Origin: a virus
Length of the DNA stretch: 64,000 bases
Strand: one strand, 5' to 3'
Virus record (IMG/VR): IMGVR_UViG_3300048592_001371
Location: 32,001-96,000 of that record
Part shown: in pieces, positions 1 through 64,000 of the stretch
Layout of the letters: each line of letters opens with the position of its first letter
How positions within the stretch are numbered: the stretch's first letter is position 1
Notes under the pieces: generated by a model
Seen by the model: only the letters and a program-made list of their open reading frames with translations
What the model was told of the DNA's origin: nothing
Database searches by the model: none
Made by a program: the position numbers and the translations under genes

Positions 1-2
1 CC

Positions 3-2735
3 TACATTCTTCAAGGTACTGATCCTACCAACCTTGCTCACTGGCAGGAATTGCTGACACCGACGGATTCGGTAGCGTCCGTGAATGGCATGACGGGTGT
101 CGTTACGATCAGCACGATCACCGGCAATGCTGGTTCTGCAACGATTCTGCAAACGGGACGCACTATCGGAATGACAGGCGACGTGACGTGGACCAGCGCC
201 TCCTTCGATGGTTCTGGTAACGTCACGGGTTCTTCTACTCTGGCAAACTCCGGCGTCTCTCCCGGAACATACACCTCCGTGACGGTCGATGCCAAGGGTC
301 GTGTGACTTCCGGTTCCAATCCAGGTGGTGGCACGTTTGCGGACGGAACGGCCGGTTCACCCAGTATTACCTTCACTGCCGATACAGACACAGGTTTCTA
401 CCGCCAAGCTGCGAACACGATTGGAGTAGCGGCGGGCGGAATCGAGATAGGGCGTCTGTACAACAATGGTGGATACGGACAATTCCTGGTCAACGACACC
501 AACCCGAACCCGTCTCGTCCGATATATAGCGCGGTTGGCTTTGGCACTACCGGCTTCCACATCGGTAGCGCGACTTATGCGGGTATCTCGATCCAAGGAA
601 CAATGCGCCTGACAGTAGATAACACCGGGGCTGGCGTTAATGGCACCTTGAGCTGCAATGCTTTCACGGGTGGCGAAATCTCGATGAAGCCTGGCATAAG
701 CAATCCAGCGTATGGTGTAACGATCGAGGCCGGAGAGAATTCTGCTTCGGGGAACACGTCGGGAACGGTGTCGATCAAAGGTGGCTCTGGCGCGACGTGG
801 AACGCTCACGGTGGTTCTGTCCTACTCAGAGGTGGCGTGGCAGGCGCTACGAACCGCAACTCAGGTGATGTGAACATTGAGACTCCGGTTCCTACAGGCT
901 CCGGCAATGCTGGTAACATCTACATTCGTACGAATAACGTCCTGCGCTTCCGTATCAATGAATCAGGAGCCTTGGGTGTAGGTGTTGGCGCAAGCTACGG
1001 CAGTACGGGGCAGGTTCTTACGTCCCAGGGTACTAACTCGATTCCCATCTGGAGCACCATTTCGTCCACGCCGGCTGGTTCCAATACGGAGATTCAGTAC
1101 AACAACGCGGGAGCGTTTGGTGCCAGCTCCTACCACGCCTGGAATAACACTACTCGTGTGCTGACAGTTGCGGGCCCTGATTCGACAACGGCTACCATAG
1201 AAAACTTGACTGGCGACCAAAGACACCTTCTGATTAAAGCTGGAACGGCTGGGGCTAGCATGAATGGTGGCAACCTATCATTGCAGGCTACTGCTGGTTT
1301 GGCCGGTTCCAATGGTGGTAACGTCTTAATTACGGCCGGCGATGCTACTCTGGCTGTCGCGAACGTAGGCAAGATAGTGCTGCAGGCCGGATTGGCACCC
1401 TCCGGTAGCTCCACCGGGTACATCCAACTGGCCACATCAGCAGCTAACGCTTCCGTAAGTAGGTTGGTCATCAATCAAAACGGCTCGTGGTCCCTCGGTA
1501 ACCCAGGTGCCGGCACTGGTACAGCGGGGCAGTATTTTCAATCCGCTGGCTCCGGATCCCCGCCAACGTGGCAGTCATTCCCGACGACTGTGGCTGGATA
1601 TGGTATCACCGACGTCTATACCAAGACCGAGGTGGACAGTCTCATCACGGGACTTGATTTCAAAGCTTCTGTCCGTGTAGCTACTACGGCTCCGATTACG
1701 CTGTCGGGCACGCAGACAATCGACGGTGTTTCCGTGATTGCCGGTGACAGGGTACTCGTCAAGGATCAGGGAACGGCTTCCGAGAACGGCATTTACGTCT
1801 GCGCGGCCGGGTCCTGGTCACGGTCTACAGACGCGGACGTCAGTGCCGAAGTCACTACGGGAATGTATGTCTTCGTCAGCGAAGGTACATCGAACGCAGA
1901 TTCGGGCTGGGTGTTGTCGACCAATGACGCAATCACGTTAGGAACAACGGGTTTGACCTTCGTCCAGTTCAACGGCTTGGGGCAGATCACTGCGGGGGCC
2001 GGTCTTACCAAGACTGGCAACCAGTTGGACATCGTTACGGCCTCCTCTTCCCGTATCGTGGTAAACGCCAATGACATCGATCTGGCGACTACGGGTGTTG
2101 GCGCGGGAACGTACAATTCGTTGACCGTTGACGTGTATGGACGCGTAACGGCTGGTTCCAATCCGACGACACTTGCTGGGTACGGAATCACCGACGCACA
2201 GGGACTTGACACTACTCTGACTGCGCTGGCTGCGTTCAACACCAACGGTCTGATGGTGCAAACGGCTGCGGACACGTTCAACGCCAGAACACTGACAGGT
2301 ACGGCCAATCGCATCACCATTACGAACGGTGATGGTGTATCGGGCAACCCCGTGTTCGACATTGGTACAGACGTCGTGACGTTGACAGGCACGCAAACGC
2401 TGACCAACAAGACGATGACCAACGCTGACAATACGGCCCAAACGCTGACGGACGCGGCAACCATCAGTTGGGATATGAACAGCGGTGGTATTGCTACTGT
2501 GACGCTGGGTGGAAACCGGACGATGGCGGCGCCGACCAATCTCAAGAAAGGCACGTACATCTTGAAGGTGATTCAGGACGGTACGGGTAGCAGAACATTG
2601 GCCTGGAACGCGGTCTTCAAGTGGGCCAGCGGCACGGCACCTACTCTGTCGACAGCGGCCGGCACGGTGGACATACTGACATTCGTGTGCGACGGTACGA
2701 ACATGTACGGAAGCATTGTCAAGGCATTCTCTTAA
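3..2735 (+). CDS. Long tail fibre protein, 5' truncated by the window edge
   Basis: The frame is open from nt 3 (YILQGTDPTNLAHWQELLTPTDSV...). It is Gly/Thr-rich with fibre repeats (GTYTSVTVDAKGRVT, PTTLAGYGITDA), has the GLDFKASVRVA...GDRVLVKDQ domain, and ends in a ~95-aa domain (DILTFVCDGTNMYG). Confidence 0.85.
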   Translation, partial: YILQGTDPTNLAHWQELLTPTDSVASVNGMTGVVTISTITGNAGSATILQTGRTIGMTGDVTWTSASFDGSGNVTGSSTLANSGVSPGTYTSVTVDAKGRVTSGSNPGGGTFADGTAGSPSITFTADTDTGFYRQAANTIGVAAGGIEIGRLYNNGGYGQFLVNDTNPNPSRPIYSAVGFGTTGFHIGSATYAGISIQGTMRLTVDNTGAGVNGTLSCNAFTGGEISMKPGISNPAYGVTIEAGENSASGNTSGTVSIKGGSGATWNAHGGSVLLRGGVAGATNRNSGDVNIETPVPTGSGNAGNIYIRTNNVLRFRINESGALGVGVGASYGSTGQVLTSQGTNSIPIWSTISSTPAGSNTEIQYNNAGAFGASSYHAWNNTTRVLTVAGPDSTTATIENLTGDQRHLLIKAGTAGASMNGGNLSLQATAGLAGSNGGNVLITAGDATLAVANVGKIVLQAGLAPSGSSTGYIQLATSAANASVSRLVINQNGSWSLGNPGAGTGTAGQYFQSAGSGSPPTWQSFPTTVAGYGITDVYTKTEVDSLITGLDFKASVRVATTAPITLSGTQTIDGVSVIAGDRVLVKDQGTASENGIYVCAAGSWSRSTDADVSAEVTTGMYVFVSEGTSNADSGWVLSTNDAITLGTTGLTFVQFNGLGQITAGAGLTKTGNQLDIVTASSSRIVVNANDIDLATTGVGAGTYNSLTVDVYGRVTAGSNPTTLAGYGITDAQGLDTTLTALAAFNTNGLMVQTAADTFNARTLTGTANRITITNGDGVSGNPVFDIGTDVVTLTGTQTLTNKTMTNADNTAQTLTDAATISWDMNSGGIATVTLGGNRTMAAPTNLKKGTYILKVIQDGTGSRTLAWNAVFKWASGTAPTLSTAAGTVDILTFVCDGTNMYGSIVKAFS

Positions 2736-2752
2736 TAGCAACTGGAGGTATC

Positions 2753-3229
2753 ATGCAGAAAAGATACTGGAGAACATTGGGTGGGCTGGACGCGTATCTT
2801 GGCCAGTCGTTCAAGAACGACGATGGTACGAGTTACCCCGCGAATTGGTTGTCGCTGTCTAGCCCAGAAGAGAAACTGGCTATAGGTCTGCAGGAAATAG
2901 TTGAGGAAGTTGTGGAAGAGCCTCCGACACCCGCAACAGCCTTGGAGCTGATCGAAAACGCCAAGAATGCCAAGTTGGCAGGAGTCGTTTCGTGGAATGG
3001 TTATTTCTTTCCTGCGAATCCGATGTTCCAAGCACAGATAACAGGACTTGTACTCTCCTTCCGGGAAGGTATCCTGCCTGCGGATAGTCAGGTTGAAGTG
3101 CGAACAGCGGATAACGTGACCTTGATGCTGACCAAGGCCCAACTCCTAGAACTGTCTGGCGTTCTGTTGCAATACGTTCGGCAGGCTTACAAAGACGCTT
3201 GGGATGCGATCGACGCTTTAGCAGTCTAA
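2753..3229 (+). CDS. Tail fibre assembly/accessory protein (DUF4376-like C-terminus)
   Basis: GGAGG RBS before ATG 2753; lies directly after the fibre gene; motifs YPANWL and RTADNVTLMLT. Confidence 0.6.
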   Translation: MQKRYWRTLGGLDAYLGQSFKNDDGTSYPANWLSLSSPEEKLAIGLQEIVEEVVEEPPTPATALELIENAKNAKLAGVVSWNGYFFPANPMFQAQITGLVLSFREGILPADSQVEVRTADNVTLMLTKAQLLELSGVLLQYVRQAYKDAWDAIDALAV

Positions 3230-3238
3230 GGTGATACG

Positions 3239-4021
3239 ATGCTTCTGAATCCCATAGCATTTTGGTCGCCTGAAGTAGCGCCGACAAGTTTCGTATTCAA
3301 CGCGACAATCGCGTCCAACATCTACAATTACAACATAAAGTCTGCGGCCATAGCAGCCGGATGGAATCAGATATTACCCTTAACCGCTAACATCGCTATC
3401 AACAGCGGTATCTTTGTCGGTTCCACCTCCCCGGGAACACCAGCCTTCGATACTGGAATAACCTTCCCTGTAGGCAGTACGCTCGCGCTCATAAATCTGG
3501 GACGCATACAAGGGAAGGGTGGACAAGGAGGTTACGGGGCCGTTAGCTACAACGCCGCGAATGGATCTGCGGGTGGTACGGCGCTACGTGCTCAATACGC
3601 CATTTCCATTACCAACGGTAGTGGTTTAATATACGGAGGTGGCGGTGGCGGTGGCGGTGGTAGCAAAGTCTACTTCATGTCAGGCGACAAAACCCCCACC
3701 TGTTCAGCTGATGGATTCGGCGGTGGTGGTGGCGGTGGCGGTCAAGGATTCGATGGTGGGGCTTACGGCACAGGCTGGCATCCATACAATAACGGAAATT
3801 CCGGTACGTACTCGGCAGCCGGTGGTGTGAACACAATCAACTGTAGCCCGGCTGGCGTTGGTGGTAGCGCGGGCTCCTCTGGAGCAAACGGTGGACATCA
3901 GGCGGGTTACTGCGGAATTCATTATTCGGCGGGAACCGGGGGACCAGCCGGGTATGCGGTAATAGGTAACTCGTACATCACTTGGTTATCGGTAGGTACT
4001 CGACTCGGTCCAATTATCTGA
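3239..4021 (+). CDS. T2/T6 gp38-like glycine-rich receptor-binding adhesin
   Basis: The pattern NLGRIQGKGGQGG...AGGTAL...ITNGSGLIYGGGGGGGGG...GGPAGYAVIG...TW...GTRLG matches the polyglycine-II sandwich layout of gp38. Confidence 0.75.
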   Translation: MLLNPIAFWSPEVAPTSFVFNATIASNIYNYNIKSAAIAAGWNQILPLTANIAINSGIFVGSTSPGTPAFDTGITFPVGSTLALINLGRIQGKGGQGGYGAVSYNAANGSAGGTALRAQYAISITNGSGLIYGGGGGGGGGSKVYFMSGDKTPTCSADGFGGGGGGGGQGFDGGAYGTGWHPYNNGNSGTYSAAGGVNTINCSPAGVGGSAGSSGANGGHQAGYCGIHYSAGTGGPAGYAVIGNSYITWLSVGTRLGPII

Positions 4022-4031
4022 TAGGGAAATC

Positions 4032-4367
4032 ATGAATATCAAATGGCGAATCCTTGAATTGAATAAGGCTACTGGAAGTATCGTTGTCAATTTCTTCGAC
4101 GACACATTACTACCCGTAGGAGTTTCTTACAACTTTGATCTTCCAATCACAAACGGAGCCTTGCCCTCTGAAGAAGCTATCAAGGCTATGGTAAACGCTC
4201 AGATACCAATGCATATCTTCGATCGTATTGTTCAGCTACAATCGACAATAGACTCGACTTCGGTCGAAGAAATGATGTCCAAGACATACATAGCTGAGCC
4301 GCCCATCGGAGATATTCCGCCAATTGAAGTAATAGTGCAGCCAGCAATCGGGGTTGAGAATGTCTAG
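4032..4367 (+). CDS. Hypothetical tail-associated protein
   Basis: 111-aa ORF with RBS, in operon between tail genes. Confidence 0.6.
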   Translation: MNIKWRILELNKATGSIVVNFFDDTLLPVGVSYNFDLPITNGALPSEEAIKAMVNAQIPMHIFDRIVQLQSTIDSTSVEEMMSKTYIAEPPIGDIPPIEVIVQPAIGVENV

Positions 4368-4866
4368 TGTTAAATTCTCGAATCGCGTCGTTGGAGATTT
4401 CATCTTATACGAAGCAATTGGGGAAATCGGGGATACGCACGCGTTACGTTTCCCAGTAGAGATTCTTCCTGGGGAAGAACCCTACATTCCTGTGATTTTG
4501 TCCGGGAAATGGACATTCGGTCCCTTCCCCGATGACGTCACTATTGAGATGCTTCCTGGACATACTGGACATCTCAATCCCAAACCGGCCGGTTCTCGCG
4601 TCATCACTTGTGTCGAACCTGGCAAGTACATCTGTTGTCATCCAGTAGCCCGGGGTAACAAATTCGGACACCGACGCATAGTGCTTGCTCAAAACGAGGA
4701 AACAACAATTCGACAGGGTGCTACGCTCGTGGTTGCAACAGGAGACTTCAACCTCAATGCGGGTGTAACGAAAAACTCCCCTTTGATTGCAAATGTCCAA
4801 TCAGGCGACGCTGTGCTGAAAGCTATCTCGGCCCAGGTAATAGCAGTAGAGCTCTGGAAGCTGTGA
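4360..4866 (+). CDS. Hypothetical beta-rich (cupin-like?) protein
   Basis: ATG 4360 overlaps the upstream gene; the fold is a guess from alternating hydrophobic strands. Confidence 0.55.
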   Translation: MSSVKFSNRVVGDFILYEAIGEIGDTHALRFPVEILPGEEPYIPVILSGKWTFGPFPDDVTIEMLPGHTGHLNPKPAGSRVITCVEPGKYICCHPVARGNKFGHRRIVLAQNEETTIRQGATLVVATGDFNLNAGVTKNSPLIANVQSGDAVLKAISAQVIAVELWKL

Positions 4867-5639
4867 AGAAGCTTCATGTAATAGCCGGCTTGCCGCGCTC
4901 GGGGTCAACTCTGTTATCGGCGGTTCTGAAACAGAACCCCAAGTTTTACGCGGACATTACTTCGCCTCTGCTGAATTACGCAAGGGCGATTATAGACGAG
5001 ACGAGCAGGATTCCAGGAGCGGAAGCAACGGTTTCGGAAGAGGCTAGAGAACGCATCATTCGTGGGATTTTTGAGAGCTTTTACCTCGACTCCCCGAACG
5101 TAGTGTTCAATACGAACAGGACATGGTGTTCTGAGCTGCCTCTGTTAAAGGAAGTCTTTCCAGAAGCAAAGGTGATAGCTTGCGTTCGAGGATTAGGCTG
5201 GATAGCGGATTCGTTAGAGTTGCTATACCGAAAACATCCTACCTCTGTGCCCGGTATGTTCTTCAACGGGGACAGTAGGGCGAATGTGGAGCAACGAATC
5301 TCTACTTTGCTCAAGGACAACAGATTAATCGGAAGCGCTTTATCCTCGTTACGGGAAGGTCTTGCAAGTGAGCATTCGAAGGACGTACTGTTAGTCGAGT
5401 ATGACATGCTGACATCGAATCCAGGTGTCGAACTGCGACGCATATACGACTTCCTAGGTGAGCCAAATTTCGTTCATGATCTTGGATCTGTTTCGTATAA
5501 GAACGTAGCGTTCGATGAATCAGTTCGGATACCGGGCTTACATACAATCCGAAGACAGGTAACACACGTTCCGAGAAAGACCATTTTGCCGTATTCGCTG
5601 TTTGAGTCGCTAGAAGCGCAGAACTTCTGGCGTGTGTGA
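4863..5639 (+). CDS. Sulfotransferase family protein
   Basis: 5'-PSB motif IAGLPRSGSTLL, followed by KVIACVR...DS and LLVEYDML. Confidence 0.85.
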   Translation: MKKLHVIAGLPRSGSTLLSAVLKQNPKFYADITSPLLNYARAIIDETSRIPGAEATVSEEARERIIRGIFESFYLDSPNVVFNTNRTWCSELPLLKEVFPEAKVIACVRGLGWIADSLELLYRKHPTSVPGMFFNGDSRANVEQRISTLLKDNRLIGSALSSLREGLASEHSKDVLLVEYDMLTSNPGVELRRIYDFLGEPNFVHDLGSVSYKNVAFDESVRIPGLHTIRRQVTHVPRKTILPYSLFESLEAQNFWRV

Positions 5640-5660
5640 TAACTCTTCTAAGGACAGAGA

Positions 5661-6662
5661 ATGTTACTAGCACCCATGTCCTTTTGGACACCAGAAGTAG
5701 GAGGTGGAGGTGGGCCGTCTGGATCATCCTTGGTAGTAACGCACAATAACTCCCCGTATCTGATTAGGTACAATACGAGTGACTGGAGCCAGCTGGCAAA
5801 TCCAGGGACGTTACCTACAGGAAACGCAAACCACGCGGCATTTTCTCCAAACGGATCATTGCTGGCGATAGCGCATAACACGGCGCCGTACATAACCATC
5901 TACGAGACGGCGACGTGGACAAAGCTGCCGAATCCCTCGACGCTCCCGACCGGAGATGCGAACCGTGTGCGTTTTTCTCCGGATGGCAGCAAACTTGTTG
6001 TCACTTCGTATAACGCCTATTCTGGTGCGTCTAAGCTCCTTGTTTATGACACCAGTACGTGGGCCGCAATTTCTCCCGCATCACTCCCAGGGGGTATCCG
6101 GTGCTGGGGCGTTGATTTTTCACCCGACGGAACGCGATGCGCTGTCGGAGGTGTCTCGGCACCTAGGTTAGTGATATACGATACGGCCACATGGACGCCG
6201 ATTACCGGGCCTTCTTCGTTACCTACAGGTACGGGAACCTTTTATTGCTCCTTCTCACCGGACGGAACAAAATTAGCGGTTACGGATACGCTTACTCCCT
6301 GGATCTATATCTACAATACGAATGATTGGAGCAAACTAGCAAATCCCGCGGTATTACCGGGTTCTAACGGTCGAGGATGTTCTTGGTCGCCAGATGGGTC
6401 AAAATTGGCAGTAACCTCTACCTCGTCTCCTAGCTTGTCTGTCTATGAGACAACGGGGTGGACAAAGCTTACAATTCCGGGAGCCGCTCCAGCCGCGGGT
6501 AACCGATGCAAGTTTTCCCCCGATGGTACAAAGCTCGCTGTTTGCGATGGAACGACGTCTCCGTACATATTGCTGTATGAAACTGCCGGTTGGACACGTT
6601 TAGCTAACCCAGCTGTTTTACCCGCCGGTGCCGGCCAATCCCCGGCCTGGTCTCCGAATTAA
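5661..6662 (+). CDS. WD40-like beta-propeller protein, probable tail tip/receptor-binding protein
   Basis: About seven repeats of (F/W)SPDG(T/S)KLAV...IY(E/D)T.TW.KL.NP..LP.G. Confidence 0.8.
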   Translation: MLLAPMSFWTPEVGGGGGPSGSSLVVTHNNSPYLIRYNTSDWSQLANPGTLPTGNANHAAFSPNGSLLAIAHNTAPYITIYETATWTKLPNPSTLPTGDANRVRFSPDGSKLVVTSYNAYSGASKLLVYDTSTWAAISPASLPGGIRCWGVDFSPDGTRCAVGGVSAPRLVIYDTATWTPITGPSSLPTGTGTFYCSFSPDGTKLAVTDTLTPWIYIYNTNDWSKLANPAVLPGSNGRGCSWSPDGSKLAVTSTSSPSLSVYETTGWTKLTIPGAAPAAGNRCKFSPDGTKLAVCDGTTSPYILLYETAGWTRLANPAVLPAGAGQSPAWSPN

Positions 6663-6681
6663 CTTTGTCTGAGGAAATATC

Positions 6682-8553
6682 ATGGTCACAAGAGTAGGCT
6701 CGACAGTTCTAAAACCGAACCTTGTCCTTCCGGGCAATGAATCACTGACGATCCCCAAGGGTACGACGGCGCAAGCTCCTTCACCTGTGAATGGTATGCT
6801 CCGTTACGATGAGACGACCAACAAGTTCCGGGTAGTCGAGAACGGCGTCTGGGTTGATGGAGTTGGCGGTGGTGGTTCGAGTATCTTCAGTGATCTAGCG
6901 GCCGCGACTGCCGCTAACACCATCAATAACGGAGATCATCAACAGATCTGGAACTGGTCGCTTACCACGCTCAACAAGGTGGCGTTAAGCCTTGCGGAAA
7001 ACGTGGCGTCGACAGGCGTGAACTCCAAGATTCTTGAGATAGCGACGCTTGCTGGATCTACTGCCTCCCCTATACTCGTAAGCATTGGCGGACAAGCCGT
7101 ATTCCAAGTAATGAATACAGGAAGTGTTTCGCTAATCGCCACCGACGATGCCGGTAACGCCCTATCGTTAGCGGCGGGTAGTGGAGGGGCCTCTAGCCAG
7201 GGTGGGGTCGTGTCCATCGCAGCAGGTTACGCTGGCACAGGCAGTGCGCCGAATCGAGTTGGTGGGTCAGTGAACATAGAGGGTGGCAGTGGTCAGAACT
7301 CTGACAATATCGGCGATGGTGGCTATGTTGAGATTCGGGGTGGTGGCGCCGATCCGACGCAAGGTAACGGAGGATACGTCTGGATGTACGGAGGCAATTC
7401 CGATACATTAGGAGGCGGTGGTTACGTCCTAATAGAAGGGGGTTCTTCCGCCGTCGAAGGAAATGGAGGAAACCTAACGCTGAATGGTGGAAACGGGGCC
7501 GGCACAGGTACTCCGGGTTCCTTGATGTTGAATGGTGGAACGAGTGATCTGCTCGGAGGTGCCATCACCATTCAAGGCGGGGCTGCGGGTGGTACAGACC
7601 AAAGCGGTGGTAACGTCGTTATCGTTTCAGGCGATTGCACAGGAAACAATGGTTTCTCCGAAGTAGACCTGCGCAGTGGTCTGCTCGATTCCGGTACGAT
7701 GACAGCTAGTCTCATCGCGGTACAGACGCCAAGCAACGACGGCATGGGAAATAAGTCTGGTGGATCTATTGTGATCCAGGGTGGTGATGGAGACGATGGT
7801 GCTACTCCAGAAGACGCGCAAGGTGGTGGAATAAACATCTTTGCTGGATACGGTGGTCTGACAGGCGGCAATGGTGGAACCATTTCTATCTACGCTGGTG
7901 GTGCTCAGGGTGGTAATGATGACGGTGGCGATGCTGTTATCGGGGCCGGTGCCGCAGATGGTACGGGACAACACGGCAGTGTTATGCTTGTTGCAAACAA
8001 CACCAACGTCCAGCTCACAGGAACAGGGTCACTCGCGCATTGGCACCCATCGAATACTCTGCAAACAACCGACACCGATGGTTTCCTCTACATCCGTGGT
8101 ATGCCCGGTGTTCCAACAGGGACGCCGAATGCGTATGGTACTAGTCACCCCTTGGCGTGGGACAGCAGTGGCTCAGCTCTGTACGTCTACGACACGGCTT
8201 GGCACAAGTTAGCAACTGTAGATGCCATCAACATCTATACCAAGACACAGATCAGCGAAGCTGTGAGCTTGGGTCATAACACGGCTTGGGACGCAAGTGA
8301 CAACCAACATCTGATGGTGAACGTGAACGGAAGCGCTTTCACTGTTGCCAATCCGACAAATCAGCAGAACCAAGCGTACTACTCGATGTATATCGAATTC
8401 ACCACGACACACTCGGTCTCCTTCGGCAATGCATTCAAAGGACTGGCCGGATACACTCCCTCAGCTACGGCGGGCAAGAAGGACCACCTCACATTCAGAA
8501 GCGACGGTACGAACCTGATGTGCACAGGTATCGCTACGGACATTGGAGCCTAA
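6682..8553 (+). CDS. Glycine-rich tail fibre protein
   Basis: IPKGTTAQ...NGMLRY N-terminal motif, repeated GG.V.I.(A/G)G units, and the same C-terminal domain type as 3..2735 (DHLTFRSDGTNL). Confidence 0.75.
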   Translation: MVTRVGSTVLKPNLVLPGNESLTIPKGTTAQAPSPVNGMLRYDETTNKFRVVENGVWVDGVGGGGSSIFSDLAAATAANTINNGDHQQIWNWSLTTLNKVALSLAENVASTGVNSKILEIATLAGSTASPILVSIGGQAVFQVMNTGSVSLIATDDAGNALSLAAGSGGASSQGGVVSIAAGYAGTGSAPNRVGGSVNIEGGSGQNSDNIGDGGYVEIRGGGADPTQGNGGYVWMYGGNSDTLGGGGYVLIEGGSSAVEGNGGNLTLNGGNGAGTGTPGSLMLNGGTSDLLGGAITIQGGAAGGTDQSGGNVVIVSGDCTGNNGFSEVDLRSGLLDSGTMTASLIAVQTPSNDGMGNKSGGSIVIQGGDGDDGATPEDAQGGGINIFAGYGGLTGGNGGTISIYAGGAQGGNDDGGDAVIGAGAADGTGQHGSVMLVANNTNVQLTGTGSLAHWHPSNTLQTTDTDGFLYIRGMPGVPTGTPNAYGTSHPLAWDSSGSALYVYDTAWHKLATVDAINIYTKTQISEAVSLGHNTAWDASDNQHLMVNVNGSAFTVANPTNQQNQAYYSMYIEFTTTHSVSFGNAFKGLAGYTPSATAGKKDHLTFRSDGTNLMCTGIATDIGA

Positions 8554-8554
8554 G

Positions 8555-8785
8555 ATGAGAGTACGTAGCCGTAGCGAAATCGTTGGTCTGAGAAGGCAGC
8601 GTGGCTTCCTAGGAGGTATGGGCCCCGCAGCGAGCGGAGGAATTTCAGCCCTTCCTGAAATCGGACATTCCCTCCGTTTCAATTCGGCAGACTCGGCCTA
8701 TGCAACAATGGTTCCCGCAGTAGGGTATTTCGGCGCAATTCTAACACCCAAGGAAGTCCAGCAATTCCGGGACATGTACGAATGA
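8555..8785 (+). pseudogene. Probable internally deleted LamG/concanavalin-like tip protein
   Basis: The 76-aa ORF joins a typical domain start (SLRFNSADSAY) almost directly to a typical domain end (ILTPKEVQQFRDMY). Confidence 0.45.
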
Positions 8786-8793
8786 CGATAGTC

Positions 8794-8807
8794 ACAATAA
8801 TTTAAGA
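8794..8807 (+). promoter_or_regulatory. Putative phage late promoter ACAATAATTTAAGA
   Basis: An identical 14-mer occurs at 30553-30566; both copies are intergenic and upstream of structural or lysis operons. Confidence 0.55.
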
Positions 8808-8830
8808 GTGACGGATATAGGAAGGAAAAG

Positions 8831-10978
8831 ATGTCCTCCATACATTTCACAGATACCGTAACTCATCTTCCCGCCGAATGGGCGAATGACGTAGACGCTC
8901 TTGTCTATGACATTTTCTCCGCCGCGCAAACGCGCGCCGAAGCGCTGGTAGCCCTAGGATTGCGAGGGATGGCGTTGCAAAGCCCGGAATCGGTGAACAT
9001 CACCGGCGGGAACATTAACGGAGTTCAACTCGGCACCTTGAATGCGGTGCCGTTTGCCGTTATTGACATCCTGACATTGCAACAGGATCCTGTAGCCGAC
9101 GAGCAAGCGGTTCGTTTGGGCTACATGAAGTCCTTTGTCGATTCCGAAGTCGACGACAAGATATCCGTGTTCTCCAGCTCGCTTGGAGACATGGCATGGC
9201 AGAATGCGAACAACATCGCTGTCATCGGTGGCGTTCTTGACAACGTCACGATCGGCGGTTCTTCTCCGGCCAACGGCAAATTCATCAACCTGAAGATGAC
9301 GTCTTCTCCTTCGCAGGGTGACGATGTAATCACTCTGGGTTGGCTGCAAGCGGCCTATGGCCCGTTGTTCTCAAGCATCAAGTCGATGGCCTTTCAGGAA
9401 GACACGGCTGTTGACATAAACGGTGGCACGATCGACGGTGTGGACATTGGAAACGATGTTCCCGGATCGGGTATCTTCAGCGTTCTGCAAACAGCTACTG
9501 CGCCTACGTCAAACAACGACGTTACGAACAAGCTGTACGTCGATAACACGGTTGCAACTCTGATTTCCGGCCTTGGTACGATGGCGTACCAGAACCACGG
9601 AGCTGTGAACATTCTCGGTGGTACGATCCAGAACACCGTCATCGGTAGCTCCTTCCCAAATACTGGTCGATTCACTCAGGTGCAAATCGACAACAACCAA
9701 GCCTCGTTGTTCCTCCGAGCGGGAACAGCGGTGCCGGCCTCGGCCGAAGCGCGCATCTCCTTCCAGGAAGCTCTTGTCGAGCGTGGTCTGATTACGCTGG
9801 TTGGAGCGTCCAATACGGCCTACGATGCTTCGCTGCAAGGCTCGCTGTATATCCAAGCTGCGGCGACTCTTACGTTGCAAGGCTACTCAGCGGTTGCTAC
9901 GCTGACCGACTTAAACGGTCTGCATGTGAAGCATGGAACTCCGATTGCCAATCCGCTGACGATTACAACCTACACTCCCTCGATCACTGCCGGTGCCATT
10001 ACGGGAGCGGTCAAACGTGGCTCGGTAAGACTGTACGGCTCAGCAGTAGACTTTGGCACGATTCAGCAGAGCGCAACTTCGATGCATGTGGATGCGGGAT
10101 CCATTGTTCTGAACGGTATCGGGACAGGCACGATTCTCTTGAACGGTGCCGCGCCGGTCCTGGGTTCCGAACGGGCTCAGGCCCTCGACGGATTGTACGC
10201 AAACGTCCTGCGTTCACAGACCGCTTCTTTCGGTAATGTCGGTGCCACGGATACGGGATTATTGCTCAACGGCGTTACGATCAAACGTGCGAACATGTCG
10301 GGTGCCGAGCCCAACTCTACGTTGCGGATCGCGAACGCCAAGCAAGCGGGATCTACATTCTTGCAAGACACGCTGGCGGTTGATTTCTGCGCCGGCACTG
10401 ACACGGCTGTCGGTACAAAGATGGCCCAGATTCGAGTGCCTACGGAGGGTAGCGATCCTTCGTTCAATATCCGGGTGTATGATTCGGCCACTCTCGACCT
10501 GGAGCACATCGCGGCCTTCTACAAAGTTGGCATGGTTCTGGACAAGGACGGAATCGCCAAAGGCTGGCATTCGTTCTACGAATCTGCACTGGGCGTTACC
10601 GGAGCTGTGAACCTGGACATGGGCCTACATACGGTGTTCTATCAGAACATTGTGGGCGCTGTGACCTATACATTCTCGAACGTCCCTGCCCTGCCCGGCG
10701 TGATGCAACGCTTCGAGCTTTATGTCTATCAGGGTACAGGCGGAGCCGCGATCACTCTGCCTGCCGGTGTGTATTGGGCCACGCAGGTACCAAACTTTGC
10801 AGGAGCCCCGATAGGGCAAACGGACGTTATCGATCTGGTGACGTTCAATAGTGGAACAACGTGGGTAGCAAGCTGGAGACGGGGCCGTCCTGTGCCGTAT
10901 GGCGGAACCGTTGGTCACGTTCTTACTCGGGTTGCAGGTAGCGCTGATCCGTATGCCTGGCAAGCAGGTGGCGGTTAA
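8831..10978 (+). CDS. Tail fibre/structural protein
   Basis: Four repeats of (LG/IK).MA.Q...V.I.GG.ID...IG, the shared fibre C-terminal domain, and a terminal WQAGGG peptide. Confidence 0.75.
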   Translation: MSSIHFTDTVTHLPAEWANDVDALVYDIFSAAQTRAEALVALGLRGMALQSPESVNITGGNINGVQLGTLNAVPFAVIDILTLQQDPVADEQAVRLGYMKSFVDSEVDDKISVFSSSLGDMAWQNANNIAVIGGVLDNVTIGGSSPANGKFINLKMTSSPSQGDDVITLGWLQAAYGPLFSSIKSMAFQEDTAVDINGGTIDGVDIGNDVPGSGIFSVLQTATAPTSNNDVTNKLYVDNTVATLISGLGTMAYQNHGAVNILGGTIQNTVIGSSFPNTGRFTQVQIDNNQASLFLRAGTAVPASAEARISFQEALVERGLITLVGASNTAYDASLQGSLYIQAAATLTLQGYSAVATLTDLNGLHVKHGTPIANPLTITTYTPSITAGAITGAVKRGSVRLYGSAVDFGTIQQSATSMHVDAGSIVLNGIGTGTILLNGAAPVLGSERAQALDGLYANVLRSQTASFGNVGATDTGLLLNGVTIKRANMSGAEPNSTLRIANAKQAGSTFLQDTLAVDFCAGTDTAVGTKMAQIRVPTEGSDPSFNIRVYDSATLDLEHIAAFYKVGMVLDKDGIAKGWHSFYESALGVTGAVNLDMGLHTVFYQNIVGAVTYTFSNVPALPGVMQRFELYVYQGTGGAAITLPAGVYWATQVPNFAGAPIGQTDVIDLVTFNSGTTWVASWRRGRPVPYGGTVGHVLTRVAGSADPYAWQAGGG

Positions 10979-11059
10979 GAGCAACTCGTGTGACCGGTCA
11001 TGTAAATTAACATTGGCCGGGTACGGCACATTCAACCAAACCGTAATAGGAGAAGTAAC

Positions 11060-11413
11060 ATGGCAAAAATCGACGTCGCGCAGTCCCTGAAAACCATCGA
11101 TGGCAAATCCGACCTGACCCAGGTGGTCAAACAAGGTGATGCTCCGGTTCCTGTCACGCTGCGCGAAGTTTGCGTCCAGTGTCTTCTGACACCGACCGAC
11201 AAGGACGCCAATATCGGGGGCGACGAGAAGCACAAACGCTACACGCTGGCGCGCAAGATCGCTACGGCCGAAACAGGTGAAGATGGCACAAGCCTCGTTT
11301 CGCTGAAGTCGGACGAAATCCAGCTGCTGAAAGCCCAGATTCCCAACCTCTATACCTCGCTCGTTACCGGCCAGGCCTACAACCTGCTGGAAGGCGAGGC
11401 GGAAGCTGAGTAA
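11060..11413 (+). CDS. Conserved hypothetical phage protein
   Basis: Strong AGGAG RBS, biased codon usage, 117 aa. Confidence 0.7.
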   Translation: MAKIDVAQSLKTIDGKSDLTQVVKQGDAPVPVTLREVCVQCLLTPTDKDANIGGDEKHKRYTLARKIATAETGEDGTSLVSLKSDEIQLLKAQIPNLYTSLVTGQAYNLLEGEAEAE

Positions 11414-11415
11414 GA

Positions 11416-12300
11416 ATGCAAAACTACCAGATAACACAGGCCGGAATCACTGCCGCGTTCTACGCTGGCTCAGGTGGTCCCAAGATCGAGATCAACGAAT
11501 TTCGTCTTGGGACAGCCTACGGTTATACGCCGAGTCTAGCGGATACTTCCCTTCACGGGAGCGTCCTCTATTCCGGCGTGCCTCTGGGTTATGCTGTCAT
11601 TAATCAGGACACGTGTCAGTACTCGCTTCACGTCGACGAAACGGTAGGGAATTTTGACTTTGGCGAAATAGGATTGTACATCAACGGCGGAGTTCTCTTC
11701 GCCTTGCAATCCTTGCAGTTGCCGCAGCGCAAGATCGCTCAACCGGATTCCGACTGGAACGAGATTCTGCTGAAAGCTCAACTTCAGCTGACCAATCTGC
11801 CGGCCTTGATTCAGTGGACAGTTGAGAACCTGACGACAGGTGTTATTCTGGAGTTGTCGCAGTTCGAGCTGGTCGATCCACCGGATACGAGCGATGTGAA
11901 CGCATGCATCGTACACCAGGGGGATGAAGAAGGAAATCATGCGTTCATAACCAAGCGTGACGGTGACATCTGGGATGTTTCCACTCACCGTCACGCGGTG
12001 GTTGCGCAGGGTACTGTAGGTTCTGCAACGGGAGTGAGCGTGTCTTCTCCGGACATCTTCGGGGTGGACAGTTTGTTCCCATTAGGCAAATACCTGTTAC
12101 GATTCAGAACTGGCGTCCACAGGGGACAGTTTCGCAGGTTGGCGTATTCTCTGGGCTCAACCGTAGGTTGGGCTACCGCCTTCCCGACTCCAGCGAACGT
12201 AGGAGACAAGTTTGACATTCTTCAGTCGGACGTCAGTCTGCTGCAAGGTAGCGATGATCTATCGTTCCTGCATGCCCTGATGCTGAGGAAGACCAACTAG
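11416..12300 (+). CDS. Baseplate-proximal tail fibre/collar protein
   Basis: N-terminal ITQAG...GNFDFGEIGLY motif typical of myovirus fibre-attachment domains. Confidence 0.65.
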   Translation: MQNYQITQAGITAAFYAGSGGPKIEINEFRLGTAYGYTPSLADTSLHGSVLYSGVPLGYAVINQDTCQYSLHVDETVGNFDFGEIGLYINGGVLFALQSLQLPQRKIAQPDSDWNEILLKAQLQLTNLPALIQWTVENLTTGVILELSQFELVDPPDTSDVNACIVHQGDEEGNHAFITKRDGDIWDVSTHRHAVVAQGTVGSATGVSVSSPDIFGVDSLFPLGKYLLRFRTGVHRGQFRRLAYSLGSTVGWATAFPTPANVGDKFDILQSDVSLLQGSDDLSFLHALMLRKTN

Positions 12301-12308
12301 GTGGCTAT

Positions 12309-12626
12309 ATGTCCATTCAATATACGGGTCCCGGTGTAGCACTTGGGGTAGCACCAGTCACGGTCTACGCGTGCCCGATGACAATCAAGGCAGGAAACAT
12401 TGCTGGCGGTTTGATTGCCAACAATGATTCCGTGTTCCACAGAACGATCCTCGTCTCCGGTATGATTACGGGACGCAATCTTTCAGTCTTTACGGAAGTA
12501 GAAGTGCCTTACGGTTCCTCGCTTCCTTTGCCGGTCATGACGTTAAACCCAGGAGAAGAATTGCGTATGTGGGCTAACATTAGCGGCGTGGTCAACGTCA
12601 CACTATCAGTTGGGGAGCAGAAATGA
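12309..12626 (+). CDS. Hypothetical structural protein
   Basis: 105-aa beta-rich ORF in operon. Confidence 0.6.
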   Translation: MSIQYTGPGVALGVAPVTVYACPMTIKAGNIAGGLIANNDSVFHRTILVSGMITGRNLSVFTEVEVPYGSSLPLPVMTLNPGEELRMWANISGVVNVTLSVGEQK

Positions 12627-13060
12627 ACCACTTTGGATTTCCGTATATTCCAAGAGCGGCCCCGTTCGCCTTCAAGGAAGTGCCTCTGGGTTATGTCATC
12701 GGCCCCGATGATGTTGGCCTGACGCTGGGTTTGAATTTCACAGGAAGCATTTCCCTGCCCAAGATCAACGCCTTGCCATTCCCCAGAGCGTACTGTTTGA
12801 TGCTCGCGGCATTGGCCGGAAGCGTAACAATCCTCGTTCCCAGCGGTGACAACATTCGGGATGGGGTAGCAGATGTTGGGACGATGGTTCTGCCGCACGG
12901 AGCCTCGGCCCTTTATATACCGTGGGATATTTCCGCTTCTGGACGTTGGTGGTTGATACGTCAAGGGCGGACAGTGCCTCATGGTGGCGCAATCGGGCAA
13001 GTTCTTACTCGTGTTACGGGTACGGGCGATCCCTATGCGTGGCAAGCAGGCGGTGGTTAA
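12623..13060 (+). CDS. Hypothetical structural protein with terminal WQAGGG peptide
   Basis: Its last 33 aa are 24/33 identical to the end of 8831..10978. Confidence 0.65.
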   Translation: MNHFGFPYIPRAAPFAFKEVPLGYVIGPDDVGLTLGLNFTGSISLPKINALPFPRAYCLMLAALAGSVTILVPSGDNIRDGVADVGTMVLPHGASALYIPWDISASGRWWLIRQGRTVPHGGAIGQVLTRVTGTGDPYAWQAGGG

Positions 13061-13107
13061 TAGACCCGCCAATTTCGTGAACTAGTCACTTACTCTAGGA
13101 GAGAAAC

Positions 13108-13758
13108 ATGGGAATTCGTGCCATCATCAACAAGAAAACCGGGCGTCTGGTTTCGACCATAGCCGGGGACAGAACGTATGAAGCTTCTGCGGTTCTGGAA
13201 AGCAACCCGGATTTGCGCGTTCGCTACTTGAACGTCAAGCTCCCGACAGGTTACCGCCACGTCGACGCCTCGCGTTACAAGATCAATGCTCGAGGCGTGG
13301 TGTTCAAGTCGGCAGTGACTGCTGACGAAATCGTCGGCCTCCGTGTGGATGCGGCCAAGATTCGCGCTACAGCTCTGATCCGCACATTGGTCGAACTGAA
13401 ACGTCGGCCTCTGACCAAGAACTACACGCTGCAGGGTCAAACCTACCGCGAGAAAGCGTTGCAAGCCAAGGCCCTGAAAGACGCGCTTGTTGCCAATCCG
13501 GGAATGTCAGACACACAAGTCGAGGCCGTGGCACCTATGGTTCTCGACTACGCACGTCTGAAGGGCATTTCCAATTCGGCGGCCGCTGACGACATCTGTC
13601 TGAAGTGGGACGCGGTTCTGGCTACCGCGCGTACGACGGAGAACCAGCGCCAGACCTTCAACGAGCGCATCAAAACGGCGACTACAGAAGAAGAAGCTCT
13701 GGCTATCGAGCAAGAACTGCGCGACCTGATCACTGCCGCAACGCAGCCGGCCGCGTAA
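13108..13758 (+). CDS. Tail-fibre-assembly-like protein (paralogue 1)
   Basis: Motif Q..TY.EK...A...PM...A..KG.S...A..I...TE..R...I..A.T is shared with 20976, 25557, 27166 and 37227; strong RBS. Confidence 0.65.
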   Translation: MGIRAIINKKTGRLVSTIAGDRTYEASAVLESNPDLRVRYLNVKLPTGYRHVDASRYKINARGVVFKSAVTADEIVGLRVDAAKIRATALIRTLVELKRRPLTKNYTLQGQTYREKALQAKALKDALVANPGMSDTQVEAVAPMVLDYARLKGISNSAAADDICLKWDAVLATARTTENQRQTFNERIKTATTEEEALAIEQELRDLITAATQPAA

Positions 13759-13772
13759 TTCGTAGTACAACA

Positions 13773-13803
13773 AACGGGGTGGCTTTCCACCCCGTTACCT
13801 TTA
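13773..13803 (+). terminator. Intrinsic terminator-like hairpin
   Basis: Perfect 10-bp stem AACGGGGTGG-cttt-CCACCCCGTT followed by a short T-rich tract. Confidence 0.65.
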
Positions 13804-13814
13804 TTGGTACAGAA

Positions 13815-14543
13815 ATGTTGAGACTGTCCGAAATCTACAAACCTGTGTTCTCGGCAGATGATGTGAGACTGGTATCGGAAACATTCTGCCACTCACTCGC
13901 TCCCGGATACGCAGACATTATCGGCCGACTATCCAAAGGCCTGCAAGTCCGCTCTGCCTCTGATGCAGACCTTGACATGCTCAAGTATCTACGCGGACTT
14001 AACGTCCTCTCGTATGAGGACACTGCTCTCTCCAGCGAGAACCCACTCATGTACTGGCGCCTATTGGGTTACAGTACAGAGTACGTCCAGAAGCAAATCA
14101 AACACAATACAATTCGGGTACTAGGAGGGGACAACCCAGACATCGATGCCTTCTCAGAACAACTGGCCGCTCTGGGATGGACAATATGCGATGACAGTCG
14201 AGTACGGGTGATTCTGCTGAACAGCCAGGCTCAGATAGATGAAGCACTGTCGTTCTACGGTCTGCGTATGGCGACTATCCCAATAGTGCTAGATCGATTT
14301 CGCGCCTCAATTGGGCCGTTGTACTACCCCGGTTTGCTCGAATGGCCGAATCTGAGCAAACAAGCGGAAGCCTCTCCGGTCTACTTGAAAGAAGGGGCCG
14401 GACTGATTCCAGCGTACAAGTCGATTCAGCTAAGACTGGTTGCCTTGTACGTTGCAAGAATTCTGATGTGCCTTGAGGACATTGCGAGCTGTTTCCTAGA
14501 GCTCGATCTGACGACCATGCGAGTGAAGGAGCGACATGTCTGA
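13815..14543 (+). CDS. TOMM-type leader-peptide-binding / degenerate E1(ThiF)-like protein
   Basis: Motifs VRLVSE, YWRLLG...QKQI...IRVLG, SIGPLYYPG and C-terminal FLELDLTTMRVKERH parallel TOMM cyclodehydratase C-proteins. The usual Zn CxxC after GP...PG is missing. Confidence 0.55.
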   Translation: MLRLSEIYKPVFSADDVRLVSETFCHSLAPGYADIIGRLSKGLQVRSASDADLDMLKYLRGLNVLSYEDTALSSENPLMYWRLLGYSTEYVQKQIKHNTIRVLGGDNPDIDAFSEQLAALGWTICDDSRVRVILLNSQAQIDEALSFYGLRMATIPIVLDRFRASIGPLYYPGLLEWPNLSKQAEASPVYLKEGAGLIPAYKSIQLRLVALYVARILMCLEDIASCFLELDLTTMRVKERHV

Positions 14544-15450
14544 GATCACGAATTTCGACTTGTTCGTAGGGTACAATCAAAGGCCATGGACATTCTCTAC
14601 GAATCCTTCCGACAAGTTCATGGTCTGGTCGAAGCGCCTGAAGCGCAAAATCTTCCCCTTCCGAGACGAGCTAGCACAAGCGGCGCAAGAATTATCAGTA
14701 CGCGGACTAGGTCCCTTCTACGTTCTGTATTCTGGTGGCTACGACAGCGAAGCAATCCTAGCAGCCTTTCTGGAGAACGGTCTGCCTGTTGTCCCGATCA
14801 TGGTGCGATATACCGATGAGAGCAACTCGGAAGACTTTGAACACGGGCTAAACTACTTAGCCCACTACGAGATGTCTCCGATCATCTACGAGATAGATCT
14901 GGCGAAGTGGATACACTCACAGGAGTGTCGTGACCTAGCAGAGAAGGTGCAAGCCGGTGATCTAGCAACGACAGCCATCTACAAGGCTGTGCTAGATATG
15001 CCGCAACTGCGCGAAGGCTTCTTTATCATGGGTTTGCACGAACCAGCCATCTACGCCCAGGACACCGAAGAGAAGCGTGAATGGGTACTGCTGGAAGAGG
15101 AGAAGTGGTACGCACATCACAAATTCCTACTGGCCCACAATCTACGTGGGATAGGTGCCTTCATACACTACAGCCCGGAGCTTTACACGTCCTTCGTGGT
15201 CAATCCAGCGTACATGCGTGTGTATGCGAACATGTTCAATCCTGAGCTGTGGCAAGCCGAGTGGGTGAAGCATCAGTTGTTCTCAAAGTATCTGCGCTTG
15301 GAGCGTAGAGAAAAACGGACAGGGTTCGAAGCGATTCAAGGTGAGGTCAATCGTATCAACCACGAATGGATACGAGAGCACGAAGGATTGTGGGATAGGC
15401 ACTACGTGACGCCTGTCCTAGATTGGGTACGTGGAGTAGGCCACCTATGA
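14536..15450 (+). CDS. PP-loop ATP pyrophosphatase (adenine nucleotide alpha-hydrolase superfamily)
   Basis: VLYSGGYDSE PP-loop and C-terminal KRTGFE. Confidence 0.75.
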   Translation: MSEITNFDLFVGYNQRPWTFSTNPSDKFMVWSKRLKRKIFPFRDELAQAAQELSVRGLGPFYVLYSGGYDSEAILAAFLENGLPVVPIMVRYTDESNSEDFEHGLNYLAHYEMSPIIYEIDLAKWIHSQECRDLAEKVQAGDLATTAIYKAVLDMPQLREGFFIMGLHEPAIYAQDTEEKREWVLLEEEKWYAHHKFLLAHNLRGIGAFIHYSPELYTSFVVNPAYMRVYANMFNPELWQAEWVKHQLFSKYLRLERREKRTGFEAIQGEVNRINHEWIREHEGLWDRHYVTPVLDWVRGVGHL

Positions 15451-15905
15451 ATATAGTCAAGATCACAAACGACAAAGACGTGATGCGTCTCATGCTGGAG
15501 GAAAAGCGACCTCTGCAACAGGTCTTTGGCGTAGAGAACGTCATGCGCGGCTACACTGACGAGCAAAGCGGCTACTTCGGCGTCTACAAAGAGCTCTGTT
15601 TGTCTAGTGCCTATCAGTGCTCGGCTTGGTCTGATGTCCTGTTCGTACATGACATCGTTGGAGCAATTCAGGATGTCTGGTTGCACATACGAAACGGACG
15701 CAACTTTGTAGCATACGTCCGAAAGGGTAACATGCCGAGCCTGGGGGAGCTAGAAGGTCTGTTTGGCCTTCCCGTCTTCGCCAACAGCACACGGAATTTG
15801 GACTACGCAATGCTCCATTCTCTGTTCAACTACGTTCTTCCTCAAGAGAACGGTTACGTTATAGCGAGCCAAAAATGGGACATTCCATTGATGATAAGCC
15901 TGTAA
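15447..15905 (+). CDS. Hypothetical protein
   Basis: ATGA overlap with the upstream gene; 152 aa. Confidence 0.6.
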   Translation: MNIVKITNDKDVMRLMLEEKRPLQQVFGVENVMRGYTDEQSGYFGVYKELCLSSAYQCSAWSDVLFVHDIVGAIQDVWLHIRNGRNFVAYVRKGNMPSLGELEGLFGLPVFANSTRNLDYAMLHSLFNYVLPQENGYVIASQKWDIPLMISL

Positions 15906-16762
15906 TCATTTGCTCCTTCCCGAGGAGCGGCAGTACGTTGCTTCAACGATTGCTGAACACACATGACGATCTATGCATCTGGGGAGAGAACCTCGGTCTT
16001 CTGACAGCTATGCTAGACCAGATTGCAGCCTTGCGCTGGACGGGAACAGATCCCAAGACAGCGGCCCAAGTCAAACAATCTTCCGAATTTTCTCCGGTCA
16101 GCACTCCCTACACGGCTTTCGATCTGCAAGAAGCGTTCAAGAAACTCCTCGTCGGCTTTTACGCTAGAGGGTTGAAAGAGAATATACGCTGGGGCTACAA
16201 AGACCACAATCACTACTACCCATTCGATCTAATTGAGATCAACAAGATATTCCCCGGGGCTCAGTTCATCGTATTGAGAAGGAACGGTCCAGACTGTTGC
16301 ACGAAAGCTATATTGGCGCCTTGGGTGCGCGAGAAGATAGAAGGCACTCCGAGCCTGTTAGGAGTAGACGTGCGTGCCAGTATGGACAGCTTGGTCTCTT
16401 CCGTCATTCTCACCTATCTGCAATTCAACACCTTCGCTTCGAACGTCTACAAAAACAGAACAGACGTGAGGGTGATTGAGTACGAGGATCTGGTGCGAAG
16501 TCCTGAGCATGTGATCGAGCACTTGTCGCAATTCTTGAATCTACGGCAGGACGGCTGGAATATTGAAGCCTTCGAGACACAGCTATCAACGAAGCTGGGG
16601 AAAACGCCCAGTCAGGGAAGCTATGGCTTCATGACAGAAGAGTTGGTACGGGAGTACGTGGACAAGTGGTGGAGGAAACTGGTAGTAGAGGGCAACGTCG
16701 AACGGCGAGAGCGTGATCTTCGTTGGAACGTTGTGACGGGTAGACACTGGCGCTGGTACTGA
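15875..16762 (+). CDS. Sulfotransferase family protein
   Basis: ICSFPRSGSTLLQRLLNTH...GE, RWGYK, FPGAQFIVLRRN and IEYEDLV motifs. Confidence 0.85.
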   Translation: MGHSIDDKPVIICSFPRSGSTLLQRLLNTHDDLCIWGENLGLLTAMLDQIAALRWTGTDPKTAAQVKQSSEFSPVSTPYTAFDLQEAFKKLLVGFYARGLKENIRWGYKDHNHYYPFDLIEINKIFPGAQFIVLRRNGPDCCTKAILAPWVREKIEGTPSLLGVDVRASMDSLVSSVILTYLQFNTFASNVYKNRTDVRVIEYEDLVRSPEHVIEHLSQFLNLRQDGWNIEAFETQLSTKLGKTPSQGSYGFMTEELVREYVDKWWRKLVVEGNVERRERDLRWNVVTGRHWRWY

Positions 16763-16769
16763 GGAAATC

Positions 16770-17189
16770 ATGACTTCTGTTCGTGTATCGCAAGAGAAAC
16801 TGAAAACAGGCTCGCTGGACGTGGCGGAACTGGTTCTGGAAACCCAGCTCGATCTAGCGCGTAGAAACATTACCGCTGCGTACTTCCCAATACGAGAGGA
16901 ACTGGACGAGACATTAGTTCTGCGCGCCATGAACGGAGAACTGGCGGCTGTTCTCGTTTGGCGAAAGTATGTCGACTCTATCTGGATCATCATAGCAGCC
17001 GTGAAGGATGGCTTCCGAGGGCAAGGACTGCATCAACTGCTGCATCAAGAACTGGACAAGGTAGCGCGCCAACTTGGCATCGGCGTCATTGAGACGTATG
17101 TCGGGACAGAGAACAAATCAGTGCTGCGGTCCTACGAAAAGATGGGTATTACGCCACAGATGTACTACATCAAGAAAAAGGTGCCGTAA
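16770..17189 (+). CDS. GNAT acetyltransferase 1
   Basis: AVKDGFRGQGLH acetyl-CoA motif and ENKSVLRSYEKMG. Confidence 0.85.
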   Translation: MTSVRVSQEKLKTGSLDVAELVLETQLDLARRNITAAYFPIREELDETLVLRAMNGELAAVLVWRKYVDSIWIIIAAVKDGFRGQGLHQLLHQELDKVARQLGIGVIETYVGTENKSVLRSYEKMGITPQMYYIKKKVP

Positions 17190-18655
17190 TGCTGTTGGAG
17201 AACGTCGATCTGTTGCTCATTTCGGATTGCTACGAAACTCCGTATGTAAGGTATAGCGGCCCCTACGTCCTCGCTTCCTACCTTCGCAGGCATGGTCTGA
17301 GAGTGCAGGTAGTAGACTACTTTTCCCGCTTCACAGATACCGAGATAGAAACCATAGTAGACGTGTGCGTTGGCTCCAATACCAAGGCGGTAGGAGTATC
17401 GGATACATTCTCCGGCAAGCCCTTGCATGAGCTCGCAGATGGATCGACCTATGGTTGGCCCTTCTTCGAGAGGCATGACAGGATACGTCGCTTCATCGGC
17501 AATGTCAAGCGCAAGAATCCGAAAACGCGACTGTTGATGGGTGGGCAAAAGACCACTCAAGGACTAAGCGCCGGGTACATAGACACATACTTCCATGGGT
17601 TCGCCGAACAGTCACTTCTCGCTTATCTACAAAGCGAAGGACATGAAGTTCCACGTGTCGTCAAAGAAGCCACCATCCCGAATTGGAAAGACATCCCAAC
17701 CATTCATCACGAGTCCGACAACATCCTCGAAGGAGAAACGCTGCCGTTAGAAGTGTCTCGTGGCTGTATCTTCAACTGCAAATTCTGCTCATACCCCCGT
17801 CGAAATGCCAAGGACTTGAACTACATAAAGTCGGAGGAAGCTATCTACCAGCAGCTTCTGCACAACTATGAGCAATATGGCACTACCTGTTACACGCTAC
17901 TGGACGATACGCACAACGATTCGAAAGCCAAACTCGAAACCATTCGGAACGTTCTAGATCGTCTGCCGTTCAGCATCGAATTTGCTACCTATCTGCGGCT
18001 CGATCTGATAGCCAAAGATATGTCCACCGCGGAGTTGCTCATACGAAATGGACTACGTGGAGCCTTCTTCGGAATAGAGACACTACACAAGGAAGCGGGA
18101 CGACTCGTTGGAAAAGGCCTAGAGCCTGACGAAACGAGAAAGGCGCTGCGAAAATTACGGGAGTTGTGGGGAAACGAAGTAGGAACGCAAGGTGCTTTCA
18201 TCCTAGGCTTGCCGAAACAGCCAGAAGCTGATGTGATACTGATGTGCGAAGAGGTCTGCGACCCTTCCTTCCCGTTACATGGCCCAATATTCTTTCCGTT
18301 GATCATGTATCCAGGCAGGACAAATCCCTCACCGTTCGAGAAAAATCCGTCCCTATACGGGATACGCTTGGAGGAAGGGGATCGGCACGGGTATTGGCAT
18401 AATAGTGAAACCGGCATGGACTTCGAACGCGCGATAGAGATTCAAAACGAATACACGACGCGCATCTACCGCAATCACAGACGCCAATGTGGAGGTTTCT
18501 TGCCCATCATGGCAGTTAATCTAGGTATCAAAGCGCGGGACTTAATCGGCATGCCCGCGAGGGTCGCTCATAAGAAGTACAATATGCAGTCGAGGGAGTC
18601 TCCCTATTTGGCAAAGTACAAAGCAAAGGTTCTGGGAACAACGGAGGGGCAATGA
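17189..18655 (+). CDS. B12-binding (class B-like) radical SAM enzyme 1
   Basis: N-terminal GPYVLASYLR..G..V.VVD, SRGCIFNCKFC cluster motif, FFGIETL and FILGLP. Confidence 0.9.
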   Translation: MLLENVDLLLISDCYETPYVRYSGPYVLASYLRRHGLRVQVVDYFSRFTDTEIETIVDVCVGSNTKAVGVSDTFSGKPLHELADGSTYGWPFFERHDRIRRFIGNVKRKNPKTRLLMGGQKTTQGLSAGYIDTYFHGFAEQSLLAYLQSEGHEVPRVVKEATIPNWKDIPTIHHESDNILEGETLPLEVSRGCIFNCKFCSYPRRNAKDLNYIKSEEAIYQQLLHNYEQYGTTCYTLLDDTHNDSKAKLETIRNVLDRLPFSIEFATYLRLDLIAKDMSTAELLIRNGLRGAFFGIETLHKEAGRLVGKGLEPDETRKALRKLRELWGNEVGTQGAFILGLPKQPEADVILMCEEVCDPSFPLHGPIFFPLIMYPGRTNPSPFEKNPSLYGIRLEEGDRHGYWHNSETGMDFERAIEIQNEYTTRIYRNHRRQCGGFLPIMAVNLGIKARDLIGMPARVAHKKYNMQSRESPYLAKYKAKVLGTTEGQ

Positions 18656-19074
18656 AGGTAACATTCAGGACGGAGAAGGTATTTGAGTTGAACAACGAGG
18701 TCATAAAATTCATACTGTTGTCCTATGTCGAACTCCTGGATAGAAGTTTGTCCGGTATGGGAATTCCCTTCGCGAATACCGACGACGTTCTCATGGCTAC
18801 GAACGAAAAAGGGGACTTGACCGGCTGTATTGTGCTGAGGAAAACGAACGACGCCATCCCTACCTACTGGGTGATCCTAACGGCTGTGAAGCAAGAGTTC
18901 CGTGGTAAGGGACTGCATAAGCAAATGCACAGTCGCCTAGATGCGATTGCTCGGGCCAACGGCATCCAGTACATCTCATCCTACGTCTCTCCGAACAACA
19001 AGGAAAGCTTGAGGGCGTATGAGAAATTCGGCGCAGAACAGTCTATGATAAAGATCAACCGGAAGGTCTCGTAA
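18652..19074 (+). CDS. GNAT acetyltransferase 2
   Basis: AVKQEFRGKGLH and NNKESLRAYEKFG. Confidence 0.85.
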   Translation: MKVTFRTEKVFELNNEVIKFILLSYVELLDRSLSGMGIPFANTDDVLMATNEKGDLTGCIVLRKTNDAIPTYWVILTAVKQEFRGKGLHKQMHSRLDAIARANGIQYISSYVSPNNKESLRAYEKFGAEQSMIKINRKVS

Positions 19075-20540
19075 TGCTGTTAGAGAACGTCGACTTGCTA
19101 ATCGTTAGCGATTTCGCCAATCCCATCTACAAGTCACGCTACAGCGGTCCATACGTTCTCGCCTCCTACCTTCGCAGATTGGGTCTGCGCGTTCAGATAG
19201 TTGATTACATCTCCGAATTCTCGGACGAACAACTGCGGGATATCGTAGACGTTTGTGTCGGGAAGAATACCAAGGCCGTTGGCATTTCTGACACCTTCAG
19301 TTACTTCCAGACACACATGAACGCCAATCGAGTGAATGAGTTCACGATAGCGGGTTGGCCTTTCCTACGAGAGGAGCGGATCAAGGCCTTTGTCGCTAGA
19401 ATCAAGGGTATCAACCCCGATACGCAGATCATCATGGGTGGTGCTAAGTCGACGCGCTTCGATCAACCCGTTCCCTACGTAGACGTTCTATTCAGAGGAT
19501 TTTCCGAAGCGTCCCTAGCAAAGTATCTGATGTCCCGTCACCTGGGTTTGAACAGTTCGTCCTTCGTCGAGGAGCTTCCGATAGATGATTGGATAGACAC
19601 GGTCACTCATATGAGTCCGGAAGACAACCCCTTGGTCAACGAAACCGTTCCTTTGGAAATCTCCCGCGGATGCATATTCAACTGTAAATACTGTTCATAC
19701 CCACGTAAGGGAGCGAAGGACTTCGATTACATCAAGACGGAGGAATCGCTCTACCAAACGCTCTTTACGAACTACTCGGAGTTCGGCATTCGTCGCTACA
19801 TGCTGACGGATGATACGCACAACGATTCGATGTTCAAGCTTGAGCGCTTGCATCGCGTCACTCAACGGCTTCCCTTCAAGATCGAGTATAGCTCGTACAT
19901 CCGAGTCGACTTGCTTCACCGCTATCCTGAGATGATAGACCTGTTGAAAGAGATAGGTCTGAAAGGAGCGATGATGGGGATAGAAACCTTGAATTGGGAA
20001 ACGGGCAAGATAATCGGCAAAGGATTGCAGCCTAAGAAAACGATTGAAACGCTCCAGCTCTTACGTGAGAAGTGGGGCGACACGATCGGTACCCAAGGTA
20101 TGTTCATTCTTGGTTTGCCGCGCCAATCATACAAGGATGCTATCGCGATGTGTGAACGCATAAGCGCAGAAGACTTCCCATTGCATGAGGCACTATTCTT
20201 CCCTCTGTATTTCTTGACCCAGGCTCGCGTCAAGTCGGCTTTCGATATGGACTACGAAAGTTTCGGGTACAAGGTAGAGGGAAAAACGTGGGTCAACGAT
20301 CAAGGGATGACGTCCGAACAGGCAACAAAGCTGGCTAGGTATTACACGAACAAGAACAGAAAGAGCGGGCGTGAGAAGTTCGGTGGCAATCTGCCATTAC
20401 AGCTAGCCAATAGCGGATATGTCGTCGACGACTTGATAGGGAAACCGTTGGGCTCGTTTTTCGAGTCTGAGGAAGCAAAGGGACGCACTACTGAATATGT
20501 GCGTCGATACAAACGAAAACTTTTTGACGTAGAGGAATGA
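19074..20540 (+). CDS. B12-binding radical SAM enzyme 2
   Basis: SRGCIFNCKYC; paralogue of 17189. Confidence 0.9.
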   Translation: MLLENVDLLIVSDFANPIYKSRYSGPYVLASYLRRLGLRVQIVDYISEFSDEQLRDIVDVCVGKNTKAVGISDTFSYFQTHMNANRVNEFTIAGWPFLREERIKAFVARIKGINPDTQIIMGGAKSTRFDQPVPYVDVLFRGFSEASLAKYLMSRHLGLNSSSFVEELPIDDWIDTVTHMSPEDNPLVNETVPLEISRGCIFNCKYCSYPRKGAKDFDYIKTEESLYQTLFTNYSEFGIRRYMLTDDTHNDSMFKLERLHRVTQRLPFKIEYSSYIRVDLLHRYPEMIDLLKEIGLKGAMMGIETLNWETGKIIGKGLQPKKTIETLQLLREKWGDTIGTQGMFILGLPRQSYKDAIAMCERISAEDFPLHEALFFPLYFLTQARVKSAFDMDYESFGYKVEGKTWVNDQGMTSEQATKLARYYTNKNRKSGREKFGGNLPLQLANSGYVVDDLIGKPLGSFFESEEAKGRTTEYVRRYKRKLFDVEE

Positions 20541-20541
20541 C

Positions 20542-20976
20542 ATGGAACTAAAAATCCATAGTATTTCCATCATGCGCGTGTCAAACGATGTGCTGTCATT
20601 CATCCTTCGTACAATGGCCGATTTGGTAGAGGACGGACACTCGGGAAGAGGAATCGCTGTTACCAATGCGGACCACGTAGTCGTAGCAAGGCGTTCTGAC
20701 AATGGCGAACTCGTAGGAGTGCTTGTCTACGTAATAAATAGGCCGAAGGATTTGCTGTGGGTAAATCACGCCGCCGTCAAAGAGCAATATCGCGGACAGG
20801 GGATACATCGAAAGATGCATGCGATGCTCAAAGACATCGCCCGAAAGGAGAATGTCTACGAAGTTGGTTCCTACGTCTCTATTGAAAACAGGGCGAGTGT
20901 AGGGGCGCACAGCAAACGACCCGGCGTCAAGTTCCCAATGATGCGAGTATCCGTGCCCGTTACAGAGGACAAGTAA
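20542..20976 (+). CDS. GNAT acetyltransferase 3
   Basis: AVKEQYRGQGIH and ENRAS. Confidence 0.85.
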   Translation: MELKIHSISIMRVSNDVLSFILRTMADLVEDGHSGRGIAVTNADHVVVARRSDNGELVGVLVYVINRPKDLLWVNHAAVKEQYRGQGIHRKMHAMLKDIARKENVYEVGSYVSIENRASVGAHSKRPGVKFPMMRVSVPVTEDK

Positions 20977-21602
20977 TGAAACAATTCCGACGATTTTGGT
21001 TCTGCGTTGATCTACGCGACAATACTGTGCTGTATCTGGAGCACGACTTCGGTCACAATCAGCCTCCTGGAATAGACCCGGAGGCAAACGTCTTCCCTCT
21101 TGCGGGTATGTTCCCGACCGATTTTACACCGGCGACGTGTGCGAAATTCGAGTACGTCGATGGGGCACAAGTAGCATTGAAGAAGGAGAAGCTAACCCAG
21201 CGCCAAAGTCTGTTGCGCCAAAAATACGTAGCTTTGGCAAAGATCATGAAAGTGGTCTACTGGGGCAGAACGAAGGTCAACAAAGGTTGGCTGCAGCAGG
21301 ACGCCGTCTACAAAATGAAGTTGGACGCGGCTGTTGCCTATCTCAACAAAGAAGAGAATCCTCCGGGCCTAGCAATGCTGCAACATGAAGCCGATTTGCG
21401 GAAAACGACCGTCTATGCGATGGCGAAAGCAATAACCATCGCGGCGCAGGATAACGAGCGCATCCTGATCGACACGGAGAACTTTCGTCAGGAGTGGACT
21501 CAAAAAATCCGAGCTTGCTCAAGTCTGCTAGAGCTGCAGCAAGTGATGGATACTCTCCGCAGCGAAAGCTACATTCCGGTCACTATGGGGTTCCTGCAAT
21601 GA
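20976..21602 (+). CDS. Tail-fibre-assembly-like protein (paralogue 2)
   Basis: QDAVYKMKLDAA...MLQHEADLR...AKAI...TENFRQ motif. Confidence 0.65.
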   Translation: MKQFRRFWFCVDLRDNTVLYLEHDFGHNQPPGIDPEANVFPLAGMFPTDFTPATCAKFEYVDGAQVALKKEKLTQRQSLLRQKYVALAKIMKVVYWGRTKVNKGWLQQDAVYKMKLDAAVAYLNKEENPPGLAMLQHEADLRKTTVYAMAKAITIAAQDNERILIDTENFRQEWTQKIRACSSLLELQQVMDTLRSESYIPVTMGFLQ

Positions 21603-22621
21603 AATTCCTCGTCTTCCAACCAATGCCGAATACGGCGCACAAAGGACTGGCCCAGACACAGGTGGTGATAGGGAACTGCAATTCTCCGATCTCTCGTCTG
21701 AACCGATTCAAGACAGGGGACGTGCTCGATTACAAGTGCGTCTACCCAATCTTGGATTTGCGGACGGATATCAAAATGGCGGATCCGTTCGCCGAGTTCG
21801 ACGCGGCAATGTTGGCCGCGGCCGGTCGTATTCGAGACTTCTCCGAGAAGAACAATGTTCCTGTTCACGTGATGTGGAGCGGCGGTCTAGACAGCACCTG
21901 TGCCTTGGTAGCCCTTGTTCGGGCTGGCGTCCGACCGGTTGTGTTCTTGCATGGATATTCGATCCACGAGAACCCAACAATGTTCTACCAATTCGTCAAG
22001 GACTACGAAGTAGCACACGTCCGAGACACGGACAGGCTGTTCTCCGGGGCCGTTGTTATGGGTGAAGCCGGGGATCAACTCTTTGGTTCGGACATGATGA
22101 TCAAAATGCACAGGCGAGACCTGTTCGCTCCGAATTGGAAGGACTCGATCATCAACAATCTGAAAGAACGCGGACGCAGTCTTCTGGATACATTCTTGCC
22201 TATAGTGGATGAATGTCCACGACAGATCGAGTGTGCGGCCGATTTCTTTTGGTGGTGGAACTTCTCGCAGAAGTCTCAAGCGGTAGCTCTGCGCTACTTG
22301 ATAAACGCGAAGGATCCGGCGGACGCGGCCACGCGCTGGAGCCCTATCTTCATGGACAAGCAAATCCAGGAATGGTCGTTGAACGCACCGAGAGAGGCAA
22401 AGATCGATCCAAGCGTTGGCGTACCTAGCTACAAGCTGGCCATTCGTCGGTTCATTTCCAAGTACGCCAGCCCAGATTATGTACTGCCTTCGAAGATAGG
22501 TAGTTTGTATCGGACAATGATCATCTCGCAGCACAAACACCCCGCACTCGATGAGAACTATAACAAGGTGTCTGCGCTCGATGTCGACAAGCAACTACAC
22601 GTGAATTGGAGCTTCGCCTAA
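21599..22621 (+). CDS. Asparagine-synthetase-like PP-loop ligase lacking the glutaminase domain
   Basis: VMWSGGLDST and GEAGDQLFG motifs; ATGA-coupled start at 21599. Confidence 0.8.
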   Translation: MKFLVFQPMPNTAHKGLAQTQVVIGNCNSPISRLNRFKTGDVLDYKCVYPILDLRTDIKMADPFAEFDAAMLAAAGRIRDFSEKNNVPVHVMWSGGLDSTCALVALVRAGVRPVVFLHGYSIHENPTMFYQFVKDYEVAHVRDTDRLFSGAVVMGEAGDQLFGSDMMIKMHRRDLFAPNWKDSIINNLKERGRSLLDTFLPIVDECPRQIECAADFFWWWNFSQKSQAVALRYLINAKDPADAATRWSPIFMDKQIQEWSLNAPREAKIDPSVGVPSYKLAIRRFISKYASPDYVLPSKIGSLYRTMIISQHKHPALDENYNKVSALDVDKQLHVNWSFA

Positions 22622-24078
22622 TGCTGTTGGAGAACGTTGATCTACTGATCCTTAATGAGTTCTCTGATCCGTACTTCAAAGTGAGGTACTCGGGACCTTA
22701 CGTGCTTGCTTCGTACCTGCGTAATCGAGGATACCGTGTTCAAATACTCGACTATGTTTCGCATTTCACGGATGCTCAGTTGGTAAAGGCGCTACGAGTA
22801 TGCGTCGGCCCGAAAACGTTGGCTGTTGGCCTAGCCGGAACCTTCACGGTTTCCTTGAAGGCGACGTATTCGGCCAAGGATACGCCGGAGGCACGTACTG
22901 GATGGCCACTATGTCAGCCACGGCGCATCGACTTGTTCCTCGACACTGTACGGTCTATCAACCCAGAGACAAAGATCATCATGGGTGGGCATAGACACGG
23001 GTATGACTACCCGAGAGACGTGGACACCCTGTTCTTGGGGTTTTCCGAGGTATCTCTGTTCAATTACCTCGAGACTCTAAGAATAAACAACAGCTGGGTT
23101 CCCAAAGTCGTCCAGGAAGAAAAGCAAGAGGGTTGGAACAGAGACGTTTTTCTGTACTCGGAGGAGGACAACATCCTTCCCGGCGAGACGCTGCCTCTTG
23201 AGATTTCTCGCGGTTGTATTTTCAACTGCAAGTATTGCACGTATCCAAGACGCGGGGCGAAGGATTTCACCTACGTCAAAGACGAGGATGTGATACGTAC
23301 TCAACTGTCACACAACTATGACAAGTTCGGGGTTCTGAATTACACGCTGACGGATGACACACACAACGACACTGAAGAAAAACTGAAACGTCTCATTCGT
23401 GTTCAGAAGGAGTTGGGCATTCAAATACGCTATTCGGCGTATGCTCGTCTGGACCTCATTCATACCTTCCCACACACCGCGGACCTTCTATTCCAGGCCG
23501 GTATGCGTGGTCCCATGTTTGGCATCGAGACGCTGAATTGGGAAGCCGGGAAGATGATTGGCAAGGGCTTGCACCCAGACAAAGTCCGTGCGACATTGCA
23601 CCGACTACGCGCAGAATGGGGAGACGAAGTAGGCACGGAGGGGATGTTCATTCTCGGCTTGCCTAAGCAAAGTCGGTTAGACATGGTACGAATGGCCAAG
23701 GAACTGATGGATCCTTCGTTCCCTTTGCATTACGTGATTTTCTACGCCCTGATCATACAACCGTTGAAGGAAGACTCGGCCTTCAATCGAGAACCCGAGA
23801 AGTTTGGGTACGATACTTCAGTCAAAGCGGCGGGGAACTGGGTACGTGATGATGGTTTTACTGCTGACGAAGCGCGGCAGATGCAAATACTCTATACCAA
23901 TCAGATGATCGAGACGCAGCGAAACAAGTTTGGTGGTGTTCTACCGTTCTTGGTATCGAACGGTGGACGCTCTCTGCAAAGCATGATTGGAAAGCCATTG
24001 GAGTTGTCGCAGCGTGATTACATTGACGCGACACGCTACATGGAACGTTATCTAGCCAAGGTGTTTTCGGAGGACTAA
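22621..24078 (+). CDS. B12-binding radical SAM enzyme 3
   Basis: MLLENVDLL start as in paralogues 1 and 2; SRGCIFNCKYC. Confidence 0.9.
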   Translation: MLLENVDLLILNEFSDPYFKVRYSGPYVLASYLRNRGYRVQILDYVSHFTDAQLVKALRVCVGPKTLAVGLAGTFTVSLKATYSAKDTPEARTGWPLCQPRRIDLFLDTVRSINPETKIIMGGHRHGYDYPRDVDTLFLGFSEVSLFNYLETLRINNSWVPKVVQEEKQEGWNRDVFLYSEEDNILPGETLPLEISRGCIFNCKYCTYPRRGAKDFTYVKDEDVIRTQLSHNYDKFGVLNYTLTDDTHNDTEEKLKRLIRVQKELGIQIRYSAYARLDLIHTFPHTADLLFQAGMRGPMFGIETLNWEAGKMIGKGLHPDKVRATLHRLRAEWGDEVGTEGMFILGLPKQSRLDMVRMAKELMDPSFPLHYVIFYALIIQPLKEDSAFNREPEKFGYDTSVKAAGNWVRDDGFTADEARQMQILYTNQMIETQRNKFGGVLPFLVSNGGRSLQSMIGKPLELSQRDYIDATRYMERYLAKVFSED

Positions 24079-24942
24079 ATGTATTGGAACAGGTTGTTTG
24101 ACGACGTGGTTGACTTCACCCAGCATCGGTATTACTCACAGTTCGAGAATCTGAAATCCACGAACCCGCAGAATTTTCGCTGCGACCCACTAGCCCCGAG
24201 TCCTGTTCTTTTCTTGGGTTCCTGTGACATGGGTGGTCCTGTCAATAACGCAGACGAAGTGTGGCCGCGACGCGTGTATAGAAAACTATGTGAGTCGCAG
24301 GGGCGGTTCCCGTACATGGCTTTGTCCAAGATCAGCTCTGGACTAGAAGCCACGTTGCGTCGACTGTACATCTACTGCGAACTCGTAGGTCCGCCGAAAG
24401 TGCTCTATATGGTCATGCCTCGGCCAGTAAGCATTGAAATTCCTGTGAAGCGGTCGATGACAGATCCTCTCGTTGGAGTAACGGACATAGAGCGATACTT
24501 GACGTTCCTCGGCAAACTCCCAACAATCACAACCGAAGAGGTGTTCCTCTTCAAGAAGATTTCTGAGGTACTGATCGGTTTGTCTGAGAATGAGTCGTAC
24601 CAACTGTACCAGTTTGAAAAAGGGACCGCCTTCTTGCAGACGCTCTGTCGTTTGCACAATATCGAGTTACGCTGGACGCCCAATCTTAGTGCCACTGCCA
24701 TAGAGTACTACGCCAAATACTTTTCTCTGTTCCTGAGGGAGAATGATTTCATGCGGCAGACGTGTCTGGGTGTTGGCAAGGCTCTGGATTTCTCAGGCGA
24801 CGGATCTGTGGGCGACGAGACACAGGGCGTTATCGCTAATCTGATGCTGGATGGCAAACCCGGTGAATTTTCTCTAGACGCAACAAAGAAGCAGCTGGTC
24901 GAGAACTTGGAATTCAAACGCACAACCCTGGAGGAAAAATGA
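24079..24942 (+). CDS. Hypothetical protein, possibly a degenerate SGNH-hydrolase-like fold
   Basis: VLFLGSCDMGG...VWP...ALSKISSG...P.VLY.VMP resembles SGNH blocks I-III. Confidence 0.45.
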   Translation: MYWNRLFDDVVDFTQHRYYSQFENLKSTNPQNFRCDPLAPSPVLFLGSCDMGGPVNNADEVWPRRVYRKLCESQGRFPYMALSKISSGLEATLRRLYIYCELVGPPKVLYMVMPRPVSIEIPVKRSMTDPLVGVTDIERYLTFLGKLPTITTEEVFLFKKISEVLIGLSENESYQLYQFEKGTAFLQTLCRLHNIELRWTPNLSATAIEYYAKYFSLFLRENDFMRQTCLGVGKALDFSGDGSVGDETQGVIANLMLDGKPGEFSLDATKKQLVENLEFKRTTLEEK

Positions 24943-25547
24943 TACCACTACACGTAGCAAATCTCAATACACGGGACTATGTCCATGGCACGTCTATCAT
25001 GACAGGGCTGACGCGCTTCCTACTAGAAAATCACGATACCGTAACGGAATTCACCTTCCGTCTGTACAAGAAGCTCCTGACTTTGCCGCTACTGAGCATT
25101 ACCGAGAAACAGGTCGACAATCCAAAGGACTACGTCGCTACGGGTTCCTTCATGGGAAACGGCTCGCAATGGTTCTTCCAAATTCAGCCTTCAGTCCTTC
25201 CCGTGGAGCACGTTCTGCACATTGACGAGTCCGCTCTAGTAAATAGGATAGAACTGAGAGGAGACAGGTACGTCATAGACGTTGAAGAAAAAGACGACGT
25301 CTTTGTCACCTGGAATGCCATATCAAAGACGCACAACCTGAGAGTGTTCAGCGAGCTCGGCGTGACAAAGCCGGGTGGCCAGACATGGCTAACAGGACAA
25401 ACATTCAAAGACTTGTCCTTCTTGAGAACTCGGCCTGCGACATTGGGAAATTCGGTCGCGTTTCAGAGACTGTCCGAGCGCTGTATCAAACATGACATGT
25501 ACTACGACGAGGCAATAGTCGGAGACAAGACTATAGTCTATGCCTAA
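24939..25547 (+). CDS. Hypothetical protein (RDYVHGT motif)
   Basis: GGAGG RBS and ATGA overlap; function unknown. Confidence 0.6.
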   Translation: MIPLHVANLNTRDYVHGTSIMTGLTRFLLENHDTVTEFTFRLYKKLLTLPLLSITEKQVDNPKDYVATGSFMGNGSQWFFQIQPSVLPVEHVLHIDESALVNRIELRGDRYVIDVEEKDDVFVTWNAISKTHNLRVFSELGVTKPGGQTWLTGQTFKDLSFLRTRPATLGNSVAFQRLSERCIKHDMYYDEAIVGDKTIVYA

Positions 25548-25556
25548 GGGGACATA

Positions 25557-26165
25557 ATGCTGCAACTTGCTATCGATGTGACGGATGGTACGGTCATATA
25601 TGCCTTACCGGATGCGTACCGAATCTGCATGCCCAAATTGCGGACATGGATAGAAAACATCATACTCGATGTTCGGCTTCCCAAGGATTTCCCGATACGC
25701 GCATTAGGTTCACAGAATTTTGTCCGTATAGGGCTGGAAATTCAACGACGGGTGGATAGCGTCCCGGAAGCAGCTATGCTTCTGAATCTGAAATACCACT
25801 CCGTGGACAAAGTGAACATGCTGGTTAATGGACATCGCTTTGCAACGATGAACAAGTTGCTGTTGCAACCACGAGTGTACGAGCTAAAAATAGCGGAGGC
25901 TGAAGCCGTATTGAAGTCGGGCTCCAGTTTGGAGCCCGTAGAAAACGCGCCTATGCTGATAGAGGAAGCAAAAGCGCGGGGCCTATCTGTACGAGATGTT
26001 GCCAAGACTGTTCTACTGGCCAGAGACGATCAGGACGACATGCTGAAAAGGACGGAAGGTATGCGAATATCCGCCACTATTCGCATCTCCGAGGCAAAAA
26101 CACCGCAAGAGGTTTTCGAGATAATGTCGGGCTTCGAGGAAAGTTTCCACAACCGAGGCCTATGA
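25557..26165 (+). CDS. Tail-fibre-assembly-like protein (paralogue 3)
   Basis: QPRVYELKIAEA...PMLIEEAKARGLSV...AKTV...TEGMR. Confidence 0.65.
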   Translation: MLQLAIDVTDGTVIYALPDAYRICMPKLRTWIENIILDVRLPKDFPIRALGSQNFVRIGLEIQRRVDSVPEAAMLLNLKYHSVDKVNMLVNGHRFATMNKLLLQPRVYELKIAEAEAVLKSGSSLEPVENAPMLIEEAKARGLSVRDVAKTVLLARDDQDDMLKRTEGMRISATIRISEAKTPQEVFEIMSGFEESFHNRGL

Positions 26166-27169
26166 TGAGACCGTTGATCTACATAGGTACTCCTAGATAT
26201 CGAAACAGGGTTTTGCGTACTCTGTACCAAGTTCTGCATATCGACGTACCGATGTCTCGTTGTGCTTATCAGGAGTGCAACGTCGTCCCAGTCAGTCATG
26301 CTTTCCCTTTGATGTCCGAACATCGAATAGCGCCGTGTGCCCAGCCGCTTTATGAATTAGAACGCTTGGTCCTAGACAGGGCGACACAGCTTGTGTCGGA
26401 ATCGTCTCAGACGGGAAGGCCCATTTGCGTTAAATACTCCGGTGGTCTGGATAGTATGTTGGCACTCCTGGCCTTCGAACGAATTTCCGCAGAATACAAA
26501 GTCTTCCTGACGCCCAACTCCATCAAAGAAAATCCCACCGTCTTCAAAAAGTTCATTGCCCATCGTGAGTATTTTCACGCGAACGACCCTTCTGTCTTTG
26601 ACGGGCTCGTGATAACAGGAGACGGAGGGGATGCTCTATTTCTAGACGCTATCGTTAAAGGGCCGCAGATGAGGCATGGCGATGCGGTATTGGACTGGGA
26701 CTGGAAAGACGGTTTCGTGAAGGGTATGTGGGGCACGCCAGAAGAGAACAAGTTTGTCTTGGGACTACTAGAGCCGGCGATGCACGATTGTCCCTGGCCA
26801 GTGAAGACGGTTCGGGACTTCTTCGCTTGGACTGGCCTAGCGATCTTCTACCAACCGGAAGTATTGCGTTGGCTTCCTACACTACAGGATCCAAAGAAGA
26901 ACTGGCCTTGGGTCCGGCCGTTCTTTGCAACGAAGGAATTCGTGGAGTGGTCTCTTGGGCAAGAGCCGAAAATCAAGTATCCAAGTACGTCTGACTACAA
27001 ACCAACATTCCGAAAACTGTGTGAGAAATTTTCGGGACTGGATCTATCGGACATGAGGAAAGACTTCTCGCTAGGTAAGACGAGGGGTGCTGCTCCTATG
27101 GTGGTAGGCGTGATGGAAGACTTGACACACGTCACCACCGAAGGAATCGAAAAACTGGTAAAGGAATGA
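26162..27169 (+). CDS. Asparagine-synthetase-like PP-loop ligase
   Basis: VKYSGGLDS and GDGGDALF motifs. Confidence 0.8.
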   Translation: MMRPLIYIGTPRYRNRVLRTLYQVLHIDVPMSRCAYQECNVVPVSHAFPLMSEHRIAPCAQPLYELERLVLDRATQLVSESSQTGRPICVKYSGGLDSMLALLAFERISAEYKVFLTPNSIKENPTVFKKFIAHREYFHANDPSVFDGLVITGDGGDALFLDAIVKGPQMRHGDAVLDWDWKDGFVKGMWGTPEENKFVLGLLEPAMHDCPWPVKTVRDFFAWTGLAIFYQPEVLRWLPTLQDPKKNWPWVRPFFATKEFVEWSLGQEPKIKYPSTSDYKPTFRKLCEKFSGLDLSDMRKDFSLGKTRGAAPMVVGVMEDLTHVTTEGIEKLVKE

Positions 27170-27801
27170 ATATGGGCGCTCCGAATCTCTATCAACTCGC
27201 GGTTGATACACACGACAATACCATCATCTATGCGATGCCGGAAAGTTATCGGTTGTCCCTGCCAGATTTGAGAACCTGGGTGGAGAACAAACTGTTCTAC
27301 GGAAGCTTGCCTGAAGGCTTTCCAATACGCAATCTGGATAGTCAAAAGTTTGTGCTATCTGAGGGAAAGGTCCTAGCACGGAAGGACGAGGTTCGGGAAG
27401 GTGTCGCTTTGCTGAACGTGAAGTATTGGGCGATCGATCAGGTTCTAATGATCATCAACGGACAACGCTTCGCGGTAACAAACAAGCTGTTGATGCAGGA
27501 TAGGATATACGAGGCAAAGGTCGAGGAAGCGCGTCTGATTCTGGCAAGACAAGACGAGGAGCTCAGGAAGTCACACTTTGAGACATCTTGTCCTATGCTG
27601 TATGCTGAGTCCGAGGACAAAGGACTGAGTCTAAACGTCGTAGCAAAAACAGTGATGGTAGCATACGAAGAACAAATGTCTCGCTTGAAGAAAACGGAGA
27701 TCATGCGAATGGCGATAACGAACAAAATCGCCAATGCCGAGACAGAGGAACAAGTTCGGGCTCTGTTGAAGGACGTCAAACTCTATTTCTACACGAGATG
27801 A
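27166..27801 (+). CDS. Tail-fibre-assembly-like protein (paralogue 4)
   Basis: Close paralogue of 25557 (NG.RFA..NKLL.Q.R.YE.K..EA). Confidence 0.65.
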   Translation: MNMGAPNLYQLAVDTHDNTIIYAMPESYRLSLPDLRTWVENKLFYGSLPEGFPIRNLDSQKFVLSEGKVLARKDEVREGVALLNVKYWAIDQVLMIINGQRFAVTNKLLMQDRIYEAKVEEARLILARQDEELRKSHFETSCPMLYAESEDKGLSLNVVAKTVMVAYEEQMSRLKKTEIMRMAITNKIANAETEEQVRALLKDVKLYFYTR

Positions 27802-28805
27802 AACTCCTCAGCTACCACAACAATCCGATGTTCAAGAACAGGACGTTGAATACATTCTTCAACGTGCTCAACGTCGAGGCACCTATGTCTAGGTGTTCTT
27901 ACCAAGGATGCAATGTCCTACCTGTTCATCACTTGTTGCCTCCAATGTCGGAGTATGCAATACGTGTCGTTTCGCAGCCGGGTGCCGAGCTGGAGACGAT
28001 AGTCGAAGCAAGGGTGCGCGAGCTGGTCAACGAAGCACGCCAATTTGATCTGCCAATTCACCTCAAGTACTCTGGTGGTTTGGACAGCCTGCTCGTGCTG
28101 CTCATGTTACATAGGTGTGACGCGGATTTCGTTGTCTATCTGACTCCCGATTCCATCAAAGAGAACCAAGACGTATTCAAGAGATATGTCTCGAACCGAG
28201 ATTTCAAACACGTCAATTGTCCTAGTCTGTTCGACGGACTGATAATTTCAGGAGACGGGGCCGATGCTCTGTTCATAGACATGCTGGCAACAAGCGTAGT
28301 TTCCAAACACGGAGAGACGTCCTTGGATTGGAAATGGGAAGAAGGCTTTGTGAAAGGCATGTACGGAACGGAACAAGAGAACAACGAAGTGCTCGAATTG
28401 CTCTTTCCCGCTCTCGACGAATGTCCTTGGGAGGTAGAGACAGTTCGGGACTTCTTCGCTTGGACTGGCCTAGCGATCTTCTACCAGCACGAGACGTATC
28501 GTTGGCTTCCGACCATGCCTAATCCGGCAGAGAATTTCGCGCGCTTCCGACCGTTCTTTCCAACGAAGGATTTCGTCGAATGGTCTTTGGGACAGGAAAC
28601 GAAGGCCAAGTTTCCGAGCTTCACCGATTACAAACCGGCATTTAGGAAGCTGTGCGAAAAGCTAACGGGTCTTGACTTTTCCTACATGCGGAAAGACTTT
28701 TCGCTGTGGAAGACCGTAGCAGGTAATCGTCTGCATCCCGGTGTCAAAGATGATCTCTCGATTGCAACTATCGAAGAAATAGAACAGGCCGCTATCTATC
28801 CATGA
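27798..28805 (+). CDS. Asparagine-synthetase-like PP-loop ligase
   Basis: LKYSGGLDS and GDGADALF; tandem paralogue of 26162 with the same 335-aa length. Confidence 0.8.
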   Translation: MKLLSYHNNPMFKNRTLNTFFNVLNVEAPMSRCSYQGCNVLPVHHLLPPMSEYAIRVVSQPGAELETIVEARVRELVNEARQFDLPIHLKYSGGLDSLLVLLMLHRCDADFVVYLTPDSIKENQDVFKRYVSNRDFKHVNCPSLFDGLIISGDGADALFIDMLATSVVSKHGETSLDWKWEEGFVKGMYGTEQENNEVLELLFPALDECPWEVETVRDFFAWTGLAIFYQHETYRWLPTMPNPAENFARFRPFFPTKDFVEWSLGQETKAKFPSFTDYKPAFRKLCEKLTGLDFSYMRKDFSLWKTVAGNRLHPGVKDDLSIATIEEIEQAAIYP

Positions 28806-29908
28806 CCGCAAATCTTCTCGATATGTACAAGCCCTTCGTCGAGGACTATCAAGGACCGTGTCTTGTCATCGACCGGGCCTCGATTTTCGAGCGCATAAAA
28901 CGCTTCCTTCGCGCGGTGCCGAACGTCCTCCCGTATTATGCAATGAAGGCGAACCCGCATCCCGGTGTTCTACAGACGGTTTCGGACGCGGGTATAAACT
29001 TTGACGTTGCCTCGGCAGACGAGATTCTCTTGCTGGAGCGTACTGGTCTGAACGTGCGTCATGTGCTGTTCAGCAATCCTGTCAAGAAACCAAGCGACAT
29101 CGCTTACGCAGCTTGGAATGGCATTCAGAACTATGCAATAGATAGCCAAGAGGAAATGTTCAAGATACTGTCTATCGTGCCGCACGCCAAGATGTACGTT
29201 CGTTTGTCTTTGCCACCCAGCACCGCGGATTCCCCACTCAATGACAAATTCGGTATTGACTTGTATGAGCTAGAAGGCCTGCTCCGGATAGCTAAAACGG
29301 TCAAGGCGGACATCTGTGGAGTAACATTCCACGTTGGCTCTCAATGTCGCTATCTCGACAGTTGGGGAGACGCTATAGGAATTGCTCTCAAAGCCGGCGA
29401 GATGCTTCTGCGCGAAGGCTTTCGGTTCGAGTTGCTCAACCTGGGTGGCGGCTTTCCCGTTTCCTACACGCGTCCAATACCTGAGATCGAAGACATTGGT
29501 CTGGTGCTGGATAGGCTGTTGCAAGATCTGCCGAAAGAAACACGAGTGGTTGCCGAGCCGGGACGACACCTGGTTGCGGAATCAGGCATGCTGATCTGCC
29601 AAGTAATAGCAACCTCTACGAGGAAGGGTACTCGTTGGGCCTACTTGGATGTCGGTACATACAACGGATTGGTAGAAACGATCCAAGGCGTTGAGTGTAA
29701 TTTCTGCTATACGCAAGAAGGCGACACGGATCTTTGGAATGTAGCGGGTCCAACGTGTGATTCAAACGACATCATGTCTAAGAGGGTCCGTCTACCCCGG
29801 AATCTGGCAACTGGAGATTTTCTCTATGTGCCGAATGCCGGGGCCTATTCGGTAGCCAGTGCAAGTACATTCTGCGGAGCACACATTCCGGAGGTTATCC
29901 TATTGTGA
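28802..29908 (+). CDS. Type III PLP-dependent ornithine/lysine decarboxylase
   Basis: YAMKAN (PLP lysine), FDVAS, DKFG, FHVGSQ, LNLGGGF, AEPGR, GPTCDSND and GAY motifs. Confidence 0.92.
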   Translation: MTANLLDMYKPFVEDYQGPCLVIDRASIFERIKRFLRAVPNVLPYYAMKANPHPGVLQTVSDAGINFDVASADEILLLERTGLNVRHVLFSNPVKKPSDIAYAAWNGIQNYAIDSQEEMFKILSIVPHAKMYVRLSLPPSTADSPLNDKFGIDLYELEGLLRIAKTVKADICGVTFHVGSQCRYLDSWGDAIGIALKAGEMLLREGFRFELLNLGGGFPVSYTRPIPEIEDIGLVLDRLLQDLPKETRVVAEPGRHLVAESGMLICQVIATSTRKGTRWAYLDVGTYNGLVETIQGVECNFCYTQEGDTDLWNVAGPTCDSNDIMSKRVRLPRNLATGDFLYVPNAGAYSVASASTFCGAHIPEVILL

Positions 29909-30429
29909 ATCATGGACGCGTACTGTGGCTGACAGGTTTGAGTGGGTCGGGCAAGACCACTCTGGCTTGGGCACTTGACGAATTCCTACAACGCAAAGGA
30001 ATTGCTACTTCTGTCATCGACGGAGACGAGATACGCAAAACCCTGTGTAAGGATCTGGGGTATACGGCGGAGGACAGAACAGAGAACCAGCGGCGCATCG
30101 CAGGACTGGCGAGAAAACAAGCCGATCTCGACCTCACAGTAATCGTGGCCACCATCAGCCCGAGATTCAAACATCGGGTACTGGCCGAAGAGATAATCCA
30201 CCCGATCGACTTCTACGAAATCTACCTAGCCACTCCCCTCGAAGAATGCGAGAGGCGCGATCCGAAAGGGATGTACGCCAAAGCCAGAAGAGGGGAGATC
30301 AGTGCCTTCACCGGAGTTACCGATCCGTATGAGGAACCCGAACACCCCGATGTGAAAATCCCTCCGTCTTTCTCCCTCCGAGAAGCACTTCAAGCAATCG
30401 AACGGTCTGTCCGTTTCACGATTCTCTAG
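29905..30429 (+). CDS. cysC: Adenylyl-sulfate (APS) kinase
   Basis: LWLTGLSGSGKTT, DGDEIR..L..DLGY...DR.EN..R, RDPKGMY.KA..GEI..FTG..DPYE.P. Confidence 0.95.
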   Translation: MNHGRVLWLTGLSGSGKTTLAWALDEFLQRKGIATSVIDGDEIRKTLCKDLGYTAEDRTENQRRIAGLARKQADLDLTVIVATISPRFKHRVLAEEIIHPIDFYEIYLATPLEECERRDPKGMYAKARRGEISAFTGVTDPYEEPEHPDVKIPPSFSLREALQAIERSVRFTIL

Positions 30430-30450
30430 TCTCTCACTAATTTCCCTTTG

Positions 30451-30536
30451 CGTTGCATTGAGTCTCCATTCACCACCCCTCCTCCTCTTGGTGTGGTTTT
30501 AAGGCCGGCCGGACTTTGTCTTACCGGCCTTCTTTC
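30451..30536 (+). ncRNA. Candidate small RNA with a CCUCCUCC loop and terminator
   Basis: Follows CTAATTT; hairpin CACC-CCTCCTCCTCTT-GGTG, then an AAGGCCGG/CCGGCCTT stem with a T-rich tail. Confidence 0.35.
30501..30536 (+). terminator. Intrinsic terminator closing the enzyme cluster
   Basis: AAGGCCGG (30501-8) pairs with CCGGCCTT (30524-31), followed by CTTTCT. Confidence 0.6.
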
Positions 30537-30552
30537 TGCTGTCCGTTCCGGA

Positions 30553-30566
30553 ACAATAATTTAAGA
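30553..30566 (+). promoter_or_regulatory. Putative phage late promoter ACAATAATTTAAGA
   Basis: Identical to 8794-8807. Confidence 0.55.
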
Positions 30567-30605
30567 CTGTAGAGCAAAATCCCATTTTTGGTAGAAAGGA
30601 CCGAT

Positions 30606-31001
30606 ATGCTCAAGGGTATACTCGAGACACTAACGCCGCCCCAAGTGAAGATAGCTATCTTCGGGTTGCTGTCTTTGGCAATGATTGGCCTGTTGCTTGG
30701 CGTGTACTTCTACGGACGACACGACGGAGCAGCGGCCAACGAAGTGAAGTGGCAGAAATGGCAAGCGGAATACTTCGAAGAACTGAAGGAGAAGATCGAA
30801 GGTGTGCAAAAGTACGCTTCCGAACAAACGGCCGAAGTCAAGAAGGGAACCGCGTCCACGAACGCACGAGTGAATACCGTGCTTGAAGAAATTCGCAAGA
30901 AGGGACCGACGGTAATCTACGACGCGGAGAAAAAGGCCTGCGAATTCAAACCCGGGTTTCAGTTGAACTGGTCAACCATCAATAAGGAGGCCAACAAATG
31001 A
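30606..31001 (+). CDS. Inner-membrane spanin (Rz-like)
   Basis: Single N-terminal TM helix followed by a helical periplasmic region; overlaps a downstream lipoprotein gene. Confidence 0.7.
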   Translation: MLKGILETLTPPQVKIAIFGLLSLAMIGLLLGVYFYGRHDGAAANEVKWQKWQAEYFEELKEKIEGVQKYASEQTAEVKKGTASTNARVNTVLEEIRKKGPTVIYDAEKKACEFKPGFQLNWSTINKEANK

Positions 31002-31261
31002 GACTCCTCGGAATAGTCCTTGTGCTGTCTTTGACGGCCTGTGGTGGTAATCCTCTGAAAGATTTGGGTAGTGGCGCTATCGAGATAGACAGCTACCTAC
31101 TGGAAGAGTGTCCAGCCCTCGAAGAAACTGTTGTCATCAAGGACGAGACCCAGCTGTGGGAAGTGAAGGTACGAGAAACCAAACAGTATGCGGAGTGCAG
31201 AAAGAAGCAGAAAGGTTTGGCGAACGTAGTGAAGAAGGCTTTCAACCTCGAAAAGAAGTAA
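30998..31261 (+). CDS. Outer-membrane spanin lipoprotein (Rz1-like)
   Basis: Signal peptide with lipobox LTAC; further Cys residues (LLEECP, YAEC). Confidence 0.75.
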   Translation: MRLLGIVLVLSLTACGGNPLKDLGSGAIEIDSYLLEECPALEETVVIKDETQLWEVKVRETKQYAECRKKQKGLANVVKKAFNLEKK

Positions 31262-31271
31262 CGGAGGCTAA

Positions 31272-31637
31272 GTGGAAACGCCACATATCGACATCACCAA
31301 GAACGCAACGTGGTTGCGTTCTTTCTCATTAACGGACAACCTCGGAAGACCTTTCGGTAACTCCAATTGGGACTTGTCCTTCGCACTTCTCGATTCGCGC
31401 GATCCGAACGTGGTCTTGCTTGCTGTTGACAAGGCCTCCGGTCGTTGCTGGTGGGACGGACAAAACACCGTGATGGTCTCGCTACCGGATGAAGTGACGA
31501 ATGCGCTTCAGGTCCCTCAGGCGAGATTCTACCTCAAAGTGATTTCCAACGATCCTGTGATCGACCCTACCGGGTACGGAAGAATCGTCTGTAATGGCGT
31601 CCTTAACATCAACCCAGCGGCTCCAGCGCCGCATTAA
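31272..31637 (+). CDS. Hypothetical structural (Ig-like) protein
   Basis: GGAGG RBS with GTG start; beta-rich. Confidence 0.55.
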   Translation: METPHIDITKNATWLRSFSLTDNLGRPFGNSNWDLSFALLDSRDPNVVLLAVDKASGRCWWDGQNTVMVSLPDEVTNALQVPQARFYLKVISNDPVIDPTGYGRIVCNGVLNINPAAPAPH

Positions 31638-31649
31638 CGGAGAGAAAGA

Positions 31650-32483
31650 ATGGGAACAGTCTACGCACCCGATCCTTTGATTAACGTGTCGCTGGGCTTT
31701 GGCGGCGGAGGAAGCGGAAGTGGTAGTGGCAGCTGTGGCTGCTCTTCCTCTTCGATCTACGCTCTGTGCCCGGCCAACGCGGGGAACGGTCTCGCCAATA
31801 ACCCTCCAGGAGTCAATCCTATGCAAGCTGCTGCAATCGTCTATGTGCCGGCGTTCAAAGCCGTGGCCATGGGAACCAATGGTGTTACGTTGGCGGACAA
31901 TACAAATCCGGCACACCGTGATGTTGTCCTCGGCCTGTCAGACAACAACTATACGCCGGGCGCGATGGTGAACATCTTCCACGGTGGTCCCATCACCAAT
32001 CCGATCCCCGGTGTGGGTGGCTGGAACTGGGTCGTGAACGATCCGATCTGGCTGCAAGCCAACGGCGATCTGGCCCAGACTCTTCCGCCAAGCGGCTTCC
32101 TACAGAAGATGGGCTTCGCTCTGTCTTCCAATACGATGATGATTCGACTTGGAGACAGCGAAAGCGTTCCGACAGTCGTGGCATACCCGTATGCAGCTAC
32201 GATCAACTTTGATTGCCGCGCCGCTGACGTGGGTGACATCACACTCACGGGCCCCGCTACTCTCAACTTCACAGGTGGCGAAGACGGTCAAGAAGTGTAT
32301 GTCCGAGCCACGCAGGACGCCGTTGGCAGTCAAGTCCTCACATGGGGCGCTATGGTTGCATTCCCGGGTGGCATTCCTCCTGGCCAGACAGCAACTGCTC
32401 TGCGTACAGACGTCTATCGTCTGCAGTACAACGCTGCCCTTACCAAGTATGTCGTGATCGACGCCGACCTCGACCTGGCCTAA
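31650..32483 (+). CDS. Structural fibre/decoration protein with the shared fibre C-terminal domain
   Basis: W.W....PIWL..NG.L.Q..P..GFLQ..G.A.S motif and C-terminal ATQDAVGSQVLTW...FPGG..P...RTDV. Confidence 0.65.
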   Translation: MGTVYAPDPLINVSLGFGGGGSGSGSGSCGCSSSSIYALCPANAGNGLANNPPGVNPMQAAAIVYVPAFKAVAMGTNGVTLADNTNPAHRDVVLGLSDNNYTPGAMVNIFHGGPITNPIPGVGGWNWVVNDPIWLQANGDLAQTLPPSGFLQKMGFALSSNTMMIRLGDSESVPTVVAYPYAATINFDCRAADVGDITLTGPATLNFTGGEDGQEVYVRATQDAVGSQVLTWGAMVAFPGGIPPGQTATALRTDVYRLQYNAALTKYVVIDADLDLA

Positions 32484-32484
32484 G

Positions 32485-32928
32485 ATGGAACTGAAACTTA
32501 CCAGATTAACCTTTACGGACAAGAGTACCATCAGCGAGTTGTCGGTTGATGGGAAATATCAGTGCTACGTGCTGGAGGACGTTGTCCGTGAGGGTCCTAA
32601 GGTGTACGGCCAAACAGCTATCCCGTATGGCCGTTACAAGATCGACGTTACGTACTCGAATCGGTTCAAGCGCGATCTTCCTTTGCTGCTCGAAGTTCCC
32701 AATTTCGAGGGTATTCGAATCCATCCAGGAAACTCTCCGCAGAACACGGAAGGTTGTTTGCTTCCAGGTAGGACAAGTGGCCTAAATTGGGTAGGTGAAA
32801 GCCGGGCTGCCTTCAATGAACTGTTCGACAAAATAGATCGAGCGGTCGAGAACGACGAGGAAGTGTGGATTACCGTAGTAGACGGTCGAGAAGTGAACGA
32901 TCCTTCTGCTGAATCAAACTTTGCGTAA
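32485..32928 (+). CDS. DUF5675-family protein, candidate cell-wall enzyme
   Basis: LED...K.YGQTAIPYGRY...LLEVPNFEGIRIHPGN...TEGCLLPG motif. Confidence 0.75.
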   Translation: MELKLTRLTFTDKSTISELSVDGKYQCYVLEDVVREGPKVYGQTAIPYGRYKIDVTYSNRFKRDLPLLLEVPNFEGIRIHPGNSPQNTEGCLLPGRTSGLNWVGESRAAFNELFDKIDRAVENDEEVWITVVDGREVNDPSAESNFA

Positions 32929-32937
32929 GGAGCAAAC

Positions 32938-33387
32938 ATGCCAGGACCTATTCTCCCATCGGATTTCGTGCCTTACGGTTATCCCAAAGGGCCAGATTTT
33001 AACCTGCCAAGCAATGGCAGTATGCCTCCCAATAGCGTCCAGCCGTTGCGCGATCCGTACCGGGTAGGTCTGACGGCATTCGTCGATAACCTCGTCGAGC
33101 AGTATTCGGATGGCTCGCGAGACTATCTCTTCGTACTCAATAGGCAGTCAGTACCGGAAGTGGAAGCGTTGATAGTCCTCAGCGCTGTTCCTACGGTCGC
33201 CAAATTCACGTTGTCCAATACGGACTTGGTGATGCGTGACCTCGAACTGGTCGAAGCGTCGTCTCCGGTTGCCAATTGTCTGTGGCAGGACCTTCCCGGT
33301 GGTCTGGTAACTCGTTACGAGGTTCCCCGAGGAACGCGGGCTGTTCTGTTGCATTACACCGGCTGGGCCAACATCACTCAAGTATAA
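32938..33387 (+). CDS. Hypothetical (probably structural) protein
   Basis: AGGAG RBS; 149 aa. Confidence 0.6.
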   Translation: MPGPILPSDFVPYGYPKGPDFNLPSNGSMPPNSVQPLRDPYRVGLTAFVDNLVEQYSDGSRDYLFVLNRQSVPEVEALIVLSAVPTVAKFTLSNTDLVMRDLELVEASSPVANCLWQDLPGGLVTRYEVPRGTRAVLLHYTGWANITQV

Positions 33388-33397
33388 GGATTAGGAA

Positions 33398-35074
33398 GTG
33401 CCAATCAAAGTCTTGAGACCGCAGAAGCGGCTGGCAATCGAATTCATAGAAGTGCTGTACGTGACGGCGGCGTACTTCCACAACTATGCAAAGAACGGGG
33501 AAGGCACGATCCCGAAGGAACTTGTTCCTAAGGTTCGTCAATGGGCACCAGAAGCAGTTTCCTTTCTAAGGAAGCATTCTGTTCCCATTCGCAACTTCCA
33601 GAAGTGGGTCAACTCGATTGTCAGCGGTACGTACCAGAACGAGGACGGGTTGGTCGTACTGGCCGATTTCTTCAAAGACCTGCGCAGCGGTTTTCGGAAC
33701 ATCCAGCGTGATCCTGAAGTGACGCACAACGAAATCGCCGTCATGAAAGCCTTGCGAGGCTGGATAAAGTCGGGTCGTGCAAGCGCCTATCGCAATCTCC
33801 AGAAGGGTATTGGCCTGCTCCAGCTCGATCCTTCCATCGTCAGCGTCTTCCGTACTGAGTCGGGCTCGCAGGAACCAATTCGGAAACAACTCAAACCCTT
33901 GGTCAAGTTGTTCACAGGACGCGAGAACACAAACATGACGCTCGAAGAGCGCATGAAGGCCAAGGACAAGAATCGGGACAAGTACCGCGAGTTCTTGAAA
34001 CTGCGAAAGGCACTTGTCGACGTCTACAACAACGAACTAAGAAACTACGTCCGAGACAGGAATGGCAAGCCGCAACCGGTCGCCGAAGTGAAACGCCACA
34101 TGCAATCGAACGGTATCGAGGATCGGTTGCCAGATGGCTTTGCAGGACTGGTGGACGAACACAGCGTCCTCTATACCTCTGGTGGGAAACCGATCGACGG
34201 GTACGTAGATCGTCCTGTCAAGATGAACCCCTCCTACGATCCCGATAAGGACGACCAGTACGTTTTCACGGCTGTTACGGACGCAGGTGCGACGCAGCAC
34301 TTCTACACTACGACGTACCGGGAGCAGAAAAAGACAGAGAAGTACTCCAACGTCGCCGATCTTATCAACCGCTCAGAAGTCATTCGCAAGAAGTGGTTGA
34401 AGGATCTGAAATCGGATGAGGAAACTCGGTACATCCCAGCTGCGATGATGGAGATCGTGTATCTCACAGCGCAGCGAATTGGCACTCCGGGCAATAAGGC
34501 CGGCGGACAAGCGACCTACGGTCTGTCTACTTTGCTAGTAGGGCACGTCAAGAAGCGTGGGAACAGCATCCTGTTCGATTACCTAGGAAAAGATGGAGTG
34601 CGGCATAAGCACATGATCAAAGCCGAGACGCTGGAAACAAAACGTATCGTGCAAATCATCACGGAGCTCATGGCCGGCAAGAAACGTGCCGATCCCTTGT
34701 TCACTACCGGGACGCGCGATTACAATGCTCGGATGATCAATTCGTACTTCCGTCGTTTAGCGGGAAGCAAGGTACATATCCACAACATCCGTCACATGCG
34801 CGGTACAAAACTGGCTTCCGAAATTCTGGAGAACTCACCATTACTGTCACGCAAAGTTGCGGTCCAGCAGACGGAAGCAGAGCGCTGGTTCAAACAAGCC
34901 ATGACAAAGGTCGGATCCCTCCTGGGACATGTGCGGGGTGTCGGAACTCTACAAAAGATCACCCCCGGCACTGCGATCAAAAGCTATATCGATCCCGAGC
35001 TGTCGCGTGACTTCTTCCGCAAGCTAAACCTGAGGATTCCGAAATGGCTCATGACCAAGAACGCAGGGGCGTAA
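33398..35074 (+). CDS. DNA topoisomerase IB with a long N-terminal extension
   Basis: The catalytic pentad is recognisable: RIG, TYGLSTL, FDYLGKDG, HNIRH, LGH and KSYIDP. Confidence 0.85.
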   Translation: MPIKVLRPQKRLAIEFIEVLYVTAAYFHNYAKNGEGTIPKELVPKVRQWAPEAVSFLRKHSVPIRNFQKWVNSIVSGTYQNEDGLVVLADFFKDLRSGFRNIQRDPEVTHNEIAVMKALRGWIKSGRASAYRNLQKGIGLLQLDPSIVSVFRTESGSQEPIRKQLKPLVKLFTGRENTNMTLEERMKAKDKNRDKYREFLKLRKALVDVYNNELRNYVRDRNGKPQPVAEVKRHMQSNGIEDRLPDGFAGLVDEHSVLYTSGGKPIDGYVDRPVKMNPSYDPDKDDQYVFTAVTDAGATQHFYTTTYREQKKTEKYSNVADLINRSEVIRKKWLKDLKSDEETRYIPAAMMEIVYLTAQRIGTPGNKAGGQATYGLSTLLVGHVKKRGNSILFDYLGKDGVRHKHMIKAETLETKRIVQIITELMAGKKRADPLFTTGTRDYNARMINSYFRRLAGSKVHIHNIRHMRGTKLASEILENSPLLSRKVAVQQTEAERWFKQAMTKVGSLLGHVRGVGTLQKITPGTAIKSYIDPELSRDFFRKLNLRIPKWLMTKNAGA

Positions 35075-35075
35075 G

Positions 35076-35600
35076 ATGCCGTACAAGATAACGAACCTGA
35101 CACGCGAACGGCTCACGATCGATCAATTGCGTCTGCTACCTGGTATCGAAGCAAGCGTTGATGATCTGTCTGACAACCTAACGAGTGCCTGGCACAAGCA
35201 GTTGATCTACATCGATCCGCCTCCGGGTTCCGGCGGACCAGCAGTGATGAACGTGAACGTGGTGAATACGAGTGCCAATCCGGTTCCGATCATCGCGCCC
35301 GTCAGTGGACTCGCAATACGTCTGCCGAATGCAACTCCAGATGTGAACTACTTTGACATCACGACGACACCTACCCAAGTTCTACCGGCAAATGCGAACC
35401 GCAAGTCTCTGTTCCTTGAGAACACATCGGGCAACCGGACAGTGTGGCTGGCTTACTCAAGTGCCGAATGTCTGGTCGATGAGTGTATCAAGCTGCCGCC
35501 GAATTACTACTACGAGGTACGGTTGCATGTCCCGACCTTGGAGCTCTGGTTGAGAACAACGACAGGTACTGCCCGCGTCATCATAGAGGAGGGGACATGA
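35076..35600 (+). CDS. Hypothetical structural protein
   Basis: LPANANRKSLFLEN.S...VWL motif seen in phage virion proteins. Confidence 0.6.
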   Translation: MPYKITNLTRERLTIDQLRLLPGIEASVDDLSDNLTSAWHKQLIYIDPPPGSGGPAVMNVNVVNTSANPVPIIAPVSGLAIRLPNATPDVNYFDITTTPTQVLPANANRKSLFLENTSGNRTVWLAYSSAECLVDECIKLPPNYYYEVRLHVPTLELWLRTTTGTARVIIEEGT

Positions 35601-35601
35601 T

Positions 35602-35865
35602 ATGCCGATGGGGCCTATTGACTACTCGGGACTCGGAGGAGACACGAATGGCATCTGGGTAGCGCAAGACATGCCCACCGGAGCAACCGATGGAGTGAAT
35701 ACTGTGTTTGTGCTCACAGATTTGCCCAAAACGGACTCCGAAATCATTCGCAAGAACGGACTGGTTCTTGTTCGGAACTGGGACTACACAATCGTTGGGA
35801 ATACGCTTACGATCATGACACCGCCTCTCCCGACAGACTACATCACCGCTTCATACTTCAAATAG
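35602..35865 (+). CDS. Small structural repeat-domain protein
   Basis: PTG..DGVNTVF.L...NGL...DYTI.G.T domain, also found at the C-terminus of 35878..37200. Confidence 0.6.
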   Translation: MPMGPIDYSGLGGDTNGIWVAQDMPTGATDGVNTVFVLTDLPKTDSEIIRKNGLVLVRNWDYTIVGNTLTIMTPPLPTDYITASYFK

Positions 35866-35877
35866 GAGTAAGTAACC

Positions 35878-37200
35878 ATGCCTGTGACAAAGATTCGTGG
35901 TAATACACAGATCATCGACGGTACAATCTACGATGCGCAGATTGCAACAGCCGCCGCCATTCAGCTGACCAAGATCCAGAACGGAAGCAGCATTCTGCTG
36001 GCAACGGGTACTGTTGCTATGACGGCGGATTTCAACGTCGGTGGTAATAATATCATCAACGTCGCAGCCCCGATAAACCCGAACGACGCAGCCAACAAAG
36101 CTTACGTCGATGCGGCCATTACCGGACTGGATCTGAAACAGTCTGTCCGGGTAGCCTCTCCGGGTGGCAACGTCAACATCTCCGCGCCGGGTGCGACAAT
36201 CGACGGCATCACAATGACTGTTGGAGATCGCGTTCTGTTGAAGGACCAGACAATTGCTTCCGAGAATGGCTTGTGGGAGTGGACAGGTGCTGCTTCCGCA
36301 ATGACCAGAACACTGGATGCGGATAACAATGCCGAGGTGAATACGGGCTTGTTCGTCTTCGTCGAAGAAGGTAGCGTGAACGGGGCAACGGGCTGGGCTC
36401 TGACCACTCCGAATCCAATCAACATCGGCGTTACCAACCTTACCTTCACGCAGTTCAGTGGTAGCGGTTCCTACACGTCAGGTGACGGATTGACCCTGGT
36501 CGGAAACCAGTTCTCCGCGGTGGCTGCAGACGCGACGATTGTCGTTAGCCCCTCGGGCATTCGTTTCCGGACAGTGACTTCTGGCGACATCATCGTAGGT
36601 AATGCGTCCAACGTCGCTACCCCAGTGACGATGAGTGGTGATGCAACGATTACCAATACGGGCGTGCTTGCTATCAGCAATAACGTCATCACTCCGGCGA
36701 AGCTGACGCGTCAGACCTCAGGGCAACTGTTGTTTGGTCAAGGTGCCGGTGCTGATCTGGCCTGGGCCTCGATGAGCGGCGATGCAACGATTACCAATGC
36801 TGGTCTGATAACGATTGGCAACAACGTCATCACAGCAGCCAAGATGGCGCGCCAGCCTACCGGGTCAATCGCTATCGGTCAAGGTGCCGGTACAGACCTG
36901 GCATGGCAGACAGTGAGCGGAGACGCTACTCTGAGCGCAGCGGGTGTTCTGACTATCAACGCGGGTACGTTCCTGAACGCACACCAGGTCAAGAACGAGA
37001 CGCCGTCTGGTACGGTCAACGGCGTGAACGTGACCTTTGTCTTGGCGAATACTCCCCTGTCCGGAACACTTACCCTGTACCTGAACGGCCTGGAGCAAGA
37101 AGGCGGTGCTGGCAACGACTACACCATCTCCGGTGCCACGATTACCTTCACCAATGCTCCGGTGTCTGGCGACAAAGTTCGCGCTGACTACTGGTACTAA
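35878..37200 (+). CDS. Tail/head fibre protein
   Basis: Shares the GLD.K.SVRVA...GDRVL.KDQ...ENG domain with 3..2735; three SGDAT(I/L) repeats. Confidence 0.75.
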   Translation: MPVTKIRGNTQIIDGTIYDAQIATAAAIQLTKIQNGSSILLATGTVAMTADFNVGGNNIINVAAPINPNDAANKAYVDAAITGLDLKQSVRVASPGGNVNISAPGATIDGITMTVGDRVLLKDQTIASENGLWEWTGAASAMTRTLDADNNAEVNTGLFVFVEEGSVNGATGWALTTPNPINIGVTNLTFTQFSGSGSYTSGDGLTLVGNQFSAVAADATIVVSPSGIRFRTVTSGDIIVGNASNVATPVTMSGDATITNTGVLAISNNVITPAKLTRQTSGQLLFGQGAGADLAWASMSGDATITNAGLITIGNNVITAAKMARQPTGSIAIGQGAGTDLAWQTVSGDATLSAAGVLTINAGTFLNAHQVKNETPSGTVNGVNVTFVLANTPLSGTLTLYLNGLEQEGGAGNDYTISGATITFTNAPVSGDKVRADYWY

Positions 37201-37226
37201 GCAACGATCTAACCTAGGATTGGTAT

Positions 37227-37751
37227 ATGATCAAGATCGACTATGAGTATAAGGGTGAGAGGATGGAGAAGCTCCTGCAAGAGGCCGGGGTTTCTCTTAC
37301 ACCCATAGACGGGGAATGGTTTGCCGCCGATGAGAAAGCGGCTACGGCTCAGCAAATCTGCACGTCCTATCCTCTCGACGCCTACAAGGCCGAAGTGATA
37401 GACGCTATTTTGGCGCACGGTGCCGCGATACGTGGACAATTCATTACGCGTTCTCCACAAGAGATGGCTTCCTGGTCTGTGAAGTATCAAATGGCATTAG
37501 AAGTACAAGCCGGTAGGCCGGAAAATGCCGCGGGATTAGCCGCGGAAGCTCAGATAAGAGGGGTGGCCCTGGAAGACATGGTGAACAGGGTACTGAACAA
37601 CGCTGTTCAGTATCTGGGCTTCGAAGCATTCGTTTCTGGCATGGAAGGAAAGTTTAAGGACATGGCTCTGCAATCGGCCACTCCATCTCTAGTAGGTGCG
37701 ATTCCTTGGGAATTCGATTGGACTACCTTGCTACCGAAGACAGGAGGCTGA
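37227..37751 (+). CDS. Tail-fibre-assembly-like protein (paralogue 5, in canonical position)
   Basis: EMASWSVK...A...LAAEAQIRGV...V.RVL.NA motif; sits between two fibre genes. Confidence 0.65.
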   Translation: MIKIDYEYKGERMEKLLQEAGVSLTPIDGEWFAADEKAATAQQICTSYPLDAYKAEVIDAILAHGAAIRGQFITRSPQEMASWSVKYQMALEVQAGRPENAAGLAAEAQIRGVALEDMVNRVLNNAVQYLGFEAFVSGMEGKFKDMALQSATPSLVGAIPWEFDWTTLLPKTGG

Positions 37752-37752
37752 C

Positions 37753-38745
37753 ATGCCAGTAACCGGTCTTCGTATCAGTCAAGTATCGGAAGCATTGCGC
37801 GATGGATCAGGCACTTGCGAAATAGGCGCTACCCCCGTCATTCGGACGATTGGAGGTTTGCCGAAAGCAGATTGGTCCCAATCCTCTGTGGAAGGACTAA
37901 TGCTTCCGAGAGGAACGACAGCGCAAAGGCCAACCACCGACAGACCTCTGGTCCGTCACAATCAGGATACGGGCCTACCGGAATTGTACCTCCCACAAGC
38001 CGAGGTCTGGGTTCCTTTGCAAGGCCGGCATAGTTACAAGAATATCGTTTCCTCGTACATCGAGGATGATTTTCTAGGAGCTGTATTCAGCGGTTCTATG
38101 GGTTGGGTAGGGAATACGTCTGGCGGGGGCGGTGCCGCGGCAGGTCTAGATGCGGCTTGGCCTACTACCGATAGGAATTTTGTGGGGGCGGCGCGTCTCT
38201 ACACGGGAACTAACTCGTCGGGCCAGGCACGTATGCAGTTGGGGCGTACTTACCTGCCGCGCGTGAATGTGTCGGGAGTAGCGAGTACGTTCATAATGTT
38301 TGGGATGTTTGGACGTATCAACATCCCTGTGCTGAGTACCGCAGCCCAGCGTTTCTCTGTCAAATTTGGACTTACCCAGAACACGTTTCCAATAGGGACA
38401 ACGAATGATCGCTTGATGTTGACGTATGACGATTCGGTCAATGGTGGTAGGTGGCAGGCCGAAAACTATCTTTCCTCCTTATCAAGCGCGGATACTGGAG
38501 TAGCCGTTACTACGGAGTCACATACTCTGGGAGTGGTCTACGTGTCGGACTACACTACGGGCTCTCTCGTTGAGACCGTTCACTATTATGTGGATTCAGA
38601 CTCGCCGGTTGCCTCGATTGCCACTCAGATTCCGTTTGGAACATTACTTCGGCCCTGTGTCTACATGGCAAAATCGGTGGGTAATACGGCTAGAGCGACG
38701 TATATCGACTACACGGCTATTGAGACCGTCGGCATGAGGGATTGA
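37753..38745 (+). CDS. Tail fibre/tip protein
   Basis: LPRGTTAQRP...VRHN N-terminal fibre motif and a lectin-like beta-rich C-terminus. Confidence 0.65.
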   Translation: MPVTGLRISQVSEALRDGSGTCEIGATPVIRTIGGLPKADWSQSSVEGLMLPRGTTAQRPTTDRPLVRHNQDTGLPELYLPQAEVWVPLQGRHSYKNIVSSYIEDDFLGAVFSGSMGWVGNTSGGGGAAAGLDAAWPTTDRNFVGAARLYTGTNSSGQARMQLGRTYLPRVNVSGVASTFIMFGMFGRINIPVLSTAAQRFSVKFGLTQNTFPIGTTNDRLMLTYDDSVNGGRWQAENYLSSLSSADTGVAVTTESHTLGVVYVSDYTTGSLVETVHYYVDSDSPVASIATQIPFGTLLRPCVYMAKSVGNTARATYIDYTAIETVGMRD

Positions 38746-39115
38746 CCACGACGCTAGCGCTACTGTCAAAATCGTGTGTGCCGTATTCGGAGATCGCTTG
38801 GCGAGCGCTTATCTTGGTATTCGCTAGCCAGACAGTGATTCCATCTGCAGATTCGAAATAGCAGTAGAACAGGTCGTTGACGACAAGCTCCCCGAACAAG
38901 AGATGTTCGTATTTGTCCGTATCAACTACCCAAGCGCGGTGTTCAGGAAGAATGTTGAATTCTGGTCCTCCAATTACCCGAGCCCGCCTTTCCTCTTTCT
39001 TGAAGCAACGAGAAAAGACAGGATACGCAATACCCAGGTATTGATTAGACCAGCAGTAAAACTCATGATTGAGAGGGACATCTGAAAAGGGCAGAATCTT
39101 AAGGCGCGGTTCCAT
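38717..39115 (-). CDS. Hypothetical protein
   Basis: Fills the gap on the minus strand; GGAG upstream of ATG 39115. Confidence 0.5.
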   Translation of the reverse strand: MEPRLKILPFSDVPLNHEFYCWSNQYLGIAYPVFSRCFKKEERRARVIGGPEFNILPEHRAWVVDTDKYEHLLFGELVVNDLFYCYFESADGITVWLANTKISARQAISEYGTHDFDSSASVVVNPSCRRSQ

Positions 39116-39126
39116 AGGGGACTCCA

Positions 39127-39561
39127 ATGTTCGTCAGCACTGCAAAATACATTTACACTCTCGAGAGCGATTTTTCCTACGCTACCGGGATACCCATCCC
39201 GCGTCCCTTCATGTTCGGGACATCTTCGCGTAACTGGTTGTCGATCAGCGAAGAGGGCGTTATCTCCATCTCGGTTGGGTATTCCTGGGACGGGTGTAGT
39301 CCGAAATTTCGTCTACTCTGGTCGAAGTACGTCTTCGGAGCATCGGACGGGGCTATCAAACCGGAAACAGGCAAGCCTCAATGCTACTACGGATCGCTGG
39401 TTCACGACGCGTGTTATCAGTTCATGGATGCGGCCTTCCCGTATAACCGGAAGCAGGTAGACGGCTTCTTCTACGATCTGATAAAGCGCGACGGCTTCAA
39501 GTACGCTACTGAGTATTACAAGATAGTCCGGGCTGTCGGTGGAGTCTGGCACAAACTATAA
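39127..39561 (+). CDS. DUF1353-like protein
   Basis: GYSWDGCS...SLVHDACYQ...RKQVD..F...Y..VR..G motif. Confidence 0.7.
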   Translation: MFVSTAKYIYTLESDFSYATGIPIPRPFMFGTSSRNWLSISEEGVISISVGYSWDGCSPKFRLLWSKYVFGASDGAIKPETGKPQCYYGSLVHDACYQFMDAAFPYNRKQVDGFFYDLIKRDGFKYATEYYKIVRAVGGVWHKL

Positions 39562-39570
39562 GGAACAGAA

Positions 39571-40002
39571 ATGGCATCAAAGATCAAGGTACTCGCGGCA
39601 CCTGTGAATTTCGACAAGTACGTCGCACAGTTCATGTATCGCTTTCCTGGACTGCAGAAGATGAACAGCTCCTACGGCCGGTGCAAGCTAGTGTCGTACG
39701 AGTTGGCGAAATTCCTGCGGGAGCACGGAGTCAAGGCTTTCATCTATCACCTTGAAGGTATTAAGCCGGGTACGTATCCGAATCCGCACAAGGACTACCA
39801 AGAGAAGAAACCTTCAGATTGGTCGCACTACATCGTCAAGGTTGGCAACAAAGGAATTGATCTGACGGCCAAGCAGTTTGACAAGTCGGCCTCGGTACCA
39901 CTTGTTGCTCCCATCAGCGAGTTCAAAGCGAAGTGGGAGAAATGCTCACGCGACGACTTCATGAACAAATTTCTGGAGGACGCGCTGAGGGCGCGTATCT
40001 GA
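39571..40002 (+). CDS. Papain/transglutaminase-like Cys-His-Asp protein
   Basis: GRCKLVS...SHYIVKV....IDLTAKQF. Confidence 0.55.
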   Translation: MASKIKVLAAPVNFDKYVAQFMYRFPGLQKMNSSYGRCKLVSYELAKFLREHGVKAFIYHLEGIKPGTYPNPHKDYQEKKPSDWSHYIVKVGNKGIDLTAKQFDKSASVPLVAPISEFKAKWEKCSRDDFMNKFLEDALRARI

Positions 40003-40003
40003 C

Positions 40004-40408
40004 ATGGACACTATAGTCATTCTTCTGAAAGGTATAGATACGCTGGCCGTCATCCTAGCCCTTCTTGTTTTGTCTTTCGGCATTCTGGCGTGGCGCTCCA
40101 CCCGCAATAAGGAGCAGCGTTTCGACTTCGAGGAGCTATTCCTTGACGAGGTTGGACGCACTTCCCTATACAAGCTTGGTCAGTTCATAGCCCTGTGCTT
40201 TTCGACGTGGGGTTTTGTCTATCTGACGCTGGCGTACAAATTGTCGGAATGGTACTTCACTGCATACATGGTTGCCTGGGCGGGTGCGAACGTAGCTAAC
40301 AAGTACATAGAAACGAGGAAGTCGGTGACTCCCATTCCTGACATGAAGAAACCGGAAGAGAAGAAGGCGGTCAAGGTCAGCGGAACCAAAGACGACGAAG
40401 ACGATTGA
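40004..40408 (+). CDS. Membrane protein, holin candidate
   Basis: Three hydrophobic segments and a highly charged C-terminal tail. Confidence 0.6.
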   Translation: MDTIVILLKGIDTLAVILALLVLSFGILAWRSTRNKEQRFDFEELFLDEVGRTSLYKLGQFIALCFSTWGFVYLTLAYKLSEWYFTAYMVAWAGANVANKYIETRKSVTPIPDMKKPEEKKAVKVSGTKDDEDD

Positions 40409-41393
40409 CAACGGCTATAGGCAGGTCGACGGGGTCTATCTTCTTGAAGGGAGTCTTGCCTTTCTTGATACGGGCCTTGTTCATCCGTTCTTCGATCGCC
40501 TTCATGTTTATACTCTTCACTTCCAGCAACCCAGCGCAGGATCGTTTGATTTTGCGCTGGGCCTTCCTCCCGGCCTCGTCCGAGTCCATCATCAAAACAA
40601 CGCTCTCGATCCCTATCGCAATCAGCAGGTCGCGCTTCTTCTCGTCCCAATTGTGTGTCCCTAGAATGGCCACGGCAGGCAGTCCACACGCTATGAGCCG
40701 TAGCGCGTCACGGGCCCCTTCCACAATGATGATGCGACGATATTTCCTGGCCTGTTTCCGAACATGATCTAGCGGGAATAGTCCCTTCTCACGGGCCCAG
40801 ACGCCCGATGAATTGACATAGGCAAGTATGTCCTTGGTTGGCGGACGTTCCATCAGGGCTTTGATGCCTCCAACCATACACTTGTTCACAACGATAGGCA
40901 GAAAGACCACTTCATCCTGCGTCTTGGAATCGAGTGCCAGTTGGGCACCTATCTTGGACAACAGTTGTCCAGGTATGGATCGCCAGTCCATGTGCGTCGG
41001 CCAGGACACTACAAATTCCAGACCGAGGTCATCTGTAATGGCGTCGAACGACTGGGCAATATCGTCCGGTTCAAGCAAATTCTTGTCGATGTCCCGACCA
41101 TGAAACTCGGTGACTTGATCGTTGCGACCGTTCACCTTCATCAGGCCGAACGCGTCGGCAAGCTCGTTCCACTTCCCGTGTTTCGTACACCCGAAACAGT
41201 AAAATGATCCTATAGGGCGCTTGCTCTTGGGGTCGAGATTGATGATGAGCGACGGATCGCTGTCTTTATGGAACGGACAGACAATCATTATCCCGGAAGC
41301 GTTCCCCTTCTTGGCTCCGCGAATCCGAGTTACTTCCTGTTCAATAATACGGTGTGACTCTGAGACGTGGCTACCACGACCGAAAGCGTACAA
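40377..41393 (-). CDS. DNA primase (CHC2 zinc finger plus TOPRIM)
   Basis: CPFHKDSDPS...FYCFGC, IIVEGARDAL and LMMDSDEAG motifs; probable TTG start at 41393 after AGGAG. Confidence 0.85.
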   Translation of the reverse strand: MYAFGRGSHVSESHRIIEQEVTRIRGAKKGNASGIMIVCPFHKDSDPSLIINLDPKSKRPIGSFYCFGCTKHGKWNELADAFGLMKVNGRNDQVTEFHGRDIDKNLLEPDDIAQSFDAITDDLGLEFVVSWPTHMDWRSIPGQLLSKIGAQLALDSKTQDEVVFLPIVVNKCMVGGIKALMERPPTKDILAYVNSSGVWAREKGLFPLDHVRKQARKYRRIIIVEGARDALRLIACGLPAVAILGTHNWDEKKRDLLIAIGIESVVLMMDSDEAGRKAQRKIKRSCAGLLEVKSINMKAIEERMNKARIKKGKTPFKKIDPVDLPIAVVNRLRRLWFR

Positions 41394-41429
41394 GGCGTAC
41401 TCCTGTTTTTTGACAAGATACTTTACAAG

Positions 41430-42086
41430 ATGAAACCCAAGAAAGAACACTACGAACGATTGAGGTACTACCTGGCGAATCGTGTGTATTCACCACGGTC
41501 CATGTCCAACATCGACATAGATTTGCTGAATTACGGGTGGATACTGCCGTCTACCCAACCCGGAATCAAAGGTTTTTTGGCTTCCCCGGTCGGTATCCAG
41601 GCATTCAAAGAACTACGCCGGAAGCAATCGACCAAGTTTGATACCCATAACACGTTAGCGTCCCGTCTGGCACAGTATCTTCAAGCCCGGAACAGGATCA
41701 CCTACGAGAACATAGAGCTAAAGGCTGAGTATGAAGGACGTATTAGACCATGCCGGCCTGACGTCTTTTCCCTGATGTGCACGTACAAGGCTACCAAGTT
41801 GCACCCTTTCATCCACGAAGTGAAGGTGTCGCGAGCAGATTTTCTGAACGAAGTGAAGAACGGGAAGAAACTCTATCTGTACTCGCAGTTAGCCGAACGG
41901 GTTTTCTTCGTTACGCCTGCGGACTTGGTAACGAAACAGGAAATACCGGAAGACTTGGGGTTGATCTACGAGACGAAGCCAAACACATTCCGACTTGTCA
42001 AAAGAGCCGTTCAGAACAAAGTTCCTAGGTATCGTACTGCGATGTGGATGAGATTGGTACTGAAGAAAGGAAGTACTGCTAGATAG
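41430..42086 (+). CDS. MmcB-like PD-(D/E)XK endonuclease
   Basis: RPDVF...IHEVKVSRADFL.E...FFVTP..LV...EIP...GLI. Confidence 0.7.
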   Translation: MKPKKEHYERLRYYLANRVYSPRSMSNIDIDLLNYGWILPSTQPGIKGFLASPVGIQAFKELRRKQSTKFDTHNTLASRLAQYLQARNRITYENIELKAEYEGRIRPCRPDVFSLMCTYKATKLHPFIHEVKVSRADFLNEVKNGKKLYLYSQLAERVFFVTPADLVTKQEIPEDLGLIYETKPNTFRLVKRAVQNKVPRYRTAMWMRLVLKKGSTAR

Positions 42087-42765
42087 GGATTCAAAACCAA
42101 CAGCCTGAATTGTTCATTTGTCCCACAGAGTTTTTTGTTCCTTCAATGTACTTCTTGTACTTCTCTCTGTGTTAAGCCTTGTCACGTCATTCCATTTCAT
42201 TCCATGACGGTTTCTACTTCGTAGAATTTTTCCTTCTGTCCATTGTCATGTTCATCATCTGGAACCTTTTGGTTCCTAGGAACCTTTTCGTTCCTTCGGT
42301 CCATCGGTTTCTTAAATTCTCTGAATTACTTTACAATGAAATCACGGGTATCGACCACTCCGTTTTACTCTTTACCACTCTTTACCGCTTATACACCCAA
42401 ATACCCACTCTTTTTGCAATATACCGCTGTACTGCCAATATTTATTTTCCGGTGACTCCCAATGACGCATAACTCTTTGATGTTCCGAGAATTTGTGTGC
42501 CGAGCAGTAAAAATTGGTAGGAATTGGTAAAATCCGAGAATGCATCCGTTCGGTGGCTGACAGACGGGTTTTCGGAAGGCACACAAATTGCATAAAAAAG
42601 TCTTGAGAACTCAATATGTTCCGTGTGCGGAAAAAGAGTTATGACAAAAATAGGGTGTCAGAAACGACCGTGTCTCGTGTCTGCGTCAAATCCTTTCCTG
42701 TCTTCCATCTCCTTCGCGTGACGCGTCTCTGTAAATAGAAAGAACACACGCGTCCAGAGGCACCT
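42087..42765. other. Long AT-rich non-coding region with repeats and nested inverted repeats (candidate origin and/or ncRNA)
   Basis: The only large intergenic gap in the window: pyrimidine-rich left half, purine-rich right half, 11- and 12-bp perfect inverted repeats. Confidence 0.6.
42730..42737 (+). promoter_or_regulatory. Putative phage promoter TGTAAATA
   Basis: Also at 43710, 49829 and 55933, with variants at 53815 and 62538; each lies shortly upstream of a start codon. Confidence 0.55.
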
Positions 42766-43728
42766 ATGTTCGGAAAAGAATCGGTTCAGAAGGAATTCGC
42801 CCGCGCCTATCAGAAGGCCATGTCGGAAACCTTGGAGTTGCGCTTGTCTGATCTCACAGAGGAAGAGCAGAAGGAGTACTGGCACTACGACAAGAGATTC
42901 TCACCCTCCTCATTCCCGTTCTGTGGTTTGCGCCGTATCTACATGCGCCTCATTGCTGAGGCCAATCCCTTGGTCTACGACAGTTTTTCCGGCGACTATT
43001 TCCGGAACGTAGGAATCGTTGCCCATACGGTACTTCAGCGCTGGTTGTCTCGGCAAGGAAGTTTCATAGGCGATTATGTCTGTCTGGACTGCAAGCACCG
43101 ACATGAGTTCACTACCTGGCCCGGGAAGTGCAAGAAGTGCGGCTCAATACGAGTAGAGCACAAGGAATTGGGTGGGAAGTACGGCGGCCACATGGGTTGG
43201 AAAAGCGACCACGTATTCCAGACAAAGAAAGGGAAGCTCTACATTGTCGACTACAAGACAACTACGTCCTATCAGATTGCAAATCACAAGAAGGACGGGA
43301 AGACGTTTCCTTACGTCGGCAATCGCATCCAGGCTGAATCCTACGTACCTTTAGCCGAGGATCGGTACAAACGAAAATTTGCGGGGTGCATCTTGGCCTA
43401 CGCAGCACGGGACAATCCGATCTACAACATAGCTATCGTCACGATAGAGATGGACGCCGAGAGAAAAGACGAGCTGCGTAAGCGCATGAAGAAGTGGCAC
43501 AGACAGTTCGAGCTGGCCCTCGTGCCGACTGTCGAGAACGTGAAGATACTGCATAAGCAAAAGCTCTGTTGCGACAAACAGTTCTACAAAGAGAACGTCG
43601 CCAATGCCTACAACCCGTGTCCGCTTTCCAAGGTTTGCTTCAAGCGCGAGAAGTTGGTTCTTGAGTTGAAAGCCGCGCTGAAGACGTATCGGAAGAATCA
43701 GTCACAGACTGTAAATAAAGCCAAGTAA
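42766..43728 (+). CDS. Cas4-like PD-(D/E)XK exonuclease
   Basis: SPSSFPFC, IVDYKTT, Q..SY and C-terminal CC...CPLSKVC; inserted CxxC...CxxC ribbon. Confidence 0.7.
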   Translation: MFGKESVQKEFARAYQKAMSETLELRLSDLTEEEQKEYWHYDKRFSPSSFPFCGLRRIYMRLIAEANPLVYDSFSGDYFRNVGIVAHTVLQRWLSRQGSFIGDYVCLDCKHRHEFTTWPGKCKKCGSIRVEHKELGGKYGGHMGWKSDHVFQTKKGKLYIVDYKTTTSYQIANHKKDGKTFPYVGNRIQAESYVPLAEDRYKRKFAGCILAYAARDNPIYNIAIVTIEMDAERKDELRKRMKKWHRQFELALVPTVENVKILHKQKLCCDKQFYKENVANAYNPCPLSKVCFKREKLVLELKAALKTYRKNQSQTVNKAK

Positions 43729-43743
43729 CGTCAGGAGACAGAC

Positions 43744-44217
43744 ATGCCCGAAGGTTTCACAGTATCTTGTTCCATTTCACGCACGGTTGCCGAACGCTAT
43801 CACGACATTAGCTGCGGACATCGCGTCTACGGACATGAATCAAAATGTGCCCACTTGCACGGTCACAACTACCGCGTCCACTTCACGGTTGAGGCACCGG
43901 AGTTGGACCACGTTGGACGCGTGATGGACTTCTCGGTCATCAAGTCGCATCTTTGCATGTGGCTGGAAGACAATTGGGATCACAAATTCCTGATATGGGA
44001 AAACGACCCCGATGCGCTCACATTGCAGAGAATCGATCCCGAGGGCGTAGTGATCGTTCCGTTCAACCCAACCGCTGAGAACATGGCCAAATATCTGGTT
44101 GATGACGTAGGTATTCGTCAATTGACCGCTACGGGTTGTAGGCTCGTCAAGGTTCGTATCGAGGAAACTGCGAAGTGCAGCGCGTCCTTTATGCGCGGAG
44201 AAGAGGTTCGCATATGA
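43744..44217 (+). CDS. queD: 6-carboxytetrahydropterin synthase
   Basis: GHR....KCAHLHGHNY, VMDF, WDHKFL, PTAENMA and IEET motifs. Confidence 0.92.
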   Translation: MPEGFTVSCSISRTVAERYHDISCGHRVYGHESKCAHLHGHNYRVHFTVEAPELDHVGRVMDFSVIKSHLCMWLEDNWDHKFLIWENDPDALTLQRIDPEGVVIVPFNPTAENMAKYLVDDVGIRQLTATGCRLVKVRIEETAKCSASFMRGEEVRI

Positions 44218-45179
44218 GCATCAAGACAGGCGACTACGTCCTCGCAAGCATTGACAACAAGAAGAAGCTTGTGCACGTGACAGGAGTAGGAGACGGGAAG
44301 TTCAACGGCGTTCTTGACCACAACCGGGCCTACGCTCCGGAGAACGTGAAGTACAAGCTGTCGAGCGTTGTCGCCAACCTCGGTCCCGATCCCGCGCCCG
44401 GAGCCGCGTATGGATGCTTGATCGAACCGTATCGTCGTTCCTTCTCGTACAAGGACTGGGGTGATATCCATACGCATGTCAAGGCCGACAAAGCTATCCA
44501 GGAAGCCATTCGCGCCGGACTGGACAAGACATACGCCATTCTGAAAAAGTACAAACTCACGGGCTTCCTACCTATCGACATTGAGATTCGCCCCAAGAAG
44601 GGTGTTCATGCCGGATCATGGACAAGGTCGAAGAAGGACAAGCGCTCCTTGATGATCCTTCGGTCGCGGGAGGATTGCATTGCGATGTATCCACAGCTTG
44701 TGATGCACGAAGCGGCACACGGGATTTGGTACAACTGTGTCCCACTAGCCTACAAGGCGAAGTGGATCAAGCTCTATCACAGCTACTTGCGCTTCTCCAA
44801 CATCACCGTCAAGGATCTCGAATCCATCAAAGACAGTTTCTTCGATCAACCGCAGCCCGTGAGAGAATTCCAGGGACAACTTGAGGAAGAGGACGCCTTC
44901 TTGTTCAAGAAGGTACTGGATTGGATCAAAGACAATCACCGCATGACGACGAGGCACCTTGACGAAATCGTGCTGTCCGGGGAAACAGAATTTCTGGAGA
45001 AGCTCTGGCCTACTTACGAGATGCTCGTCACAGATTGCGAAGTTGTTATTTCCGACTACGCTCGCAAAAGCGTTGAGGAATTCTTCGCAGAAGCTGTGTC
45101 GTTTCATCTGATGTCCAAGATCAAACTGCCCAAGAAGATAGTCACGGCAGTAGAAAAGACGCTACAGGCAAGCAAATGA
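44214..45179 (+). CDS. Zincin-like metallopeptidase domain protein
   Basis: MHEAAHG (HExxH) plus distal SDYARKSVEEFFAE. Confidence 0.65.
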   Translation: MSIKTGDYVLASIDNKKKLVHVTGVGDGKFNGVLDHNRAYAPENVKYKLSSVVANLGPDPAPGAAYGCLIEPYRRSFSYKDWGDIHTHVKADKAIQEAIRAGLDKTYAILKKYKLTGFLPIDIEIRPKKGVHAGSWTRSKKDKRSLMILRSREDCIAMYPQLVMHEAAHGIWYNCVPLAYKAKWIKLYHSYLRFSNITVKDLESIKDSFFDQPQPVREFQGQLEEEDAFLFKKVLDWIKDNHRMTTRHLDEIVLSGETEFLEKLWPTYEMLVTDCEVVISDYARKSVEEFFAEAVSFHLMSKIKLPKKIVTAVEKTLQASK

Positions 45180-46681
45180 AAAAAGAGAAGAAGGCCAAGA
45201 AGGGAAAATACAGCATCATCCCAGCCGCGTACAGCTACCTCAAGTTCGGAGGCATTGGGCTGTACGTTCGGTACGCCAGAAGCAAGGTCAAAGAAGTCCA
45301 TGTGAAGGAGAAGAAGTCAGACTACATCTGGCTGGAAACTCCAGACAGGGAATTGTTGATCGTCAGCAACCTGAACAAGGAACTTCCCTTCTATCCGACC
45401 GAAGGTACGTTCGACGAATTCGTACCGGTCAGCCTGTTTCACCCGACGGCGAACGATTTCGATTTTGACTTCTGCATGGTTAATTTCACAGAACATGCAA
45501 TCGAGAAAGGCCCTCGTCAAAATCCCGGATTGAGGCTGGACAGGGAAACTTCCCACATTCAGATCATGTCGGATAGCGGTGGTTTCCAGTTACGGACAGG
45601 CGCCGCCGACTATATCAACCCCATCGAGCTTGCCGAGTGGTGTAACGACAACGTCAACATGACGATGGCGCTCGATATCCCCGTCTTGTACAACGACCGT
45701 GACTTGCTGAAACGCTCAGCACGCATTCAGAAGCGCAACAACGAAGTTATGCTCGAGCACGCACACCCGGAAATGGAACTTATCAACATTGTTCACGGCG
45801 CAAGCTGGGCAGAACGGAAAGAGTTCCTAACCTGGGTGGACAACGAGAAGATCGATCGACTCGCTATGGGTAGTGGTCTGGATCTGGGCGTGCTAGCAAA
45901 TACGATCGGCCTAATGGATCTGATTCTTACGTCACGGCCATTCAAGCATTACCACATTTTGGGTGTGTCGAATGCGCTGAGAATCATCCCGTTGATGCGG
46001 GCCGCCCATCATGGAATGGCGCCGCTGATTACGTCTGATTCCACGACGTACATCATGCGGGCTACCGCTCGGATGTTCCTCAATTTTGAGACACTGATTT
46101 CCAAGCATACGACCACACCGATTGGTACGCAGCTGGCTTCTCGCAATGTGAACAACCGAACGGACGTGCATTCATTGCTCCCGTGCTCCTGCGCCATTTG
46201 CAGTAGAATCCGCTATATGGACGTGTTCTCCTTGTTTGGAGGTCCCGTACATGCCTTGCTGTCGACGCATAACATGATCAAGTTCAACAGCTACCTCCAG
46301 GCCATGCAAGATTACATGCATTTGCCGTTCAAGGAGCTGAAGGAGATCTTGGTAGCTCAGCACAAAGGACATTTGGATCTTGACGAGAGCCTGCGTTCCG
46401 TGCAGTTCATCGACGAGATCGTAGATACGAACATTGCGAAGGCGGTGACAAAATTCAGCCGGTACAAGGCCCGTTCCCGCTACGATCAGTTCGGGAGCAA
46501 CAAGCACTTTGCCAAGAACAATTCTCTTTGGGGAGGGGAATATACAGGAACAGAACCGGCAGAGCTTGCTGGACAATCGAAAGTGAAACAGCTGGATCGT
46601 TTGAAACAGGTGTTATCCATGTATGAAAATCCGAAGTCGCTGAAACGTCCAACAACAATCAAGAAAGGAAGGGGAGGTTGA
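45176..46681 (+). CDS. TGT/DpdA-like 7-deazaguanine transglycosylase
   Basis: MSDSGGFQ, MALDIP, IVHG, HILGVS, TSDSTT and Zn site LPCSCAIC...HN. Confidence 0.8.
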   Translation: MKKEKKAKKGKYSIIPAAYSYLKFGGIGLYVRYARSKVKEVHVKEKKSDYIWLETPDRELLIVSNLNKELPFYPTEGTFDEFVPVSLFHPTANDFDFDFCMVNFTEHAIEKGPRQNPGLRLDRETSHIQIMSDSGGFQLRTGAADYINPIELAEWCNDNVNMTMALDIPVLYNDRDLLKRSARIQKRNNEVMLEHAHPEMELINIVHGASWAERKEFLTWVDNEKIDRLAMGSGLDLGVLANTIGLMDLILTSRPFKHYHILGVSNALRIIPLMRAAHHGMAPLITSDSTTYIMRATARMFLNFETLISKHTTTPIGTQLASRNVNNRTDVHSLLPCSCAICSRIRYMDVFSLFGGPVHALLSTHNMIKFNSYLQAMQDYMHLPFKELKEILVAQHKGHLDLDESLRSVQFIDEIVDTNIAKAVTKFSRYKARSRYDQFGSNKHFAKNNSLWGGEYTGTEPAELAGQSKVKQLDRLKQVLSMYENPKSLKRPTTIKKGRGG

Positions 46682-46683
46682 CA

Positions 46684-47199
46684 ATGACCATTATTCGCCG
46701 AGAGCTTTCGACACGTAGTCCTGAGACAAATCACAGTCTCAGTGCCGTGCTGGAGCTAGACGTTCCTCAAGGAACGCGACTCCCGTGGAGTTCTTGGTTG
46801 TACTCCGTGGAACGAGCCTTGTCCTACATGCTCGAATTTGCGTTGAAGAGCCGTCAGCTTGATTTGACGAACGACCTGTCCCGCCTCGCGTATCTGGTCA
46901 AGGATCAAATGCTTCCGCGCGAGCCAATGTCGTGTCTTTCGATGAACGTGACCAACTTTACGTTCGTCGCCCGTTACCAGATTGGTAAGGAAAATATCTC
47001 ATTCGCCGTCACCCTTTTCTGGAACTACAAGGGGAATTTGAAGGCGACTCCATTAGGAGATGTAAAAGATGCCTCTCAAGATTGCTCAGATACTCAAGGC
47101 CTCCACACCACAGCAGATGGACGGATCCGACTATGTGCAGATACGATCGGTAAAAAGCGGCGTGTTCAAAAAGACAAACACGCGGATTGTAAAATGTAA
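46684..47199 (+). CDS. Hypothetical protein
   Basis: GGAGG RBS; its 3' end overlaps the next gene by about 130 nt. Confidence 0.5.
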   Translation: MTIIRRELSTRSPETNHSLSAVLELDVPQGTRLPWSSWLYSVERALSYMLEFALKSRQLDLTNDLSRLAYLVKDQMLPREPMSCLSMNVTNFTFVARYQIGKENISFAVTLFWNYKGNLKATPLGDVKDASQDCSDTQGLHTTADGRIRLCADTIGKKRRVQKDKHADCKM

Positions 47200-47515
47200 G
47201 ACGCTGTCAATAGCGACACCGGACGGAACTCCGAAGAAGAAACGCAAGGTCTACACTTCCGTGGTCTACGGCGTTACGCCCCCTGACAAGAAAACGGGGA
47301 AGTACTTCAAATTGTCTGACAGCCAGGTCAAGGTTTCGTGCAATTGCGACGCCTTCGTTTTTCAGGGTGGTGAGTGGGCGCTCTGGAAGCACGGAGCCGC
47401 GGACATTGTCTACGGCAATGGACGTCCACCAGACGTTCGCAATCCTCGTTACCGGCCTTGGGCATGCAAACACTTAATCAAAGTCATGAAAGAGATTCTT
47501 CGGAGGCGTGTCTGA
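47069..47515 (+). CDS. SWIM zinc-finger protein
   Basis: VSCNCDAF...ACKHL; AGGAG RBS. Confidence 0.75.
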   Translation: MPLKIAQILKASTPQQMDGSDYVQIRSVKSGVFKKTNTRIVKCKTLSIATPDGTPKKKRKVYTSVVYGVTPPDKKTGKYFKLSDSQVKVSCNCDAFVFQGGEWALWKHGAADIVYGNGRPPDVRNPRYRPWACKHLIKVMKEILRRRV

Positions 47516-48033
47516 TGCTGCCTTATGACAAGATCGCGTCTGAGACGACTATCAAGCTTGCCATCCATCGCATCGCCGGCCGACTCAACCATCGCTTCTG
47601 TGACAGACGAGAAATACCGGTGCTGATGCCCGTCATGCTGGGCAGCTTCATGTTCTTCGCTCGTTTGCTCCCGTATCTCAAGTTTGCCTATGACGTGGAT
47701 TATGTCCACGCCACCCGATATGCGGACAACAAACCCGGCGAGCTGACATGGATCAAGGAACCTAACTGTCCCTATCCCGGTCGTGACATCGTTGTTCTGG
47801 ATGACATATTGGACGAGGGGATAACCCTGTCCGCTATCAAGACAACGCTGTTGGACAAGTACGAGGTTGCCTCGGTAATGTGCGTCGTCCTTTTCGACAA
47901 GATGATCCAATACCCTAAGACAATCAAGCCCGACCTGTTCGGTCTAACTGTTCCAAATCGCTACGTCTTCGGATTCGGCCTCGATCACCAAGGCCATGAA
48001 AGACACCACACCAGCCTGTATGCCTTGAGATAG
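47515..48033 (+). CDS. Hypoxanthine/guanine phosphoribosyltransferase-like protein
   Basis: VVLDDILDEGITL PRPP motif and YVFGFGLD. Confidence 0.88.
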   Translation: MLPYDKIASETTIKLAIHRIAGRLNHRFCDRREIPVLMPVMLGSFMFFARLLPYLKFAYDVDYVHATRYADNKPGELTWIKEPNCPYPGRDIVVLDDILDEGITLSAIKTTLLDKYEVASVMCVVLFDKMIQYPKTIKPDLFGLTVPNRYVFGFGLDHQGHERHHTSLYALR

Positions 48034-48041
48034 GAGAACAA

Positions 48042-48830
48042 ATGCAGCACACTGTTCAGTTTGTTGATAACAACATTGCCACGCGTGACTACTCACATAT
48101 CAAAAAGAACCACCTCCTCGTCACGAGCGTGTTCTACACCGTACAAGGCGAAGGACCGCATGGGGGCATCCCGGCCGTCTTCATTCGACTTGCCGGCTGC
48201 AACCGGGGAATCAAGCGGGACTGCTGGTTCTGCGATACCAATTTTTTGTTCGCCGAGGGTACTCAACGCTCCTACACGGATCTGTTGGAAGAGATCGGCA
48301 AGCGGCAGGTTCGGCCCAGCCTGGACAAACCCCTCATAGTCATCACAGGGGGCGAACCGCTTCTGCAAGAAACCAATCTGGCTCCCTTCGTACATGAGCT
48401 TTGCGTCAATGGGTACCAAGTTCAAGTTGAAACGAACGGTGACCGGCTGCGCTTGAATTCGTTGCCGCGTGCCCTGATCGTAATGAGTCCGAAAGCCTCG
48501 ATGCGGGCTAAGCGCTATACCAAACCGCACAAAGAGGCCCTAGAGAGGGCGGATTACCTCAAGTTCCTGCTCGAAGCCAAAGAGGGCCCCTATCATGATG
48601 TAGCCGACTATGCGACTGACTTTGCTGACAGGAAAGGTTCCTATCGCGTCTTCCTCAGCCCGATTTCCGAATACGCTCGGGACATAGTACCGGGCGAAAC
48701 CGCCAGCATGTGGACAGGTCTATACGACCGCGACATAGCGCGCATCAATCATAGCTATGCGGCTCGTTACGCTATGAAGTATGGCTACAGACTCAGCATG
48801 CAACAGCATCTGTATTGCACGGTAGAATGA
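48042..48830 (+). CDS. queE: 7-carboxy-7-deazaguanine synthase (radical SAM)
   Basis: FYTVQGEG..G.PAVFIRLAGCN......CWFCDT, ITGGEPLLQ, VETNG, SPK and RLSMQQH. Confidence 0.9.
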   Translation: MQHTVQFVDNNIATRDYSHIKKNHLLVTSVFYTVQGEGPHGGIPAVFIRLAGCNRGIKRDCWFCDTNFLFAEGTQRSYTDLLEEIGKRQVRPSLDKPLIVITGGEPLLQETNLAPFVHELCVNGYQVQVETNGDRLRLNSLPRALIVMSPKASMRAKRYTKPHKEALERADYLKFLLEAKEGPYHDVADYATDFADRKGSYRVFLSPISEYARDIVPGETASMWTGLYDRDIARINHSYAARYAMKYGYRLSMQQHLYCTVE

Positions 48831-48833
48831 TAA

Positions 48834-49883
48834 ATGAAGGGTAGCCACGTCCTCAACGTATTGAAATCAGTCACAGAAAGAATAGATGTCAATCACACCA
48901 GTGGACAGCTATTCGAGGTCCTGGACACCCTTCTCTACCGGGCGATCGACCCGATTATCGAGAACTCGAATTACGTCGATCGCATGCTGAGTATCGTACT
49001 GGCCTGGTACACTCAGAATCAGCGTCGCAAGATATCACCCCTCCCCAAAGAACGCTTCAACACCTACGTCATCGCCTTCCTGACGACCAAAGACGTAACG
49101 CTGCGGAAGAAAATCTACCGTCGCCTTGGTCTAGAGCGGAACATTACCTTCTTCATCGTCAGCCGTTGGTTGCAACTCCTGCGTCCGTGGCAAGATCTTC
49201 ATATCCGACATACGCGAGGCGAGCCTGTTTTGCAGGAAATGGCCTCGATAGAGAGAAGCGTTCTGGTCTTCAACAACCATAATCTTTTCGCTATCATCCA
49301 AGAAGCAAAATGTTGGTACGAGAAATCGAGCGATTTCAAGCAGCGTCTCTTGGAGAAGTACATGCGCTTCATCATGCTCGAAGCGCTTCATCATTACAAA
49401 GCCCAACAGCTTCACAATCCCCACCTTCGCTTAGAGCTAGACGAGGTAGCACAGAACTTTGTCCTGGCTACCTACAAGGCCATCGACAAGTTCGACGCCA
49501 ACCGAGGTACTCTCACCACGTACATCCAGAACTGGCTGAAGAACGCGAAGGTGTCAAACCACTTCCGGCATGAGTACGGAACGGCGTACAACATCCCACA
49601 CAGCCGAAAAATGAAGATCGCTTCCAAAAGCGATACCACCACGAACAATCTGTACGTTGAACTAGACAAAGAGGAGGTACTCGAAGTCGCCGACGAGCTT
49701 TCGGTAGAAGCCGACGTCGTGCGTCGCAATGAGATAGACTTCATCCGCATGCTGGCCAAAGAAGCAGACCCCGAAGGAATAGGTCGAATGTTTTTGGGGA
49801 TAGGCGAATACTTCCCTACTCCCAACTTTGTAAATAAACACGAAGCACACAGCACCACAGCAACAACCGCATCCACCTCTTGA
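48834..49883 (+). CDS. Phage sigma-70-like transcription factor
   Basis: Region-2-like LDEVAQN....KAIDKFD...GTLTTYI..W. Confidence 0.7.
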   Translation: MKGSHVLNVLKSVTERIDVNHTSGQLFEVLDTLLYRAIDPIIENSNYVDRMLSIVLAWYTQNQRRKISPLPKERFNTYVIAFLTTKDVTLRKKIYRRLGLERNITFFIVSRWLQLLRPWQDLHIRHTRGEPVLQEMASIERSVLVFNNHNLFAIIQEAKCWYEKSSDFKQRLLEKYMRFIMLEALHHYKAQQLHNPHLRLELDEVAQNFVLATYKAIDKFDANRGTLTTYIQNWLKNAKVSNHFRHEYGTAYNIPHSRKMKIASKSDTTTNNLYVELDKEEVLEVADELSVEADVVRRNEIDFIRMLAKEADPEGIGRMFLGIGEYFPTPNFVNKHEAHSTTATTASTS

Positions 49884-49896
49884 TAGGAGATAATAA

Positions 49897-51246
49897 ATGC
49901 CTAAGATGGAACGCAAGACCGGCTTTGCCGGGGTAAAACCGCCACGGCGTGGCGGTAACAATGGGCCCAAGATGGAAGAGCTTTTTGACGTTCTCCAATG
50001 GCCCAAGAAGCCAGAGTACGTCGCATTCCGGTTCGTGCGCGAGGACCTTTTGGTTTCGGAAGGAGTCCACAAGGTCAAGATTCGCAAGAAAGACGGACAG
50101 GTGATCGAGATCACCAAGAAGTGCCTGGCCTACGATCCGGACACTCAAGAACGGGACAGCACCAAGAAATGTCCGTATTGCAAACTGGAGAACGCTCGTT
50201 TCTCCATGCGCTACTTTGCCAACGCAATCGTTCGTGACGTGCAAGAGAACGCACCCCGGAAGCAGAAGCCACTGACCAAGGAAGAGAAGAAAACAGGCTT
50301 CAAGGATATCAATTCCGAATCCTGGACGCCTGTCCGGGTTGTTCGCATTCCCGCAACGGTGGCTGACAAGTTGCGCGAAATCGGCGAAAGGAACATTGTT
50401 AAGAAGGGCGACAAGAAGAAGTCGTTCTCCGTCACGCATCCGCAATACGGCATCGACATCTCCATTCGTTTCGATCCGAAGAAACCCGGCACTGAGATGT
50501 ACTCCGTGGACAAAGGAGAGCGCTCTCCTCTGACCGAGGAAGAGGAAGCTTACTTGCTGTGGGATCTGACCAAGCTCCCACCCGTCGAAAGTCTTGAAGA
50601 TGCCAAGGCGGAAGCTAAGAGCCTAGGCGAGCGCAACCCGGATGCCAAGAAGGGTAAGGGTCGCGATGAAGACGACGAGGACGAGGACGAAGATGATGAC
50701 GAGGACGAAGACCTGAAGAAAAAGAAGGGTAAGGGCAAGTCCAAATCGAAACACGATTCCGACGATGATGACGACGACGAGGACGAGGACGAAGAAGACG
50801 AGGACGACGAGGACGAAGAAGACGAAAAGCCCTCGAAGAAGTCGAAGTCCAAGAAGTCAAAATCGAAGTCCGACGACGAAGACGACGACGAATTAGACGA
50901 CGAGGACGAGGAAGACGAAGAAGACGACGAGGACGAAAAGCCCTCGAAGAAATCCAAGTCCAAGAAGTCGAAGTCAAAGTCAAAGAAATCGTCCGACGAC
51001 GACGAGGAAGAAGACGATGATGACGAGGACGAAGACGACGAGGAGGAGGAAGACGAAAAGCCCTCGAAGAAGTCGAAATCGAAGTCCAAGTCCAAGTCAA
51101 AGAAATCGTCCGACGATGACGATGACGATGACGACGATGACGACGATATAGACCTCGATGACATGGACGAAGACGAGGAAGAAGACGAGGACGAAGAAGA
51201 CGAAAAGCCCTCGAAGAAGTCGAAGTCCAAGAAGTCAAAGAAGTAA
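49897..51246 (+). CDS. Probable single-stranded DNA-binding protein with an acidic/KS-repeat tail
   Basis: gp32-like N-domain (C...CPYC, YFANAI.R, HP.YG.DI), immediately upstream of recA; ~200-aa low-complexity tail. Confidence 0.65.
   Translation: MPKMERKTGFAGVKPPRRGGNNGPKMEELFDVLQWPKKPEYVAFRFVREDLLVSEGVHKVKIRKKDGQVIEITKKCLAYDPDTQERDSTKKCPYCKLENARFSMRYFANAIVRDVQENAPRKQKPLTKEEKKTGFKDINSESWTPVRVVRIPATVADKLREIGERNIVKKGDKKKSFSVTHPQYGIDISIRFDPKKPGTEMYSVDKGERSPLTEEEEAYLLWDLTKLPPVESLEDAKAEAKSLGERNPDAKKGKGRDEDDEDEDEDDDEDEDLKKKKGKGKSKSKHDSDDDDDDEDEDEEDEDDEDEEDEKPSKKSKSKKSKSKSDDEDDDELDDEDEEDEEDDEDEKPSKKSKSKKSKSKSKKSSDDDEEEDDDDEDEDDEEEEDEKPSKKSKSKSKSKSKKSSDDDDDDDDDDDDIDLDDMDEDEEEDEDEEDEKPSKKSKSKKSKK
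50821..51218 (+). repeat. Four copies of the 20-mer GACGAAAAGCCCTCGAAGAA (DEKPSKK)
   Basis: Copies start at 50821, 50932, 51052 and 51199. Confidence 0.85.
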
Positions 51247-51262
51247 CAGGTGTGGTGCGTTA

Positions 51263-51296
51263 GCGGGAGCCTCTTAGACGGGGTTCCCGCCTTTTT
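51263..51296 (+). terminator. Intrinsic terminator
   Basis: GCGGGAGCCTC / GGGGTTCCCGC stem followed by CTTTTT. Confidence 0.75.
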
Positions 51297-51310
51297 GCAG
51301 AGGTATTCAC

Positions 51311-52708
51311 ATGGTCGCTCGAAAGAAAACGACTCGCGTAGAAAAAAGAAGCAAAAAAGCGAGTGAGGCAAAACCTAAATTTGCGTTCGACTACGGCGCC
51401 ATCCTAGGCGACGTAGAGAAGAAATTTCGCATTACTTCCGGCTACGCCTCTAATGTGGATCGGATGCATAGTGGCTCTTTGATTCTTGATCTGCTAACGG
51501 CAGGAGGAATCTACCCGGGACGCTGGTACTCCTTCATCGGAAAAGAAGCTTCAGGTAAGTCCACGGCCCTCATGTCTATAGCGGGCGCTTCTATTACGGC
51601 GAATGTCCCTCTTCGTCTCTACTATGACTTCGAAGGCTCGGTCGAAACTGGGTATTTCTCGCAGATGCTTCCCATGAAGATATCCGTAGACGATCTCTTC
51701 GGTGTGAAGGACGCGAAGACAGGGAAGTACGTCAAGCGTGGTTTGATTGACCACTACACTCCGGATGTGGCTGAAACGTTCTTCGATTCCGTAGCTTCCT
51801 TGCTCCGTCGCATGCCGGACAAGGTATTCGTCAAGGAGCGGAACAAGTGGTATCTGGTGTTCGAGGACAACAAGCAGAACAAGACGTACAAAGAGCACTC
51901 TGACAGGTCTCTGTCTGGCGATGGCCATATCTACGTTGAAGCTGAGGACGGTTCGCCCCAGGCCGTGATATTCCTCGATTCGTATCCAGCAATGCTACCG
52001 GATCGTTTGGATGAAGACGATGCTGGTAGCGGTATGGCAGCCCAGGCCCGAATGTTCTCCGAACAACTCAAGAAGGTTCGGCCAAAGTTGCGTCGCAAAC
52101 ACGTCACCGTTATCGGCGTCAATCAACTTCGTATGCGTCCGGGACCCAGCTTTGGAAACCCTGAATACGAGCCGTGTGGCGAGGCAGTGAAATTCGTAAC
52201 CGACGGCCGTGTCATCATGCGCGCTGTATCCATTCCCAAGCACGCAGTCGGTACTGGCAAAGTAGCAGAGGAAGACTCCGTCCTTTCAAAAGGGAATGAC
52301 TCCTACCGCTACATCAAGTGCCAGATGGCTAAGAACAAAATGGGTCCGAATTTCCGCGAAGGCTACCTCCGTGTTTGGATGGACGATCCGAAAGGAAAAG
52401 GCCACGGCTTTGACCCAGTCTTTGACGTCTGGGAGTACCTGCATCTGACAGGTCAACTCAATGGCAACATGAAGAAATTCGAGATCACTATTGCCGAGAC
52501 CAAAAAGACGTACAAGATGTCTTGGTACGATCTCAAAGAGCTTGTGCTGTGCAAAGGCGATGCTCTGAGGAAAGTGCATAAGAAGCTCAAACTCAAGGAA
52601 CGGCTTGACCTGCGGAAGATAGCTCGGAGGCAGCTCAAAACTGGTGCCTCCGAACTGCTCTATTCGGAAGCCAAGAACAAGGGCAAAGAGAAACCAACGG
52701 AGGAATGA
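51311..52708 (+). CDS. recA: RecA/UvsX-like recombinase
   Basis: SGSLILD...GGI..GR, Walker A GKEASGKST, IFLDS, AAQARM.S, NQLR and KNK. Confidence 0.88.
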   Translation: MVARKKTTRVEKRSKKASEAKPKFAFDYGAILGDVEKKFRITSGYASNVDRMHSGSLILDLLTAGGIYPGRWYSFIGKEASGKSTALMSIAGASITANVPLRLYYDFEGSVETGYFSQMLPMKISVDDLFGVKDAKTGKYVKRGLIDHYTPDVAETFFDSVASLLRRMPDKVFVKERNKWYLVFEDNKQNKTYKEHSDRSLSGDGHIYVEAEDGSPQAVIFLDSYPAMLPDRLDEDDAGSGMAAQARMFSEQLKKVRPKLRRKHVTVIGVNQLRMRPGPSFGNPEYEPCGEAVKFVTDGRVIMRAVSIPKHAVGTGKVAEEDSVLSKGNDSYRYIKCQMAKNKMGPNFREGYLRVWMDDPKGKGHGFDPVFDVWEYLHLTGQLNGNMKKFEITIAETKKTYKMSWYDLKELVLCKGDALRKVHKKLKLKERLDLRKIARRQLKTGASELLYSEAKNKGKEKPTEE

Positions 52709-53259
52709 GAATGATTCATGCACGCGAAGACTACAATCGAATCCAGGATCCGAAAAACCACATTGGCGAAAACGAGCCTGTGTTTTTGTTGCGCGCGAAG
52801 GATATATCGGCCCCGGCCACGGTAGAGAAGTGGGCCGAACTGAATCGCCTTCACGGTGGTGATCCGGAGCTAACACGTTTAGCACAAAATCAGGCTCAAG
52901 CCATGCGTGTATGGCAGAGTGTCTACGGCTGCAAGGCCGCCGATTATCGAGGAGAACCTATGTGTGAAGCTTGTGGTGAAGAAGTCAAACCAGCGTACTC
53001 TTTTTCGGAAGCCCTTCATTGGATGAAGCAGGGCAAGAAGATGGCTCGTACCGGATGGAACGGTAAGAACATGTTCGTCTATCTCGTTCAAGGCAGTACA
53101 TTCAATGTCAATCGTGCGCCTCTGCTCGGTATCTTCCCGGAAGGCACCGAGGTGACATATCGTCCTCATTTGGACATGAAGTACGCGGACGGAACATTCG
53201 GCGTTTGGCTGGCGTCACAGTCCGACATCCTGGCAGACGATTGGGTGATGGTGGAGTAA
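52705..53259 (+). CDS. DUF2829-domain protein
   Basis: FSEAL..MK.GKK.AR.GWNGK.MF.YL...WLASQSDILADDW. Confidence 0.8.
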   Translation: MRMIHAREDYNRIQDPKNHIGENEPVFLLRAKDISAPATVEKWAELNRLHGGDPELTRLAQNQAQAMRVWQSVYGCKAADYRGEPMCEACGEEVKPAYSFSEALHWMKQGKKMARTGWNGKNMFVYLVQGSTFNVNRAPLLGIFPEGTEVTYRPHLDMKYADGTFGVWLASQSDILADDWVMVE

Positions 53260-53811
53260 ATGGAATACTCGGCAGATCGGTTGCCTTTCATGAAATTCGA
53301 TGTGAGACTACCGGTCTTGTCTGAGGAGGGAACACCTCTTTTCAAAGTTCTGCTACCCGAGTGTACCGAGTACGAGTCAAGCGTGATTTGTGCCGATCTG
53401 ACTACGTGCTCGGTTCGAGCCTTTGTTCGGAACGGCGAGCAATTGACTGACGTCCGTTTGAATACCTCCATTCTGGGAATAGTACCCTTGTTCTCGGATG
53501 GATCGCCGTATTCAGAAACTGTGTGGAGTGAACGGCCAGGGGGCTCGGAGCCCTCGATCACAATACGCCCGACTTGTTCCTCCATCACCAAAAACCTGAT
53601 ACCGCCAACGCGGCTTTTTCCGTTTCACAGAGCTCTGAAGCTGATGCTAAATGGAAACATTGCGCATCGAGAAAGCATCCAGCCTACGAAGCACTTGTTC
53701 CTATTCTGTAAAAAGATAGTGTATCGTAGCATGGATAATCCAGACCTCTGCTTCTATTACACACCCACGATAGAAGACATGCTGGCAACGGACTGGACGA
53801 TTTCCGATTGA
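53260..53811 (+). CDS. Protein with a degenerate DUF2829-like C-terminus
   Basis: FHRALKLM..G....R...YTPTIEDMLATDW. Confidence 0.6.
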   Translation: MEYSADRLPFMKFDVRLPVLSEEGTPLFKVLLPECTEYESSVICADLTTCSVRAFVRNGEQLTDVRLNTSILGIVPLFSDGSPYSETVWSERPGGSEPSITIRPTCSSITKNLIPPTRLFPFHRALKLMLNGNIAHRESIQPTKHLFLFCKKIVYRSMDNPDLCFYYTPTIEDMLATDWTISD

Positions 53812-53868
53812 ATCAATAAATAGCCCGAAGCGGGTAGCAGACCATTTTTCAACATTAGGAGTCCTACT

Positions 53869-54171
53869 ATGGCTAGAGCCAAAAAGAGCACCGCTGAGGC
53901 GGAAGATACCGAAAAGAAGGTGAAGAAGGTTCGCAAGGTCCGGAAAGCCAAGGCCGAGAAGCCCGCCAAGCCGGAGAAAAAGGTCCGTAAGGTCCGCAAG
54001 ACAAAAGCCGAGAAGCCCGTCAAAGAAAAGAAGACGCGCCGAGTCAAGGCGAAAGTGAAGGCGGACAAGCCGGTGAAGGAGAAGAAACCCCGGGTCAAAA
54101 AGACCAAAGCGGCGAAGCCTGTCAAGAAGACACGGAAGGTCCGCAGGTCGAAAAAGGCCGATTCCGAGTAA
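53869..54171 (+). CDS. Histone H1-like lysine-rich DNA-binding protein
   Basis: Repeats of KKV(R/K)KVRK.KAEKP.K; strong AGGAG RBS and its own terminator. Confidence 0.75.
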   Translation: MARAKKSTAEAEDTEKKVKKVRKVRKAKAEKPAKPEKKVRKVRKTKAEKPVKEKKTRRVKAKVKADKPVKEKKPRVKKTKAAKPVKKTRKVRRSKKADSE

Positions 54172-54179
54172 CAACTCCG

Positions 54180-54233
54180 ACAGGGTATCGCGGTCACTAG
54201 AAATCACCTAGCCGCGATACCCTGTTTGTTTTT
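54180..54233 (+). terminator. Intrinsic terminator
   Basis: ACAGGGTATCGCGG / CCGCGATACCCTGT 14-bp stem plus TTGTTTTT. Confidence 0.8.
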
Positions 54234-55268
54234 ATGACTATGTGGACAGAAGGTATTGCGATCGGTGACTTGCACACCGACAAAGCCAACTTGGCTAAGT
54301 ATTTCGACGATCCATTAGCCCTGCAAATGAAGGCCGTCGACAAGCGTCTCCAATACGCATTGGGGCGCGGAATCCGCTACGTCCTCTTCTTGGGCGACAT
54401 CTGTGAATACGTCCAGATGTCGGAAGCGGCTCGCGTCGCTTTCCTGCGCCTACTCAAGAAGTATGATGGGAGGCTAGAAATCTACATCATTCTCGGCAAT
54501 CACGACTACGCAGAGAGTGGGGTTCATAGTCTGCTATCCTTCATCGAGATGTGCCGACATGGTATGTTTGAGACCGTTCACGTCTTCGACACGCCTCAGA
54601 TTGTAGAGCTTGGAAAAGTGCCGTTTCACTTCTTGCCCTACCCACATACCAAACCCTTGGACAAATCGCCGGGGGTTTGCGTAGCACACTACGAGGTACG
54701 TGGAGCCAAGCGGGACAACGGTCGTATCATCAAGGAAGGGGACACACCAGAATTCAAAAGGCACATGTTCATACAGGGACATTTGCATACGCCTCAGGTA
54801 GTGGGAAGACACGTCTACGCAGGTACTCTGTATCAGATGTCCTTTGGCGAAACGCTCGACAAAGGCTTTCTACGCTTCCGTTGTCGGATAGTAGACGGAC
54901 AGTTGGAATTCAAGCATAAACACGTATCAATCGAGCCTGAGTTCAAGCTTGTAAATTTGGTAGTAGAGGACAAACAGGATCTGAAGAAGATAACGAGTGA
55001 TCCGACTACCCGATACAAACTCTTTGTCCAGGAGGACGTCTCGATCCCGAACGACTTCCTGTTAAAGCACACAAACATTGTGAACCGTTTGTCGTTCTCT
55101 TCGCAGGAAGAACTCCAGGCCTTGGAGAACGAAGAATTTGCACTAGAGACACAGTCAATAGAGCTGTCTCATGAGAGGTTGCTGCCCAATTTTTTGAAGA
55201 AGAAGTTGGGACTAGGCAAGCCGCAGATCAACCGAGCACTTGAGCTGTTGGACAGGTTCAAAAAATGA
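54234..55268 (+). CDS. sbcD: SbcD/Mre11-like metallophosphoesterase nuclease
   Basis: GDLH, LGDI, LGNHD, GHLH and Y.G...Q.SFGE motifs. Confidence 0.85.
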   Translation: MTMWTEGIAIGDLHTDKANLAKYFDDPLALQMKAVDKRLQYALGRGIRYVLFLGDICEYVQMSEAARVAFLRLLKKYDGRLEIYIILGNHDYAESGVHSLLSFIEMCRHGMFETVHVFDTPQIVELGKVPFHFLPYPHTKPLDKSPGVCVAHYEVRGAKRDNGRIIKEGDTPEFKRHMFIQGHLHTPQVVGRHVYAGTLYQMSFGETLDKGFLRFRCRIVDGQLEFKHKHVSIEPEFKLVNLVVEDKQDLKKITSDPTTRYKLFVQEDVSIPNDFLLKHTNIVNRLSFSSQEELQALENEEFALETQSIELSHERLLPNFLKKKLGLGKPQINRALELLDRFKK

Positions 55269-55930
55269 AAACCATCTCGGTACAGGTAGGAACGCGTACC
55301 TTTCAATTGGAGCGTTCTGATCCTGTCAGCGTAATCGGTGATGAGGAGTTAGACCATCACCTGTACCATCTTGGGAGTGTGTGCTGGCGTTTCTTCAGTT
55401 CCTATATCGATCAGTTGTCGAAGAAGATTCTGGATGGGACGTTGAAGTCGAATAGCATCTATAGTGAGGCTCTTGAAGACGTTAGGACTTTGGTAGAGAA
55501 ACCGGACATAGCAGACACACTTTCTCGCTACGAAGTGCTGTTCCAGTATCGTCGCCTTATGCGACTGGTCAATCAAATAGATTGGTCCGGTGCCGAATAT
55601 TTGGAACCAGGAAGTGTTACGCGTGATTTGGTATCCCGGGTAGACACCTACTTTAATCAAGCGCGTACCGATCAACATTTTGTGTTCTTGAACGTGCTGC
55701 AGAGCAAACGCGTCCCCAAGCAGTTGATCGATCTGTTAGATGCTCCAAGGGTGGTGGCGGTAACGGCTAAGAAAAGGCGTTTGACTACTGAGCCAGCCTT
55801 GGGAGTAGAGCTGACCGTTTATACCGCCATTGAAGGATCGGATGACGACTTGGGTCAGATCGATAGCGTATTCCTGCTGCGTCAAGGACTGGATGGCTAT
55901 CAAGGCATGCCGTTGGAGCAACACCTGTGA
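55265..55930 (+). CDS. Hypothetical protein
   Basis: ATGA overlap; 221 aa. Confidence 0.6.
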   Translation: MKTISVQVGTRTFQLERSDPVSVIGDEELDHHLYHLGSVCWRFFSSYIDQLSKKILDGTLKSNSIYSEALEDVRTLVEKPDIADTLSRYEVLFQYRRLMRLVNQIDWSGAEYLEPGSVTRDLVSRVDTYFNQARTDQHFVFLNVLQSKRVPKQLIDLLDAPRVVAVTAKKRRLTTEPALGVELTVYTAIEGSDDDLGQIDSVFLLRQGLDGYQGMPLEQHL

Positions 55931-55951
55931 AGTGTAAATAGACTGGACACG

Positions 55952-57046
55952 TTGATGGCAACAGACAAAACAATGAAAGCAGTACAGCCTTGGGCAACCA
56001 AGTATCGTCCGCGCAAGTTCGGAGAAGTCGTAGGACAAGACGACGTAGTGATGCGTCTTCGCGGTATCATCAAAAGCCGGGCCTTGCCGAACGCCATTCT
56101 GTTCGCAGGCCCGTCTGGCTGCGGCAAAACTACGTTGGCTCGCATTTTTGCTCGCTATGTGAATTGCGACGAAGGAACGCTCTGCGGCAAATGTCCGTCC
56201 TGTTTGGAGCCGTTTGACAACCACCCAGATATTCTGGAGACGAATGCCGCCGATGCACGGGGTATTGACGACATCCGCAATCTGATACGGCAAGCGCAAT
56301 TCAAACCGCGGAACCATATTCGGGTGTTCATCATTGACGAAACGCATCAGCTGACGCCGCAGGCCCAGCAAGCGTTCCTCAAACCTTTGGAACAGCCACC
56401 GTCGCATACGCTGTATATCTTCTGCACTACGGATCCGCAAAAGTTCACGGACGCAATGTTGAACCGTTGTCAGAGGATGGAAATTCTCCTACCGTCGAAA
56501 GAAGCTCTGATCGAACGGTTGAAGAAGATTGCGGAGAAGGAAAGCCTCAAGATTGAGAATAGCGTGTATGCCGCGGCTGCGGAGTATTCCGGCGGTCACG
56601 TTCGCAGCGCTATTAACATCCTGGAGGGAGCGGCGCAGATGTTGCGCGCTGATCCGAAGATCGAGACGAAGAAGCTCGTTAAGAAGTTGGCTGCGAATAC
56701 CGAGCCCGAATCAGCAATGGTCGCTGTCAAGATATTGCTTGGCCTGTATCTTGGCAAGAAGAAACCTGTTGTAGCAGCAATCTTCGATTGCAGCAATGCG
56801 ATCGAGTTGCTGAATTTGTGTCTGCGTATGAACCAATACCTGATTGGTACAGAGTATGCGCCTGAGAGCCGCAACATTTGGCATACCGCAGATTTGAAAC
56901 GCTTCAAGGTGCTTGTGAAAGACAAGTGCCCTGACGTTTCTGTTTCGCACTTCCTTGAGGTGCACAAAAGGTTGGTAGACCTGCGAGCGGAGTTGCAAAA
57001 CTTTGCTGTCGCGGAAATTCCCTTACTCTTAGCGAGGCTAACATGA
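55952..57046 (+). CDS. dnaX: Clamp-loader subunit (DNA Pol III gamma/tau-like)
   Basis: KYRP..F.EVVGQ, GPSGCGKTTLAR, CGKC.SC, IIDETH.L...AQ.AFLK.LE.PP and RCQ. Confidence 0.9.
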   Translation: MMATDKTMKAVQPWATKYRPRKFGEVVGQDDVVMRLRGIIKSRALPNAILFAGPSGCGKTTLARIFARYVNCDEGTLCGKCPSCLEPFDNHPDILETNAADARGIDDIRNLIRQAQFKPRNHIRVFIIDETHQLTPQAQQAFLKPLEQPPSHTLYIFCTTDPQKFTDAMLNRCQRMEILLPSKEALIERLKKIAEKESLKIENSVYAAAAEYSGGHVRSAINILEGAAQMLRADPKIETKKLVKKLAANTEPESAMVAVKILLGLYLGKKKPVVAAIFDCSNAIELLNLCLRMNQYLIGTEYAPESRNIWHTADLKRFKVLVKDKCPDVSVSHFLEVHKRLVDLRAELQNFAVAEIPLLLARLT

Positions 57047-57435
57047 TCATGACCACCTTCAACAAGGCTGGTAGCAAAAAGGTTCGGACAATTGGTTTGA
57101 CCAAGCTGGCAATCTCTGCCAAGGCCACCGTAGAACAGGACGCACTGCCTGCCAATAACTTCGACGTTACGGCCTCGAAGCTCCGTTTGGCCGAAGACGT
57201 GCTGGCCGCAGCTTGCAACAGCCCGTGGCTCGACAAGGCACCCTCCCGGGCTGTTGCAATGGAAAGACTCACAGAGGAGCTGCGTCTGTACTTAACGCAG
57301 CCGCGCTTCGATCATCTGAGCCTCCAAATGGAGCATGAGAAGCTCAAGCAAGAACACGAGGCTCTCAAGCGCAGCCACATATCCCTCAAGGGCGCCTTCA
57401 CCAAGCAACAGAAAAAGAGCGAGGCCGCGAAATGA
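57043..57435 (+). CDS. Hypothetical protein
   Basis: Coupled ORF in operon. Confidence 0.55.
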   Translation: MIMTTFNKAGSKKVRTIGLTKLAISAKATVEQDALPANNFDVTASKLRLAEDVLAAACNSPWLDKAPSRAVAMERLTEELRLYLTQPRFDHLSLQMEHEKLKQEHEALKRSHISLKGAFTKQQKKSEAAK

Positions 57436-57923
57436 GCGAGGCGATCGGACAAACCTCAGCACCTGCTCTCACAGGTCCCAAGACTCTTGAACAGCGCGTT
57501 CGAGTACGTGTCCAGGAGTCGATCAACAGCGTTCTGGAAGACGAGGAACTGAACAAGCTCGTGGACGATGAGCTGGTCAAACTTCTCAAGGGACACACGA
57601 TACCCGCACGTGACAGTTGGACCAAACCGGTGGAGCATCCACCTGTGCTTCCCCTCTGGGTGAAATCCGAAGCCGAAGCCCAGATGAAAGCGCGTCTTGC
57701 GGCGCGAATCACGGAGCTGCTCAACGCACCTGAATTCCAGATAAATCGTTCCTACGATGGGTCGTCCTCGAATCCCTTGATCGAATTCGGTCCCGAACTG
57801 GAGAAGGCGTTCCGAGCAATCGCTCCTTTACTGGTGCAGAACATGTTCGGAGAGCTGATTGCGTTCTCTATTCAGCAAATGAAGAACGCGCTCATGAATC
57901 AGAATTCGGGTCGAGGTTACTGA
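57432..57923 (+). CDS. Hypothetical protein
   Basis: ATGA overlap; 163 aa. Confidence 0.6.
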   Translation: MSEAIGQTSAPALTGPKTLEQRVRVRVQESINSVLEDEELNKLVDDELVKLLKGHTIPARDSWTKPVEHPPVLPLWVKSEAEAQMKARLAARITELLNAPEFQINRSYDGSSSNPLIEFGPELEKAFRAIAPLLVQNMFGELIAFSIQQMKNALMNQNSGRGY

Positions 57924-57924
57924 G

Positions 57925-58344
57925 ATGGAGACTCTGATGCGTTCGTCACTGCTGTCCTGGTTCCACAAACTCCTGTACGGGAAACGCGAGCAAAAACAGT
58001 TGCCACGTACCTTGGATAAAATCCTGAACATCGACGTGGTACGTGGACATGACAGTCTGGACGTGCATCTGGACAAACCACTACGCATCTATGCACCGCT
58101 AATCGTACTCCGTTCGACCGAGGCCGGACTATGGTTGAACCCACAGATAGACAACATTCCGGCATTGGTAGAACGATTCGAGCGTGAGCAGGACAGACAC
58201 CGAGCCGGAAATTTCGTGCACGTTCCATTCAAGCAAATGCTGGCCCACAAGAGGGCTCACCAGTCAAGCGCCATGTTCAAAGCGGAGGCCTATCGGAAAA
58301 AGAAAGGCTGTGGGAAATGCGGCGGTTGTTCAGGTTGTCACTGA
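57925..58344 (+). CDS. Hypothetical protein with a Cys-rich C-terminus
   Basis: Ends in KKKGCGKCGGCSGCH. Confidence 0.55.
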   Translation: METLMRSSLLSWFHKLLYGKREQKQLPRTLDKILNIDVVRGHDSLDVHLDKPLRIYAPLIVLRSTEAGLWLNPQIDNIPALVERFEREQDRHRAGNFVHVPFKQMLAHKRAHQSSAMFKAEAYRKKKGCGKCGGCSGCH

Positions 58345-58353
58345 GGAGAAACC

Positions 58354-58581
58354 ATGGAAGAGATCGTCGAAGTTTTACGAGGTATCCAAACGTCCTTGGA
58401 TCAACAGAATCAGATCCTCGAACGCCAGACGCAAGTTCTGGAGAAGATCAATTTCTTCGATCATGAATTGGCCCGAGCGCAGCAGATGGTTCATCTGAAA
58501 CGCAATCCCGATCTGATGAAGGCAGTCATAGAGGAAATGCAGACTCCCACAATACTTCCTGATTCAGGACCGCCGAAATGA
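58354..58581 (+). CDS. Hypothetical protein
   Basis: GAGGAG RBS; 75 aa. Confidence 0.6.
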   Translation: MEEIVEVLRGIQTSLDQQNQILERQTQVLEKINFFDHELARAQQMVHLKRNPDLMKAVIEEMQTPTILPDSGPPK

Positions 58582-58859
58582 TTCCGGTTGTCCGTTTGGG
58601 GGACCTATCCTCGGGCCATTGTTATTCCCCACGCCCGAACGACGAAGCCTCGCCCGACGTATTCGCCAACAGCATTCCAGTGCATCGACAGGGTGACCAC
58701 TGGATGACTCATTGCTGTGGAGACGATTGTCACGATGGACGATTGGCTTCCGGGTCGCCCGACACCTTCACCAATGGAAAGCAAACTTGCCGGATCGGTG
58801 ATCCGGTGAATTGTGGGGATTTCGCCAATACTGGCTCACCTGACGTTTTCGTGAACTAA
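58578..58859 (+). CDS. PAAR-repeat spike tip protein
   Basis: VVRLGD...GH, VHRQGD...H, GS..F.NGK...RIGD.V.CG....GS.DVF. Confidence 0.9.
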   Translation: MIPVVRLGDLSSGHCYSPRPNDEASPDVFANSIPVHRQGDHWMTHCCGDDCHDGRLASGSPDTFTNGKQTCRIGDPVNCGDFANTGSPDVFVN

Positions 58860-58860
58860 C

Positions 58861-59256
58861 ATGGACAAAGAACAGATAATCGACAAAGGCGTGGTAGCAA
58901 CAGCAATCCTGACCAATGGCATTGAGGTCATAGGCCTCTTCTTCAACATTGTGTTCGAGGATGGCTACTGGAGGTTGATCGATGAAGAGAATCGTCTGAT
59001 CCGCATTGAGCGGCCCCTACGTCTGCTTACTGGAATCATACTCGCTCCGCACGAGAACGGTCTGGTGCCGCAACCCGTCGCTAACCCGGCTCCTATGTTG
59101 TCCATGGGAATGAATATCAACGAATTCTCCTTGGACTTCTCTGAGTTCTTCATCATGATGCCGGCCAATCCCGGTGCCGAGAAGATGTACCTTCAACTTA
59201 CTTCCGGGATTGCAATGCCGAATGCACAGCAAGCGTCCTCCATACTTCGGAGCTAA
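58861..59256 (+). CDS. Hypothetical protein
   Basis: 131-aa ORF in operon. Confidence 0.6.
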   Translation: MDKEQIIDKGVVATAILTNGIEVIGLFFNIVFEDGYWRLIDEENRLIRIERPLRLLTGIILAPHENGLVPQPVANPAPMLSMGMNINEFSLDFSEFFIMMPANPGAEKMYLQLTSGIAMPNAQQASSILRS

Positions 59257-59259
59257 GTC

Positions 59260-59865
59260 ATGCGCGTGATAGGGATTCTTGGCGAGAAAGGTAGCGGCAA
59301 GTCTACCGTGGCGAAGATTATCACTCGGCTACTCCCTTGTAGGATGTATGCCTTTGCAGACCCTCTCAAGGAACTGTGCCAAGACATCTATTGCCTTCCG
59401 CACGAATGCTTCTACGGGGACGATGACCAAAAGAACAAGGTCGTGGAAGAGATAGGTGTATCCGGCCGTCACATACTCCAATTCATCGGCACAGAGGTGT
59501 TCCGCAACATAGATGAACATACGTGGATCAACTATCTGGAAAGGGAGTTGCAAAAGCTCAGTGTCGAGAACCTTCGACCCATCCCGCGCATTCTGCGTCT
59601 GCTAGGGATCAAGAAGAAAATGATCCACGCCGTCATTCAAGACGTTCGCTTCCTCAACGAAGCCGAAATGCTGCTATTCCTGCGCTGGTCTTGCCCTAGT
59701 ATCGACACCAGCGTTGTCTACGTCACCGGCCGCGGCGGTAGTGACGACAAACACGCCTCTGAGGTTGAGGTTCGCAAGACGGCTGCTAAGTCCACACATT
59801 GCATCAAGAACAATGGAACCCTTGCGGATCTTGAGAACAAGGTCAAATACACCTTGGATATCTGA
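59260..59865 (+). CDS. Deoxynucleoside monophosphate kinase
   Basis: IGILGEKGSGKST, FADPLK, R.ILQ.IGTE..R, DVRF.NEA and H.SE. Confidence 0.88.
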   Translation: MRVIGILGEKGSGKSTVAKIITRLLPCRMYAFADPLKELCQDIYCLPHECFYGDDDQKNKVVEEIGVSGRHILQFIGTEVFRNIDEHTWINYLERELQKLSVENLRPIPRILRLLGIKKKMIHAVIQDVRFLNEAEMLLFLRWSCPSIDTSVVYVTGRGGSDDKHASEVEVRKTAAKSTHCIKNNGTLADLENKVKYTLDI

Positions 59866-59866
59866 C

Positions 59867-60091
59867 ATGGGCGATGCCGCGGACGACTGTTTCGACCTAG
59901 CTCTGCAACAGCAAGTAGAACATGACACTGACGTGGCCTACTGGATGCAGCAAAAGGACTCGGTACTGAAATTGGCTACTGCCAAGTCTCGCAAGCCAAT
60001 AATCGTTTCGATCCGCCAGCAAAGAAATCTCAGTCACAAACAACGCCTGGTCCTGGCGCGCTACATAGCGAACAAACAGGACGATTCTTAG
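59867..60091 (+). CDS. Hypothetical protein
   Basis: ATG 59867 (MGDAADD...) fills the gap between genes. Confidence 0.5.
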   Translation: MGDAADDCFDLALQQQVEHDTDVAYWMQQKDSVLKLATAKSRKPIIVSIRQQRNLSHKQRLVLARYIANKQDDS

Positions 60092-60100
60092 GAGAATAAA

Positions 60101-61474
60101 ATGCAAGAACACGAAGTCACGATTCTGCCGTCCGAGTATCGCTCCGATCCCGAGGTAGTGGCCATGCTGCAAGCCTTCTATTCCCGGTCGATCGAGGGCA
60201 TTAAGCCTCGTTTGGAACGTCTTGGTCCGGATCTGGGAGGCGTCAAGAAGAGCCTCAATCAGTACATGGTCAACTATGGACACGCAAGCATCGGCGACTG
60301 CGCTACCGTCCCTATCTTCCTCGAAAACGTCTCCATCCTAGCAGCGAAGGCCATCCAGGACAGCCCGCTCTTCAATGGCCAGGAATGCAGCACACGTTAC
60401 ATTGAGTTGAGCGGGAAGTGCTACAGCACGGGTGCCGTCATGTCGAAATTCCAGAGAGACTGGCTGGCGATGTATCACGAGACGCTCGAAGCCCTGATCG
60501 AAGGAATCACGCAGAAGCACCCTATCACGGACTATTTCGAGAATCCTACCGAAGCCGAGTCGAAGAAATACCAGAACACTGTCAAGGCCAAAGCCTTCGA
60601 CATAGCCCGCGCTTTCATCCCGGCGGGTGCGTGTACGAATACGAGCTGGAACGCTACTCTTCGCAAGGCCAAAGAGCATTGCCTGTTCCTGATGGGACAT
60701 CCTCTGGTCGAGGTTCGCTCTATCGCTGTGTCCACGCTCTCGCGTCTCGCAAGCGAGTTCCCGCATTCCTTCCTGTCGCAAGGAGAGCTTCTCACTAAGG
60801 AAGATACCGAAGTCAGCGCCTGGCACGTTGCAAATCCCGAGCTGTATTATCAGACGGACAGTTCGCTGACCAGCCTTACAGACCGCGCCGTTCTCTTCTC
60901 TGGCAAATTGTCAGATACGGTTAGGAACCTTATCACTTCCATGCCCCGCAAGAGAACATATCTGCCACAGGCGTTTAACCACGAGGTGGAAGTCGAGCTC
61001 CGTGGGACGATAGACTATGGTTGTTGGCGTGAGCTTCAGCGGCACCGCAATGGAGTGTGTCGCAATCCGCTGCTTACCCCACACATGGGAATTCACAACT
61101 GGTACTACTCGCAGCTTGAAGAGTATCTTCCAGAGCAGAAAATGGAAGACCTTCGGTCGAGGATAGCCTTCCTCTTCCTAGAGATAATGGACACCCTCAA
61201 GTACGACGACTACGGCCGACAGTATGCCCTCCCTCTTGGGACAGTTGTCCTGTTTAAGGTTCATTACGGTCTGTCCGAGATTTTGTATTTCTCTCGTCTG
61301 CGTTCCAGCACAACGGTACATCCCATTCTCAGGCGAATCACGCAGTTCCTGGCCCGAGAGTTTGAAACCAACTATGGCGTGTCCACAATGGCGGACATGT
61401 CCGAGGAAGCAAAGGGATTGAATCTGAAACGTGGTTCACAAACCATTGAAAAGAAGGAGACATCAAATGCCTAG
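60101..61474 (+). CDS. thyX: FAD-dependent thymidylate synthase (double-domain ThyX-like)
   Basis: YGHASI, QECSTRY, FDIARAF.P and RELQRHR motifs. Confidence 0.8.
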   Translation: MQEHEVTILPSEYRSDPEVVAMLQAFYSRSIEGIKPRLERLGPDLGGVKKSLNQYMVNYGHASIGDCATVPIFLENVSILAAKAIQDSPLFNGQECSTRYIELSGKCYSTGAVMSKFQRDWLAMYHETLEALIEGITQKHPITDYFENPTEAESKKYQNTVKAKAFDIARAFIPAGACTNTSWNATLRKAKEHCLFLMGHPLVEVRSIAVSTLSRLASEFPHSFLSQGELLTKEDTEVSAWHVANPELYYQTDSSLTSLTDRAVLFSGKLSDTVRNLITSMPRKRTYLPQAFNHEVEVELRGTIDYGCWRELQRHRNGVCRNPLLTPHMGIHNWYYSQLEEYLPEQKMEDLRSRIAFLFLEIMDTLKYDDYGRQYALPLGTVVLFKVHYGLSEILYFSRLRSSTTVHPILRRITQFLAREFETNYGVSTMADMSEEAKGLNLKRGSQTIEKKETSNA

Positions 61475-61988
61475 CAAGCAAGTCCGATCGCCGTATTGGG
61501 ATACGGAGAAGTACCCCTCGGTGTATGACGACGGACACCACGAGGTAAAGATCCTGAAGGTGATGTCGCGCCAGCACTACTTCCTGCGTCGTGAACGTGT
61601 CACGGGGGACTACCTGAATTCCCCAAAGGATCTTAGCCAATCCCGACCTCCGGTCGACCTCACGGTGGCCTACGATCTGAAAGGACGCTATCTGGGTAAT
61701 CCAGACACGGCTCTGGTCCTGTGTCGGGACCATGGCATAGAACAATTTGAGCTTGCTTCTCCGACCAACAAGACACTGTCCGTCGGATTCAGCCCTTCCA
61801 AGAATCGTTGGTTCGGCTGGTCGCATCGAGCGATTTGTGGCTTTAGCATAGGCGACAAATTGTTCGACGAAGAGGCCTACGCGACATTATCGGACAAGAC
61901 ACCTTTCCGAAACGCTGGTAAGACTACGATCCGAACCCTGGATCAGGCCAAACAAGCAGCCATCAATTTCGCCAAGTACATATCCTGA
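61467..61988 (+). CDS. Conserved hypothetical phage protein
   Basis: AGGAG RBS; SVGFS....WFGWSHRAI.GF motif. Confidence 0.65.
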   Translation: MPSKQVRSPYWDTEKYPSVYDDGHHEVKILKVMSRQHYFLRRERVTGDYLNSPKDLSQSRPPVDLTVAYDLKGRYLGNPDTALVLCRDHGIEQFELASPTNKTLSVGFSPSKNRWFGWSHRAICGFSIGDKLFDEEAYATLSDKTPFRNAGKTTIRTLDQAKQAAINFAKYIS

Positions 61989-61989
61989 C

Positions 61990-62559
61990 ATGAAAACCTT
62001 CCTTGACATCATTGACGAACACGGACCGGAGTTGTTCCGCTGTTACGCGATAGCCAATTTTGTTCCTACGTATCCGGACTTCATCAACGAATTCCACGGA
62101 CTTCTCGCAAATCAAACGCGCCGAATAGCGTGGTTCCGTGAGCACGACTTTTCCGATCCGCATTACTATCTGGCCCAGCCAATTACCGGCTTCAACGGTG
62201 GCAAGCCCGAGTGGCACACAAAGCTGGGAACAGTCGTCAAGTTAGCGGATCCGACGGGAGACCATGTACTCCCTCCGAGTACGCTCAGTCCGAAGCTGAT
62301 CGTCGCTATCGACTTCCTGTTGATTCTCAGTTCATTGGGCGTCATCTGGGACATGACGAATGGTCCGAGCGTGGGCGCGACGGCCGAAGTTTGTTTCGCA
62401 AACATTATGAACCGACACGTTCTCATGATACGCGGAGCCAATCAGCGCGTGTCTGCTTTCGCCGAGGCTATGTGTCAGAGCGTCGCGACTCCCAATCAGT
62501 TGATCGATCAGATCATCGCTGGTCAAACTCCGTTGACGGTAAATAGAGGAGACTCCTGA
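61990..62559 (+). CDS. Nucleoside 2-deoxyribosyltransferase-like protein
   Basis: YYLAQPITG...D...SVGATAEV.FA pattern of the NDT/Rcl family. Confidence 0.55.
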   Translation: MKTFLDIIDEHGPELFRCYAIANFVPTYPDFINEFHGLLANQTRRIAWFREHDFSDPHYYLAQPITGFNGGKPEWHTKLGTVVKLADPTGDHVLPPSTLSPKLIVAIDFLLILSSLGVIWDMTNGPSVGATAEVCFANIMNRHVLMIRGANQRVSAFAEAMCQSVATPNQLIDQIIAGQTPLTVNRGDS

Positions 62560-62570
62560 TAGGAACGTAA

Positions 62571-64000
62571 ATGAAAGAGCTTCGGAGAATCGGCCTCAAG
62601 AACATCATCTACTTTAAGAAGGCGTCTCTGTCCTTTCGCCCTGGTCTCACGTTCATCCTGGGCCGCAACAAGAACGCAGGTGGCAAGAAAGCGTCTAACG
62701 CGGCTGGTAAGTCAAGTCTTTTCTTCCCCGTCTACTCGGCCTTTGGCTTTTCCAATCCCATTGTCAAAGGCAAGCACGTTCTCAAAACGGTGTATGGCAA
62801 GAACTCGGCTACGATGCTGGAGTTCAAGAACGGCAAACATCTCTGGCGAATCGAAAAATCCAAGAGCAAGTTGAAGCTTTTCCGCGATGGGAAAGACATT
62901 CAGATTCGCACATCCACTCTAGCCCAAGAACGCATTGATCGTTTGCTGGATACGACAGAGGACGAGTTCTACAGCATCTATTACATCGACTCCAGTCGGC
63001 CACACCTGTTCCAAAACGGCACGTCCGCAGAGCGGTTTGCTTTCATCACCCGTATGTTCCGGCTGTCAGACATTGACGAGATACGCCGCAAGATCAAGTC
63101 TGAGATTTCCGACATGAACGTGGAGACCTCTACTCGGGAACGCTTGAAAGAGGAACTCGATCAGCTAGTAGCGGACTTCGATGGTAATGACATTGCAGAC
63201 CTGAATGGACAGTATTCAGATCTCACGGAGAAGCAGAAGTCGCTTGTCAAGAAACAGGTGAAGCTAGAGCGACATCTTCATGTCCTAGACGTGGCGCGTT
63301 CCTTTGCGAAGCAGCACAAAAAGCTGAAAGCTCTGGAAGAGGAGTTGGGGCTTGGTACAACCGACATTACCGAGGCTATCAAGAAAACCAATCGGCTTCT
63401 GCGACAGTTTGAAGAAAGCAGCGAACAGCTCGGAGCATACAAGGCCTACCGCAAGAAGTGGAAAGAGCTGAGTGCAAAGCGCAAGGCTCTGCCGAGCGAT
63501 GGGATAACCTCGGTAGCCGAGCTCAAGAAAAAGATACGCAGCATTGAGAATGACCTTCAGAGGTATTCGGACATAGAGAAACCTACCAAGCCCGACTCTC
63601 CTGGCGTTAGCGAAGGGACACTGGCAAAGTTGAAGAAATACGGAATCTCTCTCGATGCTTCCGGGAAGGAAAAACTAGCGAAAGCCATTGGTAAGTATGC
63701 TAGCCTCCATACCACGGCTAAGGAACAACTGGAAGAATTCGACCGACACTTATCCGACCACGACGTAACCAATTGTCCGACGTGTCACTCCTCTCTGTCG
63801 AAAGGAACCAAGAAGTCGCTTCGGCAAGCTCTTGCGGACAAGGCCGCGGATGCATACTCGAAATACGACGCAGTACGCGCGCTGCAAACTGTCTATGGCT
63901 CGGCAATGGAGTGGGTGCGTTACGAGAAGGATTTGGGAGACTACCAGAAGGCGCGCCGCAAACACAATGAGATACTTGCCGAACATGATCTAGAGGCGAT
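62571..64000 (+). CDS. sbcC: SbcC/Rad50-like ATPase, 3' truncated (absent from the ORF track)
   Basis: Reads MKELRRIGLKNII...GLTFILGRN...NAAGKSS (Walker A), then coiled coil and a CPTC zinc hook near 63775. Confidence 0.85.
   Translation, partial: MKELRRIGLKNIIYFKKASLSFRPGLTFILGRNKNAGGKKASNAAGKSSLFFPVYSAFGFSNPIVKGKHVLKTVYGKNSATMLEFKNGKHLWRIEKSKSKLKLFRDGKDIQIRTSTLAQERIDRLLDTTEDEFYSIYYIDSSRPHLFQNGTSAERFAFITRMFRLSDIDEIRRKIKSEISDMNVETSTRERLKEELDQLVADFDGNDIADLNGQYSDLTEKQKSLVKKQVKLERHLHVLDVARSFAKQHKKLKALEEELGLGTTDITEAIKKTNRLLRQFEESSEQLGAYKAYRKKWKELSAKRKALPSDGITSVAELKKKIRSIENDLQRYSDIEKPTKPDSPGVSEGTLAKLKKYGISLDASGKEKLAKAIGKYASLHTTAKEQLEEFDRHLSDHDVTNCPTCHSSLSKGTKKSLRQALADKAADAYSKYDAVRALQTVYGSAMEWVRYEKDLGDYQKARRKHNEILAEHDLEA

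Follow-up and report, generated by a model that had tools for sequence, protein, structure and literature searches.

Three mini-AsnB ligases in a 20-gene enzyme block downstream of the tail-fibre operon of a large uncultured phage

An enzyme block of 20 translationally coupled genes (13815-30429) lies straight downstream of the tail-fibre operon in a large uncultured phage, and it encodes three ligases which, judged from motifs and a structure model, correspond to asparagine synthetase B reduced to its ATP-binding half, the synthetase, and without the glutaminase half ("mini-AsnB"). We tentatively read the block as a multi-step tailoring operon with a protein target and partner-guided ligases. 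The window, which is the whole stretch of 64,000 nucleotides analysed, contains the following features at this site:

13108..13758, plus strand: fourth partner paralogue of about 205 aa (HMM of the three partners, E 1.9e-11), last gene of the tail-fibre operon
13773..13796: terminator-like hairpin (10-bp stem, 7 G-C pairs) between fibre operon and enzyme block
13815..14543, plus strand: 242 aa protein, first block gene, start chosen at the first ATG past the hairpin; no match in Pfam or PHROG
14536..15450, plus strand: PP0, distant fourth PP-loop ATPase (304 aa, SGGYDS)
15447..15905, plus strand: 152 aa protein, start chosen at the ATG overlapping the PP0 stop; no family match in profile searches
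15875..16762, plus strand: PAPS-type sulfotransferase (PF13469, 77 bits, cut-off 27)
16770..17189, plus strand: GNAT acetyltransferase 1 (PF00583, 30.6 bits, cut-off 20.7)
17189..18655, plus strand: class-B-like (B12-type) radical SAM enzyme 1 (PF04055, 49 bits; CxxxCxxC at residue 193)
18652..19074, plus strand: GNAT acetyltransferase 2 (PF00583, 42.8 bits)
19074..20540, plus strand: radical SAM enzyme 2 (PF04055, 59.5 bits; CxxxCxxC at residue 200)
20542..20976, plus strand: GNAT acetyltransferase 3 (PF00583, 37.3 bits)
20976..21602, plus strand: partner protein A, 208 aa (phrog_21671, E 2.7e-7)
21599..22621, plus strand: mini-AsnB ligase A, 340 aa, the copy nearest the family consensus
22606..24078, plus strand: radical SAM enzyme 3 (PF04055, 51.5 bits; CxxxCxxC at residue 204)
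24079..24942, plus strand: 287 aa protein, no family match
24939..25547, plus strand: 202 aa protein, not detectably the cupin seen beside relatives (hhalign probability 0.1% against the cupin alignment)
25557..26165, plus strand: partner protein B, 202 aa (phrog_21671, E 1.8e-4)
26162..27169, plus strand: mini-AsnB ligase B, 335 aa, the copy modelled
27166..27801, plus strand: partner protein C, 211 aa (phrog_21671, E 2.8e-4)
27798..28805, plus strand: mini-AsnB ligase C, 335 aa, 56% identical to ligase B
28802..29908, plus strand: PLP-dependent, alanine-racemase-fold enzyme of ornithine/lysine-decarboxylase type, 368 aa (PF02784, 169 bits; PF00278, 63.6 bits)
29905..30429, plus strand: APS kinase, CysC (TIGR00455, 186 bits, cut-off 138.7; PF01583, 185.5 bits)

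The block starts 57 nt past the end of the last fibre-operon gene, and a tail-collar fibre gene is also present in the window (11416-12300). The original prediction covered 21599..29908, which is just the 3' half of the operon. Within the block, 15 of the 19 junctions overlap and the largest gap is 9 nt; overlapping junctions are usual across the entire window, not in the block alone. The hairpin comes from a consensus scan only, which gave 23 terminator-like sites in the region against 17.9 expected, no enrichment. Genes of one type do not stand together: the ligases, radical SAM enzymes and GNATs, three of each, and the four partners are intermingled. The sulfotransferase (15875) and the APS kinase (29905), which makes PAPS for it, flank the ligases and the decarboxylase on either side. 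The position of this pair at opposite block ends argues for a single unit, and the block probably serves one shared pathway.

According to translations and a motif search, the three ligases (340, 335 and 335 aa) carry the SGGLDS and G(D/E)xxDxLF motifs ascribed to them by the original prediction: SGGLDS at 94 and GEAGDQLF at 155 in ligase A (counted from the ATG at 21599; the longest ORF begins at the GTG at 21494), SGGLDS at 93 and GDGGDALF at 153 in ligase B, and SGGLDS at 92 and GDGADALF at 152 in ligase C. As also predicted, they have no N-terminal Cys (N-termini MKFLVF, MMRPLI and MKLLSY for A, B and C, no Cys2), no glutaminase domain and, by a regex over the translations, no CxxCxxC (0/3 ligases); just about 90 residues lie ahead of the PP-loop, so that an Ntn glutaminase domain of about 200 aa cannot fit. 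The three ligases are paralogues (55% and 28% identity), and S93, G94, G95, D97, S98 and K280, invariant in 125/125 aligned family members, are present in all of them. Of 39 alignment columns with conservation of 80% or more, ligase A has the consensus residue in 33 and ligase B in 23; the loss of 16 of the 39 family-consensus residues in ligases B and C suggests that their substrate may differ from that of the family. Paralogy, invariant core residues and the AsnB-type fold put the shared ligase pattern far above chance. The ligase family is large (1199 representatives) and looks mostly viral. No Pfam model captures it. Sequence similarity to asparagine synthetase is too low for PF00733, which is matched by 0/3 window ligases and reached by 6/125 relatives at E 0.0023 or worse. 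No description of phage radical-SAM/mini-AsnB cassettes was found in literature searches.

The structure model of ligase B (pLDDT 94.2) was compared with 48,161 chains, and the top 5 matches were all AsnB-family synthetase domains (Z 10.3-14.0; next fold 6.4); in a second comparison, the 12 best entries were likewise all of the AsnB family (Z 11.0-14.0). Matches to TsnB9, beta-lactam synthetase, human ASNS, carbapenam synthetase and E. coli AsnB agree with the earlier assignment of the ligases as glutaminase-less and asparagine-synthetase-type. QueC identity was rejected (Z 3.8, no Pfam QueC (PF06508) match, no Zn-Cys motif), as was a TilS fold (Z 4.0-4.9 versus 10.3-14.0 for the AsnB family). 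With the synthetase domains of asparagine synthetase B and human ASNS (1ct9, 9b6c, 8sue, 6gq3), the fold is common over about 205-225 residues (Z 10.3-12.7), the SGGxDS PP-loop is shared with asparagine synthetase B, and the second acidic motif, G(D/E)xxDxLF, presumably sits where AsnB has SGEGSDE(I/V)FGGY. Unlike asparagine synthetase B, the phage ligases have no Ntn glutaminase domain or Cys2 and measure about 335 instead of about 550 aa.

The top structural match of ligase B is the hydroxyamidotransferase TsnB9 (7ylz, Z 14.0), and beta-lactam synthetase (1jgt/1mbz, Z 12.6-13.1) and carbapenam synthetase CarA (1q15/1q19, Z 10.9-11.9) were also matched. In these three enzymes, the same fold accepts nucleophiles besides glutamine-derived ammonia. 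However, they retain an N-terminal domain of full length, partly vestigial, and their substrates are defined small molecules in bacterial antibiotic clusters, whereas the phage ligases have about 60 residues before the synthetase core. QueC, also a PP-loop ATPase, activates a carboxylate by adenylation and turns it into an amide with ammonia; the phage ligases differ from it in having no C-terminal Cys cluster. No solved lasso-cyclase chain was among the structure-search matches, and neither a leader peptidase nor an RRE domain nor a short precursor gene could be detected in the block. The modelled fold makes it very probable that the ligases form amides via carboxylate adenylation. ATP would be bound at the SGGLDS PP-loop, the substrate carboxylate would be adenylated, and an amine would displace AMP to give the amide; since the glutaminase half is missing, this amine has to be free in solution or part of the substrate.

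The gene next to ligase C is of ornithine/lysine-decarboxylase type, as previously proposed: its product matches mouse ODC (E 2.2e-52), the YAMKAN Lys and the GPTCD motif align, and it is 42-46% identical to betaproteobacterial proteins named ornithine decarboxylase. The predicted overlap of the two genes is also real (4 nt; stop 28803-28805, ATG 28802-28804, ccATGAcc), but it is not specific, because 15 of 19 operon junctions overlap. None of 16 other viral ODC loci holds a family ligase, and ODC was not found in 105 related loci (19 + 79 + 7). The proposal that putrescine or cadaverine is the ligase amine gains no support from the overlap, which is unspecific, or from the pairing, which does not recur, and a polyamine nucleophile is doubtful. 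Among the loci compared, only this phage combines the two genes, and the decarboxylase could thus be a polyamine gene in its own right.

For radical SAM enzyme 1, the best NCBIfam match is the PhpK family (67.5 bits, far under the cut-off of 600); enzyme 2 is 47-48% identical to enzymes 1 and 3, and the B12-binding score of enzyme 3 (16.5 bits) is below the cut-off of 32.1. The GNATs invoked by the original prediction are present, three in number (PF00583); the best solved relatives of GNAT 2 are YycN and diaminobutyrate acetyltransferase EctA (E 7e-5 to 4e-4). The best solved match of the sulfotransferase, protein-tyrosine sulfotransferase 1 (TPST1), is weak (E 0.002, residues 7-229). PP0 aligns with the mini-AsnB family (hhalign probability 96.6%, E 5e-10) and has no G(D/E)xxDxLF motif, and its QueC match is sub-threshold (15.5-15.9 bits versus 22). 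PP0 homologues occur at 14 of 79 radical-SAM loci, and radical SAM and PP0 relatives adjoin beta-hydroxylase and PhyH genes.

Each ligase gene is directly preceded by a partner paralogue of about 205 aa. Partners A, B and C can be aligned as paralogues (43% identity between B and C), and they seem weakly to resemble tail-fibre assembly proteins: in Atlas, the feature score of partner C for a cluster named "tail protein family" is 0.92, and its structure weakly recalls clusters of DUF4376, Caudo_TAP and tail assembly chaperone proteins (TM 0.26-0.46). The partner protein has no Pfam match at E up to 5. The partner family is almost limited to this phage (4 matches, one from another contig), and the proteins of about 200 aa upstream of ligase relatives are unrelated to the partner and to one another.

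The block might instead make a free metabolite, e.g., an amide derived from a polyamine or an amino acid and bearing C-methyl, N-acetyl and sulfate groups, with the ligases coupling small carboxylic acids to small amines and the partners being scaffolds or unrelated. The nearest solved ligase relatives (TsnB9, beta-lactam and carbapenam synthetases) are natural-product enzymes, the GNATs best match EctA, the decarboxylase resembles the free-ornithine enzyme, B12-type radical SAM enzymes are typical of secondary metabolism, and DctP/TctC genes neighbour relatives; Iyer et al. 2010 (PMC2938197) also suggested that cyanophage oxygenase arrays make secondary metabolites. However, profile searches of the block turned up neither a carrier protein or NRPS/PKS nor a transporter or resistance gene, 21/21 gene products checked have no hydrophobic segment by a crude window count, triplicated enzyme types with four partner paralogues are unusual for a single metabolite, and small podovirus-like contigs carry ligase relatives within their virion modules. 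We regard such a pathway as somewhat unlikely. A glycan or envelope target is quite improbable. Here the ligases would use ammonia, amino acids or polyamines to convert the carboxylates of uronic acids or other sugars into amides, on a nucleotide-sugar or a polysaccharide; the same glycan would be acetylated, methylated and sulfated, leading to an altered host surface or a glycosylated virion. O-antigen uronic acids are amidated by AsnB-type amidotransferases, galacturonic acid polyamine amides occur in some LPS cores, and surface-conversion genes often adjoin fibre genes; however, profile searches and the hydrophobic-window count show neither a glycosyltransferase, nucleotidyltransferase or sugar dehydrogenase nor a flippase or other membrane protein in the 20-gene block, and no sugar-enzyme domain was found in 18 longer ligase-family members.

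Nucleic-acid hypermodification would have the ligases adenylate a carboxylated base and couple ammonia or putrescine to it, giving a new DNA or tRNA modification; the candidate base is 7-carboxy-7-deazaguanine from phage QueD and QueE, and simple QueC replacement is included. QueD (43744-44217), QueE (48042-48830) and a phosphoribosyltransferase are present in the window, QueC, TGT/DpdA and FolE were not found in the 123.5-kb record, base-modifying members exist among PP-loop enzymes, and putrescinyl-thymine is a known polyamine modification of phage DNA. This explanation is nevertheless highly improbable, as the ligase fold is AsnB-type and not QueC or TilS, the Que genes are 14 kb off, beyond lysis, topoisomerase and fibre genes, small contigs with ligase relatives have no Que genes nearby, and the record, with a completeness of 50, represents only some half of the phage (there is a contig of 207,582 bases), so that QueC or DpdA may lie elsewhere. 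It is also unlikely that the genes share no pathway. In that case the decarboxylase and GNATs would be ordinary polyamine host-takeover genes (more putrescine, or polyamine acetylation), the sulfotransferase would pair with the APS kinase apart from the rest, the mini-AsnBs would amidate an unrelated substrate with free ammonia, and adjacency would be mere gene packing. Stand-alone polyamine enzymes, including spermidine N-acetyltransferases, are carried by phages and viruses according to Li et al. 2023 (PMC9992855), and phiRSL1, a distant relative of this phage, encodes homospermidine synthase (same source). The decarboxylase-ligase link is not conserved (0/16 and 0/105 loci), and overlapping junctions are the rule throughout the window; the opposite positions of the sulfotransferase and its feeding kinase, and the interleaving of ligases, radical SAM enzymes, GNATs and partners, speak for a common pathway.

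In the preferred reading, the tailoring of virion proteins, each ligase would be guided by the partner encoded just upstream, and decarboxylase-derived putrescine or cadaverine would be one candidate amine. That the tailoring acts on protein, with tail-fibre or other virion proteins as the likeliest substrates, is a possibility we put forward with caution; it is made plausible by the place after the fibre operon, the fibre-assembly-like partners, the TPST-like sulfotransferase and the relatives in virion modules, some between capsid and tail-tube genes and others after repeat proteins of 1296-1370 aa and before neck genes. Regions beside fibre genes are common sites for accessory genes, which counts against a fibre target. 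Further points against a protein target are the weak fibre-assembly likeness and narrow distribution of the partners, the E value of just 0.002 for the TPST match and the small-molecule enzymes (EctA) that the GNATs match best.

In Iyer et al. 2010 (PMC2938197), bacterial sulfotransferase/PAPS synthetase/acetyltransferase/hydroxylase operons were predicted, also computationally, to modify co-encoded tail-collar or collagen-like proteins. As in the phage block, a sulfotransferase, a PAPS-making enzyme and acetyltransferases stand beside a tail-collar-type fibre protein in those operons; the hydroxylase genes beside relatives of the block's radical SAM and PP0 genes are a further likeness. Unlike the phage block, which has none, they are centred on 2OG dioxygenases, and the prediction leaves AsnB-like ligases and decarboxylases unmentioned and brings up radical SAM enzymes in only two passages, for other neighbourhoods. 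The threefold paralogues of each enzyme type would suit a set of related macromolecules as substrates more than a single small compound. Lasso-peptide cyclases (McjC type, about 500-600 aa) are AsnB-family enzymes that adenylate a peptide Asp/Glu side chain and close an isopeptide bond, and they are the known case in which an AsnB-family enzyme works on the carboxylate of a protein or peptide.

The three putative ligases, A, B and C, are encoded within a block of 20 plus-strand genes (13815-30429). The main genes of this block are as follows.

Selected genes of the block (window positions)
14536-15450, plus strand, PP0, a distant fourth PP-loop protein
15875-16762, plus strand, sulfotransferase
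17189-18655, plus strand, radical SAM 1
19074-20540, plus strand, radical SAM 2
21599-22621, plus strand, ligase A (340 aa)
22606-24078, plus strand, radical SAM 3
26162-27169, plus strand, ligase B (335 aa)
27798-28805, plus strand, ligase C (335 aa)
28802-29908, plus strand, ODC-type decarboxylase
29905-30429, plus strand, APS kinase

The original prediction described the ligases as asparagine-synthetase-like enzymes without a glutaminase domain, the last of them overlapping the decarboxylase gene. Their lengths, both motifs (SGGLDS and G(D/E)xxDxLF) and the lack of either Cys2 or CxxCxxC were borne out by the translations and a motif scan, and the 4-nt overlap was seen in the sequence. The PP-loop SGGLDS lies at residues 94, 93 and 92 of ligases A, B and C, respectively, with just ~90 residues ahead of it; the N-termini read MKFLVF, MMRPLI and MKLLSY, and the N-terminal Ntn glutaminase domain with its catalytic Cys2 is absent from all three. 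The zinc-type Cys cluster CxxCxxC is missing from all four PP-loop proteins of the block. Ligases B and C are 55-56% identical, and A shares 27-28% identity with either. None of the three matched a family in Pfam or NCBIfam, including PF00733 and the asparagine-synthase models, or the QueC model PF06508. Ligase A gave weak matches in PHROGs, only at the level of the PP-loop, to QueC-like and PAPS-reductase families; phmmer against PDB sequences found no ligase match, a profile of the ligases aligned to PDB sequences over the PP-loop only, and a word-indexed protein search returned the window's own proteins alone.

AlphaFold modelling of ligase B with the three-paralogue alignment only (pLDDT 48.1) was superseded by a model built on a 125-row family alignment, which reached pLDDT 94.2 and pTM 0.92. 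Compared with 48,161 PDB representatives, this model had asparagine-synthetase-B family chains in all of the top five places (Z 10.3-14.0).

Closest solved structures to the ligase B model
TsnB9 (7ylz), Z 14.0, rmsd 4.5 A, 254 aligned residues
Beta-lactam synthetase (1jgt), Z 12.6, rmsd 5.8 A, 224 aligned residues
Human ASNS (9b6c), Z 12.2, rmsd 3.6 A, 206 aligned residues
Carbapenam synthetase (1q15), Z 10.9, rmsd 4.6 A, 222 aligned residues
E. coli AsnB (1ct9), Z 10.3, rmsd 5.5 A, 225 aligned residues

The next-best folds, including APS reductase, FAD synthase and GMP synthetase, scored Z 6.4, while QueC (3bl5) scored 3.8 and TilS 4.0-4.9. Re-comparison on the 1000 best chains from Foldseek gave 12 top entries all of the AsnB family (Z 11.0-14.0), followed by 6.4, and Foldseek's own ranking placed ASNS and AsnB first (E about 4e-4). 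Among predicted viral structures, the model was most similar (TM 0.75-0.81) to uncharacterised proteins from uncultured Caudovirales, some of which carry an asparagine synthase label. Because the fold matches point to AsnB-family synthetase domains, ligases A-C are identified, on the modelled structure, as "mini-AsnB" enzymes consisting of the synthetase domain alone. Like asparagine synthetase B, they have the synthetase fold and SGGxDS, but they lack the glutaminase domain and fall below the PF00733 and TIGR01536 cut-offs; unlike QueC, they have neither a PF06508 match nor a C-terminal Cys cluster. As regards a lasso-peptide cyclase system, Pfam and NCBIfam showed no precursor, leader peptidase or RRE domain in the block, where remote versions may still be present, and no intergenic gap longer than 9 nt is available to hold a small ORF.

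An exhaustive profile search retrieved 1199 cluster representatives (50% identity clustering level) with an E-value of 1e-3 or better; 644 of them passed 1e-10 and 10 passed 1e-30. The family alignment comprised the three window ligases and 122 of the 150 matches listed, leaving out the window's own two records, rows far from ~300-400 aa and rows matched in two stretches. S93, G94, G95, D97, S98 and K280 are invariant in all 125 rows; a weak Asn_synthase match was obtained for six rows (best E 0.0023) and a weak PP-loop match for five. Domain fusions were sought in 18 longer members, which yielded just weak PP-loop-type matches, none informative. The ESM Atlas places the ligase beside clusters that are 89-93% viral, and a scan for prokaryote relatives with two patterns, covering one genome for each of 185,579 species, gave 69 pattern matches, none of which was confirmed. 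The family looks large and mostly viral where its members can be placed.

A FastTree phylogeny was built from the 125 rows and 358 columns under LG+gamma with midpoint rooting. In it, the three window ligases form a clade of five with two metagenomic proteins, P0004 and P0005 (support 0.998), within which B and C are sisters (support 1.0), indicating that the copies arose by duplication in this lineage. At the 39 columns conserved in at least 80% of rows, ligase A keeps the consensus residue at 33 and B and C at 23, and the departures of B and C fall mainly within two elements, the second motif and the W-W-x-N-F-x-x-K-W helix. Judging from these columns, B and C keep the ATP-binding/adenylation core and have probably altered the substrate pocket.

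The 20 genes of the block are joined by 19 junctions with gaps of -31 to +9 nt, 15 of them overlapping (two gene starts were chosen from translations). A strong terminator-like hairpin, predicted by a consensus scan at 13773-13796, stands just past the gene at 13108-13758 and ahead of the block, and a 158-nt gap follows the last block gene. The block begins with a 242 aa protein without family match, PP0 (304 aa, SGGYDS), a 152 aa protein and the sulfotransferase; then come a GNAT, a radical SAM enzyme, a second GNAT, a second radical SAM enzyme, a third GNAT, partner A (one of the ~205 aa proteins encoded directly upstream of each ligase), ligase A and the third radical SAM enzyme; it ends with proteins of 287 and 202 aa, partner B, ligase B, partner C, ligase C, the decarboxylase and the APS kinase. 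PP0 scored 15.5-15.9 bits against the QueC model (cut-off 22) and aligned with the mini-AsnB family by hhalign over 192 columns (probability 96.6%, E 5e-10), which on profile comparison places it, as a remote relative, in the PP-loop lineage of the ligases. A crude test for a strongly hydrophobic 20-residue window found none in the 21 gene products checked (maximum 15/20).

The sulfotransferase matches PF13469 with 77 bits, and its best solved relative is protein-tyrosine sulfotransferase 1 (TPST1; E 0.002, residues 7-229); single-protein queries of viral contigs found no close relative of it or of the decarboxylase. The APS kinase matches the CysC equivalog TIGR00455 with 186 bits (cut-off 138.7). 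Since the sulfotransferase needs PAPS and the sole PAPS-making gene lies 13 kb off at the far end of the block, the block, decarboxylase included, would be one unit, and we regard this spacing as the best internal argument for a single functional unit.

The three radical SAM enzymes share 45-48% mutual identity and the cluster motif CxxxCxxC, and the GNATs are 31-38% identical. B12-binding PF02310 matched one radical SAM copy only, with 16.5 bits against a cut-off of 32.1, and the best NCBIfam matches, all far below threshold, were PhpK, ladderane-lipid, HpnJ, BzaD and RiPP C-methyltransferases (class B). An Elp3-like reading of the GNAT/radical SAM pairs was also considered. Elp3 is not known to have a ~190 aa N-terminal B12-type region such as the block enzymes possess, and just 5 of the 79 related radical-SAM loci include a GNAT-like neighbour, 8.5 kb off and on the opposite strand; for these reasons, the Elp3 reading was set aside.

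The decarboxylase matches PF02784 (169.1 bits) and PF00278 (63.6 bits), both well past the cut-offs, and its PLP-lysine motif YAMKAN and its Cys-Asp active-site motif GPTCD align to mouse ODC, which also leads the comparisons with solved relatives.

Comparison of the decarboxylase with solved relatives (E-value)
Mouse ODC, 2.2e-52
Vibrio L/ODC, 2.4e-48
Chlorovirus ADC, 2e-37
Diaminopimelate decarboxylases, 5e-30 or worse
BtrK, 3e-25
N-citrylornithine decarboxylase, 6e-15

Against the lysA model it scored 170.6, below the cut-off of 297.9. The closest relatives (42-46% identity, ~390 aa) are annotated as ornithine decarboxylase or as type III PLP enzyme, and those labelled by organism come from Burkholderiales, Nitrosomonas and Betaproteobacteria MAGs; identity reaches 61% for one 367 aa protein encoded on a contig of 22,954 bases. 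Because of the ODC-type motifs, the E-value ranking and the nearest homologues, the enzyme is expected to act on free ornithine or lysine, giving putrescine or cadaverine. Section 5 of Li et al. 2023 (PMC9992855) states that likely ODC homologues were not found in phage genomes. A profile scan detected homologues of the decarboxylase at 16 other viral loci (L111-L126), some on giant-virus bins, and mini-AsnB, PP0 or partner genes were found within 8 kb of none of these 16. BLAST likewise found no decarboxylase in the 19 viral mini-AsnB loci, the 79 radical-SAM loci or 7 metagenome loci. The 4-nt type of overlap is the norm across operon junctions, so it is not particular to the ligase/decarboxylase pair. 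The link between decarboxylase and ligases is without conservation, and consists only in shared membership of the tight block.

Partners A-C, whose genes stand just ahead of those of ligases A-C, are mutual paralogues (phrog_21671), and their HMM also matches the gene at 13108-13758 (E 1.9e-11), which closes the fibre operon ahead of the hairpin. Beyond this phage, the partner family is near-absent, with four matches among 7388 candidates and only one of these from a different (74,660-base) contig. Pfam gave nothing for the partners even at E 5, including PF14301, PF02413 and PF16778. ESM Atlas feature scores of 0.92-0.94 link a partner to mostly viral clusters, one of which is named "tail protein family", and Atlas TM values indicate a weak structural likeness to DUF4376 (0.42/0.46), Caudo_TAP (0.29/0.41) and a tail assembly chaperone (0.28/0.37). 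These likenesses offer a lead, namely that a tail-fibre assembly protein may be the ancestor of the partners. The ~180-240 aa proteins upstream of the mini-AsnB in six relative loci do not align with one another (mean column identity 35%, from two near-identical pairs), and the partner HMM matches none of them.

The window covers bases 32001-96000 of a 123,553-base viral record, which was classed as provirus with an estimated completeness of 50; a 207,582-base contig bears proteins identical to those of the window, indicating that the window comes from a jumbo phage genome. Almost every long ORF of the window is on the plus strand. Neither megablast of 21000-31000 nor tblastn of ligase B and radical SAM 2 gave a match in 50,697 phage records. 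Tail-fibre genes lie upstream of the ligase region.

Tail-fibre matches upstream of the ligase region
3-2735, tail-fibre phrog (PHROG search)
3239-4021, tail-fibre phrog (PHROG search)
8831-10978, tail-fibre phrog (PHROG search)
11416-12300, tail-fibre phrog (PHROG search) and tail-collar fibre N-terminus (Pfam)

A search across the window proteins for collagen-like Gly-X-Y repeats found just two Gly-rich stretches, GGGGGGGGQGFDGGA and GVGGSAGSSGANGGH, both in the tail-fibre/host-specificity protein at 3239-4021. The 715 aa fibre protein (8831-10978) and a 145 aa protein (12623-13060), whose gene directly precedes the partner-like gene at 13108-13758, have a common C-terminal domain ending in ...DPYAWQAGGG; the free Gly-Gly-Gly C-terminus of these two proteins would offer an accessible carboxylate.

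Downstream of the ligase region are genes for an Rz-like spanin, DUF5675, a type IB topoisomerase and further fibre-like proteins. The topoisomerase (33398-35074) is of eukaryotic type, and its relatives, in 21 phage records, are all distant (<60% identity), the top ones being Phage NCTB, Achromobacter phage Motura, Ralstonia phiRSL1 and Pseudomonas PaBG, to whose jumbo-phage versions it shows 27-35% identity. The region 42766-48830 contains Que genes, namely a QueD-like gene (43744-44217), a phosphoribosyltransferase (47374-48033) and a QueE-like gene (48042-48830), together with several genes without assignment. They could form a 7-deazapurine pathway ending at the carboxy stage or proceeding via a salvage-type phosphoribosyltransferase route; alternatively, the missing genes of the pathway may lie on the other half of the genome. 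Anti-Thoeris families are also present, with two tandem Tad2-like proteins and a Tad6 homologue (52705-53811 and 61431-61988), as is a ThyX-domain protein (60101-61474) of 457 aa, far longer than the usual ThyX, which neighbours a dNMP kinase (59260-59865).

Nineteen viral mini-AsnB loci were found, and neighbours were studied in 14 of them (L007, L008, L014, L015 and L017 were omitted as near-duplicate or short); Pfam was run on 12, omitting L016 and L018 as near-copies of L012 and L013. The mini-AsnB gene lies between capsid and tail-tube genes in L002 and L004 and ahead of neck genes in L009, and in L012 and L013 it follows the gene of an internally repetitive protein of 1296-1370 aa and precedes adaptor, neck and sheath-stabiliser genes. 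The mini-AsnB family, which is not captured by Pfam or NCBIfam, is often found inside virion gene modules. A ~200 aa Cupin_2 protein is encoded after the mini-AsnB in 7 of the 12 loci, or in 9 of the 14 with L016 and L018 included by BLAST, and this pair recurs in virion modules of podovirus-like and T4-like uncultured phages (L002-L005, L010, L012, L013, L016, L018). A cupin hidden in the window was also sought, and the five candidates had hhalign probabilities of 0.3% or less. A different radical SAM gene (phrog_1802) overlaps the mini-AsnB start in L009, and in L011 a radical SAM gene lies 1.2 kb upstream.

Radical SAM enzymes of the window's own family are widespread and occur at 79 viral loci (L021-L099); PP0-type genes are found with them in 14 of these and a strong mini-AsnB in one (L099). 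In the 11 loci sent to Pfam, the neighbours comprised fatty-acid desaturase (5), Asp/Asn beta-hydroxylase (3) and PhyH (3), together with TauD, other 2OG oxygenases and TctC/DUF2061, and these neighbourhoods are oxygenase islands of aquatic phages. The block's arrangement did not recur in any of the 19 viral, 7 metagenome and 79 radical-SAM loci.

On the modelled fold, the ligases very likely form amides, and the block probably serves one tailoring pathway. As to what is modified, a protein target is somewhat more likely than a metabolite. It is favoured by the position of the block directly behind the fibre operon, by the partner paralogue inside that operon and the partners' weak tail-fibre-assembly likeness, by the match of the sulfotransferase to TPST1, its best solved relative, by the relatives embedded in virion modules, and by the occurrence of each enzyme type in triplicate. 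It also agrees with a prediction put forward in Iyer et al. 2010 (PMC2938197), according to which bacterial operons of beta-hydroxylase, PhyH, sulfotransferase, PAPS synthetase and acetyltransferase genes modify co-encoded tail-collar or collagen-like proteins. In its most specific form, the protein-target reading would make the block a virion-protein modification factory, in which three or four mini-AsnB ligases, driven by ATP, would be recruited to the fibre proteins by tail-fibre-chaperone-like adaptors. There the ligases would use putrescine or cadaverine produced on site to amidate carboxylates of Asp/Glu or of the C-terminus or, alternatively, would cross-link fibre carboxylates to lysines, and the radical SAM enzymes, the acetyltransferases and the tyrosine-type sulfotransferase would put further marks on the same proteins. 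Taken in all its parts, this scheme is unlikely.

That the block instead builds a small molecule would fit the closest solved relatives of the ligases, which are natural-product enzymes, the GNATs, which are most like diaminobutyrate acetyltransferase, and the decarboxylase, which resembles a free-amino-acid enzyme; this reading is rather doubtful. A glycan is a quite improbable target, as sugar enzymes are absent from the block. Slimmer still is the chance of a nucleic-acid target or a QueC role for the ligases: QueC, TGT/DpdA and FolE were sought in the 123.5-kb record and not found, though the record is half a genome only, and the AsnB-type fold, the distance of the Que genes from the block and the lack of Que genes near the relatives speak against it.

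Neither the mini-AsnB family nor the cluster is described in the full-text literature searched, which covered journals outside subscription, and the main text of a jumbo-phage survey (PMC7824862) does not mention PP-loop, asparagine synthetase, sulfotransferase, radical SAM or APS kinase. The block is the richest mini-AsnB context seen, with three copies and their partners, a self-sufficient sulfation pair and an ODC-type gene. If the target is a metabolite, the block would represent a phage-made natural product. If it is a fibre protein, the phage would have a new route to alter or protect its receptor-binding proteins; and should the factory scheme as a whole prove true, it would amount to enzymatic post-translational "polyaminylation" of the phage receptor-binding apparatus, and would give a function to a large and, where placeable, mostly viral family that has so far had none.
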